Shown piece by piece: positions 1-64,000 of a stretch of DNA of 64,000 bases. The DNA is taken from the NCBI GenBank assembly GCA_016932695.1, contig JAFGCH010000001.1, forward strand, positions 22,420 to 86,419. The letters are read 5' to 3'. The translations under genes and the position numbers were made by a program. The notes below the pieces were generated by a model that was not told where the DNA came from, did no database searches, and worked only from the letters and a program-made list of their open reading frames with translations. Numbering within the stretch: position 1 is the stretch's first letter; each line of letters opens with the position of its first letter. The DNA is from Acidimicrobiia bacterium. Its GTDB lineage: Bacteria > Actinomycetota > Acidimicrobiia > Spongiisociales > UBA11373.

Positions 1-2666
<2,666 letters not shown>

Positions 2667-2845
2667 AGCGGGTCTCGCAACGGGAGCGGCAGCGTACCAC
2701 CGGCTCGAGGCGGCTCCGGGCGGAACGCGGCTGATGCCCGGCCCTCGCCTGGTAGAATTCGGTTGCGAGCGGGGCAGCCAAGTCGCTCCGGGTTTGTCGG
2801 CAGCGCCCCGCCGAAAGGGACGCCGGTCTCTGGGGAGGGAGAGCG

Positions 2846-3863
2846 GGTGGCGTCGGGCAAGATCACCATCTCCGATGTCGCTCGCGAGGCCGGAGTCTCC
2901 ATCGCCACCGTATCCCGCGTGATTCAGGGCAAGACCTCGGTCTCCCCCGACCTGGCCGAACGCGTCCGGGAGGTCGCCCGGCGCCTGGGGTACCGGCCCA
3001 GCCCGCTGGCCCGCGGCCTGGCCACCGGCGCCACCGAGATGGTGGGCATCCTGGTGCCCCAGCTGTCGAATCCCTACTTCCAGGAGCTCATCAAGTCCAT
3101 CGGCCTCGGAGCCGGGCAGGACGGCTATCGCACGCTGGTGCTCGAGACCGACGAGCGCGTCGGCGACGAGCCCGACCTGGCAGCCTCGCTGTACACCCAT
3201 GTCGACGGCGTGATCCTGTGTTCCCCCCGCATGCCCAATGAGGAGTTGGCCCGTTTCGCCGCCGACCACCCCAACGTCGTCTGTATCAACCGGATTCTGC
3301 CCGGAGAGCAGCCCCCCGGGGTCACCTGCGACTACTTCTCCCCGATGTTCGACCTCTGCCGCCATCTGGCCGACCTGGGCCACCGCCGGGTGGTGTACCT
3401 GCACGGCTCCCCCCACTCCTGGGCAACGGCCGAACGCTGGCGGGCGGTGCAGGCCGCGGCCGCCCTGGGGCTGGAGCCCTTCCGAGTCGCGGGTGGGCTG
3501 ACCATTGAGGCCGGCTATGAGGCTGCCGCCGCCGCGTTGGCGTTGGACCCCACCGCCCTCATCGCCGTGAACGATCTCTGCGCCATCGGAGCGCTGACCC
3601 GGCTGCGGGAGCTCGGGCGGCGGGTGCCCGACGACATCTCGCTTACCGGTTTCGACGATATCCCCTTCTCCGCGCACACCCAGCCCCCCCTAACCACGGC
3701 GCGCATCCCGAGGGCCGCCATGGCCGAAGAGGTCTGGGCGATGATGCGTGCCGTGCTGGCCGGAGAGACGGTCACCAGCCGGGTCCTGACCACCGCCGAG
3801 ATCCTGATCAGAGGCACCACCGGGCCGGCCCCGGGCCGCGCCGCCCCGGTCGCCGCTCGCTGA
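2846..3863 (+). CDS. LacI-family transcriptional regulator
   Basis: Starts at GTG 2846 after the RBS-like GGGAGGGAGAGCGG. It has an N-terminal HTH (ITISDVAREAGVSIATVSRVIQG) and a periplasmic-binding-like C-terminal domain. It is divergent from leuS. Confidence 0.8.
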
Positions 3864-3928
3864 GCCGCCCCGCGGCAAGCAGGCGAGATAACCTCGACCG
3901 CGGCTGGAGAGCAGACCAGGAGGCGAGC

Positions 3929-5410
3929 ATGGCAGACGGCACCCCCGACACAGGCAAGCCACTACGCACCGGTGCCGACTACATCGCCAGCCTGCGAGGC
4001 CGCCGGCTGTCCGTCTTCCTCATGGGGCAACAGGTGGAGGAACCGGTGGACCACCCCATCATCCGGCCCTCCATCAACGCCATGGCCGCCACCTACGACG
4101 CCGGCCCGGCCGACGCCGACCTGGGCGAAGCCGAGTCGGACCTCATCGGGGCCCGGGTCAACCGCTTCCTCCACGTCACCCGGAGCCCTGCCGACCTGGT
4201 GGCCCAGGGCAAGATGCAGCGCCGCCTCGGGCAGGTCACCGGCACCTGCTTCCAGCGCTGTGTGGGTATGGATGCCATCAACAGCCTCTTCTCACTCACC
4301 TTCGACGTAGATGCCGCCCGGGGTACCGCCTATCACCAACGTTTCCGGCAGTGGCTGGCGGGGGTACAGCGCGGCAATCTGGTCGTCGGCGGGGCCATGA
4401 CCGACGTCAAGGGCGATCGCAGCCGGGGGCCGGCGCAGCAGGCCGACCCGGATCTCTTCGTACGGATCGTGGATCGCCGCCCCGGCGGGTTGGTGATCCG
4501 CGGGGCAAAGGCCCACCAGACCGGAGCGGTCAACTCCCACTGGCTTCTGGTCATGCCGGGCCAGCGCCTGGCTCCGGAGGAACACGACTACGCGGTGGCC
4601 TGTGCTGTGCCGGTCACTGCCGCCGGGATCACCTTCGTGTACGGCCGGCAGTCCTCCGATACGCGTAGCGTCGAGGGGGACCTGGATGTGGGCAACGCGC
4701 GCTTCGCCGGCCAAGAAGCCCTGGTGCTCTTCGACGACGTCTTCGTCCCCGACGAGCACATCTTCCTCGACGGCGAGGCCGAGTTCGCCGCCGAACTGGT
4801 CGAGCGCTTCACCGCCTACCACCGGCGGTCCTACGTGTGCAAGGCAGGGGTGGGCGACGTGCTGATCGGCGCCGCCGCCCTGGTCGCCGACTACAACGGG
4901 GTGCCTCGCGCCTCACACATCCGGGACAAGCTCGTGGAGATGATCCATCTGAACGAGACGATCTACGCCGCCGGTATCGCGGCGTCCCACGAGGGCCATC
5001 GCACCTGCGCCGGCAATTGGGAGCCCGACCGCCTGCTGGCCAACGTGTGCAAGCAGAACGTGACCCGCTTCCCCTACGAGATGGCCCGCCTAGCTCAGGA
5101 CCTGGCGGGTGGGGCGGTGGTCACCTTGCCGGGCGAAGCGGACCTGCGCCATCCCGAGATCGGGCCGCGGCTCGACAAGTACCTCCGGGGCAGAGCCGAC
5201 GTGCCCACCGAGCATCGGGTGCGGGCGCTGCGCCTCGTGGAGAACCTGACACTGGGACGCAACGCCGTCGGCTACTTGACCGAATCCCTGCACGGCGCCG
5301 GGTCGCCCCAGGCCCAACGGGTCGTCATTCAGCGCCAAGTGGATCTAGAGGGGCGCAAGTCCCTGGCCCGCCGCCTGGCGGGGATCCCGCCGGAAGGAGC
5401 CGCCGCGTAA
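3929..5410 (+). CDS. 4-hydroxyphenylacetate 3-monooxygenase oxygenase component (HpaB) family protein
   Basis: 493 aa; RBS AGGAGG upstream of the ATG. The N-terminus TGADYIASLRGRRLSVFLMGQQVE is typical of the HpaB / 4-hydroxybutyryl-CoA dehydratase fold family. Confidence 0.65.
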   Translation: MADGTPDTGKPLRTGADYIASLRGRRLSVFLMGQQVEEPVDHPIIRPSINAMAATYDAGPADADLGEAESDLIGARVNRFLHVTRSPADLVAQGKMQRRLGQVTGTCFQRCVGMDAINSLFSLTFDVDAARGTAYHQRFRQWLAGVQRGNLVVGGAMTDVKGDRSRGPAQQADPDLFVRIVDRRPGGLVIRGAKAHQTGAVNSHWLLVMPGQRLAPEEHDYAVACAVPVTAAGITFVYGRQSSDTRSVEGDLDVGNARFAGQEALVLFDDVFVPDEHIFLDGEAEFAAELVERFTAYHRRSYVCKAGVGDVLIGAAALVADYNGVPRASHIRDKLVEMIHLNETIYAAGIAASHEGHRTCAGNWEPDRLLANVCKQNVTRFPYEMARLAQDLAGGAVVTLPGEADLRHPEIGPRLDKYLRGRADVPTEHRVRALRLVENLTLGRNAVGYLTESLHGAGSPQAQRVVIQRQVDLEGRKSLARRLAGIPPEGAAA

Positions 5411-5437
5411 GCCCAGGCGAGTCCGATTCCCGGCGGG

Positions 5438-5854
5438 CTAGAGGACCTTCTCGAACCCCAGGGCCGCCTTGCCGTCTGCGTAGCCCAGCGACCGATAGAA
5501 GGCGTGGGCGTCGTGGCGGGAGGCCCCGGAACGCAGTCGAATGCAGTGCGCTCCCCGCCCCCGCGCCCAGTCTTCGGCGGCAGCCATCAGGGCCCGGCCC
5601 ACCCCGCCACGTCGCGCTGCCTCCACCACCACGAGGCTCTCCACGAAGGCCGAGAGGTCATCGATGAGCAGCATCCGCAGGCGCACGTGCACGAATCCCA
5701 GCAGTGCCCCATCGTCGTGCTTCGCTCCGAACAGGGCGTCCCCGGGGGAGGCGAGAACCGCGGCCACCCTGTCGGCCATGTCGCTCGGGCCCACCGGATA
5801 GCCCAAGTCGGCGCTGAGCGCCGCGGCGGCAGAGGAATCGCCGGGCATCATCAT
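5438..5854 (-). CDS. GNAT family N-acetyltransferase
   Basis: 138-aa product MMMPGDSS...; acetyl-CoA binding motif VVVEAARRGGVGRALMAAAEDWARGRG. The longer track ORF (to 6340) runs through a tRNA and is rejected. Confidence 0.7.
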   Translation of the reverse strand: MMMPGDSSAAAALSADLGYPVGPSDMADRVAAVLASPGDALFGAKHDDGALLGFVHVRLRMLLIDDLSAFVESLVVVEAARRGGVGRALMAAAEDWARGRGAHCIRLRSGASRHDAHAFYRSLGYADGKAALGFEKVL

Positions 5855-5928
5855 CTGGATCCTCACGCACGCGAACCTAGTGCGCCGGCAAGAAGAACAG
5901 AGCGGCGGCCCTGCGGATCCCGTAACGG

Positions 5929-6001
5929 TGGAGCTGAGGGGATTTGAACCCCTGACCCCTTGCATGCCATGCAAGTGCTCTGCCAGCTGAGCTACAGCCC
6001 C
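5929..6001 (-). tRNA. tRNA-Ala(GGC)
   Basis: The reverse complement GGGGCTGTAGCTCAGCTGGCAGAGCACTTGCATGGCATGCAAGGGGTCAGGGGTTCAAATCCCCTCAGCTCCA folds as a cloverleaf with anticodon loop ATGGCAT (GGC), G3:U70 and T-loop GTTCAAATC. Confidence 0.85.
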
Positions 6002-6092
6002 GAGTGCGGGCGGAATTGTATCAGTCGGCGCGGCCAGAGCGCCGGGCACGACCGGCTCAGGACGCGTCGCCGCCGGGCCGATGGGATCGCAG

Positions 6093-7162
6093 TGAATATC
6101 GCGACGTGTGCCCCAGTAGTTGCCCGTCAGGTGATAGACGGAGGCCTCGCCGCGGCCTGGGACGACCTGGCCGACCGCACCGGGGCGGCTCCTTTCGCCC
6201 GGCCGGGCTGGCTCCGGCCCTGGGCCGAAGCCACCGGGGTCCGCCTGGAGGCCCTGACCGCCTACTGCGGCGACTGCCTGCTCGGAGTGCTGCCCGTGGT
6301 GTGGGACCGCCATCGGGTGCGTACCCCGGCCGACTGGCATAGCCCCTGGTTCGAGGCGGTGGTCGCCGACGGCACGCCCCTACGGGCCCTGGCCGCTGCC
6401 CTGGCCGGTGCCGCCCGGTCGCGAGTGACCGTGGACTTCGTCCTCGCCGGGGAAGGCACCGCCCGCGCTGCCGCCGACGCTCTCAATGCGGCAGGCTACC
6501 GGCTCCGGCCGCGAGTGCGGCAGGAATCACCCTTCGTTGCCGTGCACGGAAGCTGGGAGCACTACCTGGCATCACTGCCCGCGAGGCGGCGCAGCGACCT
6601 CCGGCGCCGCGCCCGGCGCCTCGAGGAAGCCGGAACGGTCACCTGGGAGGTCCATGAAGAAGCCAAAGGACTGCCCCGCCTGTTGGAGGAGGCCCTTGCC
6701 GTAGAGGCGGCCGGCTGGAAGGGAGCGGCCGGGACCGCCATCGCTTCCCATCCCGCGATGGCCCGGTTCTACCGCGAAGTGGCGATCTGGGCGGCAGAGC
6801 GGGGCTGGCTGCGATTGGCCTTGTTGCGCCTCGACGGGCGGGCTCTGGCTTTCGACCTGGCCCTGGAGGCCCAAGGCCGCCACTTCCTGTTGAAGACCGG
6901 CTACGACCCCGCTTTCAACGCCCTCTCCCCCGGCCTGCTGCTTCGCCGGCACATGCTGCAGCGTGCCTTCGACCTGAGCCTGGCCTCGTACGAGTTCTGC
7001 GGCGCGGCGGAACCATGGAAACTGGAATGGGCCCAGGCCACGCGACCGGTGCTGGCCATCGAAGCGTTTGCCCCCACCCTCGGCGGTTCGCTGGCCCGCG
7101 CTGCGGCGCGAGCCGCCCGCTGGGCCCGGGTTCACCTGAGCCGACGACGCGAGAGGAGCTGA
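6093..7162 (+). CDS. GNAT-fold acetyltransferase of the CelD/BcsL (FemAB-like) family
   Basis: About 355 aa with composition and size typical of CelD-like GNAT_acetyltran proteins. The track ORF starts inside the tRNA, so the start was moved to GTG at about 6093. Confidence 0.5.
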
Positions 7163-7896
7163 TGACGGATACGACGGGCGAACGCTCCCGGCCTCTCTCC
7201 CCAGCGCGAAGGGTTCCTGGGTGGCGCCCCGCCCTTATGGTGATCGGAGGCCTGGTTCTCTTCCAGGCTCTGGTGGCCGCGATCAATCTCTCCCCGTTCA
7301 TGAACTACTACACCGTTGAGTTGCTGCTCGACGTCAACGGAGAGGCCAATCTCGTGGCCTGGGTGTCCGCGACCGCGCTACTGGCGATCGCCGCAGCCGC
7401 GGCCACCGCCGCCGCCGCCGATCGCGCCTCCGGGAAGCCGCGACGGCAATGGTTGGGGTGGGCCCTGATGGCCGCATCGTTTGCGGTGCTCTCGATCGAC
7501 GAAAGTGCCGGGCTCCACGAGTTGATCGGGGAGAAAGCACACCGGCTTCTCGAGGTGGACGCCCTGCCGTCGCTGTACACCTGGGTGCTGGTGGTGGCAC
7601 CCGTGGGCCTGGCGGCTGCCGCCTTGATGATCTGGTGGTTCTCCAGGACTCTCGGCCTGGCCTCCCCCACCGGACGTCTCGCCCTGGCCGCCGTCGCCCT
7701 ATGGCTCGTCGTGCCGGTCCTCGAAGCCCTGGATCCCTCTCTGGGTGGCCCTGTGGCGCTCTCGGTGGTGGAGGAGAGCCTGGAGACCATCGGGGAGGCC
7801 CTCATGCTCGCCGCGCTGCTCGTTTACCTCAGCGCTCGGGGACGCCTGCGGGCCTTGGCCCAGCGCTTCACCGCTCCAGAGGAAAGCAGTCGCTAG
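7162..7896 (+). CDS. Hypothetical integral membrane protein
   Basis: ATG at 7162 overlaps the upstream stop (TGATG). Several hydrophobic helices (LVLFQALVAAINLSPF..., LLAIAAAAATAAAA..., VLVVAPVGLAAAALMIWW...). Confidence 0.5.
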   Translation: MTDTTGERSRPLSPARRVPGWRPALMVIGGLVLFQALVAAINLSPFMNYYTVELLLDVNGEANLVAWVSATALLAIAAAAATAAAADRASGKPRRQWLGWALMAASFAVLSIDESAGLHELIGEKAHRLLEVDALPSLYTWVLVVAPVGLAAAALMIWWFSRTLGLASPTGRLALAAVALWLVVPVLEALDPSLGGPVALSVVEESLETIGEALMLAALLVYLSARGRLRALAQRFTAPEESSR

Positions 7897-7901
7897 CGGG
7901 C

Positions 7902-8156
7902 TCAGGCCCGCGCCGCCGCCGGATCGAAGTCGGTCCGGGGAGCGTCGGCCCAGAGCCGTTCGAGGTCGTAGTAGCGGCGGGTGGGCTCGTCGAAGACGTG
8001 GACGACGACGTCCCCGTAGTCGAGCAGCACCCATGTGGCGTCCTCGAGGCCCTCACGGCGCAAAGGCCGGCGTCCTAGGACCTTGAGCCGCTCCTCCACC
8101 GCTTCGGCCAGGGTGAGGATGTGGCGCCGCGACATGCCCGAGGCGATGACGAACAC
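7902..8156 (-). CDS. rsfS: Ribosomal silencing factor RsfS (Iojap family)
   Basis: GMSRRHILTLAEAVEERLK...VLLDYGDVVVHVFDEPTRRYYDLERLW is the RsfS core. In-frame homology (AAIDDKKGLGIVLLDVAGLLVITD) continues upstream to 8270 but contains no ATG/GTG/TTG codon. Confidence 0.75.
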   Translation of the reverse strand: MFVIASGMSRRHILTLAEAVEERLKVLGRRPLRREGLEDATWVLLDYGDVVVHVFDEPTRRYYDLERLWADAPRTDFDPAAARA

Positions 8157-8270
8157 GTCCGTGATGACCAGAAGGCCGGCGACGTCGAGGAGGACGATCC
8201 CCAGGCCCTTCTTGTCGTCGATGGCGGCGGCCGCCGACTGCGCTGCGGTCGTCGTTTCGGGATGCAGGAC

Positions 8271-9479
8271 CTACGCCTCCCCGGCCGGGATATCCAGGCC
8301 CACGATGATACTGACTTCGACCACCAGAGAGGGAGCCGCCTCCTCGAGGTAGACCGCGGGCGCTCCCACGATCCCCGCCGCCTCCCTCGCCGCCGCCTGG
8401 GCTTCCAGGCCCTGGGCCACCACCACCGTTGCCGCATAGTCGAAGCGGTCGGCATTGTCGGTCCGCACCACCCGAAAGCCGCGACGAACCAAGGCCTCGG
8501 CCACCAGGCGAGTAGCCCCGATCCGACCGTTCCCGTTGAGCACTTCCACACGCGGCCGGTCCCCGGGTCGCAGCAGCAGGTGGCCGAGGCGGGCGGGGAC
8601 GAACTCGGTAGCCGCGCCCACCGCCAAAGCGAGGGCAGAACCACCGACCGTTTCCACTGCTTCCAGAGGAACCGCCCCCAGCAGCAGGTCCTCGGCGGTA
8701 GCCGCCGCCAGCAGCAGGTCCGCTGCTTCCGACGCGCCCGCCGGCAGCGCGGCGGCCAGGCGGTCGGCCACCTCAGGGTCGGCGGTGACGGCCGCAAGGA
8801 CGCCCCGCCAGGCAGCCCCCTGCCGCTGCAGCCAGTCGAAGGGATCGCCGGCCCCGGCGGTGACCAGCAGCATCTCGACCAGTCCGGGGGCGAGCTGTTG
8901 CGGCCCCGAGCCCAGCACCTGCACCAGCCCGCCGTCCGCCGCGTCGAACAGGGCAACCGGCAGGTCCACCGCTACCGACGCGGGCAGGGCGGCCGCCAGT
9001 TCTCCCGGAGTCAGCGGAAGGACTTCGTCGATGCGTACCCCGAGTTCGTTGGTCACGGTCAGCGCCGCCAGTTCCGGCCCCTCGAAAGCCAGCGCCTCGC
9101 CCAAAGTGAACTCCCCGTAGCCGGGCACCACCCCCAGCATCGTCGCGGGCAGCACAGTGAGGGTAGGTCCTCCCTCCGGTGAGGCCGCGACGAGGGCGAA
9201 GGCGGAATCGCCGGGGCCGGTCCCGATGGCGATCAGGGTCGAGTGCGAGGCGGGCAGGTCGCTGCGCTCCTCGATCTCGGCCTCGGGCACGGTGGCCGCC
9301 ACGGCGCGCAGGCGTGTCGCCCAGTCCCTCACCATCTCGGCCCCCTCCTGCGCCCGGGCCGACACCCACCCGGCGGCCTCAGCCAGCGGCGCCCGAGCCG
9401 CCCAGGCCCCGGCGGCCACCGCCCCGGCGGCGAGCAGTCCGGCCGTCCAGGCCCAGAGCCGGCGCCTAGACCGAGCCAT
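8271..9479 (-). CDS. LytR_C (LCP C-terminal) domain-containing membrane-anchored protein
   Basis: C-terminal RVEVLNGNGRIGATRLVAEALVRRGFRVVRTDNADRFDYAATVVVAQG matches the LytR C-terminal domain. N-terminal TM segment. It sits in the conserved nadD / LytR_C / rsfS arrangement. Confidence 0.6.
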   Translation of the reverse strand: MARSRRRLWAWTAGLLAAGAVAAGAWAARAPLAEAAGWVSARAQEGAEMVRDWATRLRAVAATVPEAEIEERSDLPASHSTLIAIGTGPGDSAFALVAASPEGGPTLTVLPATMLGVVPGYGEFTLGEALAFEGPELAALTVTNELGVRIDEVLPLTPGELAAALPASVAVDLPVALFDAADGGLVQVLGSGPQQLAPGLVEMLLVTAGAGDPFDWLQRQGAAWRGVLAAVTADPEVADRLAAALPAGASEAADLLLAAATAEDLLLGAVPLEAVETVGGSALALAVGAATEFVPARLGHLLLRPGDRPRVEVLNGNGRIGATRLVAEALVRRGFRVVRTDNADRFDYAATVVVAQGLEAQAAAREAAGIVGAPAVYLEEAAPSLVVEVSIIVGLDIPAGEA

Positions 9480-10050
9480 AGAGCCCGGTGGAGTCGATGT
9501 ACGACAGCACGGCATCGGCCACCAGGAAGCGCAGGCTCAGACCGGCCCGGCGCCGGGCCCGCAACATGGTGCCGCTGATCTCCAGGAGCGGGGTGTGCAG
9601 CCAGCGCACCTCTCCTGCCGCCGCCTCTACTGCTCCTCGGGCCACCCCGGGGCGCTCGATGACCGCCAGCCGAGTGCGCCTGAGGACGGTCTCTGCCGCC
9701 TGCCAGGTGGGCAGGCCGGCGGCGGCGTCGGCCCCCAGGATCAGCACCAGGTCCTCGTCGGTAGGGAAGCTCGCCAGAGTGTCGGCGGTATAGGTCCACC
9801 CGTCGCGAACGACCTCGCGATCGTCCGCCTCGAAGTAGCCGACGCCCGCCACGGCTCGCCGGGTCATCTCCCAGCGATGCTCGGCCGGGCTCACTCCGAG
9901 ACCCGCCTTCTGCCACGGTCGGCCGGCGGGAAGGAAGGTGACCACGTCGAGACCCAACTCGCGATAGGCCGCCTCGCCGGCCACCAGGTGGGCGAGATGC
10001 GGAGGGTCGAAGGTGCCGCCCAGGATGCCGCGGCGCACGGCAACAAGCAT
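9466..10050 (-). CDS. nadD: Nicotinate-nucleotide adenylyltransferase
   Basis: MLVAVRRGILGGTFDPPHLAHLVAGE carries the (H/T)xGH nucleotidyltransferase motif. About 195 aa. The track's TTG start at 10059 was shortened to the ATG. Confidence 0.85.
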   Translation of the reverse strand: MLVAVRRGILGGTFDPPHLAHLVAGEAAYRELGLDVVTFLPAGRPWQKAGLGVSPAEHRWEMTRRAVAGVGYFEADDREVVRDGWTYTADTLASFPTDEDLVLILGADAAAGLPTWQAAETVLRRTRLAVIERPGVARGAVEAAAGEVRWLHTPLLEISGTMLRARRRAGLSLRFLVADAVLSYIDSTGLYGSV

Positions 10051-10089
10051 AGGGCGCAAGGGCGGGAGCTAGGTGCCCGGCGGCGGCCG

Positions 10090-10513
10090 GTGCAGCCAGC
10101 CGGCACTGCAGCCACCGCTCCGGGTCGATGTAGGCCCGGCCCACCCGGAGCGACAGGTGGAGAGCGGCGACGCCGTGGTCGACCCCGGACCTGCCCAGTA
10201 TCTCTCCCGCCGCCAGCCCCTGTCCCGGGGAGACACCGACGGCCGATAGGTAGGAGTAGGAGGTGCGTACCCCTCCCCCGTGCAGCACGGTGACGCTCAA
10301 CTGCCCCGCCACACTGCCGGCGAAAGTCACCACCCCGGCGGCCACGGAACCCACCGGCGACCCGACCGGAGCAGCCAGGTCAATCCCCCAGTGCCCGGAA
10401 TACGTGCCCTCGGGGGCGAAAGGGCGCACCACCGCGCCGGGCACAGGCCGCTCCGCCGGGCAGGCGGGAGGCAGCAGCGGCAACGCCAACACCAGAGCTA
10501 GCAGGGGCAGCAT
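10090..10513 (-). CDS. M23 family metallopeptidase (signal peptide plus LytM domain); 3' end unresolved
   Basis: ATG at 10513 gives MLPLLALVLALPLLPP, a signal peptide. M23 motifs HWGIDLAAPVGSPV...GVDHGVAALHLSLRV follow. The frame has no stop until 9329, running through nadD. Confidence 0.6.
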
Positions 10514-10580
10514 TTCGGGCCCCGCGCCTGTTGTCCAACCTAGCGGGCCGGGCCGACACGAAGAAGGGCCCTGCCGCCGC

Positions 10581-10982
10581 TCAGGCCGGGCCGGCACCCA
10601 CCTCGACACCGCGCAGCAGGCCGAGGGCGATGCGCCGGAGATCGTTGGGACGGAAGGGCTTGGTGATGAAGGCGTCGGCCCCGCCCCGGCCGGCGCGCTC
10701 TCGCGTCTCCTCCTGAGCATGAGCCGTCAGCACTAGCACCTTCAGATGCCGGGTGCGCGGATCTGCACGGAGATGCTGTAGCACCTCCCAGCCGTCCATT
10801 TGGGGAAGGCCCACATCGAGGATCAACAGGTCGGGAGGCGAAGCCAGCGCGGCCTCGAGGCCGGCGGGGCCGTCGGTACGGACGTCGATCTCCACCCCGG
10901 CCGGTCGCAGGCATACCGCGATCAGGCGCTGGATTACCGCCGAATCCTCCACTACCAGCACTCGCTCCACCAGCACTCCCAT
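10581..10982 (-). CDS. Stand-alone response regulator receiver (CheY-like) protein
   Basis: ATG at 10982 gives MGVLVERVLVVEDSAVIQRLIA...LILDVGLPQMDGWEVL...LVLTAH...ITKPF, a REC domain with no output domain. Confidence 0.7.
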   Translation of the reverse strand: MGVLVERVLVVEDSAVIQRLIAVCLRPAGVEIDVRTDGPAGLEAALASPPDLLILDVGLPQMDGWEVLQHLRADPRTRHLKVLVLTAHAQEETRERAGRGGADAFITKPFRPNDLRRIALGLLRGVEVGAGPA

Positions 10983-11157
10983 CTGGACGCCGGGAGGCTC
11001 CGGCCGTCCGCTCCTGCCCATTTCATCGACCGCCCACCCCACCCGCTTGAGGGCGGTCGCGGCTCCCCCGCCCGCTTGGAGCGAGGCCGCCGCCAGCGGG
11101 TACCCGGTGCCCGCCGCCGAGCGGTTCGCTAGGGTCGCAGCGGAGCAAGGAGCGGGC

Positions 11158-12216
11158 ATGATGCCGAAGGCGAAGACGGTCGCACTGGTCCTGGGGAGCC
11201 TGATCCTGGCGGCAACGGCCTGCGGCGGGGACGGTGCCGGCGATGGGGGCGGGTGGATCGTGGGCCTGCTGGAGCGAATACCCGATACGGCGGAGAGTGG
11301 GGACTTCGTCACCGTCGTCGACCTCGCGGCAGCCGCGGCAGCGGCTGGGATCGAGATCCCGGGCCCCGGCCCTTCCGACGACGCGGTGGCCGCCTACTTG
11401 ATGGGCTTGCCGCGCGACGCGCTGATTCCGGACCTCCTGCGCAACCTGGTGCGCGACCTCGGTGCACTCACCACCGAACTCGGCATCGACCCCGCAGCGG
11501 TTCGCGCCGGGATCATGGCGGGGCGCCCCCCGGAGAACTACGAGGTGTTGGCCGGGGCCTTTGACTCCACCATGGTCGATCAGGCAGTGCGCGCCGATCC
11601 CCTCTGGTCCGACCTGCTGGTGACCGGAGAGCATGGCGGAGTCACCTACTACTCGTGGGGAGAGGACCTGCGGTCCTATATGGATCGTGTCAGCGCCGTC
11701 CGCCCGATCGGCCGATCCGGGCGGCTCGCCCTCGACGGCGGCTACCTGTACTGGGTCCCCTGGACCGCCGGCATCGAGGGTCTCATCGACGCCGGTGCCG
11801 GGATCGTGCCCTCTCTCGCCGATGACGACGGCCTGGCCGCCGTGGCCGGGATCCTGGAGCGGGAAGAGGTGTACTCGGCGATCCTGACCGACACCGCCCT
11901 GCGGAAGGACGCCGTCGCGGCTGCCTCGGCCCTCGGGGTCGGCGGGGGGAGGGACGAGGCGGGGGCCTACTGGGTGGTCGTCGCGGTCCACGCCACCCCC
12001 GAGGACGCCGAGGAAAGCGCCGTCGAAGTCGGTCGTGTTCTCGAGGAGGGCATGGTCGTCGGCCTGAGCGCGCCGTGGTCGGACCGCGTCGCCGAATACG
12101 ACATAGCCGTCGAGGGAACGACCCTGGTGGTGGTGTTACGATCGAACGGGGCGGAGGGCGACTGGGTGAGGGCCGTCCAAGTCGCCGACGGCCTGATCCT
12201 GGCGGCTCAGGAGTGA
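11158..12216 (+). CDS. Hypothetical lipoprotein
   Basis: MMPKAKTVALVLGSLILAATACGG is a lipoprotein signal peptide with lipobox. RBS GGAGCAAGGAGCGGG lies upstream. No recognisable catalytic motif. Confidence 0.5.
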   Translation: MMPKAKTVALVLGSLILAATACGGDGAGDGGGWIVGLLERIPDTAESGDFVTVVDLAAAAAAAGIEIPGPGPSDDAVAAYLMGLPRDALIPDLLRNLVRDLGALTTELGIDPAAVRAGIMAGRPPENYEVLAGAFDSTMVDQAVRADPLWSDLLVTGEHGGVTYYSWGEDLRSYMDRVSAVRPIGRSGRLALDGGYLYWVPWTAGIEGLIDAGAGIVPSLADDDGLAAVAGILEREEVYSAILTDTALRKDAVAAASALGVGGGRDEAGAYWVVVAVHATPEDAEESAVEVGRVLEEGMVVGLSAPWSDRVAEYDIAVEGTTLVVVLRSNGAEGDWVRAVQVADGLILAAQE

Positions 12217-12263
12217 GCCTCCCGGGCGAGTACCCTGGCGCCCCTTCTCCAGGAGGCACCACC

Positions 12264-13721
12264 TTGGCGCGGCCCCCAGCGGATGTCGGCCTCATCGGCC
12301 TGGCGGTGATGGGCCGGAACCTGGCGCTCAACATGGCCGACCACGGCTACACGGTGGCGGTGTTCAATCGGACCGTGTCCCGAGTGGATGAGTTGCTCGC
12401 CGGTGAGGCCCAAGGGAGGCGGATCATCGGCACTCGCTCCCTCGAGGAGCTGGTAGCTGCGCTGCGGCCTCCCCGCCGCATCCTCCTGATGGTCCAGGCA
12501 GGAGGAGCAGTCGACCACCTCATCGAGGCGCTTCGGGCCCTGTTGCAGCCGGGAGACATCATCATCGACGGGGGCAACTCGCACTACGCCGACACCATCA
12601 GGCGGACCGCCGTGGTGGAGGCACACCACCTGCTGTACGTGGGCATGGGCGTGTCCGGCGGGGAGGAAGGCGCCCGGCGCGGCCCTTCGCTGATGCCCGG
12701 AGGTTCGGCGGCGGCCTGGCCGCACCTGCGCGACCTCCTTCAAGCCATCGCCGCCCGCACTTCCGACGGCGAGCCCTGCTGCGACTGGGTGGGCGCCGAT
12801 GGAGCCGGCCACTACGTGAAGATGGTGCACAACGGCATCGAGTACGGCGACATGCAGCTCATCACCGAGGCGTACCAGCTGCTGCGGGACGGGCCCGGCC
12901 TCTCCAACGACGCGATGCACCAGGTCTTTGCCGAATGGAATCGAGGCGAACTCGATTCGTATCTCATCGAGATCACCCGCGACATCCTCGCGGTACGCGA
13001 CGAGAGCGGCCGCTACGTCCTCGACACCATCCTGGATACGGCCGGGCAGAAGGGCACCGGAAAGTGGACGGTGCAGTCTGCCGCTGATCTAGGCGTGCCC
13101 ATGACCCTGGTCGCCGAGGCGGTGTTCGCCCGGGCCCTGTCGGCCCTCAAGGACGACCGAGTGGCGGCCGCCGAGTCGCTCGCGGGCCCGCGGCCTACGT
13201 TTGTCGGTGATCCCGCCTCCTTCATCGAGGACGTCCGGCAGGCCGTCTACGCCGCCAAGATCGTCTCCTACGCCCAGGGCTTCATGCTCATGCGTGACGC
13301 CGCCGCCGAGCACAGTTGGGATCTCGACTACGGCGGCATCGCCCTCATGTGGCGTGAGGGCTGCATCATCCGCAGCCGGTTCCTCGGCGACATCCGCGCC
13401 GCTTTCTCCCGGAGGCCCGACCTGCCCAACCTGCTCCTGGACGATTTCTTCCGTGCTGCGGTGGACCGGGCGCAGCCGGGCTGGCGCCGGGTAGTGGCGC
13501 GGGCCACGGAGTGGGGGCTGCCCCTGCCGGCGATGTCGTCCGCCCTGGCCTTCTACGACGGCTACCGGAGCGCCCGCCTCCCGGCGAACCTGCTCCAGGC
13601 GCAGCGGGACTACTTCGGCGCCCACACCTACGAGCGGGTCGACCGCCCCCGCGGCGAGTTCTTCCATACCAACTGGACGGGGCGCGGCGGCTCGGTTTCC
13701 TCGACCACCTACAACGTCTAG
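12264..13721 (+). CDS. gnd: 6-phosphogluconate dehydrogenase (decarboxylating)
   Basis: TTG start 7 nt after AGGAGG. N-terminus IGLAVMGRNLALNMADHGY, a Rossmann fold. Internal motif HYVKMVHNGIEYGDMQLI matches Gnd. Confidence 0.85.
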   Translation: MARPPADVGLIGLAVMGRNLALNMADHGYTVAVFNRTVSRVDELLAGEAQGRRIIGTRSLEELVAALRPPRRILLMVQAGGAVDHLIEALRALLQPGDIIIDGGNSHYADTIRRTAVVEAHHLLYVGMGVSGGEEGARRGPSLMPGGSAAAWPHLRDLLQAIAARTSDGEPCCDWVGADGAGHYVKMVHNGIEYGDMQLITEAYQLLRDGPGLSNDAMHQVFAEWNRGELDSYLIEITRDILAVRDESGRYVLDTILDTAGQKGTGKWTVQSAADLGVPMTLVAEAVFARALSALKDDRVAAAESLAGPRPTFVGDPASFIEDVRQAVYAAKIVSYAQGFMLMRDAAAEHSWDLDYGGIALMWREGCIIRSRFLGDIRAAFSRRPDLPNLLLDDFFRAAVDRAQPGWRRVVARATEWGLPLPAMSSALAFYDGYRSARLPANLLQAQRDYFGAHTYERVDRPRGEFFHTNWTGRGGSVSSTTYNV

Positions 13722-13725
13722 GGGC

Positions 13726-15018
13726 TCAGGCTCCGTCGCCGGCGTCGTCGCCGGCGCTCTCGCCCGACTCCTCCTGGAACTCGAAGACCAGGTCCCCGAT
13801 CTGCACCTCGTCGCCGGGCAGCGCGCCGGCGCGCCTCAGGGCCTCATCAACCCCGGCGCGGCTCAAGCGGCGCGCGGCGAAGTCGGCGGCCTCGGGCACG
13901 GTGAGGTCGTCGAGTGCCACGGCTCGCTCGGCGGCCTTGCCCCGCACCACCCAGCGTTCCCCCTCCCGGTGCACGGTGAAGCCCGGGGGCGCCGGGCGGT
14001 GCAGCAGGTAGCCCGGGCGCTGGGGAGCCTCCCGCACTGCCTCTTCCACCAGATCCGCGACGGCGTGCATCAGGGCCGGCAGGCCGGCGCCGGTGATCGC
14101 CGACACCAGGAACACAGGCCGTCCCAGCGCCGCCTCCAAGGAGGTCGCTGCCTCGGCAGCTTCGGGCATGTCCGCCTTGTTCACCGCCACCACCCGGGGT
14201 CGCGCTGCCAGGGCCGAATCGTGACGCTGCAGCTCGCTCAGCAGGACACCGTGCTGGCGAGCGACCGAAGCCTCCTGCAGCGGGGAGGGATCCAGCAGGA
14301 GCAGCAGCGCCCGGGCCCTCTCGACGTGCCGCAAGAAGGCGTGGCCCAGCCCCCGCCCCTCGGCCGCCCCTTCGATCAAGCCGGGGATGTCGGCGAGGAC
14401 GAACTGGCGATCGTCGACCTCCACCACCCCCAGGTTGGGCTCCAGGGTGGTGAAGGGGTAGTCGGCCACTTTGGGACGCGCCGCCGACACCCGCGAGATC
14501 AGCGTGCTCTTACCGGCGTTGGGGAAGCCGATGATGGCGGCGTCGGCCACCAGCTTGAGCTCCAGGGTGAACTCGGCTTCCTCGCCGTACTCCCCCTGCT
14601 CGGCAAACGTAGGGGCCACGTGCCGAGGGCCGGCCAGAGCCGCGTTCCCCCGGCCGCCCCGCCCTCCCTGCACCAGCTGGACTCTCGCCCCAGGCTCGGT
14701 GAGGTCGGCGAGGATCGTGCCGGCGGCGTCCCGCACCACCGTCCCCACCGGAACTGCCAGCACCAGGTCGGTCCCCCGGCGGCCGTGCTGGAGGTCGCCC
14801 CGGCCGTGGGTGCCCGCGCCGGCCCGCCGATGCGGATGGCGCCGGAACTCGAGCAGGGTGACCACCTCGGGATCGGCGACCGCGACGACATCGCCACCGC
14901 CACCGCCCGAGCCGCCCTCGGGACGGCCTCGGGGCTTCCCTCGCTCCTTGTGGAACGAGGCCACCCCGGCACCGCCGTCACCGGCTCGTACCCGGACCCG
15001 GGTCTCGTCGATGAACAC
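13726..15018 (-). CDS. obg: GTPase Obg
   Basis: Obg fold MFIDETRVRVRAGDGGAG...; G1 motif GFPNAGKST; DIPGLIEGA. Acidic C-terminal tail. Confidence 0.9.
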   Translation of the reverse strand: MFIDETRVRVRAGDGGAGVASFHKERGKPRGRPEGGSGGGGGDVVAVADPEVVTLLEFRRHPHRRAGAGTHGRGDLQHGRRGTDLVLAVPVGTVVRDAAGTILADLTEPGARVQLVQGGRGGRGNAALAGPRHVAPTFAEQGEYGEEAEFTLELKLVADAAIIGFPNAGKSTLISRVSAARPKVADYPFTTLEPNLGVVEVDDRQFVLADIPGLIEGAAEGRGLGHAFLRHVERARALLLLLDPSPLQEASVARQHGVLLSELQRHDSALAARPRVVAVNKADMPEAAEAATSLEAALGRPVFLVSAITGAGLPALMHAVADLVEEAVREAPQRPGYLLHRPAPPGFTVHREGERWVVRGKAAERAVALDDLTVPEAADFAARRLSRAGVDEALRRAGALPGDEVQIGDLVFEFQEESGESAGDDAGDGA

Positions 15019-15039
15019 GGCCCTCCCCGGGCCTAGGCG

Positions 15040-15294
15040 TCAGTCCTCGGGGACGACGCTGACGAGGCGCCGGCCCCGGCGCTCCCCGTAGGCGACCCGG
15101 CCGCTGGCCGAGGCGAACAGCGTGTCGTCCCCGCCCCGGCCGACGTTGTCGCCGGGGTGGATGCGGGTGCCGCGCTGGCGCACCAGGATGGCGCCGGCCT
15201 TCACCTGCTGCCCGTCGAAGACCTTGGGGCCGAGGCGCTTGGCCTCCGACTCGCGACCATTCTTGGTGGAACCGCCACCCTTCGTCTTCGACAT
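15040..15294 (-). CDS. rpmA: 50S ribosomal protein L27
   Basis: [31 protein letters not shown], a canonical L27. Confidence 0.9.
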
Positions 15295-15890
15295 CAGGAC
15301 TCCTTCTTGGTGGCCGCCGCCTTGGGGGCTGCCTTCTTGGGGGTGGGTTTGGGGGTGGGTTTGGCGGTGGCTTTCGTCGATGCCGCCCCGGCGGTGCTCG
15401 CCGGCTTGGCTGCCGACTTCTTGGTGGCCGCCTTGGGAGCGGCTTTGGGAGCTGCCTTCTTGGGGGCTGCCTTCTTGGGAGCCGCCTTCTCCTTGGGGAC
15501 TGCCGCCTCGGCCGCCGGCTCCTCTGCCGGGGCCGCCTGGGGCGCCTTCTTCTTGGAGGGCACCTCACGGCGCACCGCGCCCTCGGGGCCTTCGATGCGG
15601 GTGACCTCGAGGGTCGTATAGCGCTGACGATGGCCCAATTGACGGCGGTAGCCGGTCTTGGCCTTGTACTTGAAGATGTCGACCTTGGGCCCGGAAGAGT
15701 CCCCCACCACCCGGGCTATCACCCGGGCGCCCTTCAGGACATCACGGTGAGAGAACACCGTCCCGGCATCGTCGACGACGAGAAGCGGGGCGAAGTCGAT
15801 CTCGCCTTCAGCGCGCAGGTGCTCGACGTCGATGACGTCGCCCTCACGCACTTTGGCCTGCTTCCCGCCGGTGCGGATGATCGCGTACAT
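15294..15890 (-). CDS. rplU: 50S ribosomal protein L21 with Lys/Ala/Pro-rich C-terminal extension
   Basis: [23 protein letters not shown] is the L21 core (about 100 aa). It is followed by about 95 aa of [13 protein letters not shown]-type repeats. Confidence 0.85.
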
Positions 15891-15970
15891 GGTTCGAAGT
15901 CCTTCAGGACGGGGGAACGCCCCGGCATGTTAGCGCCCACCCAACGGCAGAGGACGCGCCTGCCCCGGTC

Positions 15971-17503
15971 TCAGGCATCCGCCTCTTCCACCCAGGGCAC
16001 GGGGCCGCCCGAGGTGGCCGCTTCCTCGAAGAGCAGCACACCGCGTCCGCCGCATTGCTGGCACACCCGCGAGAACGACTCCAGCAACCCCTCGGAGACG
16101 TTCTTGCGGGTCATCTCCACCAGGCCGAGATGAGACACGTCGAATACCTGGGTGCGGGTCTTGTCCTTGGCCAGGGATTCGCGCAGCTTCTGCAGCACCG
16201 CCTCCCGGTTCCGGATCACCTCCATGTCGATGAAATCGATCACGATGATCCCGCCGATGTCCCGGAGGCGCAGCTGGTGGGCGATCTCCTCCGCCGCCTC
16301 CAGGTTGTTCTGCAGCACCGTCTCCTCCAGGGAGGAGTGGCCCACGAAGCGCCCCGTGTTCACATCGATCACCGTCAGGGCTTCGGTACGGTCGACGACG
16401 ACGTGGCCCCCACTGGGCAGCCAGACCTTGCGGTCGAGAGCCTTGCGTAGCTGGTCCTGAACGTGGAAGCGCTCGAACAGCGGGATCTCGTCGGCGTAGA
16501 GGTGGACTCGCGGCACCAGATCGGGATCGGTGGCCTCCAGGTACGCCACTACCCCCCGGTGGATCTCGGGGTCATCCACAAGCAGACGGCGGAACTCCGC
16601 GGTGAAGTGCTCGCGAATGACCCGGATGACCAGGTCGGGCTCCTCGTACAGCAACCGGGGGGCGCCTGCCTGCTCGATCTTGGCCGTCAGGCCCTGCCAC
16701 ACCTGGCGCAATCGCTCGATGTCGGCGCGCAGTTCCTCCTCGCTGGCTTCCTCGGCAGCGGTGCGCACTATGACCCCAAAGCCCTCCGGACTGAGATCGG
16801 CCATGAGGCGCCGCAGGCGCTCTCGCTCCGGGTCGGGCAGCCGACGGCTGATCCCCCTGATCTCGGAGTCGGGGGCCAGGACCAGGTAACGCCCGGGCAG
16901 GCTCACCTGGTTGGTGAGCCGGGCCCCCTTGGTGCCCATGGCGTCCTTGGTCACCTGCACCAGGATCTCATCACCCACCTTCAAGGCCTTCTCGATCCGG
17001 GGATGCCTCCCGCCGTTGGCCCGGGGATCGGCCTGGACGTCACCGGCATAGAGCACCCCGTTCTTGGCCTCGCCAAAGTCGATGAAGGCGGCCTCCATCC
17101 CCGGCAGCACGTTGCGCACCTTGCCCAGGTAGATATTGCCTGCCAGCGACCGCCGATCCGATCGAGCCACGTAGTGCTCCACGAGCAGCGCCCCTTCGAG
17201 CACCACGATCTGGGTCTGGTGGGGCGTGCGCCGGATGAGCATCTGCTTGCGCTCGGTCTCCGGCGCCGGGATCACCGGTTCCGGGTAGGGAACCGGGCGA
17301 CGCCTCGGCCGTTCCCGCCGAGCCGGGCGCAACCGGGGCGCGCCTTCGGGCCGGGGGCGCGTCTCGACCGGGGGCGCTACCTCGCGGACGCGGCGGATCT
17401 CGACGGTGCGCCCCCCCACACGGCGCACCTTCTTCTCTTCGACGGCCTGCTCGCCCACACCTCGGCGGACGACCTCGGCTCGATTCCGACGCAGGAAACC
17501 CAT
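15971..17503 (-). CDS. rne: Ribonuclease E/G family endoribonuclease
   Basis: S1 domain and RNase E/G catalytic core (NIYLGKVRNVLPGMEAAFIDFG...; DVNTGRFVG; C-terminal CQQCGGRG zinc-link). Arg-rich N-terminus. The start was set at the ATG giving MGFLRRNRAEVV; the track ORF extends further. Confidence 0.8.
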   Translation of the reverse strand: MGFLRRNRAEVVRRGVGEQAVEEKKVRRVGGRTVEIRRVREVAPPVETRPRPEGAPRLRPARRERPRRRPVPYPEPVIPAPETERKQMLIRRTPHQTQIVVLEGALLVEHYVARSDRRSLAGNIYLGKVRNVLPGMEAAFIDFGEAKNGVLYAGDVQADPRANGGRHPRIEKALKVGDEILVQVTKDAMGTKGARLTNQVSLPGRYLVLAPDSEIRGISRRLPDPERERLRRLMADLSPEGFGVIVRTAAEEASEEELRADIERLRQVWQGLTAKIEQAGAPRLLYEEPDLVIRVIREHFTAEFRRLLVDDPEIHRGVVAYLEATDPDLVPRVHLYADEIPLFERFHVQDQLRKALDRKVWLPSGGHVVVDRTEALTVIDVNTGRFVGHSSLEETVLQNNLEAAEEIAHQLRLRDIGGIIVIDFIDMEVIRNREAVLQKLRESLAKDKTRTQVFDVSHLGLVEMTRKNVSEGLLESFSRVCQQCGGRGVLLFEEAATSGGPVPWVEEADA

Positions 17504-17799
17504 TGATGTACTCCTCCGGCGCCCGTAGAAGGGGGCGCCGCTACCCAAACACTGCGTTGCCGACCGGGATGCAGGGAGCGCGCCGCGCCGCAACCGTGGC
17601 GCGGCCGAATACCGCCCGGGGCCGGGGAGAGAAGCCGGCGCCGGGAAGAGAAGCCGGGGTAAGGCACCGCGGGGCTCCGTTCGATCCGGGTCGGGTGCCG
17701 CCGGCCGGTCAAATGCGCATGCCGGCGGCGGACGAGCGAGGTTACCACGGGGATCCCCCAACCCGGCGCACCCCACGGCGCGCCCCCGGCAGGATAACC

Positions 17800-17820
17800 T
17801 CGCCTCTCAGAGGGAGAGGC
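17800..17820 (-). terminator. Hairpin (8-bp GC stem) overlapping the tdk stop codon
   Basis: CGCCTCTC-AGAGG-GAGAGGCG is a perfect inverted repeat. There is no U tract. Confidence 0.25.
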
Positions 17821-18388
17821 GCTCCTGATACGACTCCCCCGGGTTGTAGCAGTAGCGGCACCGGGCCTCGTAGGCCCCCTCGGCGCCCAGCACCACCAGC
17901 TCGTCAGACTCGATCACCCTCTGGGTGAACATGCCCGCACCGCCGCACCGATGGCACACCGCCAAGCTCTTGGTGACGTACTCGGCACGGGTCATCAACG
18001 TCGGGATCGGCTCGAAGGGCCGGCCCAGGTAGTCGAGGTCGAGGCCGGCCACAATCACCCGCTTGCCCGCCGCCGCCAGCCGCTCCACCACCTCGACCAG
18101 GCCGAAGTCGAAGAACTGGCCCTCGTCGACACCGACCACGACCGTGCGGTCCTGCACGGCTCGCAGCAGGGCGGCGCTATCGGGCACGGGCTCGGCGGCC
18201 ACCGATAGGGCGCTGTGGGACACCACCTCGGCCTTGCCGAACCGGTCGTCGATGGCCGGCTTGAAGGTCTGGGTGGGAACTCGGGCGATCTGGTAGCGCA
18301 CCATCCGACGGATGAGCTCTTCGCTCTTGCCGGAGAACATCGGGCCGCAAATGACCTCGACCCACCCCCGGGAATCCCGCCGATCCAT
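17807..18388 (-). CDS. tdk: Thymidine kinase
   Basis: MDRRDSRGWVEVICGPMFSGKSEELIRR (P-loop) and C-terminal zinc ribbon CHRCGG...CRYC. The track ORF 17807..19753 fuses it with out-of-frame rodA sequence. Confidence 0.85.
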   Translation of the reverse strand: MDRRDSRGWVEVICGPMFSGKSEELIRRMVRYQIARVPTQTFKPAIDDRFGKAEVVSHSALSVAAEPVPDSAALLRAVQDRTVVVGVDEGQFFDFGLVEVVERLAAAGKRVIVAGLDLDYLGRPFEPIPTLMTRAEYVTKSLAVCHRCGGAGMFTQRVIESDELVVLGAEGAYEARCRYCYNPGESYQERLSL

Positions 18389-18429
18389 GGGCACAGCGTA
18401 GCCGGGCCCGGGCCGGCGACGCCGGGCGT

Positions 18430-19590
18430 CTACAGCAGAAACCGCTCCCCGGGCACCGGGGAGCGACGCAGCCACACGGAGTGCACCATGCCCAGCCCGA
18501 GCGCCATCGCCAAATAGAAGGACCCGCCGTAACTCATGAAGGGAAGGGGCAGCCCGGTGACCGGCATGAGCCGCTGGGTCATGCCCACATTGACGAACAC
18601 ATGGAACACCACCATGGCCGCCGTCCCCACTCCCAGCAGGTACCCGAACCGGTCGCGGGCGGCGGCGGCCGTCATCAGCAGCCGCCACACCACCAAGGCA
18701 AACAGGGCAAGCACCAGCGCCGAGCCGGCGAAACCGAGCTGCTCGGCGACCGCGGTGAAGATGAAATCGGTGCGCTGGGCCGGCACGAACGCCCCGTTGG
18801 TCTGGGTCCCCTGTGACAGGCCCCGGCCGAAGAGCCCCCCGCTGGCAATGGCGATCTGGCTCTGGGTCTGGTTGTAGTTGAGGGTCAGCTCGGCCTCGCC
18901 GGAGTTGAGGAAGCCGGTGAGCCGGTCCAACTGGTACTCCTTGAGGATGTCCATCTGGAAGGCGATGGCCACTGCAATCAGCGCCCCCACCAACAGCAGG
19001 GCGATCTGGCGAACGCCGGCGCCTGCCACGAACAGCATGACCAGCGTGATGAAGCCGAAGGTCAGCATGGTGCCCAGGTCGGGCTGCACGAAGATGAGAG
19101 CGGAGGGCACGGCCATCAGGGCAACGGCCTGGCCGATGCGAGCCCAGCCCACGCGGGCTCCCTCCGTCGCGGAAAGCAGTGCAGCCAGCACCAGGATCAT
19201 GGCCGGCTTGGCGAACTCCGACGGCTGGAGGTCGATGGGACCTAAGGGAATCCACCGCTGCGCCCCGGAGCGCAGCGTCCCAAGCGGGGTGAGCACCACG
19301 AGCAGCAGCAGCACCGTGGCCAGGTAGGCATAGGGCGATAGCGCCTTCCATCGGCGGTCGCTGATGAACGAGCCAACCGAGAACACCACCACGCCGGTGG
19401 CCATGAAGAAGGCCTGGCGCACCATATCGCCGGCAGGGTCCAGCCCCCCCGCCTCGTTGCGGGGCGCGGTGACGGTGTAGATCATCAGCAGGCCGAGGGC
19501 GCTCAGCGCGGCGACCCCGAGGATCAGCAAGAGGTCCGGCCGGGAGCGGGCCCGGCGGGTCTTGAGGGTGATCTCGCCGAGGACGGCCAT
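18430..19590 (-). CDS. rodA: Rod shape-determining protein RodA (SEDS family)
   Basis: ATG at 19590 overlaps the PBP2 stop (ATGA). Ten-TM FtsW/RodA topology; motifs PSEFAKP and QxD. Confidence 0.85.
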   Translation of the reverse strand: MAVLGEITLKTRRARSRPDLLLILGVAALSALGLLMIYTVTAPRNEAGGLDPAGDMVRQAFFMATGVVVFSVGSFISDRRWKALSPYAYLATVLLLLVVLTPLGTLRSGAQRWIPLGPIDLQPSEFAKPAMILVLAALLSATEGARVGWARIGQAVALMAVPSALIFVQPDLGTMLTFGFITLVMLFVAGAGVRQIALLLVGALIAVAIAFQMDILKEYQLDRLTGFLNSGEAELTLNYNQTQSQIAIASGGLFGRGLSQGTQTNGAFVPAQRTDFIFTAVAEQLGFAGSALVLALFALVVWRLLMTAAAARDRFGYLLGVGTAAMVVFHVFVNVGMTQRLMPVTGLPLPFMSYGGSFYLAMALGLGMVHSVWLRRSPVPGERFLL

Positions 19591-21737
19591 CAGTCGGTGT
19601 CCTCTCCGCCGCGAATGGCCTGGACTTCCTCCCCCATGAGGTACTGAAGGATGGCCCGCGCGGTAGGAGCGGCGATCTTGCCGCCGGATCCACCCTCCTC
19701 GATGACCACCGCCACGACGTACTGGGGGTTGTCGAGAGGAGCCACTCCCACAAACCAGGCGGTGTCCACTTCGGGGATCGACTGCACCGTGACCCCGGGG
19801 AAGTCCTCCGGCCGCTCCTCCACGAAGTCGGCTGTGGCCTCGGTCACTTGGGCTGCCAGGGTGAAAGTTGCCCCATCGCCGGCGGCTTCGAACTGCGCCC
19901 GGATCTCCACTACCGACTCGCCCAGCAAGACGGCGAGGTTGGCGATCAGCTCGGCTTCGCGCCAGCTGGGGACGGCGGCCTGGTCGATCACCAGTTCGTC
20001 GTACGGGAGGCGGATCTGCGCGGTGCCGGTCTTGCCGCCTACCTGGGAGAGGCTCTCCCCGAAGTCCCGGAACGCGGCATAGGCAGTCCCCTTGTCGGAG
20101 GCCACCACTCCGTGGAGGTCGGCCCGCAGGCTGGCCACCGTCTCCGGCTGGATGTCGACCAAGCTCACCACGCTCGGCACGTTGGTGAAGATCGTCCGAT
20201 CGGCTGAGTCGCGGAGCTCGGCCACCACCCGGGGCCGCCACAGGGTGCCCCCATTCACCAGTGCGGCATAGGCGTTGGCCAGCTGCAGCGGGGTGCAGAC
20301 CATGGCGCCCTGGCCGATCGCCATGTTCATGAGGTCGCCACCCGACCAGGCGCCGTCCAGCCGCACCAACCCCGTCTTGTTGATCTGGTGGTACTGGAAC
20401 CACTCCCGATCGGGCACGATGCCGGCCTGCTCGAACGGCAGGTCGATGCCGGTGGCCATTCCGAAGCCCATCGACCGGGCCCAGTTCTGCAACAGGTTCT
20501 CGCTCCAGTCCAGCCCGGCCCGGTTCCACACCTCCAGGGCGATCCCCCAGTAGTAGTTGTCCGAAGACACCTGGAGCGATGAGTGGATGTTGACCAGGCC
20601 GTGGACCTTCCAGTCCCTGAGCAGCGGGGTGTTGGGGAACTTCAGGTCGCCGTCGGCATAGAAGGAGGTGGGATCGTTGGGATCCAAGCGGTCGGCGTAT
20701 TGCTCCTGCTCGATCGTCGGGTAGATCTCCTCCTCCAACGCCAAGGTGTAAGGCACCACCTTGAAGGCGGAGGCCGGCGGGTACAGGCCCTGAATAGCGA
20801 AGTTGTTCAACGCCGCCGTCTCCTGCAGGCGGGCCCACTCCTCATCGCTGATGCGGCCGGTGGAGAACAGGCTGGGGTCGAAGGCCGGCACCGAGGCGAG
20901 GGCCAGGACCGATCCGTCCCGCGGGTCGAGCACCACCGCCGCCGCCCGCACCGGCTCCTTGCCGTCGCGCCGGGAGAGCGAGATGCCGTCGTAGAGAGCC
21001 CGCTCCACGAACTCCTGGAGGGCGAAGTCGATGTTGGTGATCGCCGTGCCCCCGGCTCGCGGGACCACCTCGTCGATGATCCCCAGCACCTGGCCGCCGG
21101 CATTCACCCGGTAGGTGATGCGCCCCGAGGTGCCGCGCAGCAGGCCGTCGTACTCCTTCTCGATGCCGAAGCGACCGACGCGGTCACGCACCGTGATCCC
21201 GGGGCGCTCCAGGTCCTCATCGGCCGGTGCCCCGATGTAGCCCAGCACATGGGCCGCCGTCTCGCCCTGTGGATAGACCCGCACCGGCACCGGCTCCACG
21301 ACGATCCCGGGGAAGTCCTCGATGTGCTCCAGCACGAAGACCGCCACCGACTCCGAGATCTCCTCGCCGAGGGGGAAGCGAGCCCCTTCCCCGGCTTCAT
21401 CGAACCGGCTGCGGATGTCGGAGGCCGGCATGCCGAGCAAGGCCGCCAGGTGGTTGATCAGAGCCTCCTCCCGCTCCTCCGGCACCAGCTTGCGGTCGAT
21501 CACCAGCCGGCGGGAGGCCACCGTCCCCGCCAAGAGCACGGTGCCGGTGCGGTCGTAGATGTCGCCCCGGGGAGCCTCGATGGCCACCACCCGGATCTGC
21601 TGCTGCTCCGCCACCTCGAGCGCCGATGCCAGCGTGCTCACCTGCAGATACCACAGCCGGAGGACGAGCACGGTGAAGAGGGAGGCGAAGACCGCCCCTA
21701 CGGCCACCAGGCGCCAGGCCCGGTTCAAAGGTCCCAC
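19590..21737 (-). CDS. mrdA: Penicillin-binding protein 2 (class B transpeptidase)
   Basis: TM anchor then PBP dimerisation and transpeptidase domains; SxxK (ASAFK), SxN and KTG (GGKTGTAQ) motifs. The start was set at GTG 21737 or TTG 21728 overlapping the mreD stop. Confidence 0.8.
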   Translation of the reverse strand: MGPLNRAWRLVAVGAVFASLFTVLVLRLWYLQVSTLASALEVAEQQQIRVVAIEAPRGDIYDRTGTVLLAGTVASRRLVIDRKLVPEEREEALINHLAALLGMPASDIRSRFDEAGEGARFPLGEEISESVAVFVLEHIEDFPGIVVEPVPVRVYPQGETAAHVLGYIGAPADEDLERPGITVRDRVGRFGIEKEYDGLLRGTSGRITYRVNAGGQVLGIIDEVVPRAGGTAITNIDFALQEFVERALYDGISLSRRDGKEPVRAAAVVLDPRDGSVLALASVPAFDPSLFSTGRISDEEWARLQETAALNNFAIQGLYPPASAFKVVPYTLALEEEIYPTIEQEQYADRLDPNDPTSFYADGDLKFPNTPLLRDWKVHGLVNIHSSLQVSSDNYYWGIALEVWNRAGLDWSENLLQNWARSMGFGMATGIDLPFEQAGIVPDREWFQYHQINKTGLVRLDGAWSGGDLMNMAIGQGAMVCTPLQLANAYAALVNGGTLWRPRVVAELRDSADRTIFTNVPSVVSLVDIQPETVASLRADLHGVVASDKGTAYAAFRDFGESLSQVGGKTGTAQIRLPYDELVIDQAAVPSWREAELIANLAVLLGESVVEIRAQFEAAGDGATFTLAAQVTEATADFVEERPEDFPGVTVQSIPEVDTAWFVGVAPLDNPQYVVAVVIEEGGSGGKIAAPTARAILQYLMGEEVQAIRGGEDTD

Positions 21738-22234
21738 CCCGGGCGGCCCCCGCGCTCCCCGATGAGCCGGGTGATCGGCGGAAGGACCAGCGGCGTGAGT
21801 ATCACGTTGTATACCGCGGGCAGCAGCATCTTGCGCACCACCTGGGCGTCGGCCAGTGTCTGCTCCCCGAAGATCGTACCGAGAAGCGCGTACATTGCCA
21901 GCGCCGCGAAAGAGATCAAGAACACCCCGGGGACCAGCAGGGTCACGTCGTCCTCGAAACGCCGCCGCAGGCGCACCGTGGCGAAGGCCACCGTGGTGAG
22001 CACCAGCGCCCAGAGGCCCAGGGCGCTCTCCGACAACAGGTCGAGCAGCAGCCCGGTGCTGAAGCCCACCAGCAGCGAAGGCACCCGTCCCAGGTGACGG
22101 GTCACCGCCAGGGTGATCAGCAGCGCCAGAGCCGGCGATGCCCCAAACGGCCGCAGCCGCACGAAGAGCGTCGTCTGCAGGGCCGCCCCGAGTATCACGA
22201 GGGCGACGGCGACCGCCGTCCTGCGCCACTTCAC
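21725..22234 (-). CDS. mreD: Rod shape-determining protein MreD
   Basis: 169-aa polytopic membrane protein at the expected position after mreC. Its start overlaps the mreC stop (ATGA). Confidence 0.65.
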   Translation of the reverse strand: MKWRRTAVAVALVILGAALQTTLFVRLRPFGASPALALLITLAVTRHLGRVPSLLVGFSTGLLLDLLSESALGLWALVLTTVAFATVRLRRRFEDDVTLLVPGVFLISFAALAMYALLGTIFGEQTLADAQVVRKMLLPAVYNVILTPLVLPPITRLIGERGGRPGWDL

Positions 22235-23169
22235 GGGGAGAGGGTGGTCCCCGGCCCGGTCCCGGTGCCGACCGTAGTCTCCGTGCCCCCGTTCTCCAGC
22301 GGCGGCTGGACCGGCTCCTCCTCCTCCTCCGAGCCCGGCGCTCCCACCTGGTCGCTGGTGAAGACGAGCACTTTCACGTAGTCGACGCGCGACAACTCCG
22401 CTTCAGGAGCGGCCCGGGTGATGAGGGAGAAGCCGACCTCGGCCTCGGCCTTCTCGGTCACCCGGGCCACCGGGATCCCCGCCGGGAAGCGCCCATCGGC
22501 GGTTACCAGCAGGTCGCCTTCGATGAGAGCGGCCTGGGTGTTGAACATCTCCAGCTGCAGCAGGCCGCCGCCCCGCCCGGTGAGGATGCCGGTCTCACCG
22601 GTACGCTCCACCCGCACCGCGACCCGCATGGTGGGATCGGTGATGAGGCGGACGCGCGCCGAGGTCTCGGTCACCGCCACCACCCGACCCACGAGCCCAC
22701 CCTCGTCGATGACCGGCATGTCCACCGTGATGCCGTCGCGCCGGCCTTTGTCGATCAGCCGGATGGCATCGAAGTCCGAGGGGCCGGTGGCCAGCACCCG
22801 CGCCGCCACCGTGTCCAGCTCGCCCGGCGGCTCTATGGCCAGGATCTCCTCCAGCTCCTCGACCCGGCGCTGCAGGCTCTCCGTCTCGGCCAGCTGCCGT
22901 TCCAGGTCGGCCACCTGCAGCCGCAGCCGCCGGTTCTCGTCACGAATGCCGACCAGGTCGGAGAGCCCCTCGAAGAAGCCCACCACCGGGCGAGTGACGA
23001 AGGTCGCTGCCTTCTGAACCGGGGTGAAGGCCGTCTGGACCCCATCGCGCAGGGTTCCACCCAGACCCTCCCCAGAGGCACGCAGGTCGATGGTCACCAT
23101 GACCAGAGAGAGCAGCACCAGCCCGATGAAGGTGGCGGTGCTGCGATCGATGCCGGAGGGTCGCCACAT
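22231..23169 (-). CDS. mreC: Rod shape-determining protein MreC
   Basis: ATG at 23169 gives MWRPSGIDRSTATFIGLVLLSLVMV (TM anchor), then a coiled-coil and beta-rich domain. Ser/Thr/Gly-rich C-terminal tail. Confidence 0.8.
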   Translation of the reverse strand: MWRPSGIDRSTATFIGLVLLSLVMVTIDLRASGEGLGGTLRDGVQTAFTPVQKAATFVTRPVVGFFEGLSDLVGIRDENRRLRLQVADLERQLAETESLQRRVEELEEILAIEPPGELDTVAARVLATGPSDFDAIRLIDKGRRDGITVDMPVIDEGGLVGRVVAVTETSARVRLITDPTMRVAVRVERTGETGILTGRGGGLLQLEMFNTQAALIEGDLLVTADGRFPAGIPVARVTEKAEAEVGFSLITRAAPEAELSRVDYVKVLVFTSDQVGAPGSEEEEEPVQPPLENGGTETTVGTGTGPGTTLSP

Positions 23170-23209
23170 CAGCGGCCTCCCATCACAGACCCGGCCCCGG
23201 CGGGCACGG

Positions 23210-24241
23210 CTACTCCTGGCCGGTCGTGGACAGCACTTCCCGCAGCCGGTCGAACTCTTCGAGGCAGACCCCCGCCCCGAGCACGACCGTCTGCAGGGGG
23301 CGCTCGGAGGTGATGACCGGGGTCCCGGTCTCGCTGGCGATGCGCACGTCGAGGCCGCGCAGGAGTGCCCCACCGCCGGTGACCATGATGCCCCGGGCCA
23401 TGATGTCGGCGGCCAGTTCGGGGGGAGTCTTGTCGAGGCAGTACTTGACTGCGTCCACAACGGCCTGCACCGGCTCCTCGATCCCCTCGCGAATCTCCTG
23501 GGCGCTGACCACCACCGTCTTGGGCAGGCCGGTGACCAGGTCCCGCCCCCGGATCTCGGCGCTTGGCTCGTCGGAGTAGGGCCAGGCGGAGCCGATGGCC
23601 ATCTTCAACTGCTCGGCGGTGCGGTCGCCCAGCAGCAGGTTGTACTCCTTCTTGACGTAGTCGATGACGGCCTCATCGATCTCGTCCCCGGCCACCCGGA
23701 TGCTGCGAGCCACCACGATGCCGCCCAGGGCGATGACCGCCACCTCGGTGGTCCCGCCGCCCACGTCGACCACCATCGACGCGGTAGGTTCGTGGACGGG
23801 CAGGCCGCACCCGATGGCGGCCGCCATAGGCTCCTCGATGGTGTAGGCGCGACGGGCCCCGGCGTGGTAGGCGGCCTCCTCGACGGCGCGCCGCTCCACC
23901 CCGGTGATGCCGGAAGGCACGCCCACGATGATCCGCGGACGGGCCCAGCGGCGGGGCTGCACCTTCTTGATGAAGTAGCGCAGCATCTTCTCGGTGATGT
24001 CGAAGTCGGCGATGACTCCATCGCGCAACGGCCGGATGGCCTGGATGTGGGCCGGAGTGCGCCCGATCATGCGTTTTGCCTCGGCCCCTACCGCCAGGGC
24101 GCGGTGGCTGCGGGTGTCGATGGCCACCACCGACGGCTCATTGAGCACAATGCCTTGCCCGCGCACGTACACCAGGGTGTTGGCCGTGCCCAGGTCGATG
24201 GCCATATCGCGACTGGCGAGCGAAGCAATGCTCGTCATCAA
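23210..24241 (-). CDS. mreB: Rod shape-determining protein MreB (actin homologue)
   Basis: DMAIDLGTANTLVYV..., DVGGGTTEVAVI and IMVTGGGALLRGLD are actin/Hsp70 fold signatures. Confidence 0.9.
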   Translation of the reverse strand: MMTSIASLASRDMAIDLGTANTLVYVRGQGIVLNEPSVVAIDTRSHRALAVGAEAKRMIGRTPAHIQAIRPLRDGVIADFDITEKMLRYFIKKVQPRRWARPRIIVGVPSGITGVERRAVEEAAYHAGARRAYTIEEPMAAAIGCGLPVHEPTASMVVDVGGGTTEVAVIALGGIVVARSIRVAGDEIDEAVIDYVKKEYNLLLGDRTAEQLKMAIGSAWPYSDEPSAEIRGRDLVTGLPKTVVVSAQEIREGIEEPVQAVVDAVKYCLDKTPPELAADIMARGIMVTGGGALLRGLDVRIASETGTPVITSERPLQTVVLGAGVCLEEFDRLREVLSTTGQE

Positions 24242-24274
24242 GGCCCCCGTTGGATCAGCGCTGAGTCTACCGCC

Positions 24275-24679
24275 TCACCCAAAGAACAGCCCCAGTTCGC
24301 GTTCGGCGCTGGCCGGGGAGTCGGACCCGTGCACGATGTTCTCCGTCACCACCAGGCCGAAGTCGCCCCGGATGGTGCCCGGCAGCGCCTTCTTGGGGTC
24401 GGTCACCCCCATGAGCCCCCGGGTCACTTCGACGGCCTCCTCCCCCTCCCACTCCATGGCCAGCACCGGCCCGCTGGTGATGAACGCCTCGAGATCCGAG
24501 TAGAAGTCCTTGCCCACGTGCTCGGCGTAGTGGCGCGAGGCCAGGTCGGCGTCGACGGTGAGCATCCGGGCCCGGGTGAGCCGCAAGCCCTTGCGCTCCA
24601 GACGGGAGACCACCTCCCCCACCAGGCCGCGACGCACCCCGTCGGGCTTCACCATCACGAAAGTCCTCTGCACGGCCAC
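24275..24679 (-). CDS. ndk: Nucleoside diphosphate kinase
   Basis: GTG start after [36 protein letters not shown]...NIVHGSDS is the Ndk active-site region. Confidence 0.9.
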
Positions 24680-24759
24680 GCCGCCCTCCTCGCTCCTGGT
24701 CGGCCCCGCGATGGTAACGCCCGCCGGAGAGCTTCCCGGGCGGCCCCGGTGAACCGCTC

Positions 24760-26058
24760 TCAGGCAGCAGGCCCCAGACCCAGGGCCCCCAGGGCCCCCC
24801 GGGCCTCCCCCACCACGTACAGCGAACCGGTGACCAGCACCGGCATGCCCGAGGCGAGGGCCGCCGCCACGGCCGCTCCCACCGAACCGTAGGAGAACAC
24901 CGGCACCGCGGCGGCCTCTGCCGCCAGGGCGGCGACCTCCGCGGCGGAACGGGCCCGTTCGCTGCCCGCAGCGCGCGCGGTGTGGAAGGAGGCCGCGGCA
25001 GGAGCGAGCGACTCGAGCATGGCCGGCACGTCCTTGTCGGACATCGCCCCGAAGACCACCGCCCACCTGGTCGTGGGGAAACCCTCGGCCAGGGCGGCGG
25101 CCAGGGCGGCACTCCCTTCGGGGTTGTGAGCCCCGTCGAGCAGCACCGGCGGGTCCCGCCGCACCACCTCCATGCGACCCGGGGAGCGGGCGGCGGCGGC
25201 GGCTTCGATCACCCCGTCCGGGTCGAGGGCCCGGCCGAAAAAAGCCTCCACCGCCGCCACCGCCACCGCCAGGTTGGCCGTCTGGTGGCGTCCCAACAAC
25301 GGCAGCCGCACCTCCGAATACGCCCGGTAGACCCCTTCCAGGTCTACCAGCCATCCGCCCACGGCGCGCTGCGCCTGGGTCACCGCGAAGTCCGCCCCCA
25401 GCCGCAGCCAAGCGGACCCGCCGGCGGCGGCCTGCTCCCCCGCCACCTCCAACGCCTCCGCGGGCAGGTTCCCGGTGACCAGGGTCCGGCCCGGCCTCAG
25501 GATGGCCGCCTTCTCGCCGGCGATGGCCGCCAAGGTGTCCCCCAGGTACTGGGTGTGCTCCAGGGAGATCGAGGTGATCACGGCCACCTCGGCATCCAGC
25601 ACGTTCGTGGCGTCGAGGCGCCCCCCCAGACCCACCTCGACCACGGCGGCGTCCACCGCCCGGGCAGCGAACCAGCTGAAGGCCAGCGCCGCGGTCAGTT
25701 CGAAGTAGGTGATGCCGTCCCCGGTGCGGGCCTCGTACAACTCGGCGAAGGGCAGCACGTCCTCGAGGGCCGGGCCCAGCTCCTCCGCCCGCATCCGCTC
25801 CCCCGCCACCTCGAAGCGCTCCTCCACCACCTGCAGATGCGGCGAGGTGAACAGGCCGGGCTTCAGGCCGTGGGCGGCCAGCAACCCCGCGACCAGCCGG
25901 GCGGTGGTGGTCTTGCCGTTGCTGCCGGCGATGTGGATGGCCGGGTAGCCGCCATGCGGATCCCCCATCAGGCCCAGCAGGCCGACGATGCGCTCGGTGC
26001 CCGGCTTCACCCCGCGGCCGATGTGCCGGTCCAAGCAGGCGAGCGCGGCCGGGTAGTC
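24760..26058 (-). CDS. folC: Folylpolyglutamate synthase / dihydrofolate synthase
   Basis: Mur ligase family; P-loop [12 protein letters not shown]. The frame stays open upstream into valS, so the exact start is unresolved. Confidence 0.75.
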
Positions 26059-26065
26059 CGTGGGG

Positions 26066-28660
26066 CTACTCCAGGTCGCTGAGTTGGGCGCGCAACTTGG
26101 CGAGGCGTGCCGCGACCTCCGCGGCGCGGCTCCGCTCCTTTTCCACCACAGCTGGAGGCGCCTTTTCGACGAACTGCGGGTTGGCCAGCTTGGCCTCCAC
26201 GCCGGCCAGCAAATCCTCGGCATCGGCGATGGCTCGGGCGAGCCGATCTCGCTCCGTTGCCGCATCGGCGGCGCCTGCCAGGGACACGAAGGCCTGCAGC
26301 GGACCGACCACCAGTCGGGTCCACCCCTCGCCACCGGCTCCTGGAGTGCCCCATTCCGGGCTGACGGCGGCCAGGTTCTCCAGCTGCCCCTGCCACCACG
26401 GGGCGGCGATGCCCTCAGGATCGGCCACGGTCACCTGTAGCGGGTGACGCGGGGCCAGCCCGTGCTCGGCGCGGAAGCGCCGAATCTCCCCCACCATTTC
26501 CTGGAAGACGGCGAAGCCGGCGGGAGCCTCATACGAAGGCGGGGCGGGCCAGGACGCGGTAGCCGCGAAGCCCTCGCCCACCAAGTGGGACCACAGCTCC
26601 TCGGTGACGAAAGGCATGATGGGGTGCAGCAGAGCCAGCAGATCCCGCAGCACCACGCCCAGGGTGCGGGCCACCGTGCCGGGGTCGTCGCGGCGCAAGG
26701 GAGCCTTGGCCAGCTCCAGGAACCAGTCACAGACCTCGGCCCAGGCGAAGTTGTAGAGCAGCCCGTAGGCGTCGTTGAGCCGGTACTCCTCGAATAGCTC
26801 GTCGAAGCGGGCGGTCACCTCGTGCAGGCGGGCCAGGATCCAGCGCTCCTCCGGTGACGGGTTTGCGGGATAGCCCCCGGCGGAGGGAACGCCCGCCGCT
26901 GCTGTGTAGCGCAGGCCGAAGCGCACCGCGTTCCACAGCTTGTTGCCGAAGCGGCGGGCCGCTTCGACCTGCTCGAACTGGAAGGGCACGGTGTCGTGCC
27001 CGGGCACCGCCGCCAGGATCAGCGACAGCCGCAAAGCGTCGGCCCCGTGCTCCGCCACCAGGTCGAGGGGATCGATGGCGTTCCCCAGGGACTTGGACAT
27101 CTTCCGCTTGTCGGGCGCCTGGATGAGGCCGTGGATGGCTACGTCGGCGAAGGGCACATCGCTGGTGAAGTGGAGCCCCATCTTGATCATGCGGGCCACC
27201 CAGAAGTAGATGATGTCGTAAGCCGTCACCAGGACGGCGTTGGGGTAGAAGGCCTGCATGTCGGGGGTGTCGTCGGGCCAGCCCAGGGTGGAGAAGGGCC
27301 ACAGGGCCGAGGAGAACCAGGTGTCGAGGACGTCCTCCTCCTGGCGCAGGGCGGTGGCACCGCAGGCACAAGCCGCCGGAGCCTCCAGCGCCACCATCAC
27401 CGCGGCGCAGGCGTCGCAGTACCAGGCGGGGATGCGGTGCCCCCACCAGATCTGCCGGGAGATCGTCCAGTCCCGCAGGTTCTCCATCCAGTGGAAGTAG
27501 TGCTTCTCCCACCGCGGGGGGACGAACCGCACCCGGCCGGCGCGCACCGCCTCCAGGGCCGGCTCCACCAGGGGCCGCACCTTCACGAACCACTGCTCCG
27601 ACAGGTAGGGCTCCACCATGGTGCCGCAGCGATAGCAGTGGCCCACGGCGTGGCGATGCTCCTCGACCCGGCGCAGCGCCCCGGCGTCGGCCAGGGCTTC
27701 CTTGACCGCCAGGCGGGCGTCGAAGCGGTCCATCCCGGCGAATTGGCCGCCGGCCGAGGTGACCACCGCCTCTTCGTCGAGCACGGTGATCGCCGGCAGG
27801 CCCGCCCGTTCGGCGATCTCGAAATCGGTGGGATCGTGGGCCGGGGTCACCTTCACCGCCCCCGTGCCAAAGGAGGGGTCGACCACGGGGTCGCCCACAA
27901 TGGGGATCTCCCGCCCCACCAGGGGCAGGCGCAGATGGCGCCCGATGAGGCCGCGATAGCGCTCATCGTCGGGGTGCACCGCCACCGCGGTGTCGCCGAG
28001 CATGGTTTCCGCCCGGGTGGTGGCCACTTCGACGCCACCCTCCCCATCGGCGAAGGGGTACTCGATGTAGACCAGTTCGCCGGTGACGTCCTCGTGTTCG
28101 ACTTCGATGTCGCTGAGGGCGGTGTGGCAACGGGGGCACCAGTTGATCACCCGGCGGCCCCGGTAGATCACCCCTTCCTCGTAGAGGCGCACGAAGACGG
28201 TCCGCACCGCCCGGGAGAGCCCCTCGTCCATGGTGAAGCGCTCCCGGCTCCAGTCGCAGGAGAACCCCAGGCGCCGCATCTGCTCGGAGATGCGCCCCCC
28301 GTGGCGGTACTTCCATTCCCACACCCGCTCGATGAAAGCCTCCCGCCCCAGGTGATGCCGGGTGAGGCCCTCCCCGGCGAGCTGGCGTTCCACTACGTTC
28401 TGCGTGGCGATGCCGGCGTGGTCGGTGCCGGGGACCCACAGGGCGGCGTAACCCTGCATCCGTTTGCGGCGGATCAGGGCGTCCTGGATGGCCATGTTTA
28501 GAGCGTGGCCCATGTGCAGCGAGCCCGTCACGTTGGGAGGCGGGATGACGATGCAGTAGGGCGGGCCGTTGGGGTTCTGCTCAGGGCGAAAGACGCCGGC
28601 GGACTCCCAGCGGGAGTACCAGTCTGCCTCGACCTTGTGCGGGTCGTACGCCGGATCCAT
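26066..28660 (-). CDS. valS: Valyl-tRNA synthetase
   Basis: HIGH motif PPPNVTGSLHMGHA and KMSKS motif KMSKSLGN; coiled-coil C-terminus. The probable start is the ATG giving MDPAYDPHKVEADWY, with GAAGGG 5 nt upstream. The track uses a GTG four codons earlier. Confidence 0.9.
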   Translation of the reverse strand: MDPAYDPHKVEADWYSRWESAGVFRPEQNPNGPPYCIVIPPPNVTGSLHMGHALNMAIQDALIRRKRMQGYAALWVPGTDHAGIATQNVVERQLAGEGLTRHHLGREAFIERVWEWKYRHGGRISEQMRRLGFSCDWSRERFTMDEGLSRAVRTVFVRLYEEGVIYRGRRVINWCPRCHTALSDIEVEHEDVTGELVYIEYPFADGEGGVEVATTRAETMLGDTAVAVHPDDERYRGLIGRHLRLPLVGREIPIVGDPVVDPSFGTGAVKVTPAHDPTDFEIAERAGLPAITVLDEEAVVTSAGGQFAGMDRFDARLAVKEALADAGALRRVEEHRHAVGHCYRCGTMVEPYLSEQWFVKVRPLVEPALEAVRAGRVRFVPPRWEKHYFHWMENLRDWTISRQIWWGHRIPAWYCDACAAVMVALEAPAACACGATALRQEEDVLDTWFSSALWPFSTLGWPDDTPDMQAFYPNAVLVTAYDIIYFWVARMIKMGLHFTSDVPFADVAIHGLIQAPDKRKMSKSLGNAIDPLDLVAEHGADALRLSLILAAVPGHDTVPFQFEQVEAARRFGNKLWNAVRFGLRYTAAAGVPSAGGYPANPSPEERWILARLHEVTARFDELFEEYRLNDAYGLLYNFAWAEVCDWFLELAKAPLRRDDPGTVARTLGVVLRDLLALLHPIMPFVTEELWSHLVGEGFAATASWPAPPSYEAPAGFAVFQEMVGEIRRFRAEHGLAPRHPLQVTVADPEGIAAPWWQGQLENLAAVSPEWGTPGAGGEGWTRLVVGPLQAFVSLAGAADAATERDRLARAIADAEDLLAGVEAKLANPQFVEKAPPAVVEKERSRAAEVAARLAKLRAQLSDLE

Positions 28661-28700
28661 CGAGCCCTTCACCCATGGTGCGCCGCATCATAGAGGCGCC

Positions 28701-28736
28701 GAAAAGGAGGAAGGCCGGTGCGTCGGCACCGGCCTT
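28701..28736 (-). terminator. Intrinsic-terminator-like hairpin in the valS 5' leader (candidate attenuator)
   Basis: On the valS-sense RNA: AAGGCCGGUGC-CGAC-GCACCGGCCUU (11-bp stem) followed by CCUCCUUUUCGG. It sits about 40 nt upstream of the valS start. Confidence 0.4.
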
Positions 28737-29289
28737 CACCCCCATCCTCGCCCCGGGCGGGGACCGGCGCCCCGGGCGATGGCTTCCTCCCCAGACCTGC
28801 GGCCACCCTACGCCGCGTTAGGCCCCACCTCAACCACTTTCCGTGGGCGAGGCTCGCCATTTGCTGGAACCAGGGGTGACTAGTCAGTCATCGAGAGCGA
28901 GAGCGGCCCCCAGGCACCGCCGGCCCGCTCGTCCCAAGGTGAGCCGAAGCGGCGCCGCTACCCTTTACCGCCCGCCCGCCCCGGTTCCCCTGCCACGGCC
29001 GGGCGGGGACGCCCGCCGAGGGGTCGACGTGCCACAGCAGAGCCGCGGTTGCGCCACACCCGACGTAGTCCCTTTCGCCGTCTTCCTGGCGCAGCGCGTC
29101 GGAGCCGTTCGTGTTCTCTCCGTAGGGGATGCCTTCACCCTCGACGGCATCGAGGTACCCCCTTCCCTCGAGCTCGAGCCGTCTCCCCACGCGCCTCTGC
29201 TACCTGCACCCCCTCCCCTCCCCCCATCGGCGGAATCCGGCACACCCCTGCAGCATGGCCGGCCGCAGGGAGACCCATGGGAAGAGACG

Positions 29290-30386
29290 GTGCTAGTCGC
29301 CCCGGCCGACGGCAGCCGGGTGAGTTGGGACGAACTGGCCTCCCTGACCCGGCGGGCCCGGCTGACCGTGCTGGCAACTCCCCCCGGCCGCGCCCGTCAT
29401 GCTGCCGCCGCTCTGGGCGCCCGGGGCCTCGCTCCCGCCCTCGTGGGGCGTACTCGCGACGACGACTCGGAGGCGCCTACACGGGAAACCGGGGTACTGC
29501 TCTACGAAGGACCGCCCCGTCCCCTCACCCCCCAGGGGCTCGACACCCCGCAGGACTTCACCGTGGTGGCGTTCGTCACGACCTACAACGAGGAGGACAT
29601 CATCGGGGCCACCCTGGCCGACCTGATCGCCGAGGGGGTCACCCCCTACGTAATCGACAACTGGTCCACCGATCACACTTGGGAGGTGGTCTCCGCTTTC
29701 GAGGAGGCGGGCCTGGCGGGCAGAGAACGCCATCCCCCGGAAGGGCCCCCCGACTACTACGACCTCCACGCCCTCCTACGGCGAGTGGAGTCTCTCTCCC
29801 AGACCCTGCCCAGCGACTGGTTCATCAAACACGACGCCGACGAGATCCGGCGCAGTCCCTGGCCAGGGGTCACCTTGCGGGACGCCTTGTACCGGGTGCA
29901 GGCAGCGGGATACAACTGCGCCGACTTCACCGTCCTCAACTTCCCCCCGACCGACGACTCCTTCCTTCCCGGCTCCCGCCCTGCGGACCGCTTTCGGTAC
30001 TTCGAGTTCGGCACCAACCGGCCCTACTTCCGCCAGCTCAAGGCATGGCAGAGCCTGGGCCACCGCATCGAGTATGCCTCCACCGGCGGGCACGAGGCCC
30101 GCTTCCCAGGCCGCCGGGTCTTCCCCTACAAGTTCCTCAACCGGCACTACCCGATTCGCTCTCAGCAGCATGGGGAGCGCAAGGTGTTTCGGGAGCGCCA
30201 AGGTCGCTTCCTCCCTGAGGCCCGCGCCCGAGGCTGGCACCGACAGTACGACGAGATGCGGCCCGGGCATCAGTTCCGGCGCGACCCCGAATCCCTGCTT
30301 CGGTTCGATGAGGCAACCTTCGCTCGGGACTACCTGGTGGAGCGGCTCAGCGGTGTCGGCCTACCGCGCCGCCCCCGCGGCGCCCG

Positions 30387-30390
<4 letters not shown>
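29290..30390 (+). CDS. Glycosyltransferase family 2 protein
   Basis: GT2 signature [23 protein letters not shown]...[14 protein letters not shown] begins about 29560 and runs to the C-terminus. The track ORF begins at 28843, but the first about 150 codons are Pro/Arg-rich low complexity. The start was set at the in-frame GTG at 29290 and is uncertain. Confidence 0.5.
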
Positions 30391-31655
<1,265 letters not shown>

Positions 31656-31672
31656 CGCAGGCCTCGCTCCCC

Positions 31673-32287
31673 TCAGTCCACGGCCCGGAGCTTACGGGCG
31701 GCCAGAACCTCGTCGACCGCCCCGTAGCTCTTGGCCTCTTCCGCCGTCATCCAGAAGTCGCGGTCGGTGTCGGTGCGGATCTTCTCGAGCGCCTGGCCGG
31801 TGTGGTAGGCCAGGATCTGGTTCATCTCCTCTTTGACCCGGATGATCTCGCGAGCGTGGATCTCGATGTCGGTCGCCTGGCCTTCGAGGGCGCTGATGTG
31901 CGGCTGGTGCAGCATCACCCGGGAGTGGGGCAGGGCGAAGCGCTTCCCCTTAGCCCCCGCCGCCAGCAGCACCGCCGCCGCCGAAGCCGCCTGGCCCATG
32001 CAGTAGGTGGCGACATCGGGCTTGATGAAGTTCATGGTGTCGTAGATGGCCATCAGCGAGGTCATCACGCCGCCCGGGGAGTTGATGTAGAGAGCGATGT
32101 CCTTATCGGGATCTTCCCCCTCGAGGTGGAGCAATTGGGCCATGATCACGTTGGCCACCGTGTCGTCGATGGGGGTGCCCAGGAAGATGATGCGCTCTTT
32201 GAGCAAGCGGCTGTAGATGTCGTAGGCCCGCTCGCCGCGGCTCGTCTGCTCTACGACGGTGGGCACCAGGTAGCTGTCGATGGTCAA
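31673..32287 (-). CDS. clpP: ATP-dependent Clp protease proteolytic subunit
   Basis: [23 protein letters not shown]...[11 protein letters not shown]...MLHQP is the ClpP catalytic triad region. Confidence 0.95.
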
Positions 32288-33688
32288 CTCTCCACCTCCG
32301 TCGGCTCCGCCGGATCATCCTGTTCGTCCGATTCGGCCGCCTCCCCTCCCGGGCCGGAAGCGGCCGTTCCGGCATCAAGAGCCGGGAACTCGATCTCTTG
32401 GCCATCGGCGTCGACCGCCACCGCCAACTCGAGGAGGCGGTCCACTGCCCTGCGGCGCAGGATATCACCGGCCAGTACCTTTCCCCCGCCACCCTCCGCC
32501 AGGGCTCGCTTGTAGGCGGCAGGGGCCATCCCGGCCTCGGCGGCGAGGGCATTGATCGCTCCCTCCAGATCCTCGTCGCTCACCTCGATCCCCTCGGCCC
32601 GAGCTACGGCTTCGAGCAGGAGCCGGGTGCGCAGGTTGAGCACCGCCTGCGAGCGCGCATCGGCAACCAGCATCTCGGCGCTCTGCCCGGTAGCGGCCAG
32701 GTACTGCTCGATGGTCACCTTGCGGGCCTCCAAGCGGTGGGCGAAGCGATGCAGCACGGCGTCGGCCTCGGCGTCGATGAGGTCGGCGGGAAGCTGCAGA
32801 TCGAGTTCGTCGCGCAGCTGGTCCAGTAGCCGCTCCTCGAACTCCACCCGGGCCGCCCCCAGCCGCAGGCGCCGCAACTCCTCCCCCAGCGCCGATCGCA
32901 TCTCGGCCACCGAGGAGAACTCGGAAACCTCGTCGACCCATTCGTCGGTAAGCTCGGGCAGGCGGCGGGCTTTCACCTGCTTCACCAACACCCGGGCGTC
33001 GACCGCCTTGCCCCCCTCGTCCCCCATCCCCTTGGGCAAGGTGGTGGAGAACTCCACGATGTCGCCGGCCTGCTTGCCGCGCAGTGCCTCGCCGAGGCCC
33101 TCTAGGAAGCCCCCCGACCCCACTTCGACGAGCAGGTCGGTGGCCGACCCGGCGGCCACCTCGGCATCTCCCGAGCGGGTGCGCACGTCGATGAGTGAGA
33201 AATCGCCGTCGTCCCCGGGGCGGGCGACGTCCTCCAACTCGGCGAAGCGCAACCGCATGCGCTCGATATGAGCCTCGACGTCGCCATCTGACACCGCCGG
33301 CGAGTCCACCACCATGCGGCGTCCCCGGTATTCGGGCAGACCGGTGATCTCCGGCCACAGGGTCACCCTGACATCGGCCTCGAAACCGTCGGCGGTGTCG
33401 CGCACTGCCGTCACCCGAGGGGTGACGGCCGGCTCGAGCCCCGCCTCCTCCACCGCAGCGGACACGGCCACGGGCAGCGCCTCGTCGACGGCCTCGCGTC
33501 GCATGGTCTCGGGCCCCACCACCGACTCCACGAGGCGCTGAGGGGCCTTGCCCGGGCGAAACCCCTTGACCTTGACCTCCCGAGAGAGCCGCCGTGCCGC
33601 CCGGGCTTTGGCCGCCTCGAAGGCGGCCGCATCCACGGTGATGGTCAGCAGGCGCTCGGCGGGATTCGGCTCGCCGACTTCGGTCACT
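32284..33688 (-). CDS. tig: Trigger factor
   Basis: N-terminal ribosome-binding domain with GFRPGKAP, PPIase and C-terminal arms, acidic tail. GTG start at 33688 is 7 nt after GGGAAGG. It overlaps the clpP start. Confidence 0.85.
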
Positions 33689-33742
33689 TGTATCACCTTC
33701 CCGACGCGAACGACGAGGCGGACCCGCCGCCTCGCTCCTAGG

Positions 33743-33816
33743 GTGACCGAGGGGACTCGAACCCCCGACCTCCAGGGCCACAACCTGGCGCTCTAACCAT
33801 CTGAGCTACGGCCACC
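33743..33816 (-). tRNA. tRNA-His(GTG)
   Basis: The reverse complement G-GTGGCCGTAGCTCAGATGGTTAGAGCGCCAGGTTGTGGCCCTGGAGGTCGGGGGTTCGAGTCCCCTCGGTCACC has anticodon loop TTGTGGC and the His-specific extra 5' G. Confidence 0.85.
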
Positions 33817-33829
33817 ATGCGGGGCCCGG

Positions 33830-33902
33830 CGCCCCCGGAGGGATTCGAACCCCCGCCCAAGAGCTTAGAAGGCTCCTGCTCTGTCCACTGAGCTACGGGG
33901 GC
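33830..33902 (-). tRNA. tRNA-Arg(TCT)
   Basis: The reverse complement GCCCCCGTAGCTCAGTGGACAGAGCAGGAGCCTTCTAAGCTCTTGGGCGGGGGTTCGAATCCCTCCGGGGGCG has anticodon loop CTTCTAA. Confidence 0.85.
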
Positions 33903-33923
33903 TTGTCGGCACCGGTGCCCTCG

Positions 33924-33994
33924 AGCGGGTGAGGGGAATCGAACCCCCACCGCCAGCTTGGAAGGCTGGAGCTCTGCCATTGAGCTACACCCGC
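33924..33994 (-). tRNA. tRNA-Gly(TCC)
   Basis: The reverse complement GCGGGTGTAGCTCAATGGCAGAGCTCCAGCCTTCCAAGCTGGCGGTGGGGGTTCGATTCCCCTCACCCGCT has anticodon loop CTTCCAA and discriminator U. Confidence 0.85.
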
Positions 33995-34023
33995 CGGTGG
34001 CCGGGGCAGCATAGCCCGCGGCG

Positions 34024-34097
34024 TCGGGCTGGCCGGATTCGAACCGGCGACCCCCTGCTCCCAAAGCAGGTGCGCTGCCAAGCTGCGCTACAGCCCG
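34024..34097 (-). tRNA. tRNA-Pro(TGG)
   Basis: The reverse complement CGGGCTGTAGCGCAGCTTGGCAGCGCACCTGCTTTGGGAGCAGGGGGTCGCCGGTTCGAATCCGGCCAGCCCGA has anticodon loop TTTGGGA and discriminator A. Confidence 0.85.
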
Positions 34098-34104
34098 TTC
34101 CCCG

Positions 34105-35124
34105 TCATTGTGGCACGCCCGGGCCGCGCCGGGCTTCGAGCAGCCGGAAGCCCTCGATCAGCGGGCGTACTTCCGCCACCTCGAAACCTGCCGCCCGCAG
34201 CTGCTCCTCGAGATCGAGCCAGGTCGGGCGAGCACCGTCGCCGCCGCTCAACGAGCCGGTGAACCCCCAGTGCAGCACCCTGTCGGGGTAGTCGTCCTCC
34301 GACTCGGGCAGCAGGTCGGCCACGAAGAATCGGCCGCCCTCGTCCAGCGCGGGTCGCACCGCGGCGAGCAGGCCGGCGTCGTACACCCCGACGTCGCACT
34401 CCAGCACCGCGCCGAAACCCCGGGGCAGCTCGCCGGAGAGGAGATCGCCCTCCCAGAAGCTGATGCGGTCCTCCAGGCCCTTCTCCCGGGCGATGCGCCG
34501 CCCCTCGGCACAGACGGCGGGAATGTCGGCCACTACCACACTCAGGGCTGGGTTCTTCCGGAGAAGAGCCAGCGACATGACGCCGGAGCCCCCGCCGAGA
34601 TCGAGCAGGCGCCGCACCCCGGCGAGGTCCAGCGCGGCGGCCAGACACTCGGCCAGCGGCCCGTGCAAGTCGTAGAGCATGCGGGTGAACCGGCGAGCGC
34701 GCTCGGGGTCGACCGCCATCCTGGCCACATAGTCCGGCAAGGGTTCGGGGAGCCTGGAATGGCCCGGGGGCAGGACGAGGCGCCTGGCCAGGTCCACGAC
34801 CACGGGCAGCCGCTCCCGATCCTCCTGGGCGAGGAAGGCCCAGGAGTCGGGAGCATAGGATTCCACGATCGCCCGTCGCGCCCCGGGGGTGAGGATGTAG
34901 CCGTCGATCCGGCGCTCCAGCAGCCCCAGGCGCACCAGGACCTGCAGCCACCATCCGCAGCGGCCCAGCGGGATGCCGAGAGCGGCGGCCACGGCAGAGC
35001 CCTCCAGGGGCGCATCGGCGAGTAGCCATGGAAGCCCGAGCTCCAGTGCCGCGCCCAGCGCGGCCGACGCCGAGTAGCCCCAGAGGCATTCCAGGACATC
35101 GTCGGGGGTATCGAAGCGAGCCAC
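34105..35124 (-). CDS. Class I SAM-dependent O-methyltransferase (COMT-like, with N-terminal dimerisation domain)
   Basis: 339 aa; SAM motif LLDLGGGSGVMSLALLRKNP plus downstream acidic and aromatic motifs typical of small-molecule O-methyltransferases. The gene fills the whole gap between tRNA-Pro and tRNA-Lys. Confidence 0.7.
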   Translation of the reverse strand: MARFDTPDDVLECLWGYSASAALGAALELGLPWLLADAPLEGSAVAAALGIPLGRCGWWLQVLVRLGLLERRIDGYILTPGARRAIVESYAPDSWAFLAQEDRERLPVVVDLARRLVLPPGHSRLPEPLPDYVARMAVDPERARRFTRMLYDLHGPLAECLAAALDLAGVRRLLDLGGGSGVMSLALLRKNPALSVVVADIPAVCAEGRRIAREKGLEDRISFWEGDLLSGELPRGFGAVLECDVGVYDAGLLAAVRPALDEGGRFFVADLLPESEDDYPDRVLHWGFTGSLSGGDGARPTWLDLEEQLRAAGFEVAEVRPLIEGFRLLEARRGPGVPQ

Positions 35125-35205
35125 GAACCACCTCCCTGGAGCCGGCGGCAGTCTACGGACGGTGGCCCAGGTTGTGCCTCCGGCGTGCCTGGCTAACCTT
35201 GCGCC

Positions 35206-35279
<74 letters not shown>

Positions 35280-35288
35280 CTTCTGCCC

Positions 35289-35306
35289 CTCCCACGCCTG
35301 TGGGAG
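35289..35306 (+). terminator. Short hairpin just 3' of tRNA-Lys
   Basis: CTCCCAC-GCCT-GTGGGAG is a 7-bp stem. There is no U tract. Confidence 0.25.
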
Positions 35307-35459
35307 AGGCGCGGCCGGCGGAGCCGGTCGCGGTGAGGGCCAACCGCAACAACGGCTGCGCCGCGCCTCCCAACACGACCCCGGCCGGGCCCCCTGCCGC
35401 CCCAACTACCATGCTGCGGCGCCTTCCGGCGCCAGTCTCACGAGGATGGAAGCCGCACC

Positions 35460-37586
35460 ATGACCCACGTCTTCTCCTTCGAGGATCTCCGGGGACGCCC
35501 CCTCGCCGAGGCCCGCCGCATCATCGGCAGCAAGGCCGCCAACCTGGCCGCCATGGCCAACGAGCTCGGCCTGCCCGTACCCCCCGCCTTCGCCGTCTCC
35601 ACCGCCGCTTGCCTGGAGTACTTGACCGGCGGGTGGCCCGAGGGGCTCGAGGAGGAGATCCGCCTGCACCTCGCCCGCATGGAGGCGGCCCTGGGCCGCC
35701 GGTACGGCGATCCGGACAACCCCTTGCTGGTCAGCGTCCGTTCCGGCGCCCCGGTGTCGATGCCGGGGATGATGGACACCCTCTTGAACCTCGGCCTCAA
35801 CGCGGCCACCGCGCCCGCCCTGGTCCGCCTATCGGCCGACCCCGGTTTCGTGGAGTCGTTGCGCGCCCGCCTCGCCAAGCAGTACCCCGACATCGTGGGT
35901 GTGCCCGTGCCCGAGGACCTGTGGGAGCAGTTGCGCGGCGCCGTGGAAGCCGTCTTCCGCTCGTGGAACAGCGATCGGGCCCGCGCCTACCGCCAACGCG
36001 AAGGCATCCCCGACAACCTCGGCACCGGGGTGATCGTCCAGGCCATGGTGTTCGGCAATCTCAGCGACGACTCGGCCACCGGCGTGCTGTTCACCCGTAA
36101 CCCGGCCACGGGGGAGAACATGCCCTACGGCGATGTCATGTTCCGTGCCCAGGGCGAGGACGTGGTCGCCGGCACCCATCACACCGAGCCCCTCTCCGTC
36201 CTCGACCAGCGGCTGCCGGCGGTGGGCGCCGAACTGCGCCGCTACGCCGCTGTTCTAGAGCACCGCTGGGCCGACGTCTGCGACATCGAGTTCACCATCG
36301 AGCGGGGCAAGTTGTGGATGTTGCAGACCCGGGTGGGCAAGCGCACCCCCCAGGCGGCGCTGCGCATCGCCGTCGAGATGGCCGAGGACCCCGATTTCCC
36401 CCTGACCCGCGAGCAGGCGGTACAGCGAGTAGCCCACTTGCTGGCCGACCCGCCCTGGGCAGCGGCGGAGAGGAAGGCGGACGCGGTCGCCATAGCCAAG
36501 GGCCTGGGGGCCTCGCCGGGCCTGGCCAGCGGGGAGATCGCCATCACCCCGGAGGCGGCGGTGGCCGCCGCCGACGCCGGCCGGCAGGTGATCCTGGTAC
36601 GTCACGCCACTTCGCCCGACGACATCCACGGCATGGCCAAGGCGGTGGGGGTATTGACCACCACCGGCGGCCTCAACAGCCACGCCGCCGTAGTAGCCCG
36701 AGGCTGGGGCATCCCGGCGGTGGTCGGAGCCGCGGCCGTCGGCGTCGAGGCCGACCGCGTCGTCATCGGAGAGCGCTCCTACGCCGCCGGCGAGGTGCTG
36801 ACCATCGATGGGGGCACAGGTGAGGTCTTCGCCGGCGCCGTGGCCGGAGCGGCCACCATCGTCCCCGAGGCGGCCCCTCTGCTGGCCTGGGCCGAAGACC
36901 TAGGTATCGAGATCCCCGCCGCTCAGGAAGCCGCCGCGCCCGCCCCCGCCCCGGCCGCCGCCGGCGTCCCCACCGTCGAGACCGTGGTGCGCGCCTTGAC
37001 CGTCAAGGGCATCGCCGACCCCGCCGGGGTAGCCACGGTGCTGCGCGCCGCGGAGGAGGAGGTCACCCCGGTGCTGGCAGAGGCGGTGTCCGCCGGGCTC
37101 CTCAAGACCGCCGGAGGCATGTTCTCCTTGACCCCGGAGGGCAAGGAGCGCGGCGCAGGCCTAGTCGCCGCCGACCGGAAGCACTGGGGTGAGGCCGACG
37201 CTGCCGCCGCTCTCGACACCTTCGTCCCCTTCGACCAGAAGATGAAGGCGGTGGTGACCGCCTGGCAGATGAGGGAAGTGAACGGCGAGCAGGTGATCAA
37301 CGACCACACCGACGCTGCCTACGACGCCGGGGTGCTGGCCGAGGTTGCCGATCTCCATGCCGGGGTAGGCCCCTGGCTGGGCGGCCTGGCGGCGAAGCTC
37401 CCCTGGCTGGGCGGCTACGCCGCTCGCCTCGACGAGGCGGCCCGCGGGGTGGACGGAGGCGACGCCCGCTACATCGCCTCGCCTCGCGTCGACAGCTACC
37501 ACAGCATCTGGTTCGAACTGCACGAGGACCTGATCCTGCTGGCCGGGCGCACCCGCGAAGAGGAAGTGGCCGCCGGGCGGGCCTGA
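35460..37586 (+). CDS. PEP-utilising enzyme family phosphotransferase
   Basis: Residues 1-340 resemble the PPDK/PEP synthase N-terminal nucleotide-binding domain. TTGGLNSHAAVVARGWGIPAVVG is the phosphohistidine swivel motif. After an Ala/Pro linker there are about 250 aa with a possible winged-helix-like segment and no pyruvate/PEP-binding TIM barrel. RBS GAGGATGGAAG lies upstream. Confidence 0.7.
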   Translation: MTHVFSFEDLRGRPLAEARRIIGSKAANLAAMANELGLPVPPAFAVSTAACLEYLTGGWPEGLEEEIRLHLARMEAALGRRYGDPDNPLLVSVRSGAPVSMPGMMDTLLNLGLNAATAPALVRLSADPGFVESLRARLAKQYPDIVGVPVPEDLWEQLRGAVEAVFRSWNSDRARAYRQREGIPDNLGTGVIVQAMVFGNLSDDSATGVLFTRNPATGENMPYGDVMFRAQGEDVVAGTHHTEPLSVLDQRLPAVGAELRRYAAVLEHRWADVCDIEFTIERGKLWMLQTRVGKRTPQAALRIAVEMAEDPDFPLTREQAVQRVAHLLADPPWAAAERKADAVAIAKGLGASPGLASGEIAITPEAAVAAADAGRQVILVRHATSPDDIHGMAKAVGVLTTTGGLNSHAAVVARGWGIPAVVGAAAVGVEADRVVIGERSYAAGEVLTIDGGTGEVFAGAVAGAATIVPEAAPLLAWAEDLGIEIPAAQEAAAPAPAPAAAGVPTVETVVRALTVKGIADPAGVATVLRAAEEEVTPVLAEAVSAGLLKTAGGMFSLTPEGKERGAGLVAADRKHWGEADAAAALDTFVPFDQKMKAVVTAWQMREVNGEQVINDHTDAAYDAGVLAEVADLHAGVGPWLGGLAAKLPWLGGYAARLDEAARGVDGGDARYIASPRVDSYHSIWFELHEDLILLAGRTREEEVAAGRA

Positions 37587-37639
37587 GCCTCTGCGGTCCA
37601 CCGGAGCGGGGCTCAACGGCCCACTACCCTGTGAGGGCT

Positions 37640-37724
37640 GCGGGCGTAGCCGAATTGGCATAGGCGCCGGACTTAGGATCCGGTGGGCGTCAGCCCGATG
37701 TGGGTTCGAGTCCCACCGCCCGCA
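37640..37724 (+). tRNA. tRNA-Leu(TAG)
   Basis: GCGGGCGTAGCCGAATTGGCATAGGCGCCGGACTTAGGATCCGGTGGGCGTCAGCCCGATGTGGGTTCGAGTCCCACCGCCCGCA has anticodon loop CTTAGGA and a long variable arm. Confidence 0.85.
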
Positions 37725-37758
37725 CCCGTGACGGGCCCCCGTCCGCCGAGGGGCGGCC

Positions 37759-38598
37759 CTACTCCCACCACCACGACAGCCCGGTGAGGTCGGGACCGGT
37801 GTGCGCCACCATGGCCGGACCGAAGCGGGCCACCAACCCGGTCTCCGGTTCGACTTCGGATCGCACCCGGTCGAGGAGAGCCTGCGCCTGAGCCTCGGCG
37901 AGCACGTGCAGGGCGATCACGTGCAGCCGCGTGCCGGGCGCTCGCGACCGCAGCAGCATGCCGACCATCCTCTCGTCTGCCGCCCTCTTGCTGAAGGCGG
38001 GTCGGCGGCGCAGCACCCGTCCGGCGCGCAGTTCGACCAGCGGACGCACCCCCAGACGCGAGCCCAGGCTGCCGATCGGCCCCGGCAAGCGGCCTCCCCG
38101 CACCAGGTAGTCGAGGGTCCCCAGGGCCGCCACCAGCCGCACCCGGCTCGCCGCCCGCCGGGCCGCCGCCTCCACCTGGGCGAGCCCGGCCCCATCCCGT
38201 GCCGCCGCCGCGGCATGCAAAGCGATGAGGGCCTGGCTTCCCGCGGACGTGCCGCCGTCGAGCACCCGCACCCGGGGCCCGGCGTCCGCGGCGGCCAGCC
38301 GCGCCGCCGCCATGGTGCCGCTCAGCTGCCGGGCCACGGTGATCACCAGGATCTCCCCGGGCACATCGGCGAACACCCGAGCGAAGTCCCCCGGCGCCGG
38401 AGCGGAGGTGGTCACCCCCTCGTCGAAACGAGCCACCAGTTCCGCCGGCGCCAGGTCGCTGTCCCGGTAGGCGATGCCCCCGACGGTGACCCGCATGGGC
38501 ACCACGATGATGCCGGCCGCGGCGGCGACGGCTGTCTCGAGCGCCGCCGAACTGTCGGTGACGATGGTGACCGTGAGGCCCTCCTGGTCCGGCGGCAA
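37759..38598 (-). CDS. DegV family fatty-acid-binding protein
   Basis: VTIVTDSSAALE...GIIVVPMRV...ILVITVARQLSGT is the DegV/EDD fold; about 279 aa. Confidence 0.8.
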   Translation of the reverse strand: MPPDQEGLTVTIVTDSSAALETAVAAAAGIIVVPMRVTVGGIAYRDSDLAPAELVARFDEGVTTSAPAPGDFARVFADVPGEILVITVARQLSGTMAAARLAAADAGPRVRVLDGGTSAGSQALIALHAAAAARDGAGLAQVEAAARRAASRVRLVAALGTLDYLVRGGRLPGPIGSLGSRLGVRPLVELRAGRVLRRRPAFSKRAADERMVGMLLRSRAPGTRLHVIALHVLAEAQAQALLDRVRSEVEPETGLVARFGPAMVAHTGPDLTGLSWWWE

Positions 38599-38653
38599 AC
38601 CCTACCGGGCCCTCGATCCCGCCCGCGCCGCGACGCGGCGCGGCCGCAGCCCG

Positions 38654-40966
38654 CTAGAGGGGCTGCGGGCCCGGATCGGGGTCCGGATCCTCGTCGCCGC
38701 CACCGCCGGGGCAGGCCTCCCCGGTGTAGTCCTTGTGATCACGAGGCAGTTCGCAGGGATGCACCTTCACCACCTTGGGGTGCGGCTGATAGCTCCAGGT
38801 GAACTTCGGCTCGGTGACGGTGCGCCCATCGGGGTAGGTGCGGTGGCGGTAGACGTCGATGGTGTACCCGGCGTACGGGGCGTACTTGACGACCTCCTGG
38901 CCCGGGGACACCGAGCGGTCGCCCTCGTAGAAAACGGCGGTCGAGTTGCGGATGTTGTAGCGGCCGCTATCCGAGGCGGTGACCACGATGCCGCCGTTGT
39001 CCCCCCAGATCTTCACCGTGATGCTGGTGCCGGTGTACCCCGCGTGGTGGGTGGTGATGACGATCGGATGGTCGGTGTCGTTGCGGAAGGCGACGTCGGG
39101 ATGGGGCCAGCCCATGGTGGCCTCGCGGCCGTCGGGGTAGCGGGCGAAGTCGAGGGAGTGCGGCTGGTGCTCGATATCTTCGAGGCCGGCGAAGAAGCCG
39201 GCGTTGTAGATGGTGGTGCCGAACTGGCTGGTGCCCCCGCCCATGTTCGCCGGGTGGTCGCAGCACTGCACGTAGCCCCCGATGATCGCCCCCGCCGGTC
39301 GATAGCCCTTGGCGGCGGTGCGCTCGCCGACCACGGCATTGACCGAGAAAACCTCCCCCGGCAGCACCACGTGCCCATGCACGGTGTCGGCCATCAACTG
39401 GATGTTCACGACACGGTTCTCGCAGCAGTTGTGGTAGGTGGTGAACTCGCCCAGAAGATAGGAGCCGCGGAACGCCAGGGCCTCCGTCTCGGTGAGGTAG
39501 CGGCGAATGCCGGTGGCGTAGGTGCCCCGCTTGGCGGTGTCGACGACATCTGCTTCCCCGGTGTCGGGCCCGCCGTCCATCTGGTCGCGGCTGGGATACT
39601 CGCTGCGGAAGAGGAAGTCGCTCCCCGCCCCCCCAATCAGTTCGTCCCGGCCAGTCCCCCCGTGGAGCACGTCGTTGCCATCCCCGCCGCGGAGATCGTC
39701 GGGGCCCGACCCTCCGCCTAGAGCATCGGCTCCGGGACCGCCGGTCAGGAGGTCGGCGTCGGGGCCGCCGCGCAGGACGTCGCTGCCTTCATCGCCTGAC
39801 AGCACGTCGGCGCCGCCGCCGCCGAAAACCGAGTCGTCGTCGGCGCCGCCCTCCAGTCGATCGTCCCCGGGACCGCCGGTCAGGGAATCGGTTCCGGCGC
39901 CGCCCTGCAGCAGATCGTCGCCGGGTTCACCCGAAAGAGAATCGCTGCCCGCATCCCCCGAGATGATGTCGTTACCGCGACCGCCCCGAGCAGCATCGTC
40001 GCCCGGCCCGCCGAGGACGGTGTCGTCGCCGAAGCCGCCGTGCAGGGTGTCGTCGCCCCAACCGCCGTCGAGGTGATCATGGCGCGCCCCGCCGTACAGG
40101 ATGTCGTCCCCGGAGCCCCCCAGCAGGATGTCGCTCCCGCCTTCGCCGTAGATGAGGTCGTGGCCCCGGCCGCCGTCGATGACGTCGGCGCCCCCGCCCC
40201 CGCACACTACGTCGTCGCCGCCCAGGGCTTCGATCTCGTCGGCCCGAGGGGTACCCAGGATGACGTCGGGCCCCCCGGTGCCGCTTACCGGCTGCGGCAG
40301 GCCGGCGATGTCGAGGGTCACCGGGAGGCCGCCGCAGAAGGGCACCACGGTGATCAGGAAGCCGTCCGCATCGGTACCCCCCTCACCGTCGTCGACCGTC
40401 ATCGTGGCGGTGAACGGCCCGGCGGTAGCGAAGGTGTGGGTGAAGGAGGCCGAGCCCCCGGCGACCTCCTCTTGCGAGTCGGCGGACCCGTCTCCCCAAT
40501 CCACCGTCACCCGGTGCCGGTCGGCGGCCCCGGGATCGCGGAAGGTCACCAGCACCTCGAACGGTTCCCCCAGCGGGGCATCTATATCCGGCAGCGGTTC
40601 GAGCACGGGCGGGGCGTTCTCCACCACTATCTGCAGCCCGCGGGACACCTGCTCCCCGCCGGCCAGGGTGACCCGCACCCTCACGTCGTAAGTGCCCTCA
40701 TCCGGGTAGGCGTGGCCGGCGCTGACGGTGAAGGGCGGCGCCGGCAGGGAGGTGACGCTGTCGTCTCCCCACCCGAAGCGAAAGCGAGCCGGGGTGCCGT
40801 ATGCCGAGTCGAAAGCGGCGGTGACTTCGGCCTGGGAGCCCTCCCGAACCGTTCCCGCCGGGGGAGTCAGCGTCAGCGGTGAGGCGGCTCCGGCCCGGCC
40901 GGGAGCGACGGCCACGACCGCGACCAGCAACGCGGCGGCAAACAAAAGGGGAACCCGGCGAAGCAT
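38654..40966 (-). CDS. Secreted multidomain protein: signal peptide, PKD/Ig-like region, hemolysin-type Ca-binding (RTX) repeats and C-terminal VanW domain
   Basis: MLRRVPLLFAAALLVAVVAVAPGRAGA is a signal peptide. More than 15 GGxGxDxL nonapeptide repeats (GGRGHDLIYGEGGSDILLGGSGDDILYGG...). The C-terminus ...NCCENRVVNIQLMADTVHGHVVLPGEVFSVNAVVGERT...IYNAGFFAGL...FRNDTDHPIVI matches the VanW family. Confidence 0.7.
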   Translation of the reverse strand: MLRRVPLLFAAALLVAVVAVAPGRAGAASPLTLTPPAGTVREGSQAEVTAAFDSAYGTPARFRFGWGDDSVTSLPAPPFTVSAGHAYPDEGTYDVRVRVTLAGGEQVSRGLQIVVENAPPVLEPLPDIDAPLGEPFEVLVTFRDPGAADRHRVTVDWGDGSADSQEEVAGGSASFTHTFATAGPFTATMTVDDGEGGTDADGFLITVVPFCGGLPVTLDIAGLPQPVSGTGGPDVILGTPRADEIEALGGDDVVCGGGGADVIDGGRGHDLIYGEGGSDILLGGSGDDILYGGARHDHLDGGWGDDTLHGGFGDDTVLGGPGDDAARGGRGNDIISGDAGSDSLSGEPGDDLLQGGAGTDSLTGGPGDDRLEGGADDDSVFGGGGADVLSGDEGSDVLRGGPDADLLTGGPGADALGGGSGPDDLRGGDGNDVLHGGTGRDELIGGAGSDFLFRSEYPSRDQMDGGPDTGEADVVDTAKRGTYATGIRRYLTETEALAFRGSYLLGEFTTYHNCCENRVVNIQLMADTVHGHVVLPGEVFSVNAVVGERTAAKGYRPAGAIIGGYVQCCDHPANMGGGTSQFGTTIYNAGFFAGLEDIEHQPHSLDFARYPDGREATMGWPHPDVAFRNDTDHPIVITTHHAGYTGTSITVKIWGDNGGIVVTASDSGRYNIRNSTAVFYEGDRSVSPGQEVVKYAPYAGYTIDVYRHRTYPDGRTVTEPKFTWSYQPHPKVVKVHPCELPRDHKDYTGEACPGGGGDEDPDPDPGPQPL

Positions 40967-41017
40967 GAGCGTGATTGAGGTTACCGCAGCACCGGTGAAT
41001 GAAGGAAGGCAGCACGG

Positions 41018-41602
41018 TCAGCGCGGGCCGCCGACGGCGGCCAGGGCCGTCAGCGCCCGGGCCCGATGGCTGATGCGGTTCTTCCGCTCCTCCCCCATCT
41101 CGGCCAGGGTCTCCCCGTCGACCTCGAAGACCGGGTCGTAGCCGAAGCCGTGACTCCCCCGCTCGGAGCTAGTGATGTGGCCCTCGAGCACCCCTTCGGC
41201 CAGGGTCTCCGCGCCGTCGGGCAGCACGAGGGCGACCACGGTGCGGAAGCGGGCCCGTCGGTCTGCCACCCCATCCAGGCCGGCCAACAGGGCGCGCCGG
41301 TTGGCGGCGTAGTCGGCCTCCGGCCCGGCATAGCGAGCGGTGTGCACCCCCGGGGCGCCGCCCAGGGCGGCAACCTCCAGGCCGGTGTCGTCGGCCAGCG
41401 CCGCCACGCCGGTCGCCCGCGCCACCGCCCGGGCTTTCAGGAGGGCGTTCTCCTCGAGGGTGGCGCCGGTCTCCGCCACGTCAGGCCAGTCGCCGCCCTC
41501 GACCATTTCCACCTGTGGGGCCACCTCGGCGAGGATCGCCCGCACCTCACGCACCTTGTCGGAGTTCTTGGTAGCGACCACCAGGCGGCGGGGCAGACTC
41601 AC
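41018..41602 (-). CDS. rdgB: Non-canonical purine NTP pyrophosphatase (RdgB/HAM1)
   Basis: [14 protein letters not shown]...[13 protein letters not shown]...FGYDPVF is Maf/Ham1 fold. Confidence 0.85.
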
Positions 41603-42306
41603 GGCCCCTCCAGGGCCCGGCGCTGGGCGGCCACCAAACCTTCCACCCCGCGCCCCGCCAGGTCTAGCAGCACATCCAACTGCTCCCGGGTGAACGGCCG
41701 CCCCTCGGCAGTCCCTTGCACCTCGACCAGACCTCCCCGCCCGGTCATGACCACGTTGAGATCCACATCGGCGCCGGCGTCCTCGGCGTAGTCGAGGTCA
41801 AGCCGGGCCTCATCCCCCACCAGGCCTACGCTGACCGCGGCGCAGTGGTCGGTGAGGGGATGCGCCGCCAGCAGGCCCTGCTCAACCGCCCGGGTGAAGG
41901 CATCGTGCAGCGCCACCCACGCCCCGGTGATGGCCGCGGTGCGCGTGCCCCCATCGGCCTGCAAGACGTCGCAGTCGACCCGCACCGTCCCCTCCCCCAT
42001 TGCCTGCTGATCCACCACGGCGCGCAGGGCCCGGCCGATCAGTCGCTGGATCTCCTTGACCCTCCCCCCGGAGATGGCGGTTCGAGGGACCCGTTCCGGG
42101 CTCGACCCCGGGAGCATGGAGTACTCGGCGGTCACCCAGCCGCGGCCCTCGTCGCGCAGCCAGCGAGGCACCTCGGGGTCGAAGGAGGCGGTGCACAGCA
42201 CCCGGGTGCGGCCCATCTCGATGAGCACCGACCCCGGGGTCATCTCGGTGTAGCCGCGCACCAGCCTCACCGCTCGCAGTTCATCGGCGGCTCGTCCTTG
42301 CCTCAA
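41599..42306 (-). CDS. rph: Ribonuclease PH
   Basis: [37 protein letters not shown]...[19 protein letters not shown]. Probable TTG start overlapping the upstream stop (TTGA). Confidence 0.85.
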
Positions 42307-43046
42307 ACCTCCACCTCCATGCCGGGAACAGCCCACTCCACCGGGCCGCCGAAGGCCTCGGCCGCCTCGGCCACCGAGCGGGCGGGGTCCAACATAGGGG
42401 CCAGGTGGGTCAGAAGCAGGCGGCGCACCCCGGCTTGGCGCGCCAGCGCCCCCGCCGCAGCAGCCGACAGGTGATAGGGCCAGCCCTCACCATCGCCCTG
42501 CAGAGTCGCCTCGCACAAGAGCAGGTCGGCCCCGGCGGCCAGGGCCGGCAGGCCGCCTCCCGGCCCGGTGTCGGCCGAGTAGACCAGGCGCCGGCCGCCC
42601 GCGGTCAGCGAGACGGCCAGGGTGGGCAGTTGGTGCTGCGTCGCGGCGAAGGCCAGGTCGATGCCTCCCACCCGCCCTCGGTCCCCGGCGCTCACCCCCT
42701 GCCAGACGAAGGCCCGGTGGAAAGCATGTCCCTCCCCCGCCCCGAGGAACGCCGCCAGGGCGTCGGCCACTCCTTCCGGAGCGAAGGACGGCAGACCCTC
42801 TCGAGTCTCGGAGCCGAAGCGCAGGAAGTTGAAGAGATGGAAGACGTCGGAGCAGTGGTCGGGGTGGGCATGGGTGACCACCAGGGCATCGAGGCGGCCG
42901 TCCGGCAGGGCTTCCTGGAGCGCCGCCAGGGTCCCCGGGCCGGCATCGAGCATCACCCGGGTTCCGTCGGCCTCCACCAAGTACCCCGAGCAAGGATGGC
43001 CCGGCGTGGGGTAGGTGCCGTTGGAGCCCAGGACGCGCAGCCTCAC
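42303..43046 (-). CDS. MBL-fold metallo-hydrolase
   Basis: GTG start gives [38 protein letters not shown]...[12 protein letters not shown] (HxHxDH motif). It is followed by rph and rdgB. Confidence 0.65.
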
Positions 43047-43179
43047 GAGCGGGGAGTGTAGGGAGGCCGGGCGCCGTCTCGGCCCGGCTCTCTGCTCTCG
43101 CAGAGTCCGCCATCTGCAGTGTAAGGCGAGGCGACTGCTGCTGCCGTCGCCCGGGTAGGCGAGCGACCGAGGAGGGACG

Positions 43180-43800
43180 ATGAAGCGCTCTCGTATCTGG
43201 CTGCTGCTGGCGCTCCTGCTGGCGATTGCCCTGGTGACCAGCGGCTGCTTCCAGATCCGCATGTTCAAGATCAACAAAGACAGCCTTGCTGCCGGGGAGA
43301 TGGTCACCGTGCGCACGGAGGCCTTCCCGGTGAGCATGTCGACTGTCGACACCAACGAGGGCTACTACTTCCTGCTGATCGGCTACGACAACATCGACTG
43401 GCAGGGCTCCTCGCAGATCGACGCCGACGGCAACTGGGGCGGGCCCTACAACAAGGGCAACAACGCCGCCCTGGTGGCCTTCCTACTCACCGCGGGCAAC
43501 TGCCAGTCCATCGGTATCGACGCTGCCGACATGGAAGCCAGCTTCGAAGACTGGCGGGTGGTGGTGAGCCTCGAGGAGTTCGGCCCGGAGGGCGCCACTG
43601 AGGCACAACTGGGCCTGCGCAACCGCACCCAGCTGTACTTCAACGCCCCGGCTACCGCCCAAGAAGACCAGCGCGGCGACATCGTCATCTTCTCCGGAAT
43701 CTGGGACGACGGCCTCTTCGGAGGCATCGACGGCACTCCGGAAGCGGGCGAGACCTTCTGCACCGGCCTGGTCACCTTCTCGGTGCCCTACACCGACTGA
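43180..43800 (+). CDS. Hypothetical lipoprotein (compositionally atypical, lower GC)
   Basis: MKRSRIWLLLALLLAIALVTSGC is a lipoprotein signal with lipobox. Codon usage (AAA, ATT, TTC) and roughly 60% GC contrast with neighbours. Confidence 0.5.
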   Translation: MKRSRIWLLLALLLAIALVTSGCFQIRMFKINKDSLAAGEMVTVRTEAFPVSMSTVDTNEGYYFLLIGYDNIDWQGSSQIDADGNWGGPYNKGNNAALVAFLLTAGNCQSIGIDAADMEASFEDWRVVVSLEEFGPEGATEAQLGLRNRTQLYFNAPATAQEDQRGDIVIFSGIWDDGLFGGIDGTPEAGETFCTGLVTFSVPYTD

Positions 43801-43855
43801 CCGAATCGAACCGGTTCGACAACGGGGCCCGGCCGGCGGCCGGGCCCCGGCGCGT

Positions 43856-44923
43856 TCAGGGCCGGGGATGAGCGGCGAAGAACTCCCACAAGAGGGCCGA
43901 GGCGCCGACCGCGTCGGTGGTCCGCCCCCACAGGCTGGTATCACCCGACCCGGGCCAGCCGTGGCGCCCGCCCTCCACCCGGTACAGGACCACGTCGGCG
44001 TTCGCTGCGCACCCGGTCCAGGAGCGCAACCCCACGTCGGCGGCGACATCGCCCACGACGGGGTCTGGGGCGCATCCGTTGCGCTCCACCCAAGCGGCGA
44101 CCACTCCCTCCACCGCCGGGAGGATCTCGCCCACTCCCTCGTAGGGCACGATGGGATCGGCGCTGCCGTGGATGGCGACCACTGCCACCGGCAGCACCGG
44201 TTCGCAGGGCCCGCTCGGGTAGGCGGCGGCCACCGGACCTACCGCCGCCACCAGGTCGGCGGCATCGCAGGCCAGGCGCGCCGCCATCCCGCCGCCGTTG
44301 GACATGCCGGCGGCGAACACCCGGCCGGGGTCGACGGGCACCGCCGCGCTCACCAACGCCACCAATTCACGCACGAAGACGACGTCCTGGTCGCCCTGGG
44401 CGGGGCTGGAGAGCCAGCGGCGCGGGAAGCCGGTACCGGCCGGATAGACCACCACGAAGCCGTGCTCCTCGGCCAGAGCGGACATGCCCGAGGTCTCCTC
44501 GATCTCCTCGGGAGAGCGGGTGAAGCCGTGGAAGACCAGGACCAGAGGAGCCGGGCCGGCCACCGACTCGGGGACCACGACGATGGCCCGCCGCAGCAGC
44601 CCCCCGGAGGCGATCTCCACCTCGTAGCGCCCCGGGCCGTTTCCCAGCCCCGAGCCGGCTGCCGGCGGGGGTGCGGTGGTCGTCGTGGTTGTGGCCAGGG
44701 TCGTGGAAGGGCTGCTGGCCGTGGTAGTAGCAACCGTCGTAGTAGGGCTGCTGGTCGGGGGGACGGTTGTCGAGGTAGACGTGGTCGGCCCGGTCGAGAG
44801 ATCCCCCGGGTTCGAGGCGGCGGAGGGCTCGCCGGCGCCGCCGCAGCCGGCGGCGGCCAGGACGGCTGCCAGCAGCCAGACGGCCATGATCACGGGGCGA
44901 CGCGACGGAGCGAGGGGATTCAC
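43856..44923 (-). CDS. Lipoprotein esterase of the PHB-depolymerase / LpqC-like alpha/beta-hydrolase family
   Basis: Signal peptide plus lipobox (AAGCGG), Thr/Ser-rich linker, then LVLVFHGFTRSPEE...GMSNGGGMAARLACD (GxSxG nucleophile elbow) ...IHGSADPIVPY. Confidence 0.6.
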   Translation of the reverse strand: MNPLAPSRRPVIMAVWLLAAVLAAAGCGGAGEPSAASNPGDLSTGPTTSTSTTVPPTSSPTTTVATTTASSPSTTLATTTTTTAPPPAAGSGLGNGPGRYEVEIASGGLLRRAIVVVPESVAGPAPLVLVFHGFTRSPEEIEETSGMSALAEEHGFVVVYPAGTGFPRRWLSSPAQGDQDVVFVRELVALVSAAVPVDPGRVFAAGMSNGGGMAARLACDAADLVAAVGPVAAAYPSGPCEPVLPVAVVAIHGSADPIVPYEGVGEILPAVEGVVAAWVERNGCAPDPVVGDVAADVGLRSWTGCAANADVVLYRVEGGRHGWPGSGDTSLWGRTTDAVGASALLWEFFAAHPRP

Positions 44924-44963
44924 AGCCCCGTTTCTAGCCGACGGGCCGCCGGGGGCAAGCCGC

Positions 44964-46118
44964 TCAGCGGAGCCGCGACTCCAGCAGGCGAGGATCCAGG
45001 CAGTACCCGAGGGCCACTTCCCGCTCGATGACGCCGCGCTTGACCAGCATCGCCAGGTGGTCGTCGAGGGTGAACATGCCGCGATCGCGGGAGGTCTGCA
45101 TCACATCCTGCATGCGCACGATCTCGTTGTTGCGGATGAGGTTCGAGATGGCCGGGGTGGTCAGCATCACCTCCAGCGCGGCCACCCGGGCCGGCAGCGG
45201 GTTCCCCTCGTGGTCCGTGGCCCCGGGACGCGCCGGCACCAGCACCTGGGAGATCACCGCCAGGAGCGACATAGCCAGCTGCACCCGGATCTGCTCCTGC
45301 TGGTTGGGGGGGAAGACATCGATGATGCGGCTCACCGTCTTGGCGCTCCCCGTAGTGTGCAGCGTCCCCAGCACCAGGTGGCCGGTCTCCGCCGCGGTGG
45401 TGGCGGTGGCGATGGTCTCCAGGTCGCGCATTTCCCCCACCATGATCACGTCGGGGTCCTGACGCAGCACCCGCCGCATGGCCTCGGCGAACGAGGGGAC
45501 GTCGGAGCCCACCTCACGCTGGGTGATCAGGGATCGCCGGCTGGTGTGGAGGTACTCCACCGGGTCCTCGATGGTCACGATGTGCCGGTCGAGGTGCTCG
45601 TTGATCCAATCCACCATCGCCGCCAGGGTGGTGGACTTCCCCGAGCCGGTGGGGCCGGTGACCAGTATGAGGCCGCGCGTCTGGCGAAGCAGGCCGGTGA
45701 CGGTGTTCCGGTCGATGCCGATCTGCTCGAAAGTGAGCAGATCCGCGGTGATGCGCCGCAGCGAGGCGCCGTAGCCAGCGCGGTCCCTCATGACGCTGAC
45801 CCGGAAGCGCTCCCCGTGGCCGTAGGTGAGAGCGAGATCGACCGTTCCCAACTCGCGCAACGAGGCCCACTGCGCCTCGCTACACAGGGCCCGGCAGAAG
45901 GCGGCCGATGCCGCCGCGTCGAAAGGCGCCTCTTGGAGACGTTCCAGGGCCCCGCTGATCCGCAGCACCGGAGGGTTCCCCGGCCTGACGTGAAGATCGG
46001 AGGCATTGCGGGATACGCAGGCGGCCAGCAGGCGCCGCACCGCGTCGGTGCCCGCCGGAGCCTGCGGGTGATCAGCGGCGCGGCGTCCCCACTGCTCCTG
46101 ATCGACGGAGGTGGTCAC
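44964..46118 (-). CDS. pilT: Type IV pilus twitching-motility ATPase PilT
   Basis: SDLHVRPGNPPVLRISG...; Walker A GPTGSGKSTT; Asp box VIMVGEMRD; His box TLHTTGSAKT; about 384 aa, typical PilT size. Confidence 0.8.
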   Translation of the reverse strand: MTTSVDQEQWGRRAADHPQAPAGTDAVRRLLAACVSRNASDLHVRPGNPPVLRISGALERLQEAPFDAAASAAFCRALCSEAQWASLRELGTVDLALTYGHGERFRVSVMRDRAGYGASLRRITADLLTFEQIGIDRNTVTGLLRQTRGLILVTGPTGSGKSTTLAAMVDWINEHLDRHIVTIEDPVEYLHTSRRSLITQREVGSDVPSFAEAMRRVLRQDPDVIMVGEMRDLETIATATTAAETGHLVLGTLHTTGSAKTVSRIIDVFPPNQQEQIRVQLAMSLLAVISQVLVPARPGATDHEGNPLPARVAALEVMLTTPAISNLIRNNEIVRMQDVMQTSRDRGMFTLDDHLAMLVKRGVIEREVALGYCLDPRLLESRLR

Positions 46119-46185
46119 GGTGCCTCTATCGGCGGCCGCGGAGGCGGGCTGTAGGGGTCCCGTCGCCGTGTCCGCCCGCTGCCCG

Positions 46186-47481
46186 CTACCGGGCGTGGCG
46201 GCGTCCTCGGCACCAGTGGGTCGCCTCGTGGAGCACCAGGCCGGCGGCGATCAGACCCAGACCGGTCAGCCAGACGGGGCGGTCCACGAAGAACGCCAGA
46301 GCTAGGCACGCAACCAGGCCGGCTCCCGCCACCCAGCGCGGAAAGCGGCGATCCGCGGCAGGCAGCCGCAGCGCCGTCAGGTTGGTGACGGCGTAGTACA
46401 CCAGCACGGTGAAGGCGCTGAAGGACCAGGTGGTGCGCACATCACCCACCGCTACCAAGCCGCCGATGAGCAGGGCCACCGCCGTCACCGCCACCACCGG
46501 GGTTCGCCCCGCCCGGTCCAGTCGGGCGGTAGCCGAAGGCATGTCGCCGCGCCGTCCCATGGCGAGCAGCACGCGCGACAGCCCCAGCAGCAGATTGAGC
46601 AAGACGCCGAGCGTGGCGGCGATCGCACCGACCGCCACGATGCGATCGATTCCCGGCAGCGACAACCCCCGCCCGACCAGCTCCAAGGGGGCTCCCGTGT
46701 CCGCCGCCGCTCCCAGGCCGGCGGCCCCGGCGGCACCCACCCCCGCGACGGCCACCAGGCCGTAGAGCGCCAGGCTGACCACGAGGGTGGTGATGATGGC
46801 CCGGGGAATAGTGACCCGGGGTTCGCGCACCTCCTCCCCCAGAGTGGCAATGCGCCCGTAGCCCGTGTAGGCCACAAACATGAGCGCGGTCGCTTCCAGA
46901 AGACCCGGCGCGCCCCCGGCGAAGAACGGGCGGAAGTTGGCGGCTCGCCCACTCGCCAGGGCGACGCCGGCGAAGAGCAACAGAGAGCCCAGGGCGACCC
47001 CTACCACCAGGGCGTTGGCCCAGGCCGACAGGCGCACCCCGGCGAGCACCACCACGGCCAAGACGGCAACGGCTCCCAGACCCAAGCCGACCCGGAGGAC
47101 GGCACCCGTTCCCCAGCCCAGCAACAGCGCGGTGTAGCCGCCGAAGCCCAGCGCGGCGGTGGCCGCCGAAGCCGCCTTGGCCGCCAAGAAGACCCATCCG
47201 GCCAGGAAGCCGAAGCGGCGGCCCAGATACCGATAGCCGTACTCATAGGTCCCGCCGCTCACCGGGTGGGCCGCCGCCAATTGGGCGCTGCTCAGGCCGT
47301 TGGCCGTCGCCACCGCAGCCGCGACAACCACCGCCAGCACCACCGCCGGGCCGGCGATGCCTGCAGCCACGCCGATGCTGACGAACACCCCCGTGCCGAC
47401 TATGGAGCCCAGGCCGAGGAGCACGGCATGCCCCAGGCCCAGCTCCCGGGGGAGTGACCGGTGCACCGGTGCCGCGCCCAC
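46186..47481 (-). CDS. APC-superfamily amino acid permease
   Basis: 431 aa, about 12 TM helices. N-terminal GLGHAVLLGLGSIVGTGVFV is the amino-acid permease signature. Confidence 0.75.
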   Translation of the reverse strand: MGAAPVHRSLPRELGLGHAVLLGLGSIVGTGVFVSIGVAAGIAGPAVVLAVVVAAAVATANGLSSAQLAAAHPVSGGTYEYGYRYLGRRFGFLAGWVFLAAKAASAATAALGFGGYTALLLGWGTGAVLRVGLGLGAVAVLAVVVLAGVRLSAWANALVVGVALGSLLLFAGVALASGRAANFRPFFAGGAPGLLEATALMFVAYTGYGRIATLGEEVREPRVTIPRAIITTLVVSLALYGLVAVAGVGAAGAAGLGAAADTGAPLELVGRGLSLPGIDRIVAVGAIAATLGVLLNLLLGLSRVLLAMGRRGDMPSATARLDRAGRTPVVAVTAVALLIGGLVAVGDVRTTWSFSAFTVLVYYAVTNLTALRLPAADRRFPRWVAGAGLVACLALAFFVDRPVWLTGLGLIAAGLVLHEATHWCRGRRHAR

Positions 47482-47505
47482 GAGCGGACCCGCCCCAGCC
47501 CGTCC

Positions 47506-49177
47506 CTAGAACCCGGCCAGGTGACGCCGCAGCACGTCCAGGCCCACGGCGCCGATCTCCAACAGGCGGGCGTGGAAGCCCTTCCGGTCGAAGGCCGCCC
47601 CGTGGCGCCGCTCGGCGGCGGCCCGCAGATCGCGGATGGCCTGCTGGCCCACCTTGTAGGCGATGGCCTGGCCCGGCCAGCCCAGATAGCGGATCGCCTC
47701 AGATTCGGCCACGTCCGGCGCCTGGGCGGCGTAGTCGGTGAGCATCTCCACCGCGATCTCGAAGCGCCACTCCTCCCCCGGGTGGAAGGGCTGCCCGGCG
47801 GGAATGGGGAGGCCCAGGTGGCACCCGATGTCGATGACCACCCGGCAAGCCCGCAGCATCTCCCCGGCCAGCTTCCCCATCAGGAAGTCGGGCTTCTCCA
47901 AGTAGCCCAGTTCCTCCATGATGTCTTCGGCATACAGGGCCCAGCCCTCACCGCTGCCCGGGTACCACACCAGCAGCTTCTGATAGCGGCTCAGGCGGGC
48001 CGGTGAGATCAACTGGATGCCGGCCTGCAGATGGTGGCCCGGGGAAGCCCTCGTGGTAGTTGGTGGTCACCTGATCGAAGAGCGGCACCGACTGCTGCTC
48101 GCCGATGGCGAACCACACCGTTCCAGGGCGGGCGAAATCCTCGCTGGGGCTCACGTAGAAGGCGCCCAGGGCGCCCCCCGGAGGGGCCAGCCTGACCTCC
48201 ACTCGCCGAATGGGCTCGGGCACATCGAAGTGGGCGCCCTGCAAGTCGGCCAGGGCCGTCTCCTGCCGGTGCTGCATGAATGCCCGGAACTCCTCCCGGG
48301 GCAGTGCCCGGGCCGAGTCCTCCGCCAGCAGGCGCATGACCTCCGACCGGCCCGCCTCGGGCCGGATGGCGGCGGCGGTCTCCTCCATGCGGTCCAGTAG
48401 GCGAGCGATCTCCCCCCAGCCCCACGCGTAGGTGGCGCGCAGGTCGAGGGTCGTCCCCAGGAACCGACGGGCCAGCCGCTCGTACCGCTCCTCCCCGACC
48501 CCGTCGGTCTCGGCGGCCGACGGCAGGTAGTCCTGCTCCAAGTAGTCGCCCAGGGACCCGAACGCCGCCCGCGCCGCCTCGATGCCCGCCGCAATGCGGC
48601 GCCCCAGGGCCTCGTCACTCAGGTCGGCGGCCTTCCAATCGCTCGTCAAGCGGCGTAGTGAGGAGACCTCGCCGGAGGCGTGACGCGCCTGGCGCGCCCC
48701 CTCCGCCGCCTGGCGGCGCGCCGCCGCCAATCCTTGCCGCCGCCCCTCCTCGAGGGAGCGCCGGTACGCCTCGGCCGCTGCCGGCAGGCCCTCGAGGCGG
48801 GAGGCCACCGCCTCCCAATCCTCCCGGGATTCCTTGCCCATGTGCTCGAAGACATCCCGCAGGGTCTGCAGCGGCGAGTCGATGTTGTTCAGATCGCGCA
48901 GGTGCTCGGAGGTGCCGAAGCGGCTCAACTCGTCCTCGATGGCGGCGCCGGCCACCTCGGCTGCCAGCGCTCCCCAGGGATCGCTCCCGGTGTCGGCAGC
49001 GCGCACCCGGTCGAGTTGTCCCTCCAGCGCGCTACGCCGCCTCTCCGCCCCGGCGACGCTGAAGTCGTCCCAGAGGTGGTCGTAGCCCCGGATCCCCGCC
49101 ATGGTGGCCAGCGTGGGCGACAGGGCGGCGGTCTCTTCCACGAGAGCGTCACAAACGGCGAAGATGTCCTCGGGCAC
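47506..49177 (-). pseudogene. DUF885-family (metallopeptidase-like) gene interrupted by a single-base frameshift
   Basis: Two adjacent ORFs (47948..49177 and 47506..48012) share one family. The upstream ORF ends ...NYHEGFPGPPSAG. Shifting frame at about 48036 (one extra G in GGTGGCCCGG) restores HEGFPGHHLQAGIQLISPARLSRYQKLLVWYPGSGEGWALYAE. Confidence 0.6.
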
Positions 49178-49260
49178 AGCGGCTCCTCTGCGTTCGTCGG
49201 CGGATCGACGCTAGTAGGTCTCTAGGTGACGGGCACCCGCCGGGGCCTCCCGGCCGGGTA

Positions 49261-50499
49261 GTGAACGGCCGCGGCCGCCGGCTTATCCTCACCTTCATCG
49301 CCATGGACGCGCCCCGCCTGCTCACCATCATGGGGTCCGGAGAGACCACCGCCACCATGGTCCCGGTGCATCGCACCGTTTTCGCCCGTTTCCCCGAGCG
49401 CCCTGTAGTGGCCGTGCTCGACACTCCCTACGGCTTCCAGGAGAACGCCGACGAACTCACCGCGCGCGCCGTCTCCTACTTCCGCACCAGCCTGCCCATG
49501 GCCGAGGTCACCGTGGCCTCCCTCCGTTCCTCTCGTGAGTCGGCGGCCGGCCGCGAACAGGCGCTGGAGACCTTGCGACGGGCCGATGTGATCTTCGCCG
49601 GCCCGGGCAGCCCCTCCTACGCCCTACGCGTGTGGGCAGCGACCCCGGTGCCCGCCATCCTGAAGGCAAAAGCCCTGGCGGGGGCCTTGACCATGGCTTC
49701 GGCGGCCTCCATCACCCTGGGCCGCTTCTCCCTGCCGGTCTACGAGATCTACAAGGTGGGCAACGATCCCCACTGGCTGGACGGGCTGGATGTGCTGGCG
49801 GTCCACGGGATACGGGCTGTAGTCGTGCCCCACTGGAACAACGCCGAAGGCGGCACCCACGACACCTCCCGATGCTGGCTGGGGCTCCGCCGCTTCGACG
49901 CCCTGGCCGCCACCCTGCCCCCCGGGATCACCGTCCTCGGCGTGGACGAGCACACCGCCTGCCTGCTCGATTTCACCGGCGACCGGTTCGCGGTGGCCGG
50001 GAAGGGCACGGTCACCGTGCTGTCCGGCGGCAGCGAAACCGTGCTGGGGCCCGGGGAGACTGCCCCCCTGGACCACTTGCGCTCACGGGCAGGTTCCCGA
50101 CGGCCTGCCGCCCCCACGGAGCCGCTCACAGTCGCGCAGGCCGCCGGTTTCGCCGCCGCCTTCGACGCCGCCCTCGGGGCCGGGGAGACTGCCGCCGCTC
50201 TAGACGCCATTCTGTCGCTGGAGGATGCCCACGAGCGCTGGCCGCCGGCCGAGGCTGCCGCGGCTCACGATGCCCTGCGCACCATGGCCACCCGCCTCGC
50301 CGCCGCCTTGTCGGCTCGGGGGCTGGACGGCGGGGAATGGGCCGCTGCGGTCGAGGCCCTGGTAGCAGTGCGCTCCCGCGCTCGCGACGACGGGAGATGG
50401 GACGACGCCGATACCATCAGACGCGCCCTGGCCCTGCTGGCCGTCGAGGTGCGAGACACCCCCCAGGGGACGGTCTGGGACTCTGCTCACGGCGACTAG
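49261..50499 (+). CDS. Hypothetical protein, possibly class I glutamine amidotransferase-like / peptidase S51-like fold
   Basis: 412 aa. LLTIMGSGETTATMVP...ADVIFAGPGSPSYAL weakly resembles peptidase E / cyanophycinase-type folds. The start may be the internal ATG at 49303. Confidence 0.3.
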   Translation: MNGRGRRLILTFIAMDAPRLLTIMGSGETTATMVPVHRTVFARFPERPVVAVLDTPYGFQENADELTARAVSYFRTSLPMAEVTVASLRSSRESAAGREQALETLRRADVIFAGPGSPSYALRVWAATPVPAILKAKALAGALTMASAASITLGRFSLPVYEIYKVGNDPHWLDGLDVLAVHGIRAVVVPHWNNAEGGTHDTSRCWLGLRRFDALAATLPPGITVLGVDEHTACLLDFTGDRFAVAGKGTVTVLSGGSETVLGPGETAPLDHLRSRAGSRRPAAPTEPLTVAQAAGFAAAFDAALGAGETAAALDAILSLEDAHERWPPAEAAAAHDALRTMATRLAAALSARGLDGGEWAAAVEALVAVRSRARDDGRWDDADTIRRALALLAVEVRDTPQGTVWDSAHGD

Positions 50500-50517
50500 G
50501 GGCCGTAGGCGCCCCGC

Positions 50518-50964
50518 TCAGCGCAGCCCCGGCAGGGGCACGAACACCCCGCCGGGACGGGTCAGCGCATCGACCAGGGGGGCGATCGCCACCCACGCCA
50601 CCAAGACCACGACACCGGCCAGGACTACCCCGCGCAGCGCCGCCGTCCACACCCGCCGCGACGGCTTGAGCCGGAACGACCCCCGCCGCCAGGGCAGCCA
50701 GTAGCCCAACAGCCCCAGCGGGAGCTGAGCGAAGCCGCTGCTGCCCCCGACCGCCAGCTGGCCCCCGGCCCAGATCGCCCCGGCGGCGATCTGGCCCAGG
50801 GCGAGGACCCCCACGCTGAGCTGGCCCACGGCTACCACGCCGCGCGCCAGTTGCCCGACGGCGATCACCCCCGTGGCCCCTTGCCCGAGAGCGATCACTC
50901 CCGTCGGCATGGCTCCTATCGCGATGAACCCCACCGGCTCCACGCCTACCGAGAACCAGCGCAT
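50518..50964 (-). CDS. Small membrane protein with tandem decapeptide repeats (xGV[IV]A[LV]GQ[LG]A)
   Basis: ATG at 50964 gives MRWFSVGVEPVGFIAIGAMPTGVIALGQGATGVIAVGQLARGVVAVGQLSVGVLALGQIAAGAIWAGGQLAVGG: five consecutive repeats, then a second hydrophobic segment. Confidence 0.45.
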   Translation of the reverse strand: MRWFSVGVEPVGFIAIGAMPTGVIALGQGATGVIAVGQLARGVVAVGQLSVGVLALGQIAAGAIWAGGQLAVGGSSGFAQLPLGLLGYWLPWRRGSFRLKPSRRVWTAALRGVVLAGVVVLVAWVAIAPLVDALTRPGGVFVPLPGLR

Positions 50965-51104
50965 GGCCTGCAAGATAGGGCATGGACCGCCCCCGCGACG
51001 GCCACCCGCGGCCCGACCTGGGCAGGCCCAGGCGCCGGCACGGACTAATCTCGCCTCGCCGGGTGTCCCCCGGCCACCCACGCTTCACGTCGAAAGGCTC
51101 GCCC

Positions 51105-51977
51105 GTGCCCTTCCCGCCCGCCCCCCAGGGAGGCTTCACCGAGGACCGCGTCGTCTGGGTCTTCGGCCATCCCCGCTCCGGCACGACCTGGCTGGGCCAG
51201 CTACTCACCGACGGCCTCTCGCTGAAGATGTGGAACGAGCCCTACCTGGGGCAGTTCCTCAACTTCAGCAACCTGCTGCGCGAGAACGAGCCCAAGCGCT
51301 ACGAGGACCCCACCTTCTGGATGTCCGACCCCCAGGAAGAGAACTGGCGGGCTTCTCTCAACCTCTTCTTCATGGATGTCATCGCCCGCCAGGGCGGCCC
51401 CGCCGCCGGTTTCGGCGGCCTGGTGGTCAAAGAGCCCAACGGCACCGTGGTGTCCCCCCTGATCCTGCGGGCGATGCCGCGGGCCAAGGCCATCTTCATG
51501 CTGCGCGACCCTCGCGACGTGATCGCCTCGCTGATCGACGCCCGCAAGCCGGGCTCGTGGATGGACGAGCGGCTCACCCAGGAGTTCGACCGGGGCAAGA
51601 TCGTCAAGCAGTCGATCCGGCGCTTCGAGCGGATCGCCGAGGTGCTGGCCGAACTGGAGGCCGTCGCCCCCGGGCGCTTCTACGAGATGCGCTACGAGCG
51701 CCTGCGCGCCGACACCTTCGCCGAGATGCGGCACCTGGCCCACGTGCTCGACCTCCCCTGCGACGAGGCCGTCTTGCGCAAGGCGGTGGAACGCCACGCC
51801 TACGAGCGGATCCCCGAGGAGCGCAAAGGCCCCGGCAAGTTCGTGCGGACCGCCCGTGTCGGCGGCTGGGCCGAGGAACTGGAAGCGGAGGAGGCCGCCG
51901 CCATCCACCGCCGGCTGGGCACCTTCCTCGAGGCTCGCGGCTACCCGGTTCCGCAAGGGTCGCCGCGAACGCCATGA
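51105..51977 (+). CDS. Sulfotransferase (PAPS-dependent), family A
   Basis: GTG start 8 nt after AAAGG. 5'-PSB motif VWVFGHPRSGTTWL; 3'-PB motif IFMLRDPRDVIAS; C-terminal FVRTARVGGW. Confidence 0.7.
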   Translation: MPFPPAPQGGFTEDRVVWVFGHPRSGTTWLGQLLTDGLSLKMWNEPYLGQFLNFSNLLRENEPKRYEDPTFWMSDPQEENWRASLNLFFMDVIARQGGPAAGFGGLVVKEPNGTVVSPLILRAMPRAKAIFMLRDPRDVIASLIDARKPGSWMDERLTQEFDRGKIVKQSIRRFERIAEVLAELEAVAPGRFYEMRYERLRADTFAEMRHLAHVLDLPCDEAVLRKAVERHAYERIPEERKGPGKFVRTARVGGWAEELEAEEAAAIHRRLGTFLEARGYPVPQGSPRTP

Positions 51978-52009
51978 CCGCTCTCGGGCCAGTCGCCGGG
52001 GCCGCGCCG

Positions 52010-52770
52010 TGCTGATCACGGAGCACTTCGTCTTCGTCCACATCCCGAAGACCGGTGGGGACTTCATTCGCCGGGTCTGCCTAAAGCACCTGCCCCCGGA
52101 TTCGGTAGTGGCGCACCACATCGCCAAGCACGGGCGGGATACCGAGATTCCGGGGCCCTACCGCGGCCTCCCCCGCTTCGCCCTAGTGCGCAACCCTTGG
52201 GACTGGCACGTCTCCTGGTTCCACTACCTCATGGGCTCGGGCCGGCCCGAGGAGCACCGCGATCGGGTGCGGGTCATGAACCCCTGGTTCGTGACCTTGA
52301 GCGACGGCTTCCGCGCCGACTTCGGCACCACGATGCGCCGGCTCTACGACCCGGCGGTGGCGGCTTCCTTCTCGCCCCAATCGGTGGTGCGCGCCGCCGC
52401 CGAGCAGGAAGTCGACCTGCTGACCCTGCACCTGCGCCGCCAGACGGGGGCCAGCGAGGCCGAGGGGCGGCTCACCATGGGCCGCTTCGAGGACCTACGG
52501 CGGGACTTCCACCACTTCCTCGCCGCGCACAACGTGGAGATTCCCGAGGGCTTCCGCCGGGACCTCTACGAGCGCCCACCGATCAACCGGAGCCGCCGCT
52601 CTCGGTTCCAGGACTACTACGACCCGGAACTGCGCGGCATCATCGGCCGCTTCGCCGCCGGCACCATCGCCCGCTACGGCTACTCGTTCGAGGACGACGG
52701 CGCCGCGGCCCACGATGCCGACCCCGCCACCGGGGCGGGAGGGCGGGGCGGCGGCCGCCGTCTATCCTGA
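52010..52770 (+). CDS. Sulfotransferase, Sulfotransfer_2-like (carbohydrate sulfotransferase type)
   Basis: FVFVHIPKTGGDFI and RNPWDWHVSWFHY match the HIPKTGG / RDP-type motifs of carbohydrate sulfotransferases. Confidence 0.65.
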
Positions 52771-52796
52771 CCCGCACCCCGCCGACCGGAGGAGCG

Positions 52797-54533
52797 ATGC
52801 CCGCCGACCCTGCAACCTCCGGGGAGAGCGCCGCGGCCCCGCTGCTGATCCTCGGCGGGCACCGCTCCGGAACCTCCCTGGTCTCCGGCCTCTTCTGGCA
52901 TGCCGGCCTGCACATGGGGGAGCTGCTGCCCGGTGGGCCGGACAACCCCCGCGGCTTTTTTGAATCGGTGCAAGTCCTGGCGGCCCATCGGGCCCTGCTC
53001 GCCGCCCAGGAGCGCGACTGGACCTGCCCGCCGCACCGCCTGGACCCCCACACCTGTGATCTCGGCCCGCTGGCCGAGGTGATCCGCGACCTGGCCGCTC
53101 GGGGAAGGCCCTGGGGGGTGAAGGACCCGCGACTGCTCTTCCTGCTGCCCGCCTGGGTGGAGATCCTGCCGGCGATGCGCCTGATCGGCGTGCTGCGCCA
53201 TCCCGCCTCCGTGGCTGCCTCGCTCACGGCCCGCAACGGCTTCGCCCCCCCACATGCCCGCGCCGTAGCCGACGCCAATCTCACCCGCCTAGCCGCCCTG
53301 CAGCAGGCGCTCGGCTTCCCGGTGCTGGACTACGACGGCCCCGGGGAGGCCTTGCTCGCCGGGGCGCGTTCCGCTGCCCGGGCCATGGGGCTGGAGTGGG
53401 ACGAGGCTGCCGCCGCCGCTCTCTTCGACCCGGGGCTGCGCCATCAGGCCGCCCGCGGGCCCGGCGGGCCGGCCTACGACGCCCTTCTGGCGGCGGCGGC
53501 CGAGACGCCCGCCCTGAGCACCTACCAGGCCTGGGAGGTGGCCACCGCGTTGGCCGCCCTGCCCGATCGGGCAGACGAGGCGGTGCCCCTCGCCATCGGC
53601 CCGGCCTTCCTGCGGAGGCGGGCAGCCCTCTGGGGCTTCCGTGGCGAGTTCGGCCCGGAGTTGGGCAGAGTCCTCGAGGTGGCTCCCCCCGGAGCGCCGC
53701 GAGAGCCGCTTCTCGACGGAGTCGACCGCGCCGAGATCGACCTGGCGGTCGGGGAAGAGGAAGGCGAACAGAAGATCGCCGATCCCGTCGCCCGCTACAG
53801 CCATGTGCTGCTGACGGGCATCGCCGAGACCCTGGATCGGGTCGGCCTCACCGCCCTGCTCTCCCGGCTCGGCGCGGCGACTACCTCCGACGCCGTAGCG
53901 CTGTTCGACGACTTCGTCGTGGAGGGGATGACCCTGCCCCCGGTCAAGCGCTGGGGGCGGCTCAGCGCCACGACCTCCCGCCGCGGGCCTCTGCACCACC
54001 ACCACCTCGCCGAAATCGAAACGGCCGCCCTGGAAGCCGACTGGCTGGTGGGTGAGGTAGCCCTGAGCTCCGACGGCCGCAGCCGGGTGCGCCTGGTGAA
54101 ATCGGCCCAGCGCCGCTCCCCCGGCTGGGTGACCTCGGCCGAGCGCCGGGCCACGCTGGCGATCCGCGACGCCCAGATCGAGTCGGGGCAGCAGCGTATC
54201 GCCGAACTGCAGGCCCACATCAGCCGACTCGGGAGTGACGCCGAGAAAGCAGCCGCCGCCCACGCCGCCTCCATCGCGGCCGCCCAGGCCGAGGGTCGCG
54301 CCCGCCTCGAGCGGGAGCGACAGCGCAACCGGATGGCCTACGACGCCCTCCTCAAGGAGAACGCCGACATCCGGCACATGTACCACGAGAAGATCGGGGC
54401 GTTGAAGGACGAGGTGCGCCGGCTGCGCCGGCTGCGCAGCGTCCGCGGCTGGCTCGGTTTCCAGGCGCGCCGCTTGAGCCCCTCGCACGTGGCCGCGGCT
54501 TTCCGCCGGCGCCGCCACCCCCGGACGGGGTGA
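52797..54533 (+). CDS. Sulfotransferase domain protein with long C-terminal coiled-coil
   Basis: ATG after GGAGG. N-terminal PLLILGGHRSGTSLVSGLF is the PAPS P-loop-like motif. The C-terminal about 150 aa are heptad-rich (...AELQAHISRLGSDAEKAAAAHAASIAAAQAEGRARLERERQRN...). Confidence 0.65.
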   Translation: MPADPATSGESAAAPLLILGGHRSGTSLVSGLFWHAGLHMGELLPGGPDNPRGFFESVQVLAAHRALLAAQERDWTCPPHRLDPHTCDLGPLAEVIRDLAARGRPWGVKDPRLLFLLPAWVEILPAMRLIGVLRHPASVAASLTARNGFAPPHARAVADANLTRLAALQQALGFPVLDYDGPGEALLAGARSAARAMGLEWDEAAAAALFDPGLRHQAARGPGGPAYDALLAAAAETPALSTYQAWEVATALAALPDRADEAVPLAIGPAFLRRRAALWGFRGEFGPELGRVLEVAPPGAPREPLLDGVDRAEIDLAVGEEEGEQKIADPVARYSHVLLTGIAETLDRVGLTALLSRLGAATTSDAVALFDDFVVEGMTLPPVKRWGRLSATTSRRGPLHHHHLAEIETAALEADWLVGEVALSSDGRSRVRLVKSAQRRSPGWVTSAERRATLAIRDAQIESGQQRIAELQAHISRLGSDAEKAAAAHAASIAAAQAEGRARLERERQRNRMAYDALLKENADIRHMYHEKIGALKDEVRRLRRLRSVRGWLGFQARRLSPSHVAAAFRRRRHPRTG

Positions 54534-54537
54534 CGCC

Positions 54538-56658
54538 GTGGTCCGGCCGCCCGTCGACGTCATCATCCCCGTCTACAACGGCCATGCCGCCGTAGCGCGC
54601 TGCCTGGAGTCGGTGCTGGCTCATACCTCCGGCGAGGGGGTGCGCCTGGTGGTGGCCGACGACGCCAGCCCCGATCCCCGCCTTCCCGGTCTGCTCTCCT
54701 CCTTCGCCGCCCGCGACCCGCGCCTCACCGTCGTGCGCCGGGAACAGAATCTCGGCTTCGTGCGCAACTGCAACCTCGCTATGGAAGCCGCCTCGGGCGA
54801 CGTGGTCCTGCTCAACAGCGACACCGAGGTCCCCGCCGGCTGGCTGGAGCGCCTGCGTGCCCTGGCCCACTCGTCGGATCGAGTCGGATCGGTGACCCCT
54901 CTCTCCAACAACGCCACCATCTGCTCCGTCCCCCGGTGGCTGGAACCCAACTGCTACCCGCCGGGGGTCGACCTCGCCTTGCTCGACGAAGTGGCGCGCT
55001 CCTCCGGGACGGGTGAGTGGCTGGAGATCCCCACCTCGGTGGGTTTCTGCGTCTACTACCGGCGGGATGCCCTGGAGGCGGTCGGCTGCTTCGACGAAGA
55101 GCTCTTCGGCACCGGATACGGGGAGGAGAACGACCTCGCCTGCCGCATGCGGGAGCGCGGCTATCTGAACCTGCTCTGCGACGCCCTCTTCGTGTGGCAT
55201 GAGGGCGGGGTCTCCTTTGCCGAATCCGGCAGCGGCGACCTGGCGGGCAACCTGAGCCGTATCACGCAGCGCTGGCCGCGCTACCACGAGGTGGTACGCG
55301 GCTTCATCCAGCGCAACCCGCTGTGGGGGGTGCAGGCTCGCTTCGGCCTCGAACTGCTGCGCCGCACCAAGTCCGATCGGCGCCGGGTGCTCTACTTGGT
55401 TCACCATCGCCTCTGGGCGGGGATCATCGGAGGCACCGAGCTGCACCTCAGCGACCTCATCGAGAGCCTGGGAGAGTGCCTCGACCCGGTTGTGCTGAGC
55501 TTCGACGATTCCGGGAGGGGGACGGTGCAATGGCGTCCCGATGCCACCGCCCGGCTCGAGTTCCCCCTCGACCTGGGGAGCGCCCCCGACCCGGCCTCCT
55601 GGCTGGAGCGCCTGCTCGACGCCGGCATCGACCTGGTGCACTTCCAGCACACCATGCGGGCCCCCCTGCCGGTGGTCGGCGCCCTGCTCGAGGCCGCGGC
55701 GCACCGGCAGCTGCCGGTGGCCTGGACCCTGCACGACTACTTCCCCCTCTGCCCGGGCGCGCAACTACTCGACGCCGCCGACGGCACCCCATGCACCAGC
55801 CTGGGTGAGGGCCCGGCCTGTGCCGGCTGTGAGGACCAGGCCCGCCGTCTGGCCGGCTGCCTGGTAGCCGAGTGGCGCGACACCTACCGCAGCCTCCTGC
55901 AGCGAGCGGACCTCCTCATCACCCCGTCGGCCACCGCCCGCGAGATCATCCTCGGCTCGTTCCCGGAGCTGGCGCCCCGCCTGGTAGTACGGCCTCACGG
56001 AGTAGCCGACCCCGGGATTCTCCCTCTCCCCCACGGCCCGGCCCGCGGCCGCGTCGCCGTGCTGGGCTACGGGGGCCGCCACAAGGGGGACCGACTGCTG
56101 GGCGACGTCATCGACGCCCTCGAGGGCCGGCAGGTCACCTGGCACCTGTTCGGCCGGGAGCGGTTCGGAAACGGCTCGCGCCGCAACGTGGTCCTCCACG
56201 GCACATACCGCCGCGAGGATCTGCCCGGCCTGCTGGCTGCCGCCGAGATCGACCTGGTCCTGCTCCTCTCCCCCTGGGCGGAGACCTACTCGTACACCCT
56301 GTCGGAGGCCTGGCGGCTCGGCCTCCCCGTGGTGGGCTCCTCCTTGGGAGCCATCGGCGAGCGCCTCGCCTGCCTGGGCGGCGGGGTGACGGTGGACCCC
56401 TGGGACCCGGCGGCCGTGGCGGCCGCCGTCGGCCGCCTGCTCGACGACCCCCAGGCTATGGCCGCCCTCCGCTCCCAGGCAAGAGCGATCGGCCCCACCT
56501 TGCCTTCGCTGCAGGACATGGCCGACGACTACGCCGTCCTCTACGGCGCGCTCGCCCCCGAGAGGCGCTCGCCCGCCCCCCATCCCTTCCCCGTGGAGCC
56601 CGACCCGGGCGAGATGCAGGGCTGGATGGGCTCCTTCCGGTCGCCGCTGCGCTTCTGA
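54538..56658 (+). CDS. Bifunctional glycosyltransferase: N-terminal GT2 domain fused to C-terminal GT4 (group 1) domain
   Basis: VDVIIPVYNGHAAVARCLESV...RLVVADDASPD (GT2 with DxD). The C-terminal half has a GT4-type Rossmann fold (...EAWRLGLPVVGSSLGAIGERL...). Confidence 0.75.
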   Translation: MVRPPVDVIIPVYNGHAAVARCLESVLAHTSGEGVRLVVADDASPDPRLPGLLSSFAARDPRLTVVRREQNLGFVRNCNLAMEAASGDVVLLNSDTEVPAGWLERLRALAHSSDRVGSVTPLSNNATICSVPRWLEPNCYPPGVDLALLDEVARSSGTGEWLEIPTSVGFCVYYRRDALEAVGCFDEELFGTGYGEENDLACRMRERGYLNLLCDALFVWHEGGVSFAESGSGDLAGNLSRITQRWPRYHEVVRGFIQRNPLWGVQARFGLELLRRTKSDRRRVLYLVHHRLWAGIIGGTELHLSDLIESLGECLDPVVLSFDDSGRGTVQWRPDATARLEFPLDLGSAPDPASWLERLLDAGIDLVHFQHTMRAPLPVVGALLEAAAHRQLPVAWTLHDYFPLCPGAQLLDAADGTPCTSLGEGPACAGCEDQARRLAGCLVAEWRDTYRSLLQRADLLITPSATAREIILGSFPELAPRLVVRPHGVADPGILPLPHGPARGRVAVLGYGGRHKGDRLLGDVIDALEGRQVTWHLFGRERFGNGSRRNVVLHGTYRREDLPGLLAAAEIDLVLLLSPWAETYSYTLSEAWRLGLPVVGSSLGAIGERLACLGGGVTVDPWDPAAVAAAVGRLLDDPQAMAALRSQARAIGPTLPSLQDMADDYAVLYGALAPERRSPAPHPFPVEPDPGEMQGWMGSFRSPLRF

Positions 56659-56732
56659 GAGGCACCCGGCCGCCTTCGGCTACCCTCCGCCTCGTGCCCC
56701 TACCCGCCGCAACGGGAGGAGACCCCCTCCCG

Positions 56733-57725
56733 GTGGATGCCGACCTGCTGCGCCGCCGGCTGGCGGTGATGGCCGAGATGACTCATCTCCGCCGCTTCGT
56801 GGTCATCGGCCGCGGGAAGTCGGGGACGACCTGGCTGAGCCGCATCTTCCGCTCTCATCCGGAGGTCTTCCTGCGCGGCGAGCGCAAGCTGGTGGAGAAG
56901 ACCGCCGACTACACCCCGATCTTGCGCCACCTGCTCGACCCGGGGACGATGGCGGCATGGGGGGCGCACTCCTCCTTCCGTCTGGGGCTCCAGCCCGAAC
57001 GCATGGGCCCCGAGCTGTGGCGCCTGGTGGACGACTACCTCGCCGCCGCCACCCTCGTGGCCACGGGCACCGAGGTGACCGGGCTGACCCACCTCGGCGA
57101 CAAGCTGGCCCTGCTCCACCCGGAGGATGCCGCCGCCATCCTCCCCCACCTCGATCGCGCCTACCCCGGCTACCGGGCCATCCACATCGTGCGCGACGGA
57201 CGCGACGTCGCCGTCTCGGGTTTCTTCCATGTGTACCGCAACCGGGCGGCTGAGGGCGACGAGCCGTCGCCGCTGGTCCGCCGGGTGGAGAAGGTCTTGG
57301 AGGGAGGCGGTGGGAGGCTGTTCACCGATGAGCACCTCCGCTTCCGGGCACAGTCCTGGAACGACGTGACCACCGCCGTCGATGGCCTCCTGCGCCCGGC
57401 CTTGGGCGAGCGCTATCTGCTCCTGCGCTACGAGGACCTGCTGGCCGACACCCGGGCTTCCATCGAGCGCACCTTCGCGTTCGTAGGCGTCGGCTGCTCG
57501 CCCCAACTGGTGAGCGACATCCTCGAAGCCACTTCATTCAAGAAGATGTCCGGAGGCCGCCGGGCGGGCGAGCAGGACCCCAAGAGCGGGCGGCGCAAGG
57601 GCCAGGCAGGCGACTGGAAGAACTATTTCACCCCGCGCGACCGGGCCCTGTTCGCCGCCTTGGCCCAGCCCGCCCTCGAGCGCTTCGGCTACGAGCCCGA
57701 TGCCTCCTGGGCCGAGGCTCGCTGA
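56733..57725 (+). CDS. Sulfotransferase, Sulfotransfer_1 type
   Basis: VVIGRGKSGTTWLSRIF, IHIVRDGRDVAVS and RKGQAGDWKNYFT are all signature motifs. Start is GTG 56733 (after GGGAGGAG) or ATG 56769. Confidence 0.75.
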   Translation: MDADLLRRRLAVMAEMTHLRRFVVIGRGKSGTTWLSRIFRSHPEVFLRGERKLVEKTADYTPILRHLLDPGTMAAWGAHSSFRLGLQPERMGPELWRLVDDYLAAATLVATGTEVTGLTHLGDKLALLHPEDAAAILPHLDRAYPGYRAIHIVRDGRDVAVSGFFHVYRNRAAEGDEPSPLVRRVEKVLEGGGGRLFTDEHLRFRAQSWNDVTTAVDGLLRPALGERYLLLRYEDLLADTRASIERTFAFVGVGCSPQLVSDILEATSFKKMSGGRRAGEQDPKSGRRKGQAGDWKNYFTPRDRALFAALAQPALERFGYEPDASWAEAR

Positions 57726-57752
57726 GCCCGTCCGGCCCACCGCGCTCCCGTC

Positions 57753-59075
57753 TCACTCCCCGGCGCTCATCTCCTCCAAGTAGGTAGCGATCGAGGGCAG
57801 GCCGACCAGCTTGTCGTGGAAGAAGTTGTTCACCAGGTTGATCACCCGCTCGCGTGCCGCCTCCACCGCGGTGGAGCGAATCCCCCCCTGGCCCTCGCGG
57901 GTGAGGGTGTCGCGCAGTTGCAGGAGCAGGCGCACGATCTCCTCCTCCTCGGGGCCCTCCAGAGCGCGCAGCACGTCCAGGATGAGCGCGTCCACCTGCG
58001 CCAGCAGGGTGTCCAGGGAGATCGTGGAGCCCGGCTCGGCGGCCTCCTCCACAGTGCGCAGCACGGCGTGCACCTGGTAGAGCACGGCCGTCGGCTCGTC
58101 GAAGAGCTCGCGCAGGAAAGCGGCTTCCTCGTAGCGCCCGCTGAGGCGGAACACGTTGTACATGCGCTTGGCCGCCTTGCCGTAGTTGCGCGGCTCGTGA
58201 GCCACGTACTTGCGCACCTCGCGCTCGAGTTGGGCGACGTAGTCGGCGAGGGCGTCGGGAGACACGTGGCGCACCAGCTTGGAGAACACCGGCACCGACT
58301 CCGCCTCCAGGTAGACCTCCTGGAAGTAGGGGTCGAGGTAGCCATCGAGCGGGGTGATACTCCCGTCGGGAGCCTCCCAAGTGACGTCGAGCATGTTCGA
58401 GGCGTTGGCCACCTGACGGCGCACCGGGTCGGCCACCACCCAGTCGAGCTTGCACCACCCGGGGTCCGGGGCCACTTCGTCCCAGGTCACCTCCACCGCC
58501 TCACCCCCCGCCCCCTCTCCCGCCAGCCGCCCCGCCCGGATCTCGTCGGGCTTCCAGGCGATCGGCGTGCCCGCCCGGCAGAGACGCTCGCCGCGCCGCA
58601 GGTCCCGGGGGTAGTTGCCGAACTTCACCTCGATCAGCCGGTAGGTCTCGCCGGCGAGAGTGGCCAGGGCCTTCTCCCGCATCAGCTCGGCCAGTCGGCG
58701 GCAGGCTTCCTCCCGGGTGGGGGCGATGATGTTGACGCGCTCGAAGTAGTCGCAATCCCCCGGGTAGGTCTGGATCTTCGACTGCGCCGCCGACCCCGAC
58801 AGGGCCAGGGCGGTCTCCACCCCGGGAGCATCGTCGAAGCCCACCAGGCGGCCTACGGCCCGGAAATGGGCTAGATCCTCCGGGCTGAAGTCGAGCATGG
58901 AGACGCGGTGGCCGAACACTCCGGCGGCATGGTCCACCACCAACTCACCGCTGTCGGTGGCCGCCATCGCGCCCAGCCACTGCAGGGCGTCGGCCTCGTC
59001 CAACTCCACCCCGAGGCGACGCGCCGAAGTGAGGATGCGCTCGAGGTCGGCTCCGGGGGTGGGTTGCTGGGTCAT
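57753..59075 (-). CDS. Uncharacterised protein with Pol-beta-type nucleotidyltransferase signature and helical C-terminal half
   Basis: 440 aa. ALSGSAAQSKIQTYPGDCDYFERV fits hG[GS]-x(9-13)-DxD. The remainder is predicted helical. ATG overlaps the stop of the upstream exonuclease gene (ATGA). Confidence 0.4.
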   Translation of the reverse strand: MTQQPTPGADLERILTSARRLGVELDEADALQWLGAMAATDSGELVVDHAAGVFGHRVSMLDFSPEDLAHFRAVGRLVGFDDAPGVETALALSGSAAQSKIQTYPGDCDYFERVNIIAPTREEACRRLAELMREKALATLAGETYRLIEVKFGNYPRDLRRGERLCRAGTPIAWKPDEIRAGRLAGEGAGGEAVEVTWDEVAPDPGWCKLDWVVADPVRRQVANASNMLDVTWEAPDGSITPLDGYLDPYFQEVYLEAESVPVFSKLVRHVSPDALADYVAQLEREVRKYVAHEPRNYGKAAKRMYNVFRLSGRYEEAAFLRELFDEPTAVLYQVHAVLRTVEEAAEPGSTISLDTLLAQVDALILDVLRALEGPEEEEIVRLLLQLRDTLTREGQGGIRSTAVEAARERVINLVNNFFHDKLVGLPSIATYLEEMSAGE

Positions 59076-59653
59076 CTCATTCTCTCCTCGTAGGGGTCAC
59101 GGCTGGGGTTGGGGAGCACGGCCAGTAGACGGCGGAAGACCTCGGCCTGGATCAGGGCGTCCTGCAGGGCATGGTGGGGAAGTTCGGCGTGCAGGCTCAG
59201 GCGCCCGGCCACCGCGGCGAAAGAGGTGCGCTCCCACGGCTCCCCCGTCACCCCCATGTACAGGGCCTTGATGTCCAGCGCGCCATGGCCGAAGGGGTTG
59301 GGCACCCCGAAGCGCCGGAAGTAATCGGCCACGAACATCCAATCGAAGGAGGCGTTGAAGGCCACGAACACCGGGCGGCCGCCCGGGGGCGTCACCCCCT
59401 CCACCCAGGAGGCGAAGCGCGCCATGGCCTCTGCGGGGGCCAGGCCCTCCGCGGCCAGGCGATCGAGGCTGAGCCCGCTGATCGCCAGCGCCACTGGGTC
59501 GGCCTCACGCGTCGCCGGCTGCAGTTCGGCGTAGAACGTATGCCGGGGATCATGGACCAGGCAAGCGCCAAGGGAGAGCAGGGGGTAGACGCAGGGCGCC
59601 GGCCCGGCGGTTTCGACATCGACGGAGATGAACACCTCGGGCACGCCCGGCAC
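59072..59653 (-). CDS. DEDDh-family 3'-5' exonuclease (DnaQ-like)
   Basis: Exo I SVDVETAG, Exo II FNASFDWMF and Exo III HHALQDA, the last with His so it is DEDDh. 193 aa. Confidence 0.7.
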   Translation of the reverse strand: MPGVPEVFISVDVETAGPAPCVYPLLSLGACLVHDPRHTFYAELQPATREADPVALAISGLSLDRLAAEGLAPAEAMARFASWVEGVTPPGGRPVFVAFNASFDWMFVADYFRRFGVPNPFGHGALDIKALYMGVTGEPWERTSFAAVAGRLSLHAELPHHALQDALIQAEVFRRLLAVLPNPSRDPYEERMR

Positions 59654-59823
59654 CCTAGCCGGGGTGGGGGGGGAACCCCGCCCGTGCCGGCGGGCCCGCC
59701 ACCGGTGGTACGCCGAGGGCCAAACCGGAGGATTGGAGTAGTGGGCCGGCTGCGGCGCGGGCGGTGATGGCCCGGCCCCCCCCTCCCCCGGCGGATCGTG
59801 CCGGGCCGTGCAACCATGCGCCC

Positions 59824-61116
59824 ATGAGATGGTGCCTCTTGATGGTGCCCTTGGCGCTGATGGGCTGCGCCTCTCCTCCCCTCGCCGGGCCCGCCCCCGC
59901 CGAGCCGATGCGCCTGCTGGTCGCGGGCACGGTCGATCTCTCCGGGCCGGCCGCCACGGTGGCTCGAGCCGATACGGACGGTCTCTTCCGCGAGATTCGC
60001 CTGGCCGCCCGGCGGGCGGATGTAGCCGTGGTGGTCGCCGCTACCTCGGGGGCGGCGGATCTCCTGGCCGCCGCCGGCTTCACCGCCGTGGCTTGCCCCG
60101 ACGAGGCGGGGCCCTCCGCTCTCATGCCGGCCTCCCCCGCCGCGGCATCGGTGCGCCTGCGCTGTGCCACCGGCCGGGGACTCGACCCGGCCCCGGCGAC
60201 CGTAGCGCCGTGGGCGCCCACCCTGCTGGTCTCGGTGGCGCCGGCGCCCCCGGGGTTCGCCCCGCCCCAGGCCGATCTGGTGGTGACCTCGGCCGGCCCC
60301 TCACCTGCGGCTCGGGTCGTCGGCTTTCTGCCGGGACACCTGAGCCTGGTGGTCTCCGGTCTCGGCTCCTTGCTCTCCCCCGATCCCACCGCCCCCGGCG
60401 CCCTGCTCGAGGTGCTCGCCGATGCCGAAGGCGTGGTCGCCTACCGCCTGGGCCGGGTCGCCCACCACGACTTCCGGGTGCACTTCTCCGGATGGGACCT
60501 GCCTCGCGGTGACGCCGTCCTGCTGGACGGGGAATGGTGGACGCTGGCCCGACCGGCCGATCCCGCCCCGGTACGTCCCCCGCCCGACGGACTCGCCTTC
60601 ACCTACGGCGACCTGGTGGCGGCTGCAATCGGCGACGCCACCGGCGACGGCCTTCTCGACCTCGCCGCCTCCTACCGCCACCCCTTCCGCCCCAGCACCC
60701 TCAGCGAGGCCCGGCCCGGCGTGGTGGGCATGGACTCCTTAGGCCGCAGCGCCCACCTGGGGGTCTTCACCCTCTCGGGCGAAGCGCTGTGGGCGGCCGG
60801 GTACATCTGGCGGCCCGTGGGAGACCTGGCGGCCTGCGAGGGAGCGGTCGCCCTGGCCTATACCGGCCTCGACGACCCGGCCGTGGTGGCCACCGGCGCG
60901 GCCGTGTGGCAGGGGCTGAGCCTGGAAGCCGCCCCGGAGCTCCCCGGAAGCGGCCGTCCCGGCTGTGCCGACGTGGACGGGGACGGCCGCCAGGACCCGG
61001 TGATCCTGGGCCGCGCCGGATATCTCACGCGAACCGCTTCGGGGGACCATACTTGGCGCGACACCTCCCAGGGGGATCACCCATGCGCCCCTCCCGCCGT
61101 CTGCTCGCCGTCCTGA
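59824..61116 (+). CDS. Lipoprotein with CapA-like N-terminal region and FG-GAP/VCBS-like repeat
   Basis: MRWCLLMVPLALMGCASP (lipobox); ...CADVDGDGRQDPVILG is an FG-GAP-like Ca-binding loop. Its 3' end overlaps the next gene's start. Confidence 0.45.
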   Translation: MRWCLLMVPLALMGCASPPLAGPAPAEPMRLLVAGTVDLSGPAATVARADTDGLFREIRLAARRADVAVVVAATSGAADLLAAAGFTAVACPDEAGPSALMPASPAAASVRLRCATGRGLDPAPATVAPWAPTLLVSVAPAPPGFAPPQADLVVTSAGPSPAARVVGFLPGHLSLVVSGLGSLLSPDPTAPGALLEVLADAEGVVAYRLGRVAHHDFRVHFSGWDLPRGDAVLLDGEWWTLARPADPAPVRPPPDGLAFTYGDLVAAAIGDATGDGLLDLAASYRHPFRPSTLSEARPGVVGMDSLGRSAHLGVFTLSGEALWAAGYIWRPVGDLAACEGAVALAYTGLDDPAVVATGAAVWQGLSLEAAPELPGSGRPGCADVDGDGRQDPVILGRAGYLTRTASGDHTWRDTSQGDHPCAPPAVCSPS

Positions 61117-63242
61117 TGGCCGGCGCGTTGCTCGCCGCTTGTAGCGGCGACTCCGCCGTGTTCACCACCACGACGACCACCACCGTGCCGACCACTACCA
61201 CTTCCCCTTCGACCACCACCAGCACCACCACCTCATCCACAACCACCACGCCACCCCCGTCGACGACTACCACGACGACCCTGCCCGGCGGGGAGCCGGG
61301 CGCGGTTCCCAGCGCCCTCCCCTCGAAGGCAGCCTTCGCCCCCTTCGCCGCGGTTCCCCTGCTCGACGGCACGTCCATGAGAATCCCCGACCAGCCCACC
61401 TCGCTGGACGACGTCTACTGGGAGTTCAAGGTCACCGATCCGGAGTACCCCGAGCCGCGCGCTCTGCGCGAAGACCTGGCGCGCGACGGCTTCGCCATCG
61501 ACGGTTCCTGGTCCAGCCAGGTGCTGCACACCATCTACTCGTACACCGCCCGTTACGCCGACGGCCCGGTGTACGTCACCACCGACGCCGGCTATCACGA
61601 GTGGCATCTGGTGTTCTCCAAGGCCCTGCGGGACACCGAGGAGCAGGTGCTCCTCCCCCTGCTGGAGGAGCTGGTCGGAGGGCTGCTGGCCGCCTCCACG
61701 GAGCCCGGCAACCCGCCCGATGACGCCGCCGCTCAGGAAGACGTCCGCCTCTACCTGCAGGCCGTCGCCACCATCCTGGGCCTCGACGCGGGGGTGATCG
61801 GCGCCCGGGCCACCGAGGAGGTCGGCCTGGTCGACCTGCACGCCGAAATGGCCGAGTCCCCGACGCTGGGCGTGGAGGTCGACTACACCCTGATGACCCC
61901 TCGCGGCCACTACACCCGGAGCGAGGGTCTCACCCGGTACTTCAAGGCCATGGCGATGTTGGGGGCGACGCCCTTCCCCATCGACGACCCCGATGCTCTC
62001 CGCCGGGCTTGGTGTCTGAGCTCTCTGCTCACCACCCGGCCGGCGCTCCTCGACGCCTGGGAGCGCATCTACGAAACGACGTCCTTTCTGGTGGGCGCCG
62101 CCGACGACTACACCCCGCGGGAACTGATGGCGGCGCTGGAAGCCGCAGGCGGAAGCAACGACGACGCTGCCATGGCTGCCGTGGGTGCCGCGCTGGCGGC
62201 CGTCCGCCCGGTGCTCATCGACGCCGAGAAGGCGTCGGTGCGCGCCATGGGGGCCCGCTTCGTGCTCGACTCGTTCCTGCTCGACCAACTGGTCCACCCC
62301 CAGGTGTGGCAGCGTCTCGAGGCTTCGGTGCTCGATGTCGCCGGCGCGATGGGATCCGACTGGGCCCTGGCCCAGCAGGAGGCGGCCGGCGTGCCCGCGG
62401 AGTACCCCGAGTACGGCGAACGCCTCACCGCCCTGCGCGACCTGGTCGCGACCCGTCCCCCGGCCGATTGGGGCGGCACGGTCTACGACGCCTGGCTCTA
62501 CGCCATCCTTCCCATGTGGCTCCCCCGCGGTGTCGAGTACCCCGATTACATGCAGACCGAGGCCTGGGCGGCTCGTTCCCATGAGGGGGGCTTCGGCTCC
62601 TATGCCGAGTTGAAGCACGACACCGTCCTCTACTCCAAGCAGGGTTTTGCCGAGGGCGACGAGCCGCTGCCCCCGGCCCCGCCCCGCCACTGGGTCGAGC
62701 CCGACCCGGTGCCCTTCGAGCGCCTGGCCGAGGCGGCCCGGCTGCTGCGCACCGGGCTGGCCGACCGGGCACTGCTCACCGACGAGACCCGCGACCTGCT
62801 CGACGGCCTCATCGCCATGGAGACTCGCTTCGGGCGCATCGCCCGCGACGAACTGGCCGGGCGCCCCATCTCGGCGGCCGACAACGACTGGCTGGCGGCG
62901 ATAGGCAGCGACTTCGAACTGCTATGGCTGCAGGCCGGAGACGGAGAGGCGGATTACCTGGGTGGCTTCGGTGACGACCCCGACAGCCGGGCCCCAGTGG
63001 TCGTGGACATCTTCTCCAATCCCTGGGATGCCCTGGAGATCGCCACCGGGGGCTTCGACACCCTGTACGTGCTGGTGCCCAACGACGAAGGGCACTTCCA
63101 GGTGGCCGTCGGGGCCGTCTACGCCTTCTACGAGTTCTGGGTGCCTCGCGGCGAGCGCCTCACCGACGAGGAGTGGCGGGAGATGCTGATGAACCGGGAA
63201 GCCCCGGACCGCCCGTCCTGGCTGGCCTTCCTCTACGAATGA
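61083..63242 (+). CDS. DUF3160-like lipoprotein with Thr/Pro-rich linker
   Basis: MRPSRRLLAVLMAGALLAACSG (lipobox), then TTTTTTTVPTTTTSPSTTTSTTTSSTTTTPPPSTTTTTT, then a large roughly 650-aa domain resembling DUF3160. Confidence 0.55.
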   Translation: MRPSRRLLAVLMAGALLAACSGDSAVFTTTTTTTVPTTTTSPSTTTSTTTSSTTTTPPPSTTTTTTLPGGEPGAVPSALPSKAAFAPFAAVPLLDGTSMRIPDQPTSLDDVYWEFKVTDPEYPEPRALREDLARDGFAIDGSWSSQVLHTIYSYTARYADGPVYVTTDAGYHEWHLVFSKALRDTEEQVLLPLLEELVGGLLAASTEPGNPPDDAAAQEDVRLYLQAVATILGLDAGVIGARATEEVGLVDLHAEMAESPTLGVEVDYTLMTPRGHYTRSEGLTRYFKAMAMLGATPFPIDDPDALRRAWCLSSLLTTRPALLDAWERIYETTSFLVGAADDYTPRELMAALEAAGGSNDDAAMAAVGAALAAVRPVLIDAEKASVRAMGARFVLDSFLLDQLVHPQVWQRLEASVLDVAGAMGSDWALAQQEAAGVPAEYPEYGERLTALRDLVATRPPADWGGTVYDAWLYAILPMWLPRGVEYPDYMQTEAWAARSHEGGFGSYAELKHDTVLYSKQGFAEGDEPLPPAPPRHWVEPDPVPFERLAEAARLLRTGLADRALLTDETRDLLDGLIAMETRFGRIARDELAGRPISAADNDWLAAIGSDFELLWLQAGDGEADYLGGFGDDPDSRAPVVVDIFSNPWDALEIATGGFDTLYVLVPNDEGHFQVAVGAVYAFYEFWVPRGERLTDEEWREMLMNREAPDRPSWLAFLYE

Positions 63243-63252
63243 GCGCCTACGA

Positions 63253-63756
63253 CTAAGCAGCCGGACTGCTCCCACCGCCCGACGCCAGGGGCCGGAGGCC
63301 GACTGCCTCCAGCGCCTGGCAGAAGTTGGTGAGCTGCTCGGGCGAGAGTGTGCCGGGGTCCAGGGCGTCCGCCTCCCCGGCGAGGTAGCGCTCCAGCGGC
63401 CGGCTCTGCCACCGGGGCAGGCCGCCCACCCGCAGCGAGTAGCCGTCGGCGAAGGTCAGCCGCGCGCTCTCCAGCAAAGGGCCGCGATGCACCCTCATTG
63501 CCTTTAGGTCACCCAGCGGGAAGTCGTGACGGGTCACCTCGCGACGGCGATGGAAGGTCCGTTTCGACAGGGCGATCCGGCCGCCGGCCACCAGCACCAC
63601 ATAGGGCCGGGTCGGGCCGCTCAGCCGCGACCACCAGGACACCTTGATGCCCAGTAGGCCGTAGCGCGGCCCACCGGCGGCGGGCAACTCATCGAGGAAG
63701 GCCCGGAAGGCTGCCAGGTCCTCGGGGGGGAGCCGGCGCCACACCGATCGGGCCAC
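63253..63756 (-). CDS. Hypothetical protein (bacterial PH-like domain)
   Basis: 167 aa. YVVLVAGGRIALSKRTFHRRREVTRHDFPLGDLKAMRV...ARLTFADGYSLRVGG resembles bPH-type folds. Confidence 0.35.
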   Translation of the reverse strand: MARSVWRRLPPEDLAAFRAFLDELPAAGGPRYGLLGIKVSWWSRLSGPTRPYVVLVAGGRIALSKRTFHRRREVTRHDFPLGDLKAMRVHRGPLLESARLTFADGYSLRVGGLPRWQSRPLERYLAGEADALDPGTLSPEQLTNFCQALEAVGLRPLASGGGSSPAA

Positions 63757-63766
63757 GGCACCCCCC

Positions 63767-64000
63767 TCAGTCCCGCCAGAAGGCGGTGCCGATGGCCGTG
63801 GGCGGGTCGCCGCTGAGCAGCCGGCGCCACCGCGGGTAGCGGTCGCCCAGGCGGCGCGACCAATCCTGGGACACCAGCAACAGGGCGAAGATCATCAGGG
63901 CGAAGGGGGTCATGGGAAGGATCTGGGCCAAGTCGGGCAGATGGGGCTGCAGCTTCAACGCCAGCACCGAGAGGGCACCGAAGAGATAGGCGCCGCCGGC
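63767..64000 (-). CDS. Hypothetical membrane protein, 5' end beyond the window
   Basis: The frame is open to the window end. Hydrophobic LQPHLPDLAQILPMTPFALMIFALLLVSQDW. Confidence 0.3.
   Translation of the reverse strand, partial: AGGAYLFGALSVLALKLQPHLPDLAQILPMTPFALMIFALLLVSQDWSRRLGDRYPRWRRLLSGDPPTAIGTAFWRD

Follow-up and report, generated by a model that had tools for sequence, protein, structure and literature searches.

We propose, with moderate confidence, that five adjacent genes (g1 to g5) of an Acidimicrobiia bacterium encode a cytoplasmic build-and-modify module for a Wzm/Wzt-type lipid-linked envelope glycan, in which g3 would act as a capping ruler and g1, g2 and g5 would sulfate the product. 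By analogy, the block resembles the known ruler machinery for O-antigen chain length, with sulfation replacing the usual cap. The five open reading frames lie co-directionally on the plus strand at positions 51105-57725 of the 64-kb stretch of DNA analysed here (the window), with intergenic gaps from g1 to g5 of 31, 26, 4 and 74 nt, exactly where a first-pass annotation of this DNA had placed five tightly spaced genes, and an independent Logan assembly for this organism yielded gene calls of the same lengths. A survey of related genomes for co-occurrence of the genes found the block kept in six related Acidimicrobiia loci, and pairwise dN/dS values of 0.15-0.49 across all five genes indicate that each is under purifying selection; together, these observations rule out a chance pattern. 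GC3 of the block genes (0.89-0.92) equals that of the remainder of the window.

The promoter of the block presumably lies in the 140-nt intergenic region (50965..51104) between g1 and a divergent gene for a 148-aa membrane protein, and a search of this region for a sigma-70 consensus found none, which carries no information at 70% G+C. No transmembrane segment occurs in any of the five proteins, as fits assembly at the cytoplasmic face, where PAPS is available. The earlier observation that the cluster holds no transporter or PAPS-synthesis genes extends to the whole 64-kb window, in which we likewise found no Wzm/Wzt, priming transferase or rml/sugar-nucleotide genes, and five related genomes also lack Wzm/Wzt, priming transferase, rml and PAPS-synthesis genes up to 10 kb from the block. 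In the window lineage the block is surrounded by housekeeping genes.

PAPS sulfotransferases are defined by a 5'-PSB loop with a conserved Lys/Arg together with a 3'-PB strand-turn-helix that holds Arg...Ser (PMC11625862). Motifs of both kinds occur in g1 (RSGTT/RDPRDVIAS), g2 (PKTGG/RNPWDWHVS), g3 (HRSGTS/RHPASVAAS) and g5 (GKSGTT/RDGRDVAVS), the PSB/PB residues of these sulfotransferase-type proteins are invariant in the family alignments, and every motif quoted in the first-pass annotation is present in the four translations. Judged by curated profiles, all matched above their gathering scores, g1 and g5 are clear members of the PAPS-dependent sulfotransferase superfamily, as had been expected. 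g1 (51105-51977, 290 aa) matched the Pfam families PF13469 (Sulfotransfer_3; 5e-22, 79.7 bits, cut-off 27) and PF00685 (Sulfotransfer_1; 1.2e-14, 54.8 bits, cut-off 22), and carries the 5'-PSB motif HPRSGTTW (within HPRSGTTWL). Its closest solved structure is a protein-tyrosine sulfotransferase (1.3e-7), the match to NoeE was very weak (14 bits, against a NoeE cut-off of 500), and homologues with 50-63% identity adjoin g3/g4 homologues in loci L010, L012 and L013. g5 (56733-57725, 330 aa) matched the Pfam families PF00685 (8.8e-27, 94.5 bits) and PF13469 (58.2 bits) as well as solved cytosolic sulfotransferases (1.6e-9), and contains the motifs GRGKSGTTW and RKGQAGDWKNYFT. Candidate starts of g5 are the GTG at 56733 and the ATG at 56769; the former has a ribosome-binding site, GGGAGGAG, 11 nt upstream and agrees with the gene call in L001. 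L018 lacks g5, an accessory gene, and g4 there directly adjoins the gene that follows.

The g2 protein (52009-52770, 253 aa; NCBI JW785_00370, Acidimicrobiia bacterium), with the motifs HIPKTGG and RNPWDWHVS, is more divergent. It returned no matches in Pfam or NCBIfam, with PF03567 (Sulfotransfer_2) absent even at E ≤ 10, yet 44 of 85 aligned relatives match PF03567, which is also carried by distant homologues; from these alignments we place g2 in a divergent sister clade of Sulfotransfer_2, without formal membership. A g2 family profile searched against the PDB matched SULT7A1 (1.2e-7), and the AF2 model (pLDDT 92) predicts a sulfotransferase fold, the top 50 Foldseek matches in the PDB all being sulfotransferases, albeit weak ones (E ≥ 3e-3, TM 0.3-0.47). 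The HIPKTGG type had been described as typical of eukaryotic carbohydrate sulfotransferases, which is half right, since g2 itself has no Sulfotransfer_2 match and many of its relatives are bacterial.

The g3 protein (52797-54533, 578 aa), preceded by a GGAGGAG ribosome-binding site, has four parts: a sulfotransferase-type head, a methyltransferase-fold domain, a helix of about 100 residues and a basic tail. The earlier description as a sulfotransferase with a coiled-coil tail thus needs correcting. The head (52839..53486, residues ~15-230) is a Sulfotransfer_3-type domain that scored 24.9 bits against PF13469, below the 27-bit cut-off, and 17 of the 21 family members matched this profile at E ≤ 1e-3 (best 1.3e-9), with P0141 at 31.9 bits. 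An hhalign comparison of the head with g1 gave a probability of 71% (E 3.7e-5) over a region spanning the PSB and PB motifs. Invariant or near-invariant positions of the head are R23, G25, T26 and S27 in the PSB (motif GGHRSGTSL), R134 and S142 in the PB, E56, and K109-D-P-R112. The middle domain (53514..54101, residues ~240-435) has a Rossmann-type, class I SAM-methyltransferase fold and a conserved H-x-H-L-x-E motif at residues 401-406. It had no match to the methyltransferase families of Pfam and no E/DxGxGxG SAM-binding loop, its glycine loop being non-canonical (EVAPPGA; DVVPEGG in orthologues) and unconserved in L010 (TWTITPNP), and it is probably non-catalytic or atypical.

The third part (54135..54437, residues 447-547) is a predicted coiled coil, modelled by AF2 as a single helix with pLDDT ~85-92 within a whole-protein model of medium confidence (pLDDT 73, 21 sequences); matches to coiled-coil families were weak and a heptad count gave no clear pattern. 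Its length differs among orthologues, with indels in alignment columns 700-760, which is the sole, and indirect, hint that the helix sets chain length. The tail (54438..54530, LRRLRSVRGWLGFQARRL...RRRR) has a net charge of +12 across its last 40 residues, contains Trp/Phe and shows an unremarkable hydrophobic moment, being basic without clear amphipathicity. It is kept in orthologues and in L013, appears in giant fused relatives as RLRNRRSVRFALGL...FRWVR, immediately ahead of GT2, and may be a membrane- or polymerase-docking element. Full-length relatives of g3 occur only in Acidimicrobiia, and in every case g3 either immediately precedes a g4 homologue or shares one polypeptide with it.

The g4 protein (54538-56658, 706 aa), whose start codon follows the g3 stop by 4 nt, combines a GT2 module (54547-55317, residues ~4-260) with a GT4/GT-B module (55426-56547, residues ~297-670) and is the proposed polymerase. 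Both halves of the expected fusion scored above the Pfam cut-offs, with matches to PF00535 (GT2; 1.1e-21, 77.9 bits, residues 8-115), PF13439 (Glyco_transf_4; 1.2e-8, 35.6 bits, residues 297-489), PF13692 (Glyco_trans_1_4; 3.3e-12, 47.3 bits) and PF00534 (Glycos_transf_1; 32.4 bits), but the DxD attributed to the GT2 domain is not a strict one: the nucleotide-binding motif is VVADDASPD and the DxD-equivalent position reads NSDTE. The family is large (E ≤ 1e-10 gives 2,770 homologues, many of which bear the name 'O-antigen biosynthesis protein' or carry fused methyltransferase domains) and typical of ABC-transporter (Wzm/Wzt) glycan clusters, as illustrated by a methyltransferase-GT2-GT4 protein of Comamonas beside WecA, Wzm and Wzt, and by L014 with Rml genes, WsaF_C, Wzm and Wzt.

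Elsewhere, these proteins are found fused to one another. In a 1085-aa protein from Planctomycetota (L006) a g3-type head (E 3e-11 versus g3) is joined through a short coiled coil to a C-terminal g4-type GT2-GT4 part (E 6e-85 versus g4; 34% identity over 649 aa). Further fused g3+g4 relatives are P0144, P0147, P0149, P0155 and P0178, and fusions of 1225-1702 aa run from a g3 module through a helical, charged spacer and the conserved tail motif to a GT2 and a GT-B domain. The order head-helix-tail is retained in split and fused g3 homologues alike, and proteins of 765 and 779 aa join g2 to g3. Among the 79 genome loci kept for the g3-type head, neighbours within 10 kb were g4-like in 24, Wzt-like in 24 and Wzm-like in 15. 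Wzm/Wzt genes adjoin homologous g3/g4 pairs in L010 (= L023, the 5.39-Mb chromosome of a sister member of the Acidimicrobiia), L012, L013 and L019. In the L010 and L012 clusters, homologues of g3 (full-length; 31% identity, E 1e-65) and g4 and a g1-like sulfotransferase are encoded together with Wzm, a methyltransferase, a multi-glycosyltransferase and a Wzt bearing a Wzt_C carbohydrate-binding module. L013 encodes a priming Bac_transf, glycosyltransferases, g4, a g1-like sulfotransferase, Wzm, Wzt, RmlCBAD and a 401-aa g3-like protein of head, coiled coil and tail, in which the methyltransferase-fold domain is dispensable and the spacer helix is kept. The Wzt of L013 is without a carbohydrate-binding module, so cap recognition would not be universal. 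The suggestion that multiply sulfated glycans or glycoconjugates are rare in bacteria was overstated at the gene level, given 14,328 representative relatives of the g3 head (E ≤ 1e-3) and more than 2,700 g4 homologues.

From the gene structures, family and fold assignments, fusions, neighbourhoods and purifying selection observed here we infer the sulfate transfer, capping, ruler function, sugar, export and product location that make up the proposed pathway. The soluble g4 would polymerise a lipid-linked chain, probably with two linkage types and possibly with rhamnose. g3 would dock beside g4 through its basic C-terminal region, its head held off by about 100 helical residues, and, as WbdD, WbbB and the O4/O7 terminators of Klebsiella suggest by analogy, the head would act at the distal non-reducing end once the chain is long enough; a terminal sulfate from the head would stop elongation and set chain length. 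Further PAPS-dependent sulfation of the same glycan would fall to g1, g2 and g5, with g2 probably part of the g3 head complex, and the priming transferase, the enzymes of sugar-nucleotide and PAPS synthesis and the exporter would have to be encoded elsewhere in the lineage. The first-pass idea that several PAPS-type sulfotransferases and a sugar polymerase serve one glycan is consistent with all of these findings, and the g3+g4 and g2+g3 fusions and conserved neighbourhoods strengthen the case for joint action.

Given four sulfotransferases, the g3 head could instead decorate internal residues, and a multiply sulfated polysaccharide in which g3 is a mere scaffold or decorating enzyme, all four sulfotransferases act internally and length is set otherwise has some appeal, since four enzymes of different families suggest several sulfation positions and internal sulfates are found in the known bacterial sulfated polysaccharides synechan and the capsule of Vibrio KMM 8419. 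We consider it unlikely nonetheless: a head-coiled-coil-tail protein before or fused to a polymerase is the terminator signature in every characterised case, and the spacer helix persists even in the minimal 401-aa form. Exporters point both ways, the Wzt of L010 and L012 having a Wzt_C module and that of L013 lacking a terminal-residue-binding module, and no sulfate cap has been described; our literature searches found no sulfate-capped bacterial glycan, and to our knowledge none is known.

That ~100-residue helix would also have no obvious role were the product a short sulfated glycolipid or cytoplasmic sulfated oligosaccharide made by five self-sufficient genes and never exported as a polymer. 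Mycobacterial sulfolipids, Nod-factor-type molecules and cytoplasmic methylated polysaccharides are the likenesses for such a product. The solubility of all five proteins and the housekeeping neighbours favour this explanation, as does the absence, in the window lineage, of nearby exporter, priming and sugar-nucleotide genes, but in sister Acidimicrobiia and in other phyla the homologues of g1, g3 and g4 form sets embedded in classical Wzm/Wzt clusters that also hold priming and rml genes, and we hold this explanation to be improbable. Least plausible by far is that the acceptors of some sulfotransferase-like proteins are proteins or peptides (tyrosine sulfation), or their donor something other than PAPS, with the glycosyltransferase unrelated in function. 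The g2+g3 and g3+g4 fusions physically join sulfotransferase-type domains to a glycosyltransferase, PSB and PB residues are conserved in all four proteins, and the gene contexts are polysaccharide clusters; set against this, the solved structure closest to g1 is that of a protein-tyrosine sulfotransferase, Sulfotransfer_3 takes in TPST/RaxST-type enzymes, and g2 and the g3 head fall below curated-profile thresholds.

If g3 is a capping ruler, the consequences, which rest on comparative genomics and predicted structures, reach beyond this block. The chain-ending groups known from ABC-transporter-dependent glycan pathways are methyl, methyl-phosphate and Kdo, and a sulfotransferase-type ruler head would add a new capping chemistry, joining bacterial glycan sulfation and chain-length control, so far separate fields. 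We suggest, tentatively and as something rather doubtful at present, that sulfation is an unrecognised chain-terminating chemistry of such pathways, with sulfotransferase-headed rulers capping lipid-linked polysaccharides with sulfate or a sulfated terminal sugar and so setting their length. Were this so, the cap would license export where Wzt has a carbohydrate-binding module, the capping-ruler family (split as g3+g4 here, fused elsewhere) would span Acidimicrobiia, Planctomycetota and other phyla, and monoderm-type Acidimicrobiia would possess a length-controlled, multiply sulfated envelope polymer. Bacterial sulfated polysaccharide pathways are poorly characterised and are sought for biotechnology, and a sulfotransferase head, coiled coil and GT2-GT4, split or fused, now offer a genomic signature by which to look for them. 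Acidimicrobiia are abundant, mostly uncultured bacteria of aquatic and soil habitats whose cell surface is essentially unknown, and the present comparisons point to a sulfated envelope polymer in this group.

Among known systems, NodH and NoeE (Nod factors) and mycobacterial Stf0 (sulfolipid-1) share with the block the PAPS-dependent carbohydrate sulfation predicted here, Sulfotransfer_3-type domains and an RxG-type PSB loop (PMC11625862), but act on small lipo-oligosaccharides or trehalose, without a polymerase, coiled-coil partner or Wzm/Wzt association. Closer in setting are the synechan xss cluster of Synechocystis 6803 and the capsule cluster of Vibrio sp. KMM 8419, in which sulfotransferase genes lie among surface-polysaccharide glycosyltransferases; the Vibrio polymer contains sulfated L-rhamnose and relies on an ABC transporter, rml genes lying nearby (PMC8205485, PMC11641403). 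Unlike the window block, both clusters include export genes, xss using Wzx/Wzy and the Vibrio cluster also holding cysNDC, and PMC8205485 and PMC11641403 describe no sulfotransferase with a coiled coil and none fused to a polymerase.

The architecture of g3 and its pairing with a multi-module glycosyltransferase match, by analogy, the terminators or molecular rulers of glycan assembly that depends on ABC transporters (PMC11231755), a likeness that the first-pass annotation had not noticed. All characterised systems of this sort carry their terminating enzyme on the far end of a coiled coil (PMC11231755); here, the predicted helix 447-547 sets the head apart from the polymerase-proximal end and g3 is coupled to g4 by the 4-nt gap and the fusions, the Wzm/Wzt exporter of such systems being absent from the 64-kb window and the 10-kb flanks in the window lineage. 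As in WbdD/WbdA (E. coli O9a, Klebsiella pneumoniae O3), an N-terminal catalytic head is followed by an extended helix and a C-terminus that would adjoin the polymerase, the partner is soluble and multi-module, and homologous g3/g4 pairs adjoin Wzm and Wzt-CBM genes; WbdD also holds a methyltransferase-fold domain (PMC11231755). The likeness is one of architecture rather than of direct sequence comparison, profile searches having given no WbdD-like kinase or methyltransferase matches. WbdD is a kinase plus an active methyltransferase, whereas g3 has a sulfotransferase-type head, and its methyltransferase-fold domain, which is dispensable in L013, shows a degenerate SAM loop; WbdA consists of GT4 modules and g4 of GT2+GT4; and the host here is a monoderm-type member of the Acidimicrobiia whose window lacks Wzm/Wzt. 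The fused g3+g4 relatives resemble WbbB (K. pneumoniae O12) and O7 ORF6 in their order of head, coiled coil and two glycosyltransferase modules, although the WbbB head is a Kdo transferase (GT99), the O7 head is a methyltransferase plus kinase, the glycosyltransferase families differ and in the window the parts are split over two genes. Some terminator orthologues stop after the coiled coil and others run on into glycosyltransferase modules, those of O7 occurring both with and without the C-terminal modules (PMC11231755), and the split and fused forms of g3 and g4 follow exactly this pattern.

The five genes lie on the forward strand of the window as g1 (51105–51977, 290 aa), g2 (52009–52770, 253 aa), g3 (52797–54533, 578 aa), g4 (54538–56658, 706 aa) and g5 (56733–57725, 330 aa), separated by 31, 26, 4 and 74 nt, and identical gene lengths were called in the Logan assembly of the same organism (L001). 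The g2 and g3 proteins correspond exactly to NCBI JW785_00370 and JW785_00375 (‘MAG: Acidimicrobiia bacterium’); an exact-protein look-up for g4 returned no record. None of the five proteins has a predicted transmembrane segment, and a promoter/terminator scan of the block gave nothing useful at 70% G+C. The block and the same flanking genes were found in six loci, comprising L001 and five related Acidimicrobiia MAGs (L002 and L015–L018), with 57–89% protein identity across the five MAGs and pairwise dN/dS values of 0.15–0.49 for all five genes. Since the block is kept in six loci under these dN/dS values, it is real and not a chance arrangement. The open reading frames, second assembly, six loci and dN/dS together confirm the group of sulfotransferases and a glycosyltransferase described in the first-pass annotation, all of whose quoted motifs were found in the translated genes. 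That annotation had also proposed a survey of related genomes for co-occurrence of the five genes, and the one gap in the six loci is g5, absent from L018 (Actinomycetota MAG M_DeepCast_400m), in which g1–g4 are kept at ~11637–15077 and g5 is cleanly lost; g5 is therefore dispensable to the core system.

Two other origins for the block were ruled out. A decaying remnant is incompatible with the dN/dS values and with intact reading frames in six genomes, whilst a horizontally acquired island is excluded by a composition matching that of the genome (G+C of ~70% along the entire window, GC3 of 0.89–0.92 in each of the five genes) and by syntenic housekeeping flanks in related genomes. In the window lineage the block is surrounded by housekeeping genes, the window also containing genes for LeuRS, Obg, RNase E/G, PBP2, MreBC, ValRS, ClpXP, trigger factor, RNase PH, a PilT-like ATPase, an amino-acid permease and a DUF885 protein.

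By profile and solved-structure matches g1 and g5 are unambiguous predicted sulfotransferases, g1 matching Sulfotransfer_3 (5e-22) and g5 matching Sulfotransfer_1 (9e-27) in Pfam, with g5 also matching solved cytosolic sulfotransferases (1.6e-9). Single-sequence searches of the PDB with g2 and g3 returned only noise, and g2 had no match in Pfam (to E = 10) or NCBIfam. Distant g2 homologues (22–30% identity over ~90% of the length) carry PF03567, 44 of 85 aligned relatives match it, the g2 family profile matched solved sulfotransferases in the PDB at 1.2e-7, and the top 50 PDB matches to the g2 structure model (pLDDT 92) were all sulfotransferases, with weak scores. The family alignment has little or no variation at H11, K14 and G17 of the PAPS-binding 5′-PSB loop or at R61-N-P63...S69 of the 3′-PB motif. 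Homologues, profile and structure model thus point to g2 as a divergent sister of Sulfotransfer_2. The earlier description of its HIPKTGG motif as typical of eukaryotic carbohydrate sulfotransferases was overstated: g2 itself does not match PF03567, and its relatives include many from bacteria.

The head of g3 (residues ~15–230) is Sulfotransfer_3-like, scoring 24.9 bits, just below the 27-bit cut-off, and 17 of 21 g3 family members match PF13469 (best 1.3e-9). An hhalign comparison of the head with g1 gave a probability of 71% and spanned both PSB and PB motifs, and the conserved residues are R23/G25/T26/S27 and R134/S142; the g3 family profile found nothing in the PDB. Assignment of the head as a P-loop kinase was rejected, since the loop sequence, RSGTS as in Sulfotransfer_3, has no Walker Lys and PF13469 is matched by relatives. 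Comparison of the g3 and g2 families by hhalign detected no relationship (probability 0.1%), and the two are therefore separate families. Residues 447–547 of g3 form one unbroken helix in the predicted structure, the length of which differs among orthologues, and over the final 40 residues, which include a conserved RRLRSVRGWL-type motif, the net charge is +12; crude heptad-register and hydrophobic-moment calculations gave no clear canonical coiled coil or amphipathic tail. Separately, a His-rich motif, LHHHHLAE (residues 399–406, window ~53991–54014), lies in the methyltransferase-fold domain directly after a low-confidence loop (residues 379–397). H401, H403 and E406 are invariant among orthologues, the L010 homologue (31% identity) has the motif in the recognisable form CHVHLDE, and a metal-binding or catalytic role is possible.

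Pfam describes g4 as a GT2 domain joined to a GT4-type GT-B domain. Of the candidates scored, 2,770 are g4 homologues at E ≤ 1e-10; ‘O-antigen biosynthesis protein’ is the source name of many, and many have methyltransferase domains fused at the N-terminus. Solved structures yielded no characterised homologue, the GT2 and GT4 matches all being generic. Gene fusions tie g4 to its neighbours. On a Planctomycetota contig (L006) a 1085-aa protein has an N-terminus similar to the g3 head (32% identity, E 3e-11), a short coiled coil and then a match to g4 over 649 residues (34%, E 6e-85), and is flanked by a Sulfotransfer_3 gene and a g2 homologue (48–49%), with divergent NDP-sugar genes alongside. 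An exhaustive search with g3 residues 1–440 yielded 14,328 representative relatives, among them proteins of 1225–1702 aa in which the order is g3-type module, charged helical spacer, tail motif, GT2 and GT-B domain. Two further proteins, P0136 (779 aa) and P0137 (765 aa), from Logan and ENA contigs, have a g2-type Sulfotransfer_2-like domain fused N-terminally to a g3-type protein and the shortest coiled-coil region of the family. These three kinds of fusion argue, at the level of sequence, that g2, g3 and g4 are parts of one machine. The first-pass interpretation was right in outline but overlooked the feature of chief interest here, an architecture with the head, helix and tail of g3 beside g4; its ‘rare in bacteria’ was an overstatement at the gene level given the numbers of g3 and g4 relatives.

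In other lineages homologues lie among export genes. A 5.39-Mb Acidimicrobiales chromosome (L010 = L023) and L012 (= L020) share the order Wzt (with a Wzt_C carbohydrate-binding module), Wzm, a multi-glycosyltransferase of 1002 aa, a g1-like sulfotransferase, a homologue of g3 over its full length (31% identity, E 1e-65), one of g4 (45–47%) and a methyltransferase. L013 has a priming Bac_transf, glycosyltransferases, a 401-aa g3-like protein consisting of head, coiled coil and tail only, g4 (51%), a g1-like sulfotransferase (63%), Wzm, Wzt and RmlCBAD. In L014 a g4 homologue occurs with Rml genes, a WsaF_C rhamnosyltransferase-type protein, Wzm, Wzt and a CW_binding_2 protein, in Comamonas koreensis (L011) a methyltransferase-GT2-GT4 protein with WecA, Wzm and Wzt, and the Wzm/Wzt(Wzt_C)/Rml/RgpF cluster of L008 and L009 contains a more distant homologue of g2. 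A genome scan for g3-type heads, using an 8-sequence alignment (A4) as query, gave 204 tblastn-confirmed matches, of which 79 loci were kept; within 10 kb, g4-like genes were detected at 24, Wzt-like at 24 and Wzm-like at 15 of the 79 in this tblastn survey of limited sensitivity. On an unclassified bacterial contig (L004, 1886–4186) a g2 homologue (59–60%) is followed by two transposase genes (Transposase_mut and IS110 family) and a sulfotransferase fragment, and the block appears disrupted by insertion sequences.

Several other genes of the window were also recorded. A 148-aa predicted membrane protein with Gly/Val/Ala-rich repeats (GVIALGQGATGVIAVGQLARGVVAVGQLSVGVLALGQ...; 50518–50964, − strand) is divergent from g1, has no Pfam match and keeps its position in all related loci (66–77% identity). 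A 440-aa protein without a Pfam match (57753–59075, − strand) is convergent with g5, from which 27 nt separate it, is 85–89% identical in related genomes and directly abuts g4 in L018; it was not found beside g3/g4 homologues of other lineages. The DUF885-family gene (47506–49177, − strand) is split by a frameshift near 48038–48042, the intact 557-aa L002 orthologue aligning to frame −1 (residues 1–381) and then frame −2 (residues 380–554), which is either a real pseudogene or a MAG assembly error. Two predicted secreted proteins or lipoproteins, one PHB-esterase-like (43856–44923, − strand) and one a DUF3160 protein (60534–63242, + strand), have long Thr/Ser/Pro-rich linkers (TTTTTTAPP..., TTTTTTVPTTTTSPSTTTS...), and such linkers are typical O-glycosylation sites in actinobacteria. 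A large protein (38654–41017, − strand) has an unusual mix of PKD domains, nine RTX calcium-binding repeats and a VanW domain.

What the analysis shows is limited to how the genes are built, the families and folds to which they are assigned, their fusions and neighbourhoods and the selection on them; from these we infer every biochemical step of the proposed mechanism. The g4 protein would extend a polyprenyl-linked chain at the cytoplasmic face, and the rml genes found with many homologous loci make rhamnose a plausible component. The g3 protein would oligomerise via its helix, its basic tail lying beside g4 and the membrane, and its sulfotransferase head, probably with g2, would reach only long-enough chains and sulfate their distal end; g1 and g5 would add further sulfates. 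The first-pass remark that no transporter or PAPS-synthesis genes lie inside the cluster holds for the whole 64-kb window, in which no exporter, priming enzyme, sugar-nucleotide or PAPS gene was found, nor were any found in related genomes up to 10 kb from the block. The window lineage either has the genes for these functions elsewhere or puts the module to a different use. Because of this absence, appreciable weight stays with two other readings, that the sulfotransferases decorate only and that the product is a non-exported sulfated glycolipid or oligosaccharide.

In ABC-transporter-dependent O-antigen assembly, the modules of the polymerase are arranged, together with a chain terminator, about a coiled-coil ‘molecular ruler’, with the terminator always at the coiled coil’s distal end; in WbdD the membrane-proximal C-terminal region recruits the WbdA polymerase, whilst WbbB (O12) and ORF6 (O7) carry terminator, coiled coil and glycosyltransferase modules on a single polypeptide, O7 orthologues being known both with and without the latter, and the carbohydrate-binding module of Wzt recognises terminated chains (PMC11231755). 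The g3/g4 pair and its fused relatives follow the same logic part for part, but the g3 head is of sulfotransferase type, whereas those of known rulers are kinase/methyltransferase or Kdo transferase heads. No paper tying sulfotransferases to WbdD-type rulers was found in the literature searched, which is weak evidence as most subscription journals lie outside it. Sulfated bacterial polysaccharide clusters with embedded sulfotransferases include those for synechan and a Vibrio capsule, the latter with sulfated rhamnose and ABC-transporter export (PMC8205485, PMC11641403). Sulfotransferase genes have already been noted in cyanobacterial ABC-type clusters. Given these known clusters, a sulfated bacterial glycan in general is not new; what is new is the ruler-borne sulfotransferase.

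Follow-up and report, generated by a model that had tools for sequence, protein, structure and literature searches.

A Cap18-clade exonuclease gene coupled to a conserved gene for a predicted Pol-beta-type nucleotidyltransferase

The gene pair and its exonuclease

According to the ORF list of the window, i.e., the whole 64-kb stretch of DNA analysed here, both genes of the pair are encoded on the minus strand (Table 1). The upstream gene begins with GTG and encodes a 193-residue exonuclease; an alternative GTG at 59644, three codons later, is the start called by NCBI for a 99%-identical protein (P0271). The downstream gene encodes a 440-residue protein, and its ATG start overlaps the TGA of the exonuclease gene. 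Together they constitute a single, translationally coupled unit. An earlier, sequence-only reading of this DNA had described a DEDDh exonuclease overlapping a second gene by ATGA, and both the overlap and all three Exo motifs are found in place.

Table 1 Features of the exonuclease–nucleotidyltransferase gene pair. Positions refer to the window; residue numbers refer to the respective protein.
Feature	Position	Strand	Basis or remark
Exonuclease gene, 193 aa, DEDDh, Cap18 / CBASS 'Exo' clade	59072..59653	-	ORF; PADLOC, PDB and BLASTP matches
Nucleotidyltransferase gene, 440 aa, predicted two-lobed Pol-beta type, unannotated family, Mg662/virophage-like fold	57753..59075	-	ORF; AF2 model; Foldseek
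ATGA overlap, exonuclease stop / nucleotidyltransferase start	59072..59075	-	sequence read
GAGGAG Shine-Dalgarno of the nucleotidyltransferase gene, within the last part of the exonuclease ORF	59084..59089	-	8-nt spacer to ATG
Exo I motif D12-V-E14	59612..59620	-	D and E kept in 92-93 of 93 partner exonucleases
Exo II motif N100-A-S-F-D104	59342..59356	-	N100 and D104 invariant in 93/93 partner exonucleases
Exo III motif H160-H-A-L-Q-D165 (H, the 'h' of DEDDh)	59159..59176	-	invariant in 93/93 partner exonucleases
hG[GS]-x11-DxD segment L92-F111, LSGSAAQSKIQTYPGDCDYF; G94, S95, 11 residues, D107-C-D109	58743..58802	-	sequence; model
E149 (I-E-V), candidate third metal ligand	58629..58631	-	first strand after helix 121-138
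D230 (NMLDVTW), alternative candidate third metal ligand	58386..58388	-	long strand 221-234 in model
K300-AAKRMYNVF-R310, first C-lobe helix, candidate NTP-binding helix	58146..58178	-	helix 298-312 in model

The Exo I (DxE), Exo II (Nx3D) and Exo III (Hx4D) motifs follow one another in this order, which places the 193-residue protein in the DEDDh (DnaQ-like) superfamily; P18 is likewise conserved in all 93 partner exonucleases. The PADLOC model PDLC00753 ('Effector/Exonuclease') matches the protein over its full length (E 6.8e-65) with 216 bits, compared with 300 bits for genuine E. coli Cap18 under the same model. BLASTP aligns it with Cap18 of the E. coli CBASS operon at 43% identity (E 8e-53), and the PDB entry of E. 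coli Cap18, 7T2S, is matched without gaps over 172 residues (E 2e-43). The next PDB match follows at E 1e-4, i.e., about 39 orders of magnitude weaker, with RNase T at E 6e-4; in Pfam, the Rv2179c-like model scores just over its cut-off (27.2 bits) and RNase_T just under (23.3 bits). By its sequence, the 193-residue exonuclease is a member of the Cap18/"Exo" clade of CBASS, and because of this membership the connection to exonuclease-bearing CBASS systems, drawn in the sequence-only reading, is real at the sequence level.

As shown in a 2025-26 preprint, enzymes of the Cap18/Exo clade hydrolyse 2'-5'-linked dinucleotide intermediates, not DNA or RNA (10.1101/2025.03.04.641389). For SmExo, nuclease activity on DNA and RNA and binding to them were both undetectable, whereas 2'-5' dinucleotides and 2-5A are selectively hydrolysed, E. 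coli upec-117 Exo being among the enzymes tested; Exo is carried by about 4% of CBASS operons (10.1101/2025.03.04.641389). The catalytic-dead E. coli cap18 carries its mutation at the residue equivalent to D165 (10.1101/2022.01.04.474952). Compared with this clade, the catalytic residues of the window exonuclease are conserved and the pocket residues partly so. H123 takes the position of the substrate-stacking F120/F123 of VcExo/SmExo, if the numbering offset holds, and the guanine-binding glutamate (E51 in the V. cholerae enzyme) is replaced by V54, the position being E or D in 76 of the 93 partner exonucleases. With H123 and V54 at pocket positions, the substrate specificity may differ from that of VcExo and SmExo.

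Predicted fold and relatives of the 440-residue protein

The 440-residue protein finds no match among the Pfam, NCBIfam, PADLOC and PHROG models, either as a single sequence or as a profile, and sequence and profile searches that included the PDB returned chance-level matches alone (DUF2267, SAT, Sestrin, StAR). It is predicted with good confidence to adopt a Pol-beta-type nucleotidyltransferase fold. The AlphaFold (AF2) model (pLDDT 88.8, pTM 0.86) has two lobes, in which strand 86–93, G94-S95, a loop, and D107/D109 at the opening of strand 107–117 assume the canonical strand-helix-strand position. The single hG[GS]-x11-DxD motif on which the sequence-only reading relied is present, and in the model its GS and DxD fall where a Pol-beta fold places them. 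The long helical region said to follow the motif corresponds to an eight-helix lobe (residues 258–438) but does not follow directly, as first a helix and then a beta-rich stretch (residues 145–255) come in between.

G94, S95, D107 and D109 are invariant in all 85 loci, and S95, D107 and D109 also among family members of only 28–49% identity. Two acidic residues are candidates for the third metal ligand: E149 is invariant in the 85 loci, with an acidic residue (E or D) kept at this position by 24 of the 26 divergent members, and D230 is invariant in the 85 loci and in all 26 divergent members. K300, R304, Y306, N307 and R310 of the first C-lobe helix are invariant family-wide, and as PAP/OAS-type C-lobes carry analogous K...Y/N residues, we take this helix to be the likely NTP-binding one. 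Throughout the family the protein is acidic, in every domain (pI 4.4–5.1, net charge about −25), a composition more in keeping with small nucleotides as substrates than with nucleic acids.

The motif and helical layout had suggested a CD-NTase of the cGAS/DncV type or an OAS-like enzyme. The Pol-beta-type fold is retained in the prediction, but our data do not lend support to membership in the CD-NTase, SMODS or OAS families, since PADLOC, Pfam, hhalign and Foldseek all fail to give a significant match. None of 48 family members matches any PADLOC model, cyclases included, while a control CdnC matches 23 cyclase models. With hhalign, the family profile reaches a probability of 0.5% against E. 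coli CdnC and 0.1% against human OAS1 (sequence verified against 4IG8). Foldseek comparisons of the model with CdnE, CdnB and DwCdnB (E 0.16–0.56, TM 0.16–0.26) and with OAS1 1px5 (E 0.03–0.07, TM 0.16–0.22) are not significant.

The only significant PDB relatives of the model are the entries 4AMQ, 4AMS and 4XUL of the Megavirus chilensis nucleotidyl transferase Mg662, one of them with GTP bound; two independent models of the 440-residue protein both gave this match in Foldseek (E 5e-6 to 3e-5, probability 1.0). Against BFVD, Foldseek returned a Zamilon virophage protein at E 1e-12 together with 14 more viral matches; the PDB and BFVD searches gave 15 viral matches at E ≤ 1e-5, with about 370–440 aligned columns. 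For Mg662 and the Megaviridae nucleotidyl transferase, a literature search turned up no description or published function, and Sputnik V21/OLV5 is recorded as 'no detectable domains, unknown' (PMC3671162).

Distribution and genomic setting

Homologous clusters number more than 6000 for the 440-residue protein and about 2500 for the exonuclease, which, together with the invariance of the motif in 85 of 85 loci, takes the observation beyond chance. The 440-residue family is chromosomal and strongly conserved, occurs in at least 589 species, mostly of Anaerolineae and Acidimicrobiia, and retains 62–74% identity across phyla; the cultured Levilinea saccharolytica KIBI-1 encodes a homologue (locus L026). 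Neither tblastn searches of phage and plasmid collections nor a pattern scan of IMG/VR detected homologues. Among distant paralogues, secreted forms and fusions to lectin-type domains occur.

The exonuclease gene lies directly upstream, on the same strand, at 95 of the 126 informative core-clade loci and at none of 17 divergent loci; queried from the exonuclease side, three of three homologues have the nucleotidyltransferase downstream. This linkage is clade-stable, often overlapping, and involves one specific exonuclease subclade. The exonuclease is dispensable in whole subclades of the 440-residue family, which matches an accessory regulator, as in CBASS. In loci that lack it and in divergent clades, a search for a replacement phosphodiesterase or another conserved partner found none, and local synteny alone was seen, with PMT_2 glycosyltransferase, nadC-like and HAD-like genes. 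The sequence-only reading had held that homologues consistently found without the exonuclease in housekeeping contexts would speak against it; such homologues make up about a quarter of the core clade and all sampled divergent members, while the remaining core loci keep the exonuclease, and their existence weakens a defence-island reading and not the nucleotidyltransferase assignment.

Apart from the exonuclease, no neighbour is conserved and the surroundings vary across loci. Genomic positions are stable, and the neighbours are housekeeping genes rather than defence islands. Aminoacyl-tRNA synthetase genes are found nearby, i.e., GlyRS in 21 loci, ThrRS/CysRS in one (L001) and HisRS in another (L088), in a synteny that is lineage-specific and on the opposite strand. 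A DUF3786 gene lies downstream in 17 loci. The sulfotransferase/glycosyltransferase cluster and the lipoprotein genes of the window, to which the pair had alternatively been assigned, are convergent or divergent to it and are not conserved beside it elsewhere, so that this assignment is abandoned. The earlier remark that no effector is nearby extends well beyond the window: effector, receptor, CD-NTase, Cap2/Cap3, HORMA/TRIP13 and CapW genes are absent from the window and from about 160 related loci. The pair does not constitute a CBASS operon. Scans of its surroundings for Rfam families, promoters and terminators yielded only a chance-level CRISPR-DR8 match inside the ORF (E 0.54).

Possible functions and comparison with known systems

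From the exonuclease family, the nucleotidyltransferase fold with its invariant catalytic residues, and the conserved gene linkage, we tentatively arrive at a reading that we consider plausible, if short of probable: the pair would constitute a synthase and a phosphodiesterase for a 2'-5'-linked nucleotide product. The 440-residue protein would be an active two-lobed Pol-beta-superfamily enzyme that joins NTPs by condensation, and what it yields, as product or as intermediate, would be a small molecule with a 2'-5' linkage, either a linear or a cyclic di- or oligonucleotide. The Cap18-type DEDDh enzyme would hydrolyse 2'-5'-linked species and hold their level under a threshold, for which the action of Cap18/Exo on the pppA[2'-5']pG intermediate of CBASS cGAS-like enzymes provides a precedent, and the receptor or target would be encoded away from the pair. 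NTP condensation, 2'-5' chemistry and the threshold role are what we infer here, and the setting, chromosomal and syntenic with very strong conservation, speaks for a signalling or stress pathway passed on vertically and not for a mobile anti-phage island. Against this reading stands the fact that the nucleotidyltransferase has neither sequence similarity nor significant structural similarity to CD-NTases and OAS, to our knowledge the only makers of the 2'-5'-linked substrates of Cap18-type enzymes; furthermore, no receptor or effector gene is linked, and one quarter of the core-clade genes, as well as every divergent relative sampled, have no adjacent exonuclease.

The housekeeping, chromosomal and syntenic context, often beside aminoacyl-tRNA synthetase genes, and a very strong conservation typical of core RNA metabolism would also suit a pair acting on RNA 3' ends, in which the nucleotidyltransferase adds untemplated nucleotides to tRNA or small RNA and the DEDDh enzyme trims them. 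Analogues would be the end-turnover cycle of RNase T and the CCA-adding enzyme, which work together on tRNA 3' ends, or a non-canonical poly(A) polymerase with an exoribonuclease. In line with this, RNase T and Rv2179c-like Pfam models weakly match the exonuclease, and FAM46/TENT5 poly(A) polymerases come next after Mg662 in Foldseek, albeit without significance (E 0.02–0.06, TM about 0.2). We judge RNA tailing and trimming unlikely, however: the exonuclease is far nearer to Cap18 than to RNase T, SmExo of the same clade shows no detectable activity on or binding to DNA or RNA, acidity in every domain is unusual for an RNA-binding polymerase, and the synthetase synteny is confined to particular lineages and to the opposite strand.

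It is very unlikely, in our estimate, that the nucleotidyltransferase instead modifies a protein or a small molecule, by AMPylation of the GlnE/MntA type or in the manner of aminoglycoside nucleotidylylation, with the exonuclease a separate and merely co-transcribed enzyme. In its favour, a basic protein could serve as substrate for so acidic an enzyme, many relatives do without the exonuclease, and the secreted and lectin-fused paralogues suggest non-nucleic-acid targets in those branches. The AadA match, one of the weak Foldseek hits, is not significant (E 0.15), and the tight, clade-stable, often overlapping linkage to one exonuclease subclade argues for a common substrate. Moreover, two lobes with a helical C-lobe are the architecture of the PAP/OAS/CD-NTase group, from which minimal MNT/KNTase enzymes differ. 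Highly improbable is a bona fide anti-phage CBASS-like system with an extremely divergent cyclase and an effector that is unlinked or so far unrecognised, even though Cap18-type exonucleases have so far been described only in CBASS operons (10.1101/2022.01.04.474952; 10.1101/2025.03.04.641389), the exonuclease passes the PADLOC CBASS model, and its partner has a nucleotidyltransferase fold in the model. The absence of CBASS components from about 160 loci, the lack of PADLOC matches in the family and of homologues in phage, plasmid and IMG/VR collections, the stable positions among housekeeping genes, and a cross-phylum identity unlike that of fast-evolving defence genes all oppose it.

Taken to its full extent, the synthase–phosphodiesterase reading would have Chloroflexota and Acidimicrobiia possess vertically inherited 2'-5'-linked nucleotide signalling outside defence islands, with the synthase as founding cellular member of the Mg662/virophage-V21 family and a Cap18-type 2'-5' phosphodiesterase setting the level, a broader proposal that we regard as doubtful. 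If it is true, 2'-5' nucleotide signalling extends beyond CBASS and OAS, and a family of proteins that is conserved among giant viruses and virophages gains a biochemical activity; a 2'-5' product would mean a new nucleotide messenger system and a first function for the Mg662/virophage V21-like family, while RNA tailing and trimming would mean that Chloroflexota and Acidimicrobiia have a new housekeeping pathway for RNA ends. That Cap18-type exonucleases are phosphodiesterases specific for 2'-5' bonds, and that they tune bacterial cGAS-like enzymes, is a recent finding; in the pair described here a Cap18-clade enzyme is stably linked, in many non-model genomes and with no effector, to another nucleotidyltransferase, which lacks annotation and is extraordinarily conserved. 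The prediction that the 440-residue enzyme makes a 2'-5'-linked product is sharp and cheap, with L. saccharolytica as a cultured source organism.

Among known systems, RNase T with the CCA-adding enzyme, and FAM46/TENT5, resemble the pair in that a DEDDh exonuclease is functionally paired with a Pol-beta nucleotidyltransferase in a housekeeping context; they differ in the remoteness of RNase T from the exonuclease, the non-significant FAM46 match and the acidity of the 440-residue protein. CD-NTases (CdnC, CdnE, CdnB, DncV) and OAS1/cGAS share the superfamily fold class and the helical C-lobe, and OAS1 also the GS-x(11-12)-DxD spacing (S63 to D75 in 4IG8), but the 440-residue protein is longer by a 60-residue module at its N-terminus and also carries a beta-rich insert (155–207).

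With Mg662 and its virophage and giant-virus relatives (Zamilon V6BPH6, Fadolivirus 'V21 virophage-like protein', Pithovirus 'nucleotidyl transferase', YSLV5, mavirus) the whole two-lobed architecture can be aligned, and protein lengths are similar. Identity is however 10–17%, with TM 0.4–0.6 and rmsd 6–8 Å, values that reflect a shared fold and do not establish descent at the sequence level; the viral proteins come from viruses of eukaryotes and have no known exonuclease partner. In contrast to Cap18/Exo of E. coli upec-117 (7T2S), S. marcescens and V. cholerae, the window exonuclease stands outside a CBASS operon (CD-NTase, effector, HORMA/TRIP13, CapW and Cap19 are all missing), its partner belongs to an unrelated nucleotidyltransferase family, and its pocket carries H123 instead of F/I as well as V54. 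What it has in common with them is the DEDDh clade, with 43% gapless identity and conservation of D12, E14, P18, N100, D104, H160 and D165, and its place beside a Pol-beta-superfamily nucleotidyltransferase as an accessory, not obligatory, partner.

The gene pair and its Cap18-type exonuclease

The two overlapping ORFs, the ATGA junction and the DEDDh and GS-x11-DxD motifs described in the sequence-only reading are borne out by reading of the sequence. At the gene junction the minus strand reads ...GAGGAGAGAATGAGATGACC..., with a GAGGAG Shine-Dalgarno sequence 8 nt upstream of the ATG of the 440-aa gene, in a region of 71% G+C. The exonuclease start is ambiguous by three codons, and the NCBI call for its 99%-identical database homologue P0271 is 190 aa. 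The exonuclease carries the motifs D12-V-E14, N100-ASF-D104 and H160-HALQ-D165, and the 440-aa protein carries LSGSAAQSKIQTYPGDCDYF, i.e., G94 and S95 followed, after eleven residues, by D107-C-D109. The 440-aa protein is matched at 100% identity by P0001, a hypothetical protein of an Acidimicrobiia MAG, homologues number in the thousands, and the motif residues are invariant across 85 related loci; judged by sequence, both ORFs are genuine genes. Rfam, promoter and terminator scans around the pair found no riboswitch, promoter or terminator. A CRISPR-DR8 Rfam match within the nucleotidyltransferase ORF (window 58749-58779, plus strand) was rejected as chance, at 20 bits against a gathering score of 39 bits (E 0.54).

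Features of the gene pair and of neighbouring genes (window positions unless a related locus in another genome, L005 or L025, is named)
Feature	Position	Strand	Remarks
Exonuclease gene, 193 aa	59072-59653	minus	ORF listing
440-aa gene	57753-59075	minus	ORF listing
ATGA, exonuclease stop TGA overlapping ATG of 440-aa gene	59072-59075	minus	sequence reading
Three sulfotransferase-like ORFs, 706-aa GT2 and GT4/GT1 fusion glycosyltransferase	51856-57725	plus	convergent with the pair
Two lipoprotein-like genes: FG-GAP repeat; DUF3160 (E 2e-126)	59764-63242	plus	divergent from exonuclease gene, ~110-nt gap
DUF3786 gene, examples	L005 9358-10038; L025 7340-8041		15 further loci

The exonuclease matches the Pfam models Rv2179c-like and RNase_T weakly (~25 bits each) and scores far under the cut-offs of the NCBIfam DnaQ-type models. 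The PADLOC model PDLC00753 ('Effector', description 'Exonuclease'), in contrast, spans it end to end (E 6.8e-65); on this model the scores are 300 bits for a true Cap18, 216 for the window exonuclease and 214-244 for three partner exonucleases of other loci. In the PDB the best match is 7T2S (E 2e-43, 172-residue alignment without gaps), followed by a PolC exonuclease domain at 1e-4. By sequence, 7T2S is Cap18, which the type III CBASS operon of E. coli upec-117 encodes as its 3'-5' exonuclease. The gene order of this operon is MTA/SAH nucleosidase, WYL regulator, 'CBASS oligonucleotide cyclase', hypothetical protein, AAA ATPase, 3'-5' exonuclease, hypothetical protein, and its exonuclease is 43% identical to that of the window (E 8e-53). 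The proposed link to a CBASS accessory exonuclease is upheld by this identity and by the PDLC00753 match. Furthermore, catalytic D9, E11, D101, H157 and D162 of Vc Exo, together with N97 and P15, correspond to D12, E14, D104, H160, D165, N100 and P18 in the window exonuclease, and among 93 partner exonucleases D12/E14 are conserved in 92-93 and the other five positions in all.

Cap18 was named by Blankenchip et al., who found that defence survived the catalytic-dead mutant D165N (10.1101/2022.01.04.474952). According to Yan et al. (10.1101/2025.03.04.641389), 'Exo' occurs in ~4% of CBASS operons, DNA/RNA activity of S. marcescens Exo is undetectable, and Exo homologues including that of E. coli upec-117 cleave 2'-5'-linked dinucleotides and 2-5A but act little on the 3'-5' isomers; these authors conclude that degradation by Exo of the pppA[2'-5']pG intermediate released during 3',2'-cGAMP synthesis sets an activation threshold.

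Fold and structural relatives of the 440-aa protein

None of the Pfam, NCBIfam, PADLOC and PHROG models recognises the 440-aa protein or 48 diverse family members, and PDB searches with its sequence, single or as a profile, returned chance matches only. An AlphaFold model from 26 close homologues reached pLDDT 77, and a second from 48 sequences down to 30% identity reached pLDDT 88.8 and pTM 0.86. In the model, a small N-terminal module (residues 1-62, two helices and a hairpin) precedes helix 65-78, strand 86-93 leading into G94-S95, a loop, strand 107-117 opening with D107-x-D109, helix 121-138, strand 145-154, a beta-rich insert (155-207) and the long strands 208-216 and 221-234, followed by an eight-helix lobe (258-438). 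The 440-aa protein is thus predicted to be a Pol-beta-type nucleotidyltransferase core (strand-GS-helix/loop-DxD-strand) with a helical C-lobe. Invariant family-wide are G94, S95, D107, D109, D230, W233, D244, Y279, K300, R304, Y306, N307 and R310. Position 149, a glutamate here on the strand that follows helix 121-138, is acidic (E or D) in 24 of the 26 divergent members. The C-lobe opens with the invariant helix K300...R304-x-Y306-N307, whose residues presumably resemble those that bind triphosphate and base in C-lobes of the PAP/OAS type. Every domain of the family is acidic throughout (pI 4.4-5.1, net charge ~-25).

In Foldseek searches of the PDB, both models matched significantly only Mg662 of Megavirus chilensis, described as 'a new nucleotidyl transferase' and present in three entries, of which one is GTP-bound (E 5e-6 to 3e-5, probability 1.0, TM 0.4-0.54); FAM46A/C, OAS1, AadA, CdnE, CdnB and NF90 ranked behind and were non-significant (E 0.02-0.6, TM ~0.2). 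In BFVD, 15 viral proteins matched at E <=1e-5, the best being a 442-aa Zamilon virophage protein (E 1e-12, TM 0.57); others were a Fadolivirus 'V21 virophage-like protein', a Pithovirus 'nucleotidyl transferase' and proteins of Yellowstone Lake virophage 5, Qinghai Lake virophages and mavirus. The virophage and giant-virus 'V21 virophage-like' proteins have the two-lobed nucleotidyltransferase fold in common with Mg662; Sputnik V21/OLV5 was entered as 'no detectable domains, unknown' in a 2013 catalogue (PMC3671162).

The Pol-beta-type fold first proposed is supported by the AlphaFold model and the Mg662 matches; the CD-NTase/OAS placement offered with it is not. In hhalign, the family profile gave a probability of 0.5% against CdnC of the Cap18-bearing operon and 0.1% against human OAS1 (sequence verified against 4IG8), and the 48 members lack any PADLOC match, while CdnC as positive control matches 23 PADLOC cyclase models. 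Membership in the CD-NTase/OAS group is not supported by these direct tests.

Distribution, linkage and genomic neighbourhood

A word-indexed search with the 440-aa protein returned 6074 clusters, the best 120 of which are 65-100% identical and derive from Acidimicrobiia, Actinomycetota, Anaerolineae and Chloroflexi MAGs; an exhaustive search at 50% clustering gave 720 representatives, with numerous fragments. Counting one genome per species, the gene is present in at least 589 species, those listed belonging largely to Anaerolineales/Chloroflexota and Acidimicrobiia, besides a few Armatimonadota and a single Pyrinomonadaceae, and it is carried by the cultured Levilinea saccharolytica KIBI-1. 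No homologue was found in the phage, plasmid and IMG/VR collections searched.

Linkage was assessed in 163 loci, 137 of them in the core clade (at least 60% identity to the window protein). In 95 of the 126 (75%) core-clade loci with enough upstream sequence, the exonuclease gene directly precedes that of the nucleotidyltransferase in the same orientation, at gaps of -4 to ~290 nt; among divergent loci (34-59% identity) this holds for 0 of the 17 informative ones. The presence of the exonuclease follows clades (26/26, 11/11 and 6/6 with; 8/8 and 4/4 without), and no substitute phosphodiesterase was found in the loci examined that lack it. Searched from the exonuclease side, the nucleotidyltransferase is downstream in 3/3 homologues (~62% identity). 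Median identity is 64% for the nucleotidyltransferase versus 53% for the partner exonuclease.

In two of the three loci reached from the exonuclease side (L086, 5577-6885; L088, 5655-6907) the downstream nucleotidyltransferase is broken over two or three frames, through frameshift error in long-read metagenomes or pseudogenisation. A Pyrinomonadaceae (Acidobacteriota) locus has a far more divergent DEDDh exonuclease upstream, 32% identical to that of the window (L052, 834-1361). Four homologues at 28-35% identity (P0221, 1291 aa; P0162, 1067 aa; P0197; P0222) bear signal-peptide-like N-termini or long N-terminal fusions, i.e., AbfB, F-box-associated, C-type lectin and PLAT domains in P0221 and a PQQ beta-propeller in P0162. 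These architectures suggest secreted or glycan-targeted paralogues in which the catalytic residues are retained.

Annotated neighbourhoods vary by locus and are housekeeping in character (tRNA synthetases, ABC transporters, EF-G, NAD synthase, sigma-70/DnaG, others), with the exonuclease directly upstream of the nucleotidyltransferase in each. In 21 loci GlyRS is encoded downstream, in the opposite orientation. A same-strand DUF3786 gene (~226 aa), absent from the window, follows the nucleotidyltransferase by 7-118 nt in 17 loci, the majority with the exonuclease as well; this gene may belong to the operon as a third member in some Chloroflexota, or merely reflect local synteny. Lineage-specific synteny aside, no further conserved neighbour was found over the surveyed loci. 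In the window, the sulfotransferase/glycosyltransferase cluster probably makes a sulfated glycan, and the DUF3160 lipoprotein has a long Thr/Ser/Pro-rich linker behind its lipobox. None of the flanking sulfotransferase, glycosyltransferase, FG-GAP or DUF3160 genes recurs beside the pair in other loci, and the suggested tie to the sulfotransferase cluster or the lipoprotein operon fails on this count and on the convergent and divergent gene orientations.

Proposed function and relation to CBASS

The pair is a two-gene module of a predicted catalytically intact, two-lobed nucleotidyltransferase and, in most of the core clade, a dedicated accessory Cap18-clade exonuclease. To our knowledge, the only biochemistry of the Cap18 clade is selective 2'-5' phosphodiesterase action on small nucleotidyltransferase products. 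Because of this chemistry, the partner's nucleotidyltransferase fold and its acidity, the most economical mechanism is one in which the 440-aa enzyme would produce a nucleotide species with a 2'-5' linkage, to be removed by the exonuclease as a threshold or off-switch. We tentatively favor such a chromosomal messenger system, with the pair as its synthase and hydrolase and with dispersed receptors, at somewhat short of an even chance.

RNA 3'-end tailing and trimming by the pair would suit the housekeeping context and the synteny with tRNA-synthetase genes. Against it, the exonuclease falls in the Cap18 clade and the acidic nucleotidyltransferase is a poor fit to binding long nucleic acids, and we consider this role unlikely. 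Nucleotidylylation of a protein or small molecule by the nucleotidyltransferase, the exonuclease being unrelated, seems quite improbable, and a cryptic defence system of CBASS-like type whose effector is unlinked slightly more so; lack of effector, mobility or defence-island context, together with unusually strong conservation, speaks against the pair being a CBASS operon.

What stands of the initial interpretation is the fold and the CBASS accessory exonuclease, without CD-NTase/OAS membership or a tie to neighbouring operons. The 2'-5' synthase and hydrolase reading is a concrete and cheaply testable lead with a cultured source organism, and bears on the reach of 2'-5' nucleotide chemistry beyond CBASS and OAS.

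Compared with the Cap18/Exo enzymes, the substrate pocket of the window exonuclease and its partners is less conserved than the catalytic residues: position 123 is H in the window exonuclease, F in the Sm and Vc enzymes if a +3 offset holds, and I in the E. coli enzyme, and position 54 is V in the window exonuclease, whereas E or D occupies it in 76 of 93 partners. The 440-aa family is new, unannotated and, like its nearest structural kin among giant-virus and virophage proteins, uncharacterised; its exonuclease is, by sequence relationship, a member of the known Cap18 clade in a new context, and the logic of pairing a nucleotidyltransferase with a Cap18-type exonuclease is already known from CBASS.
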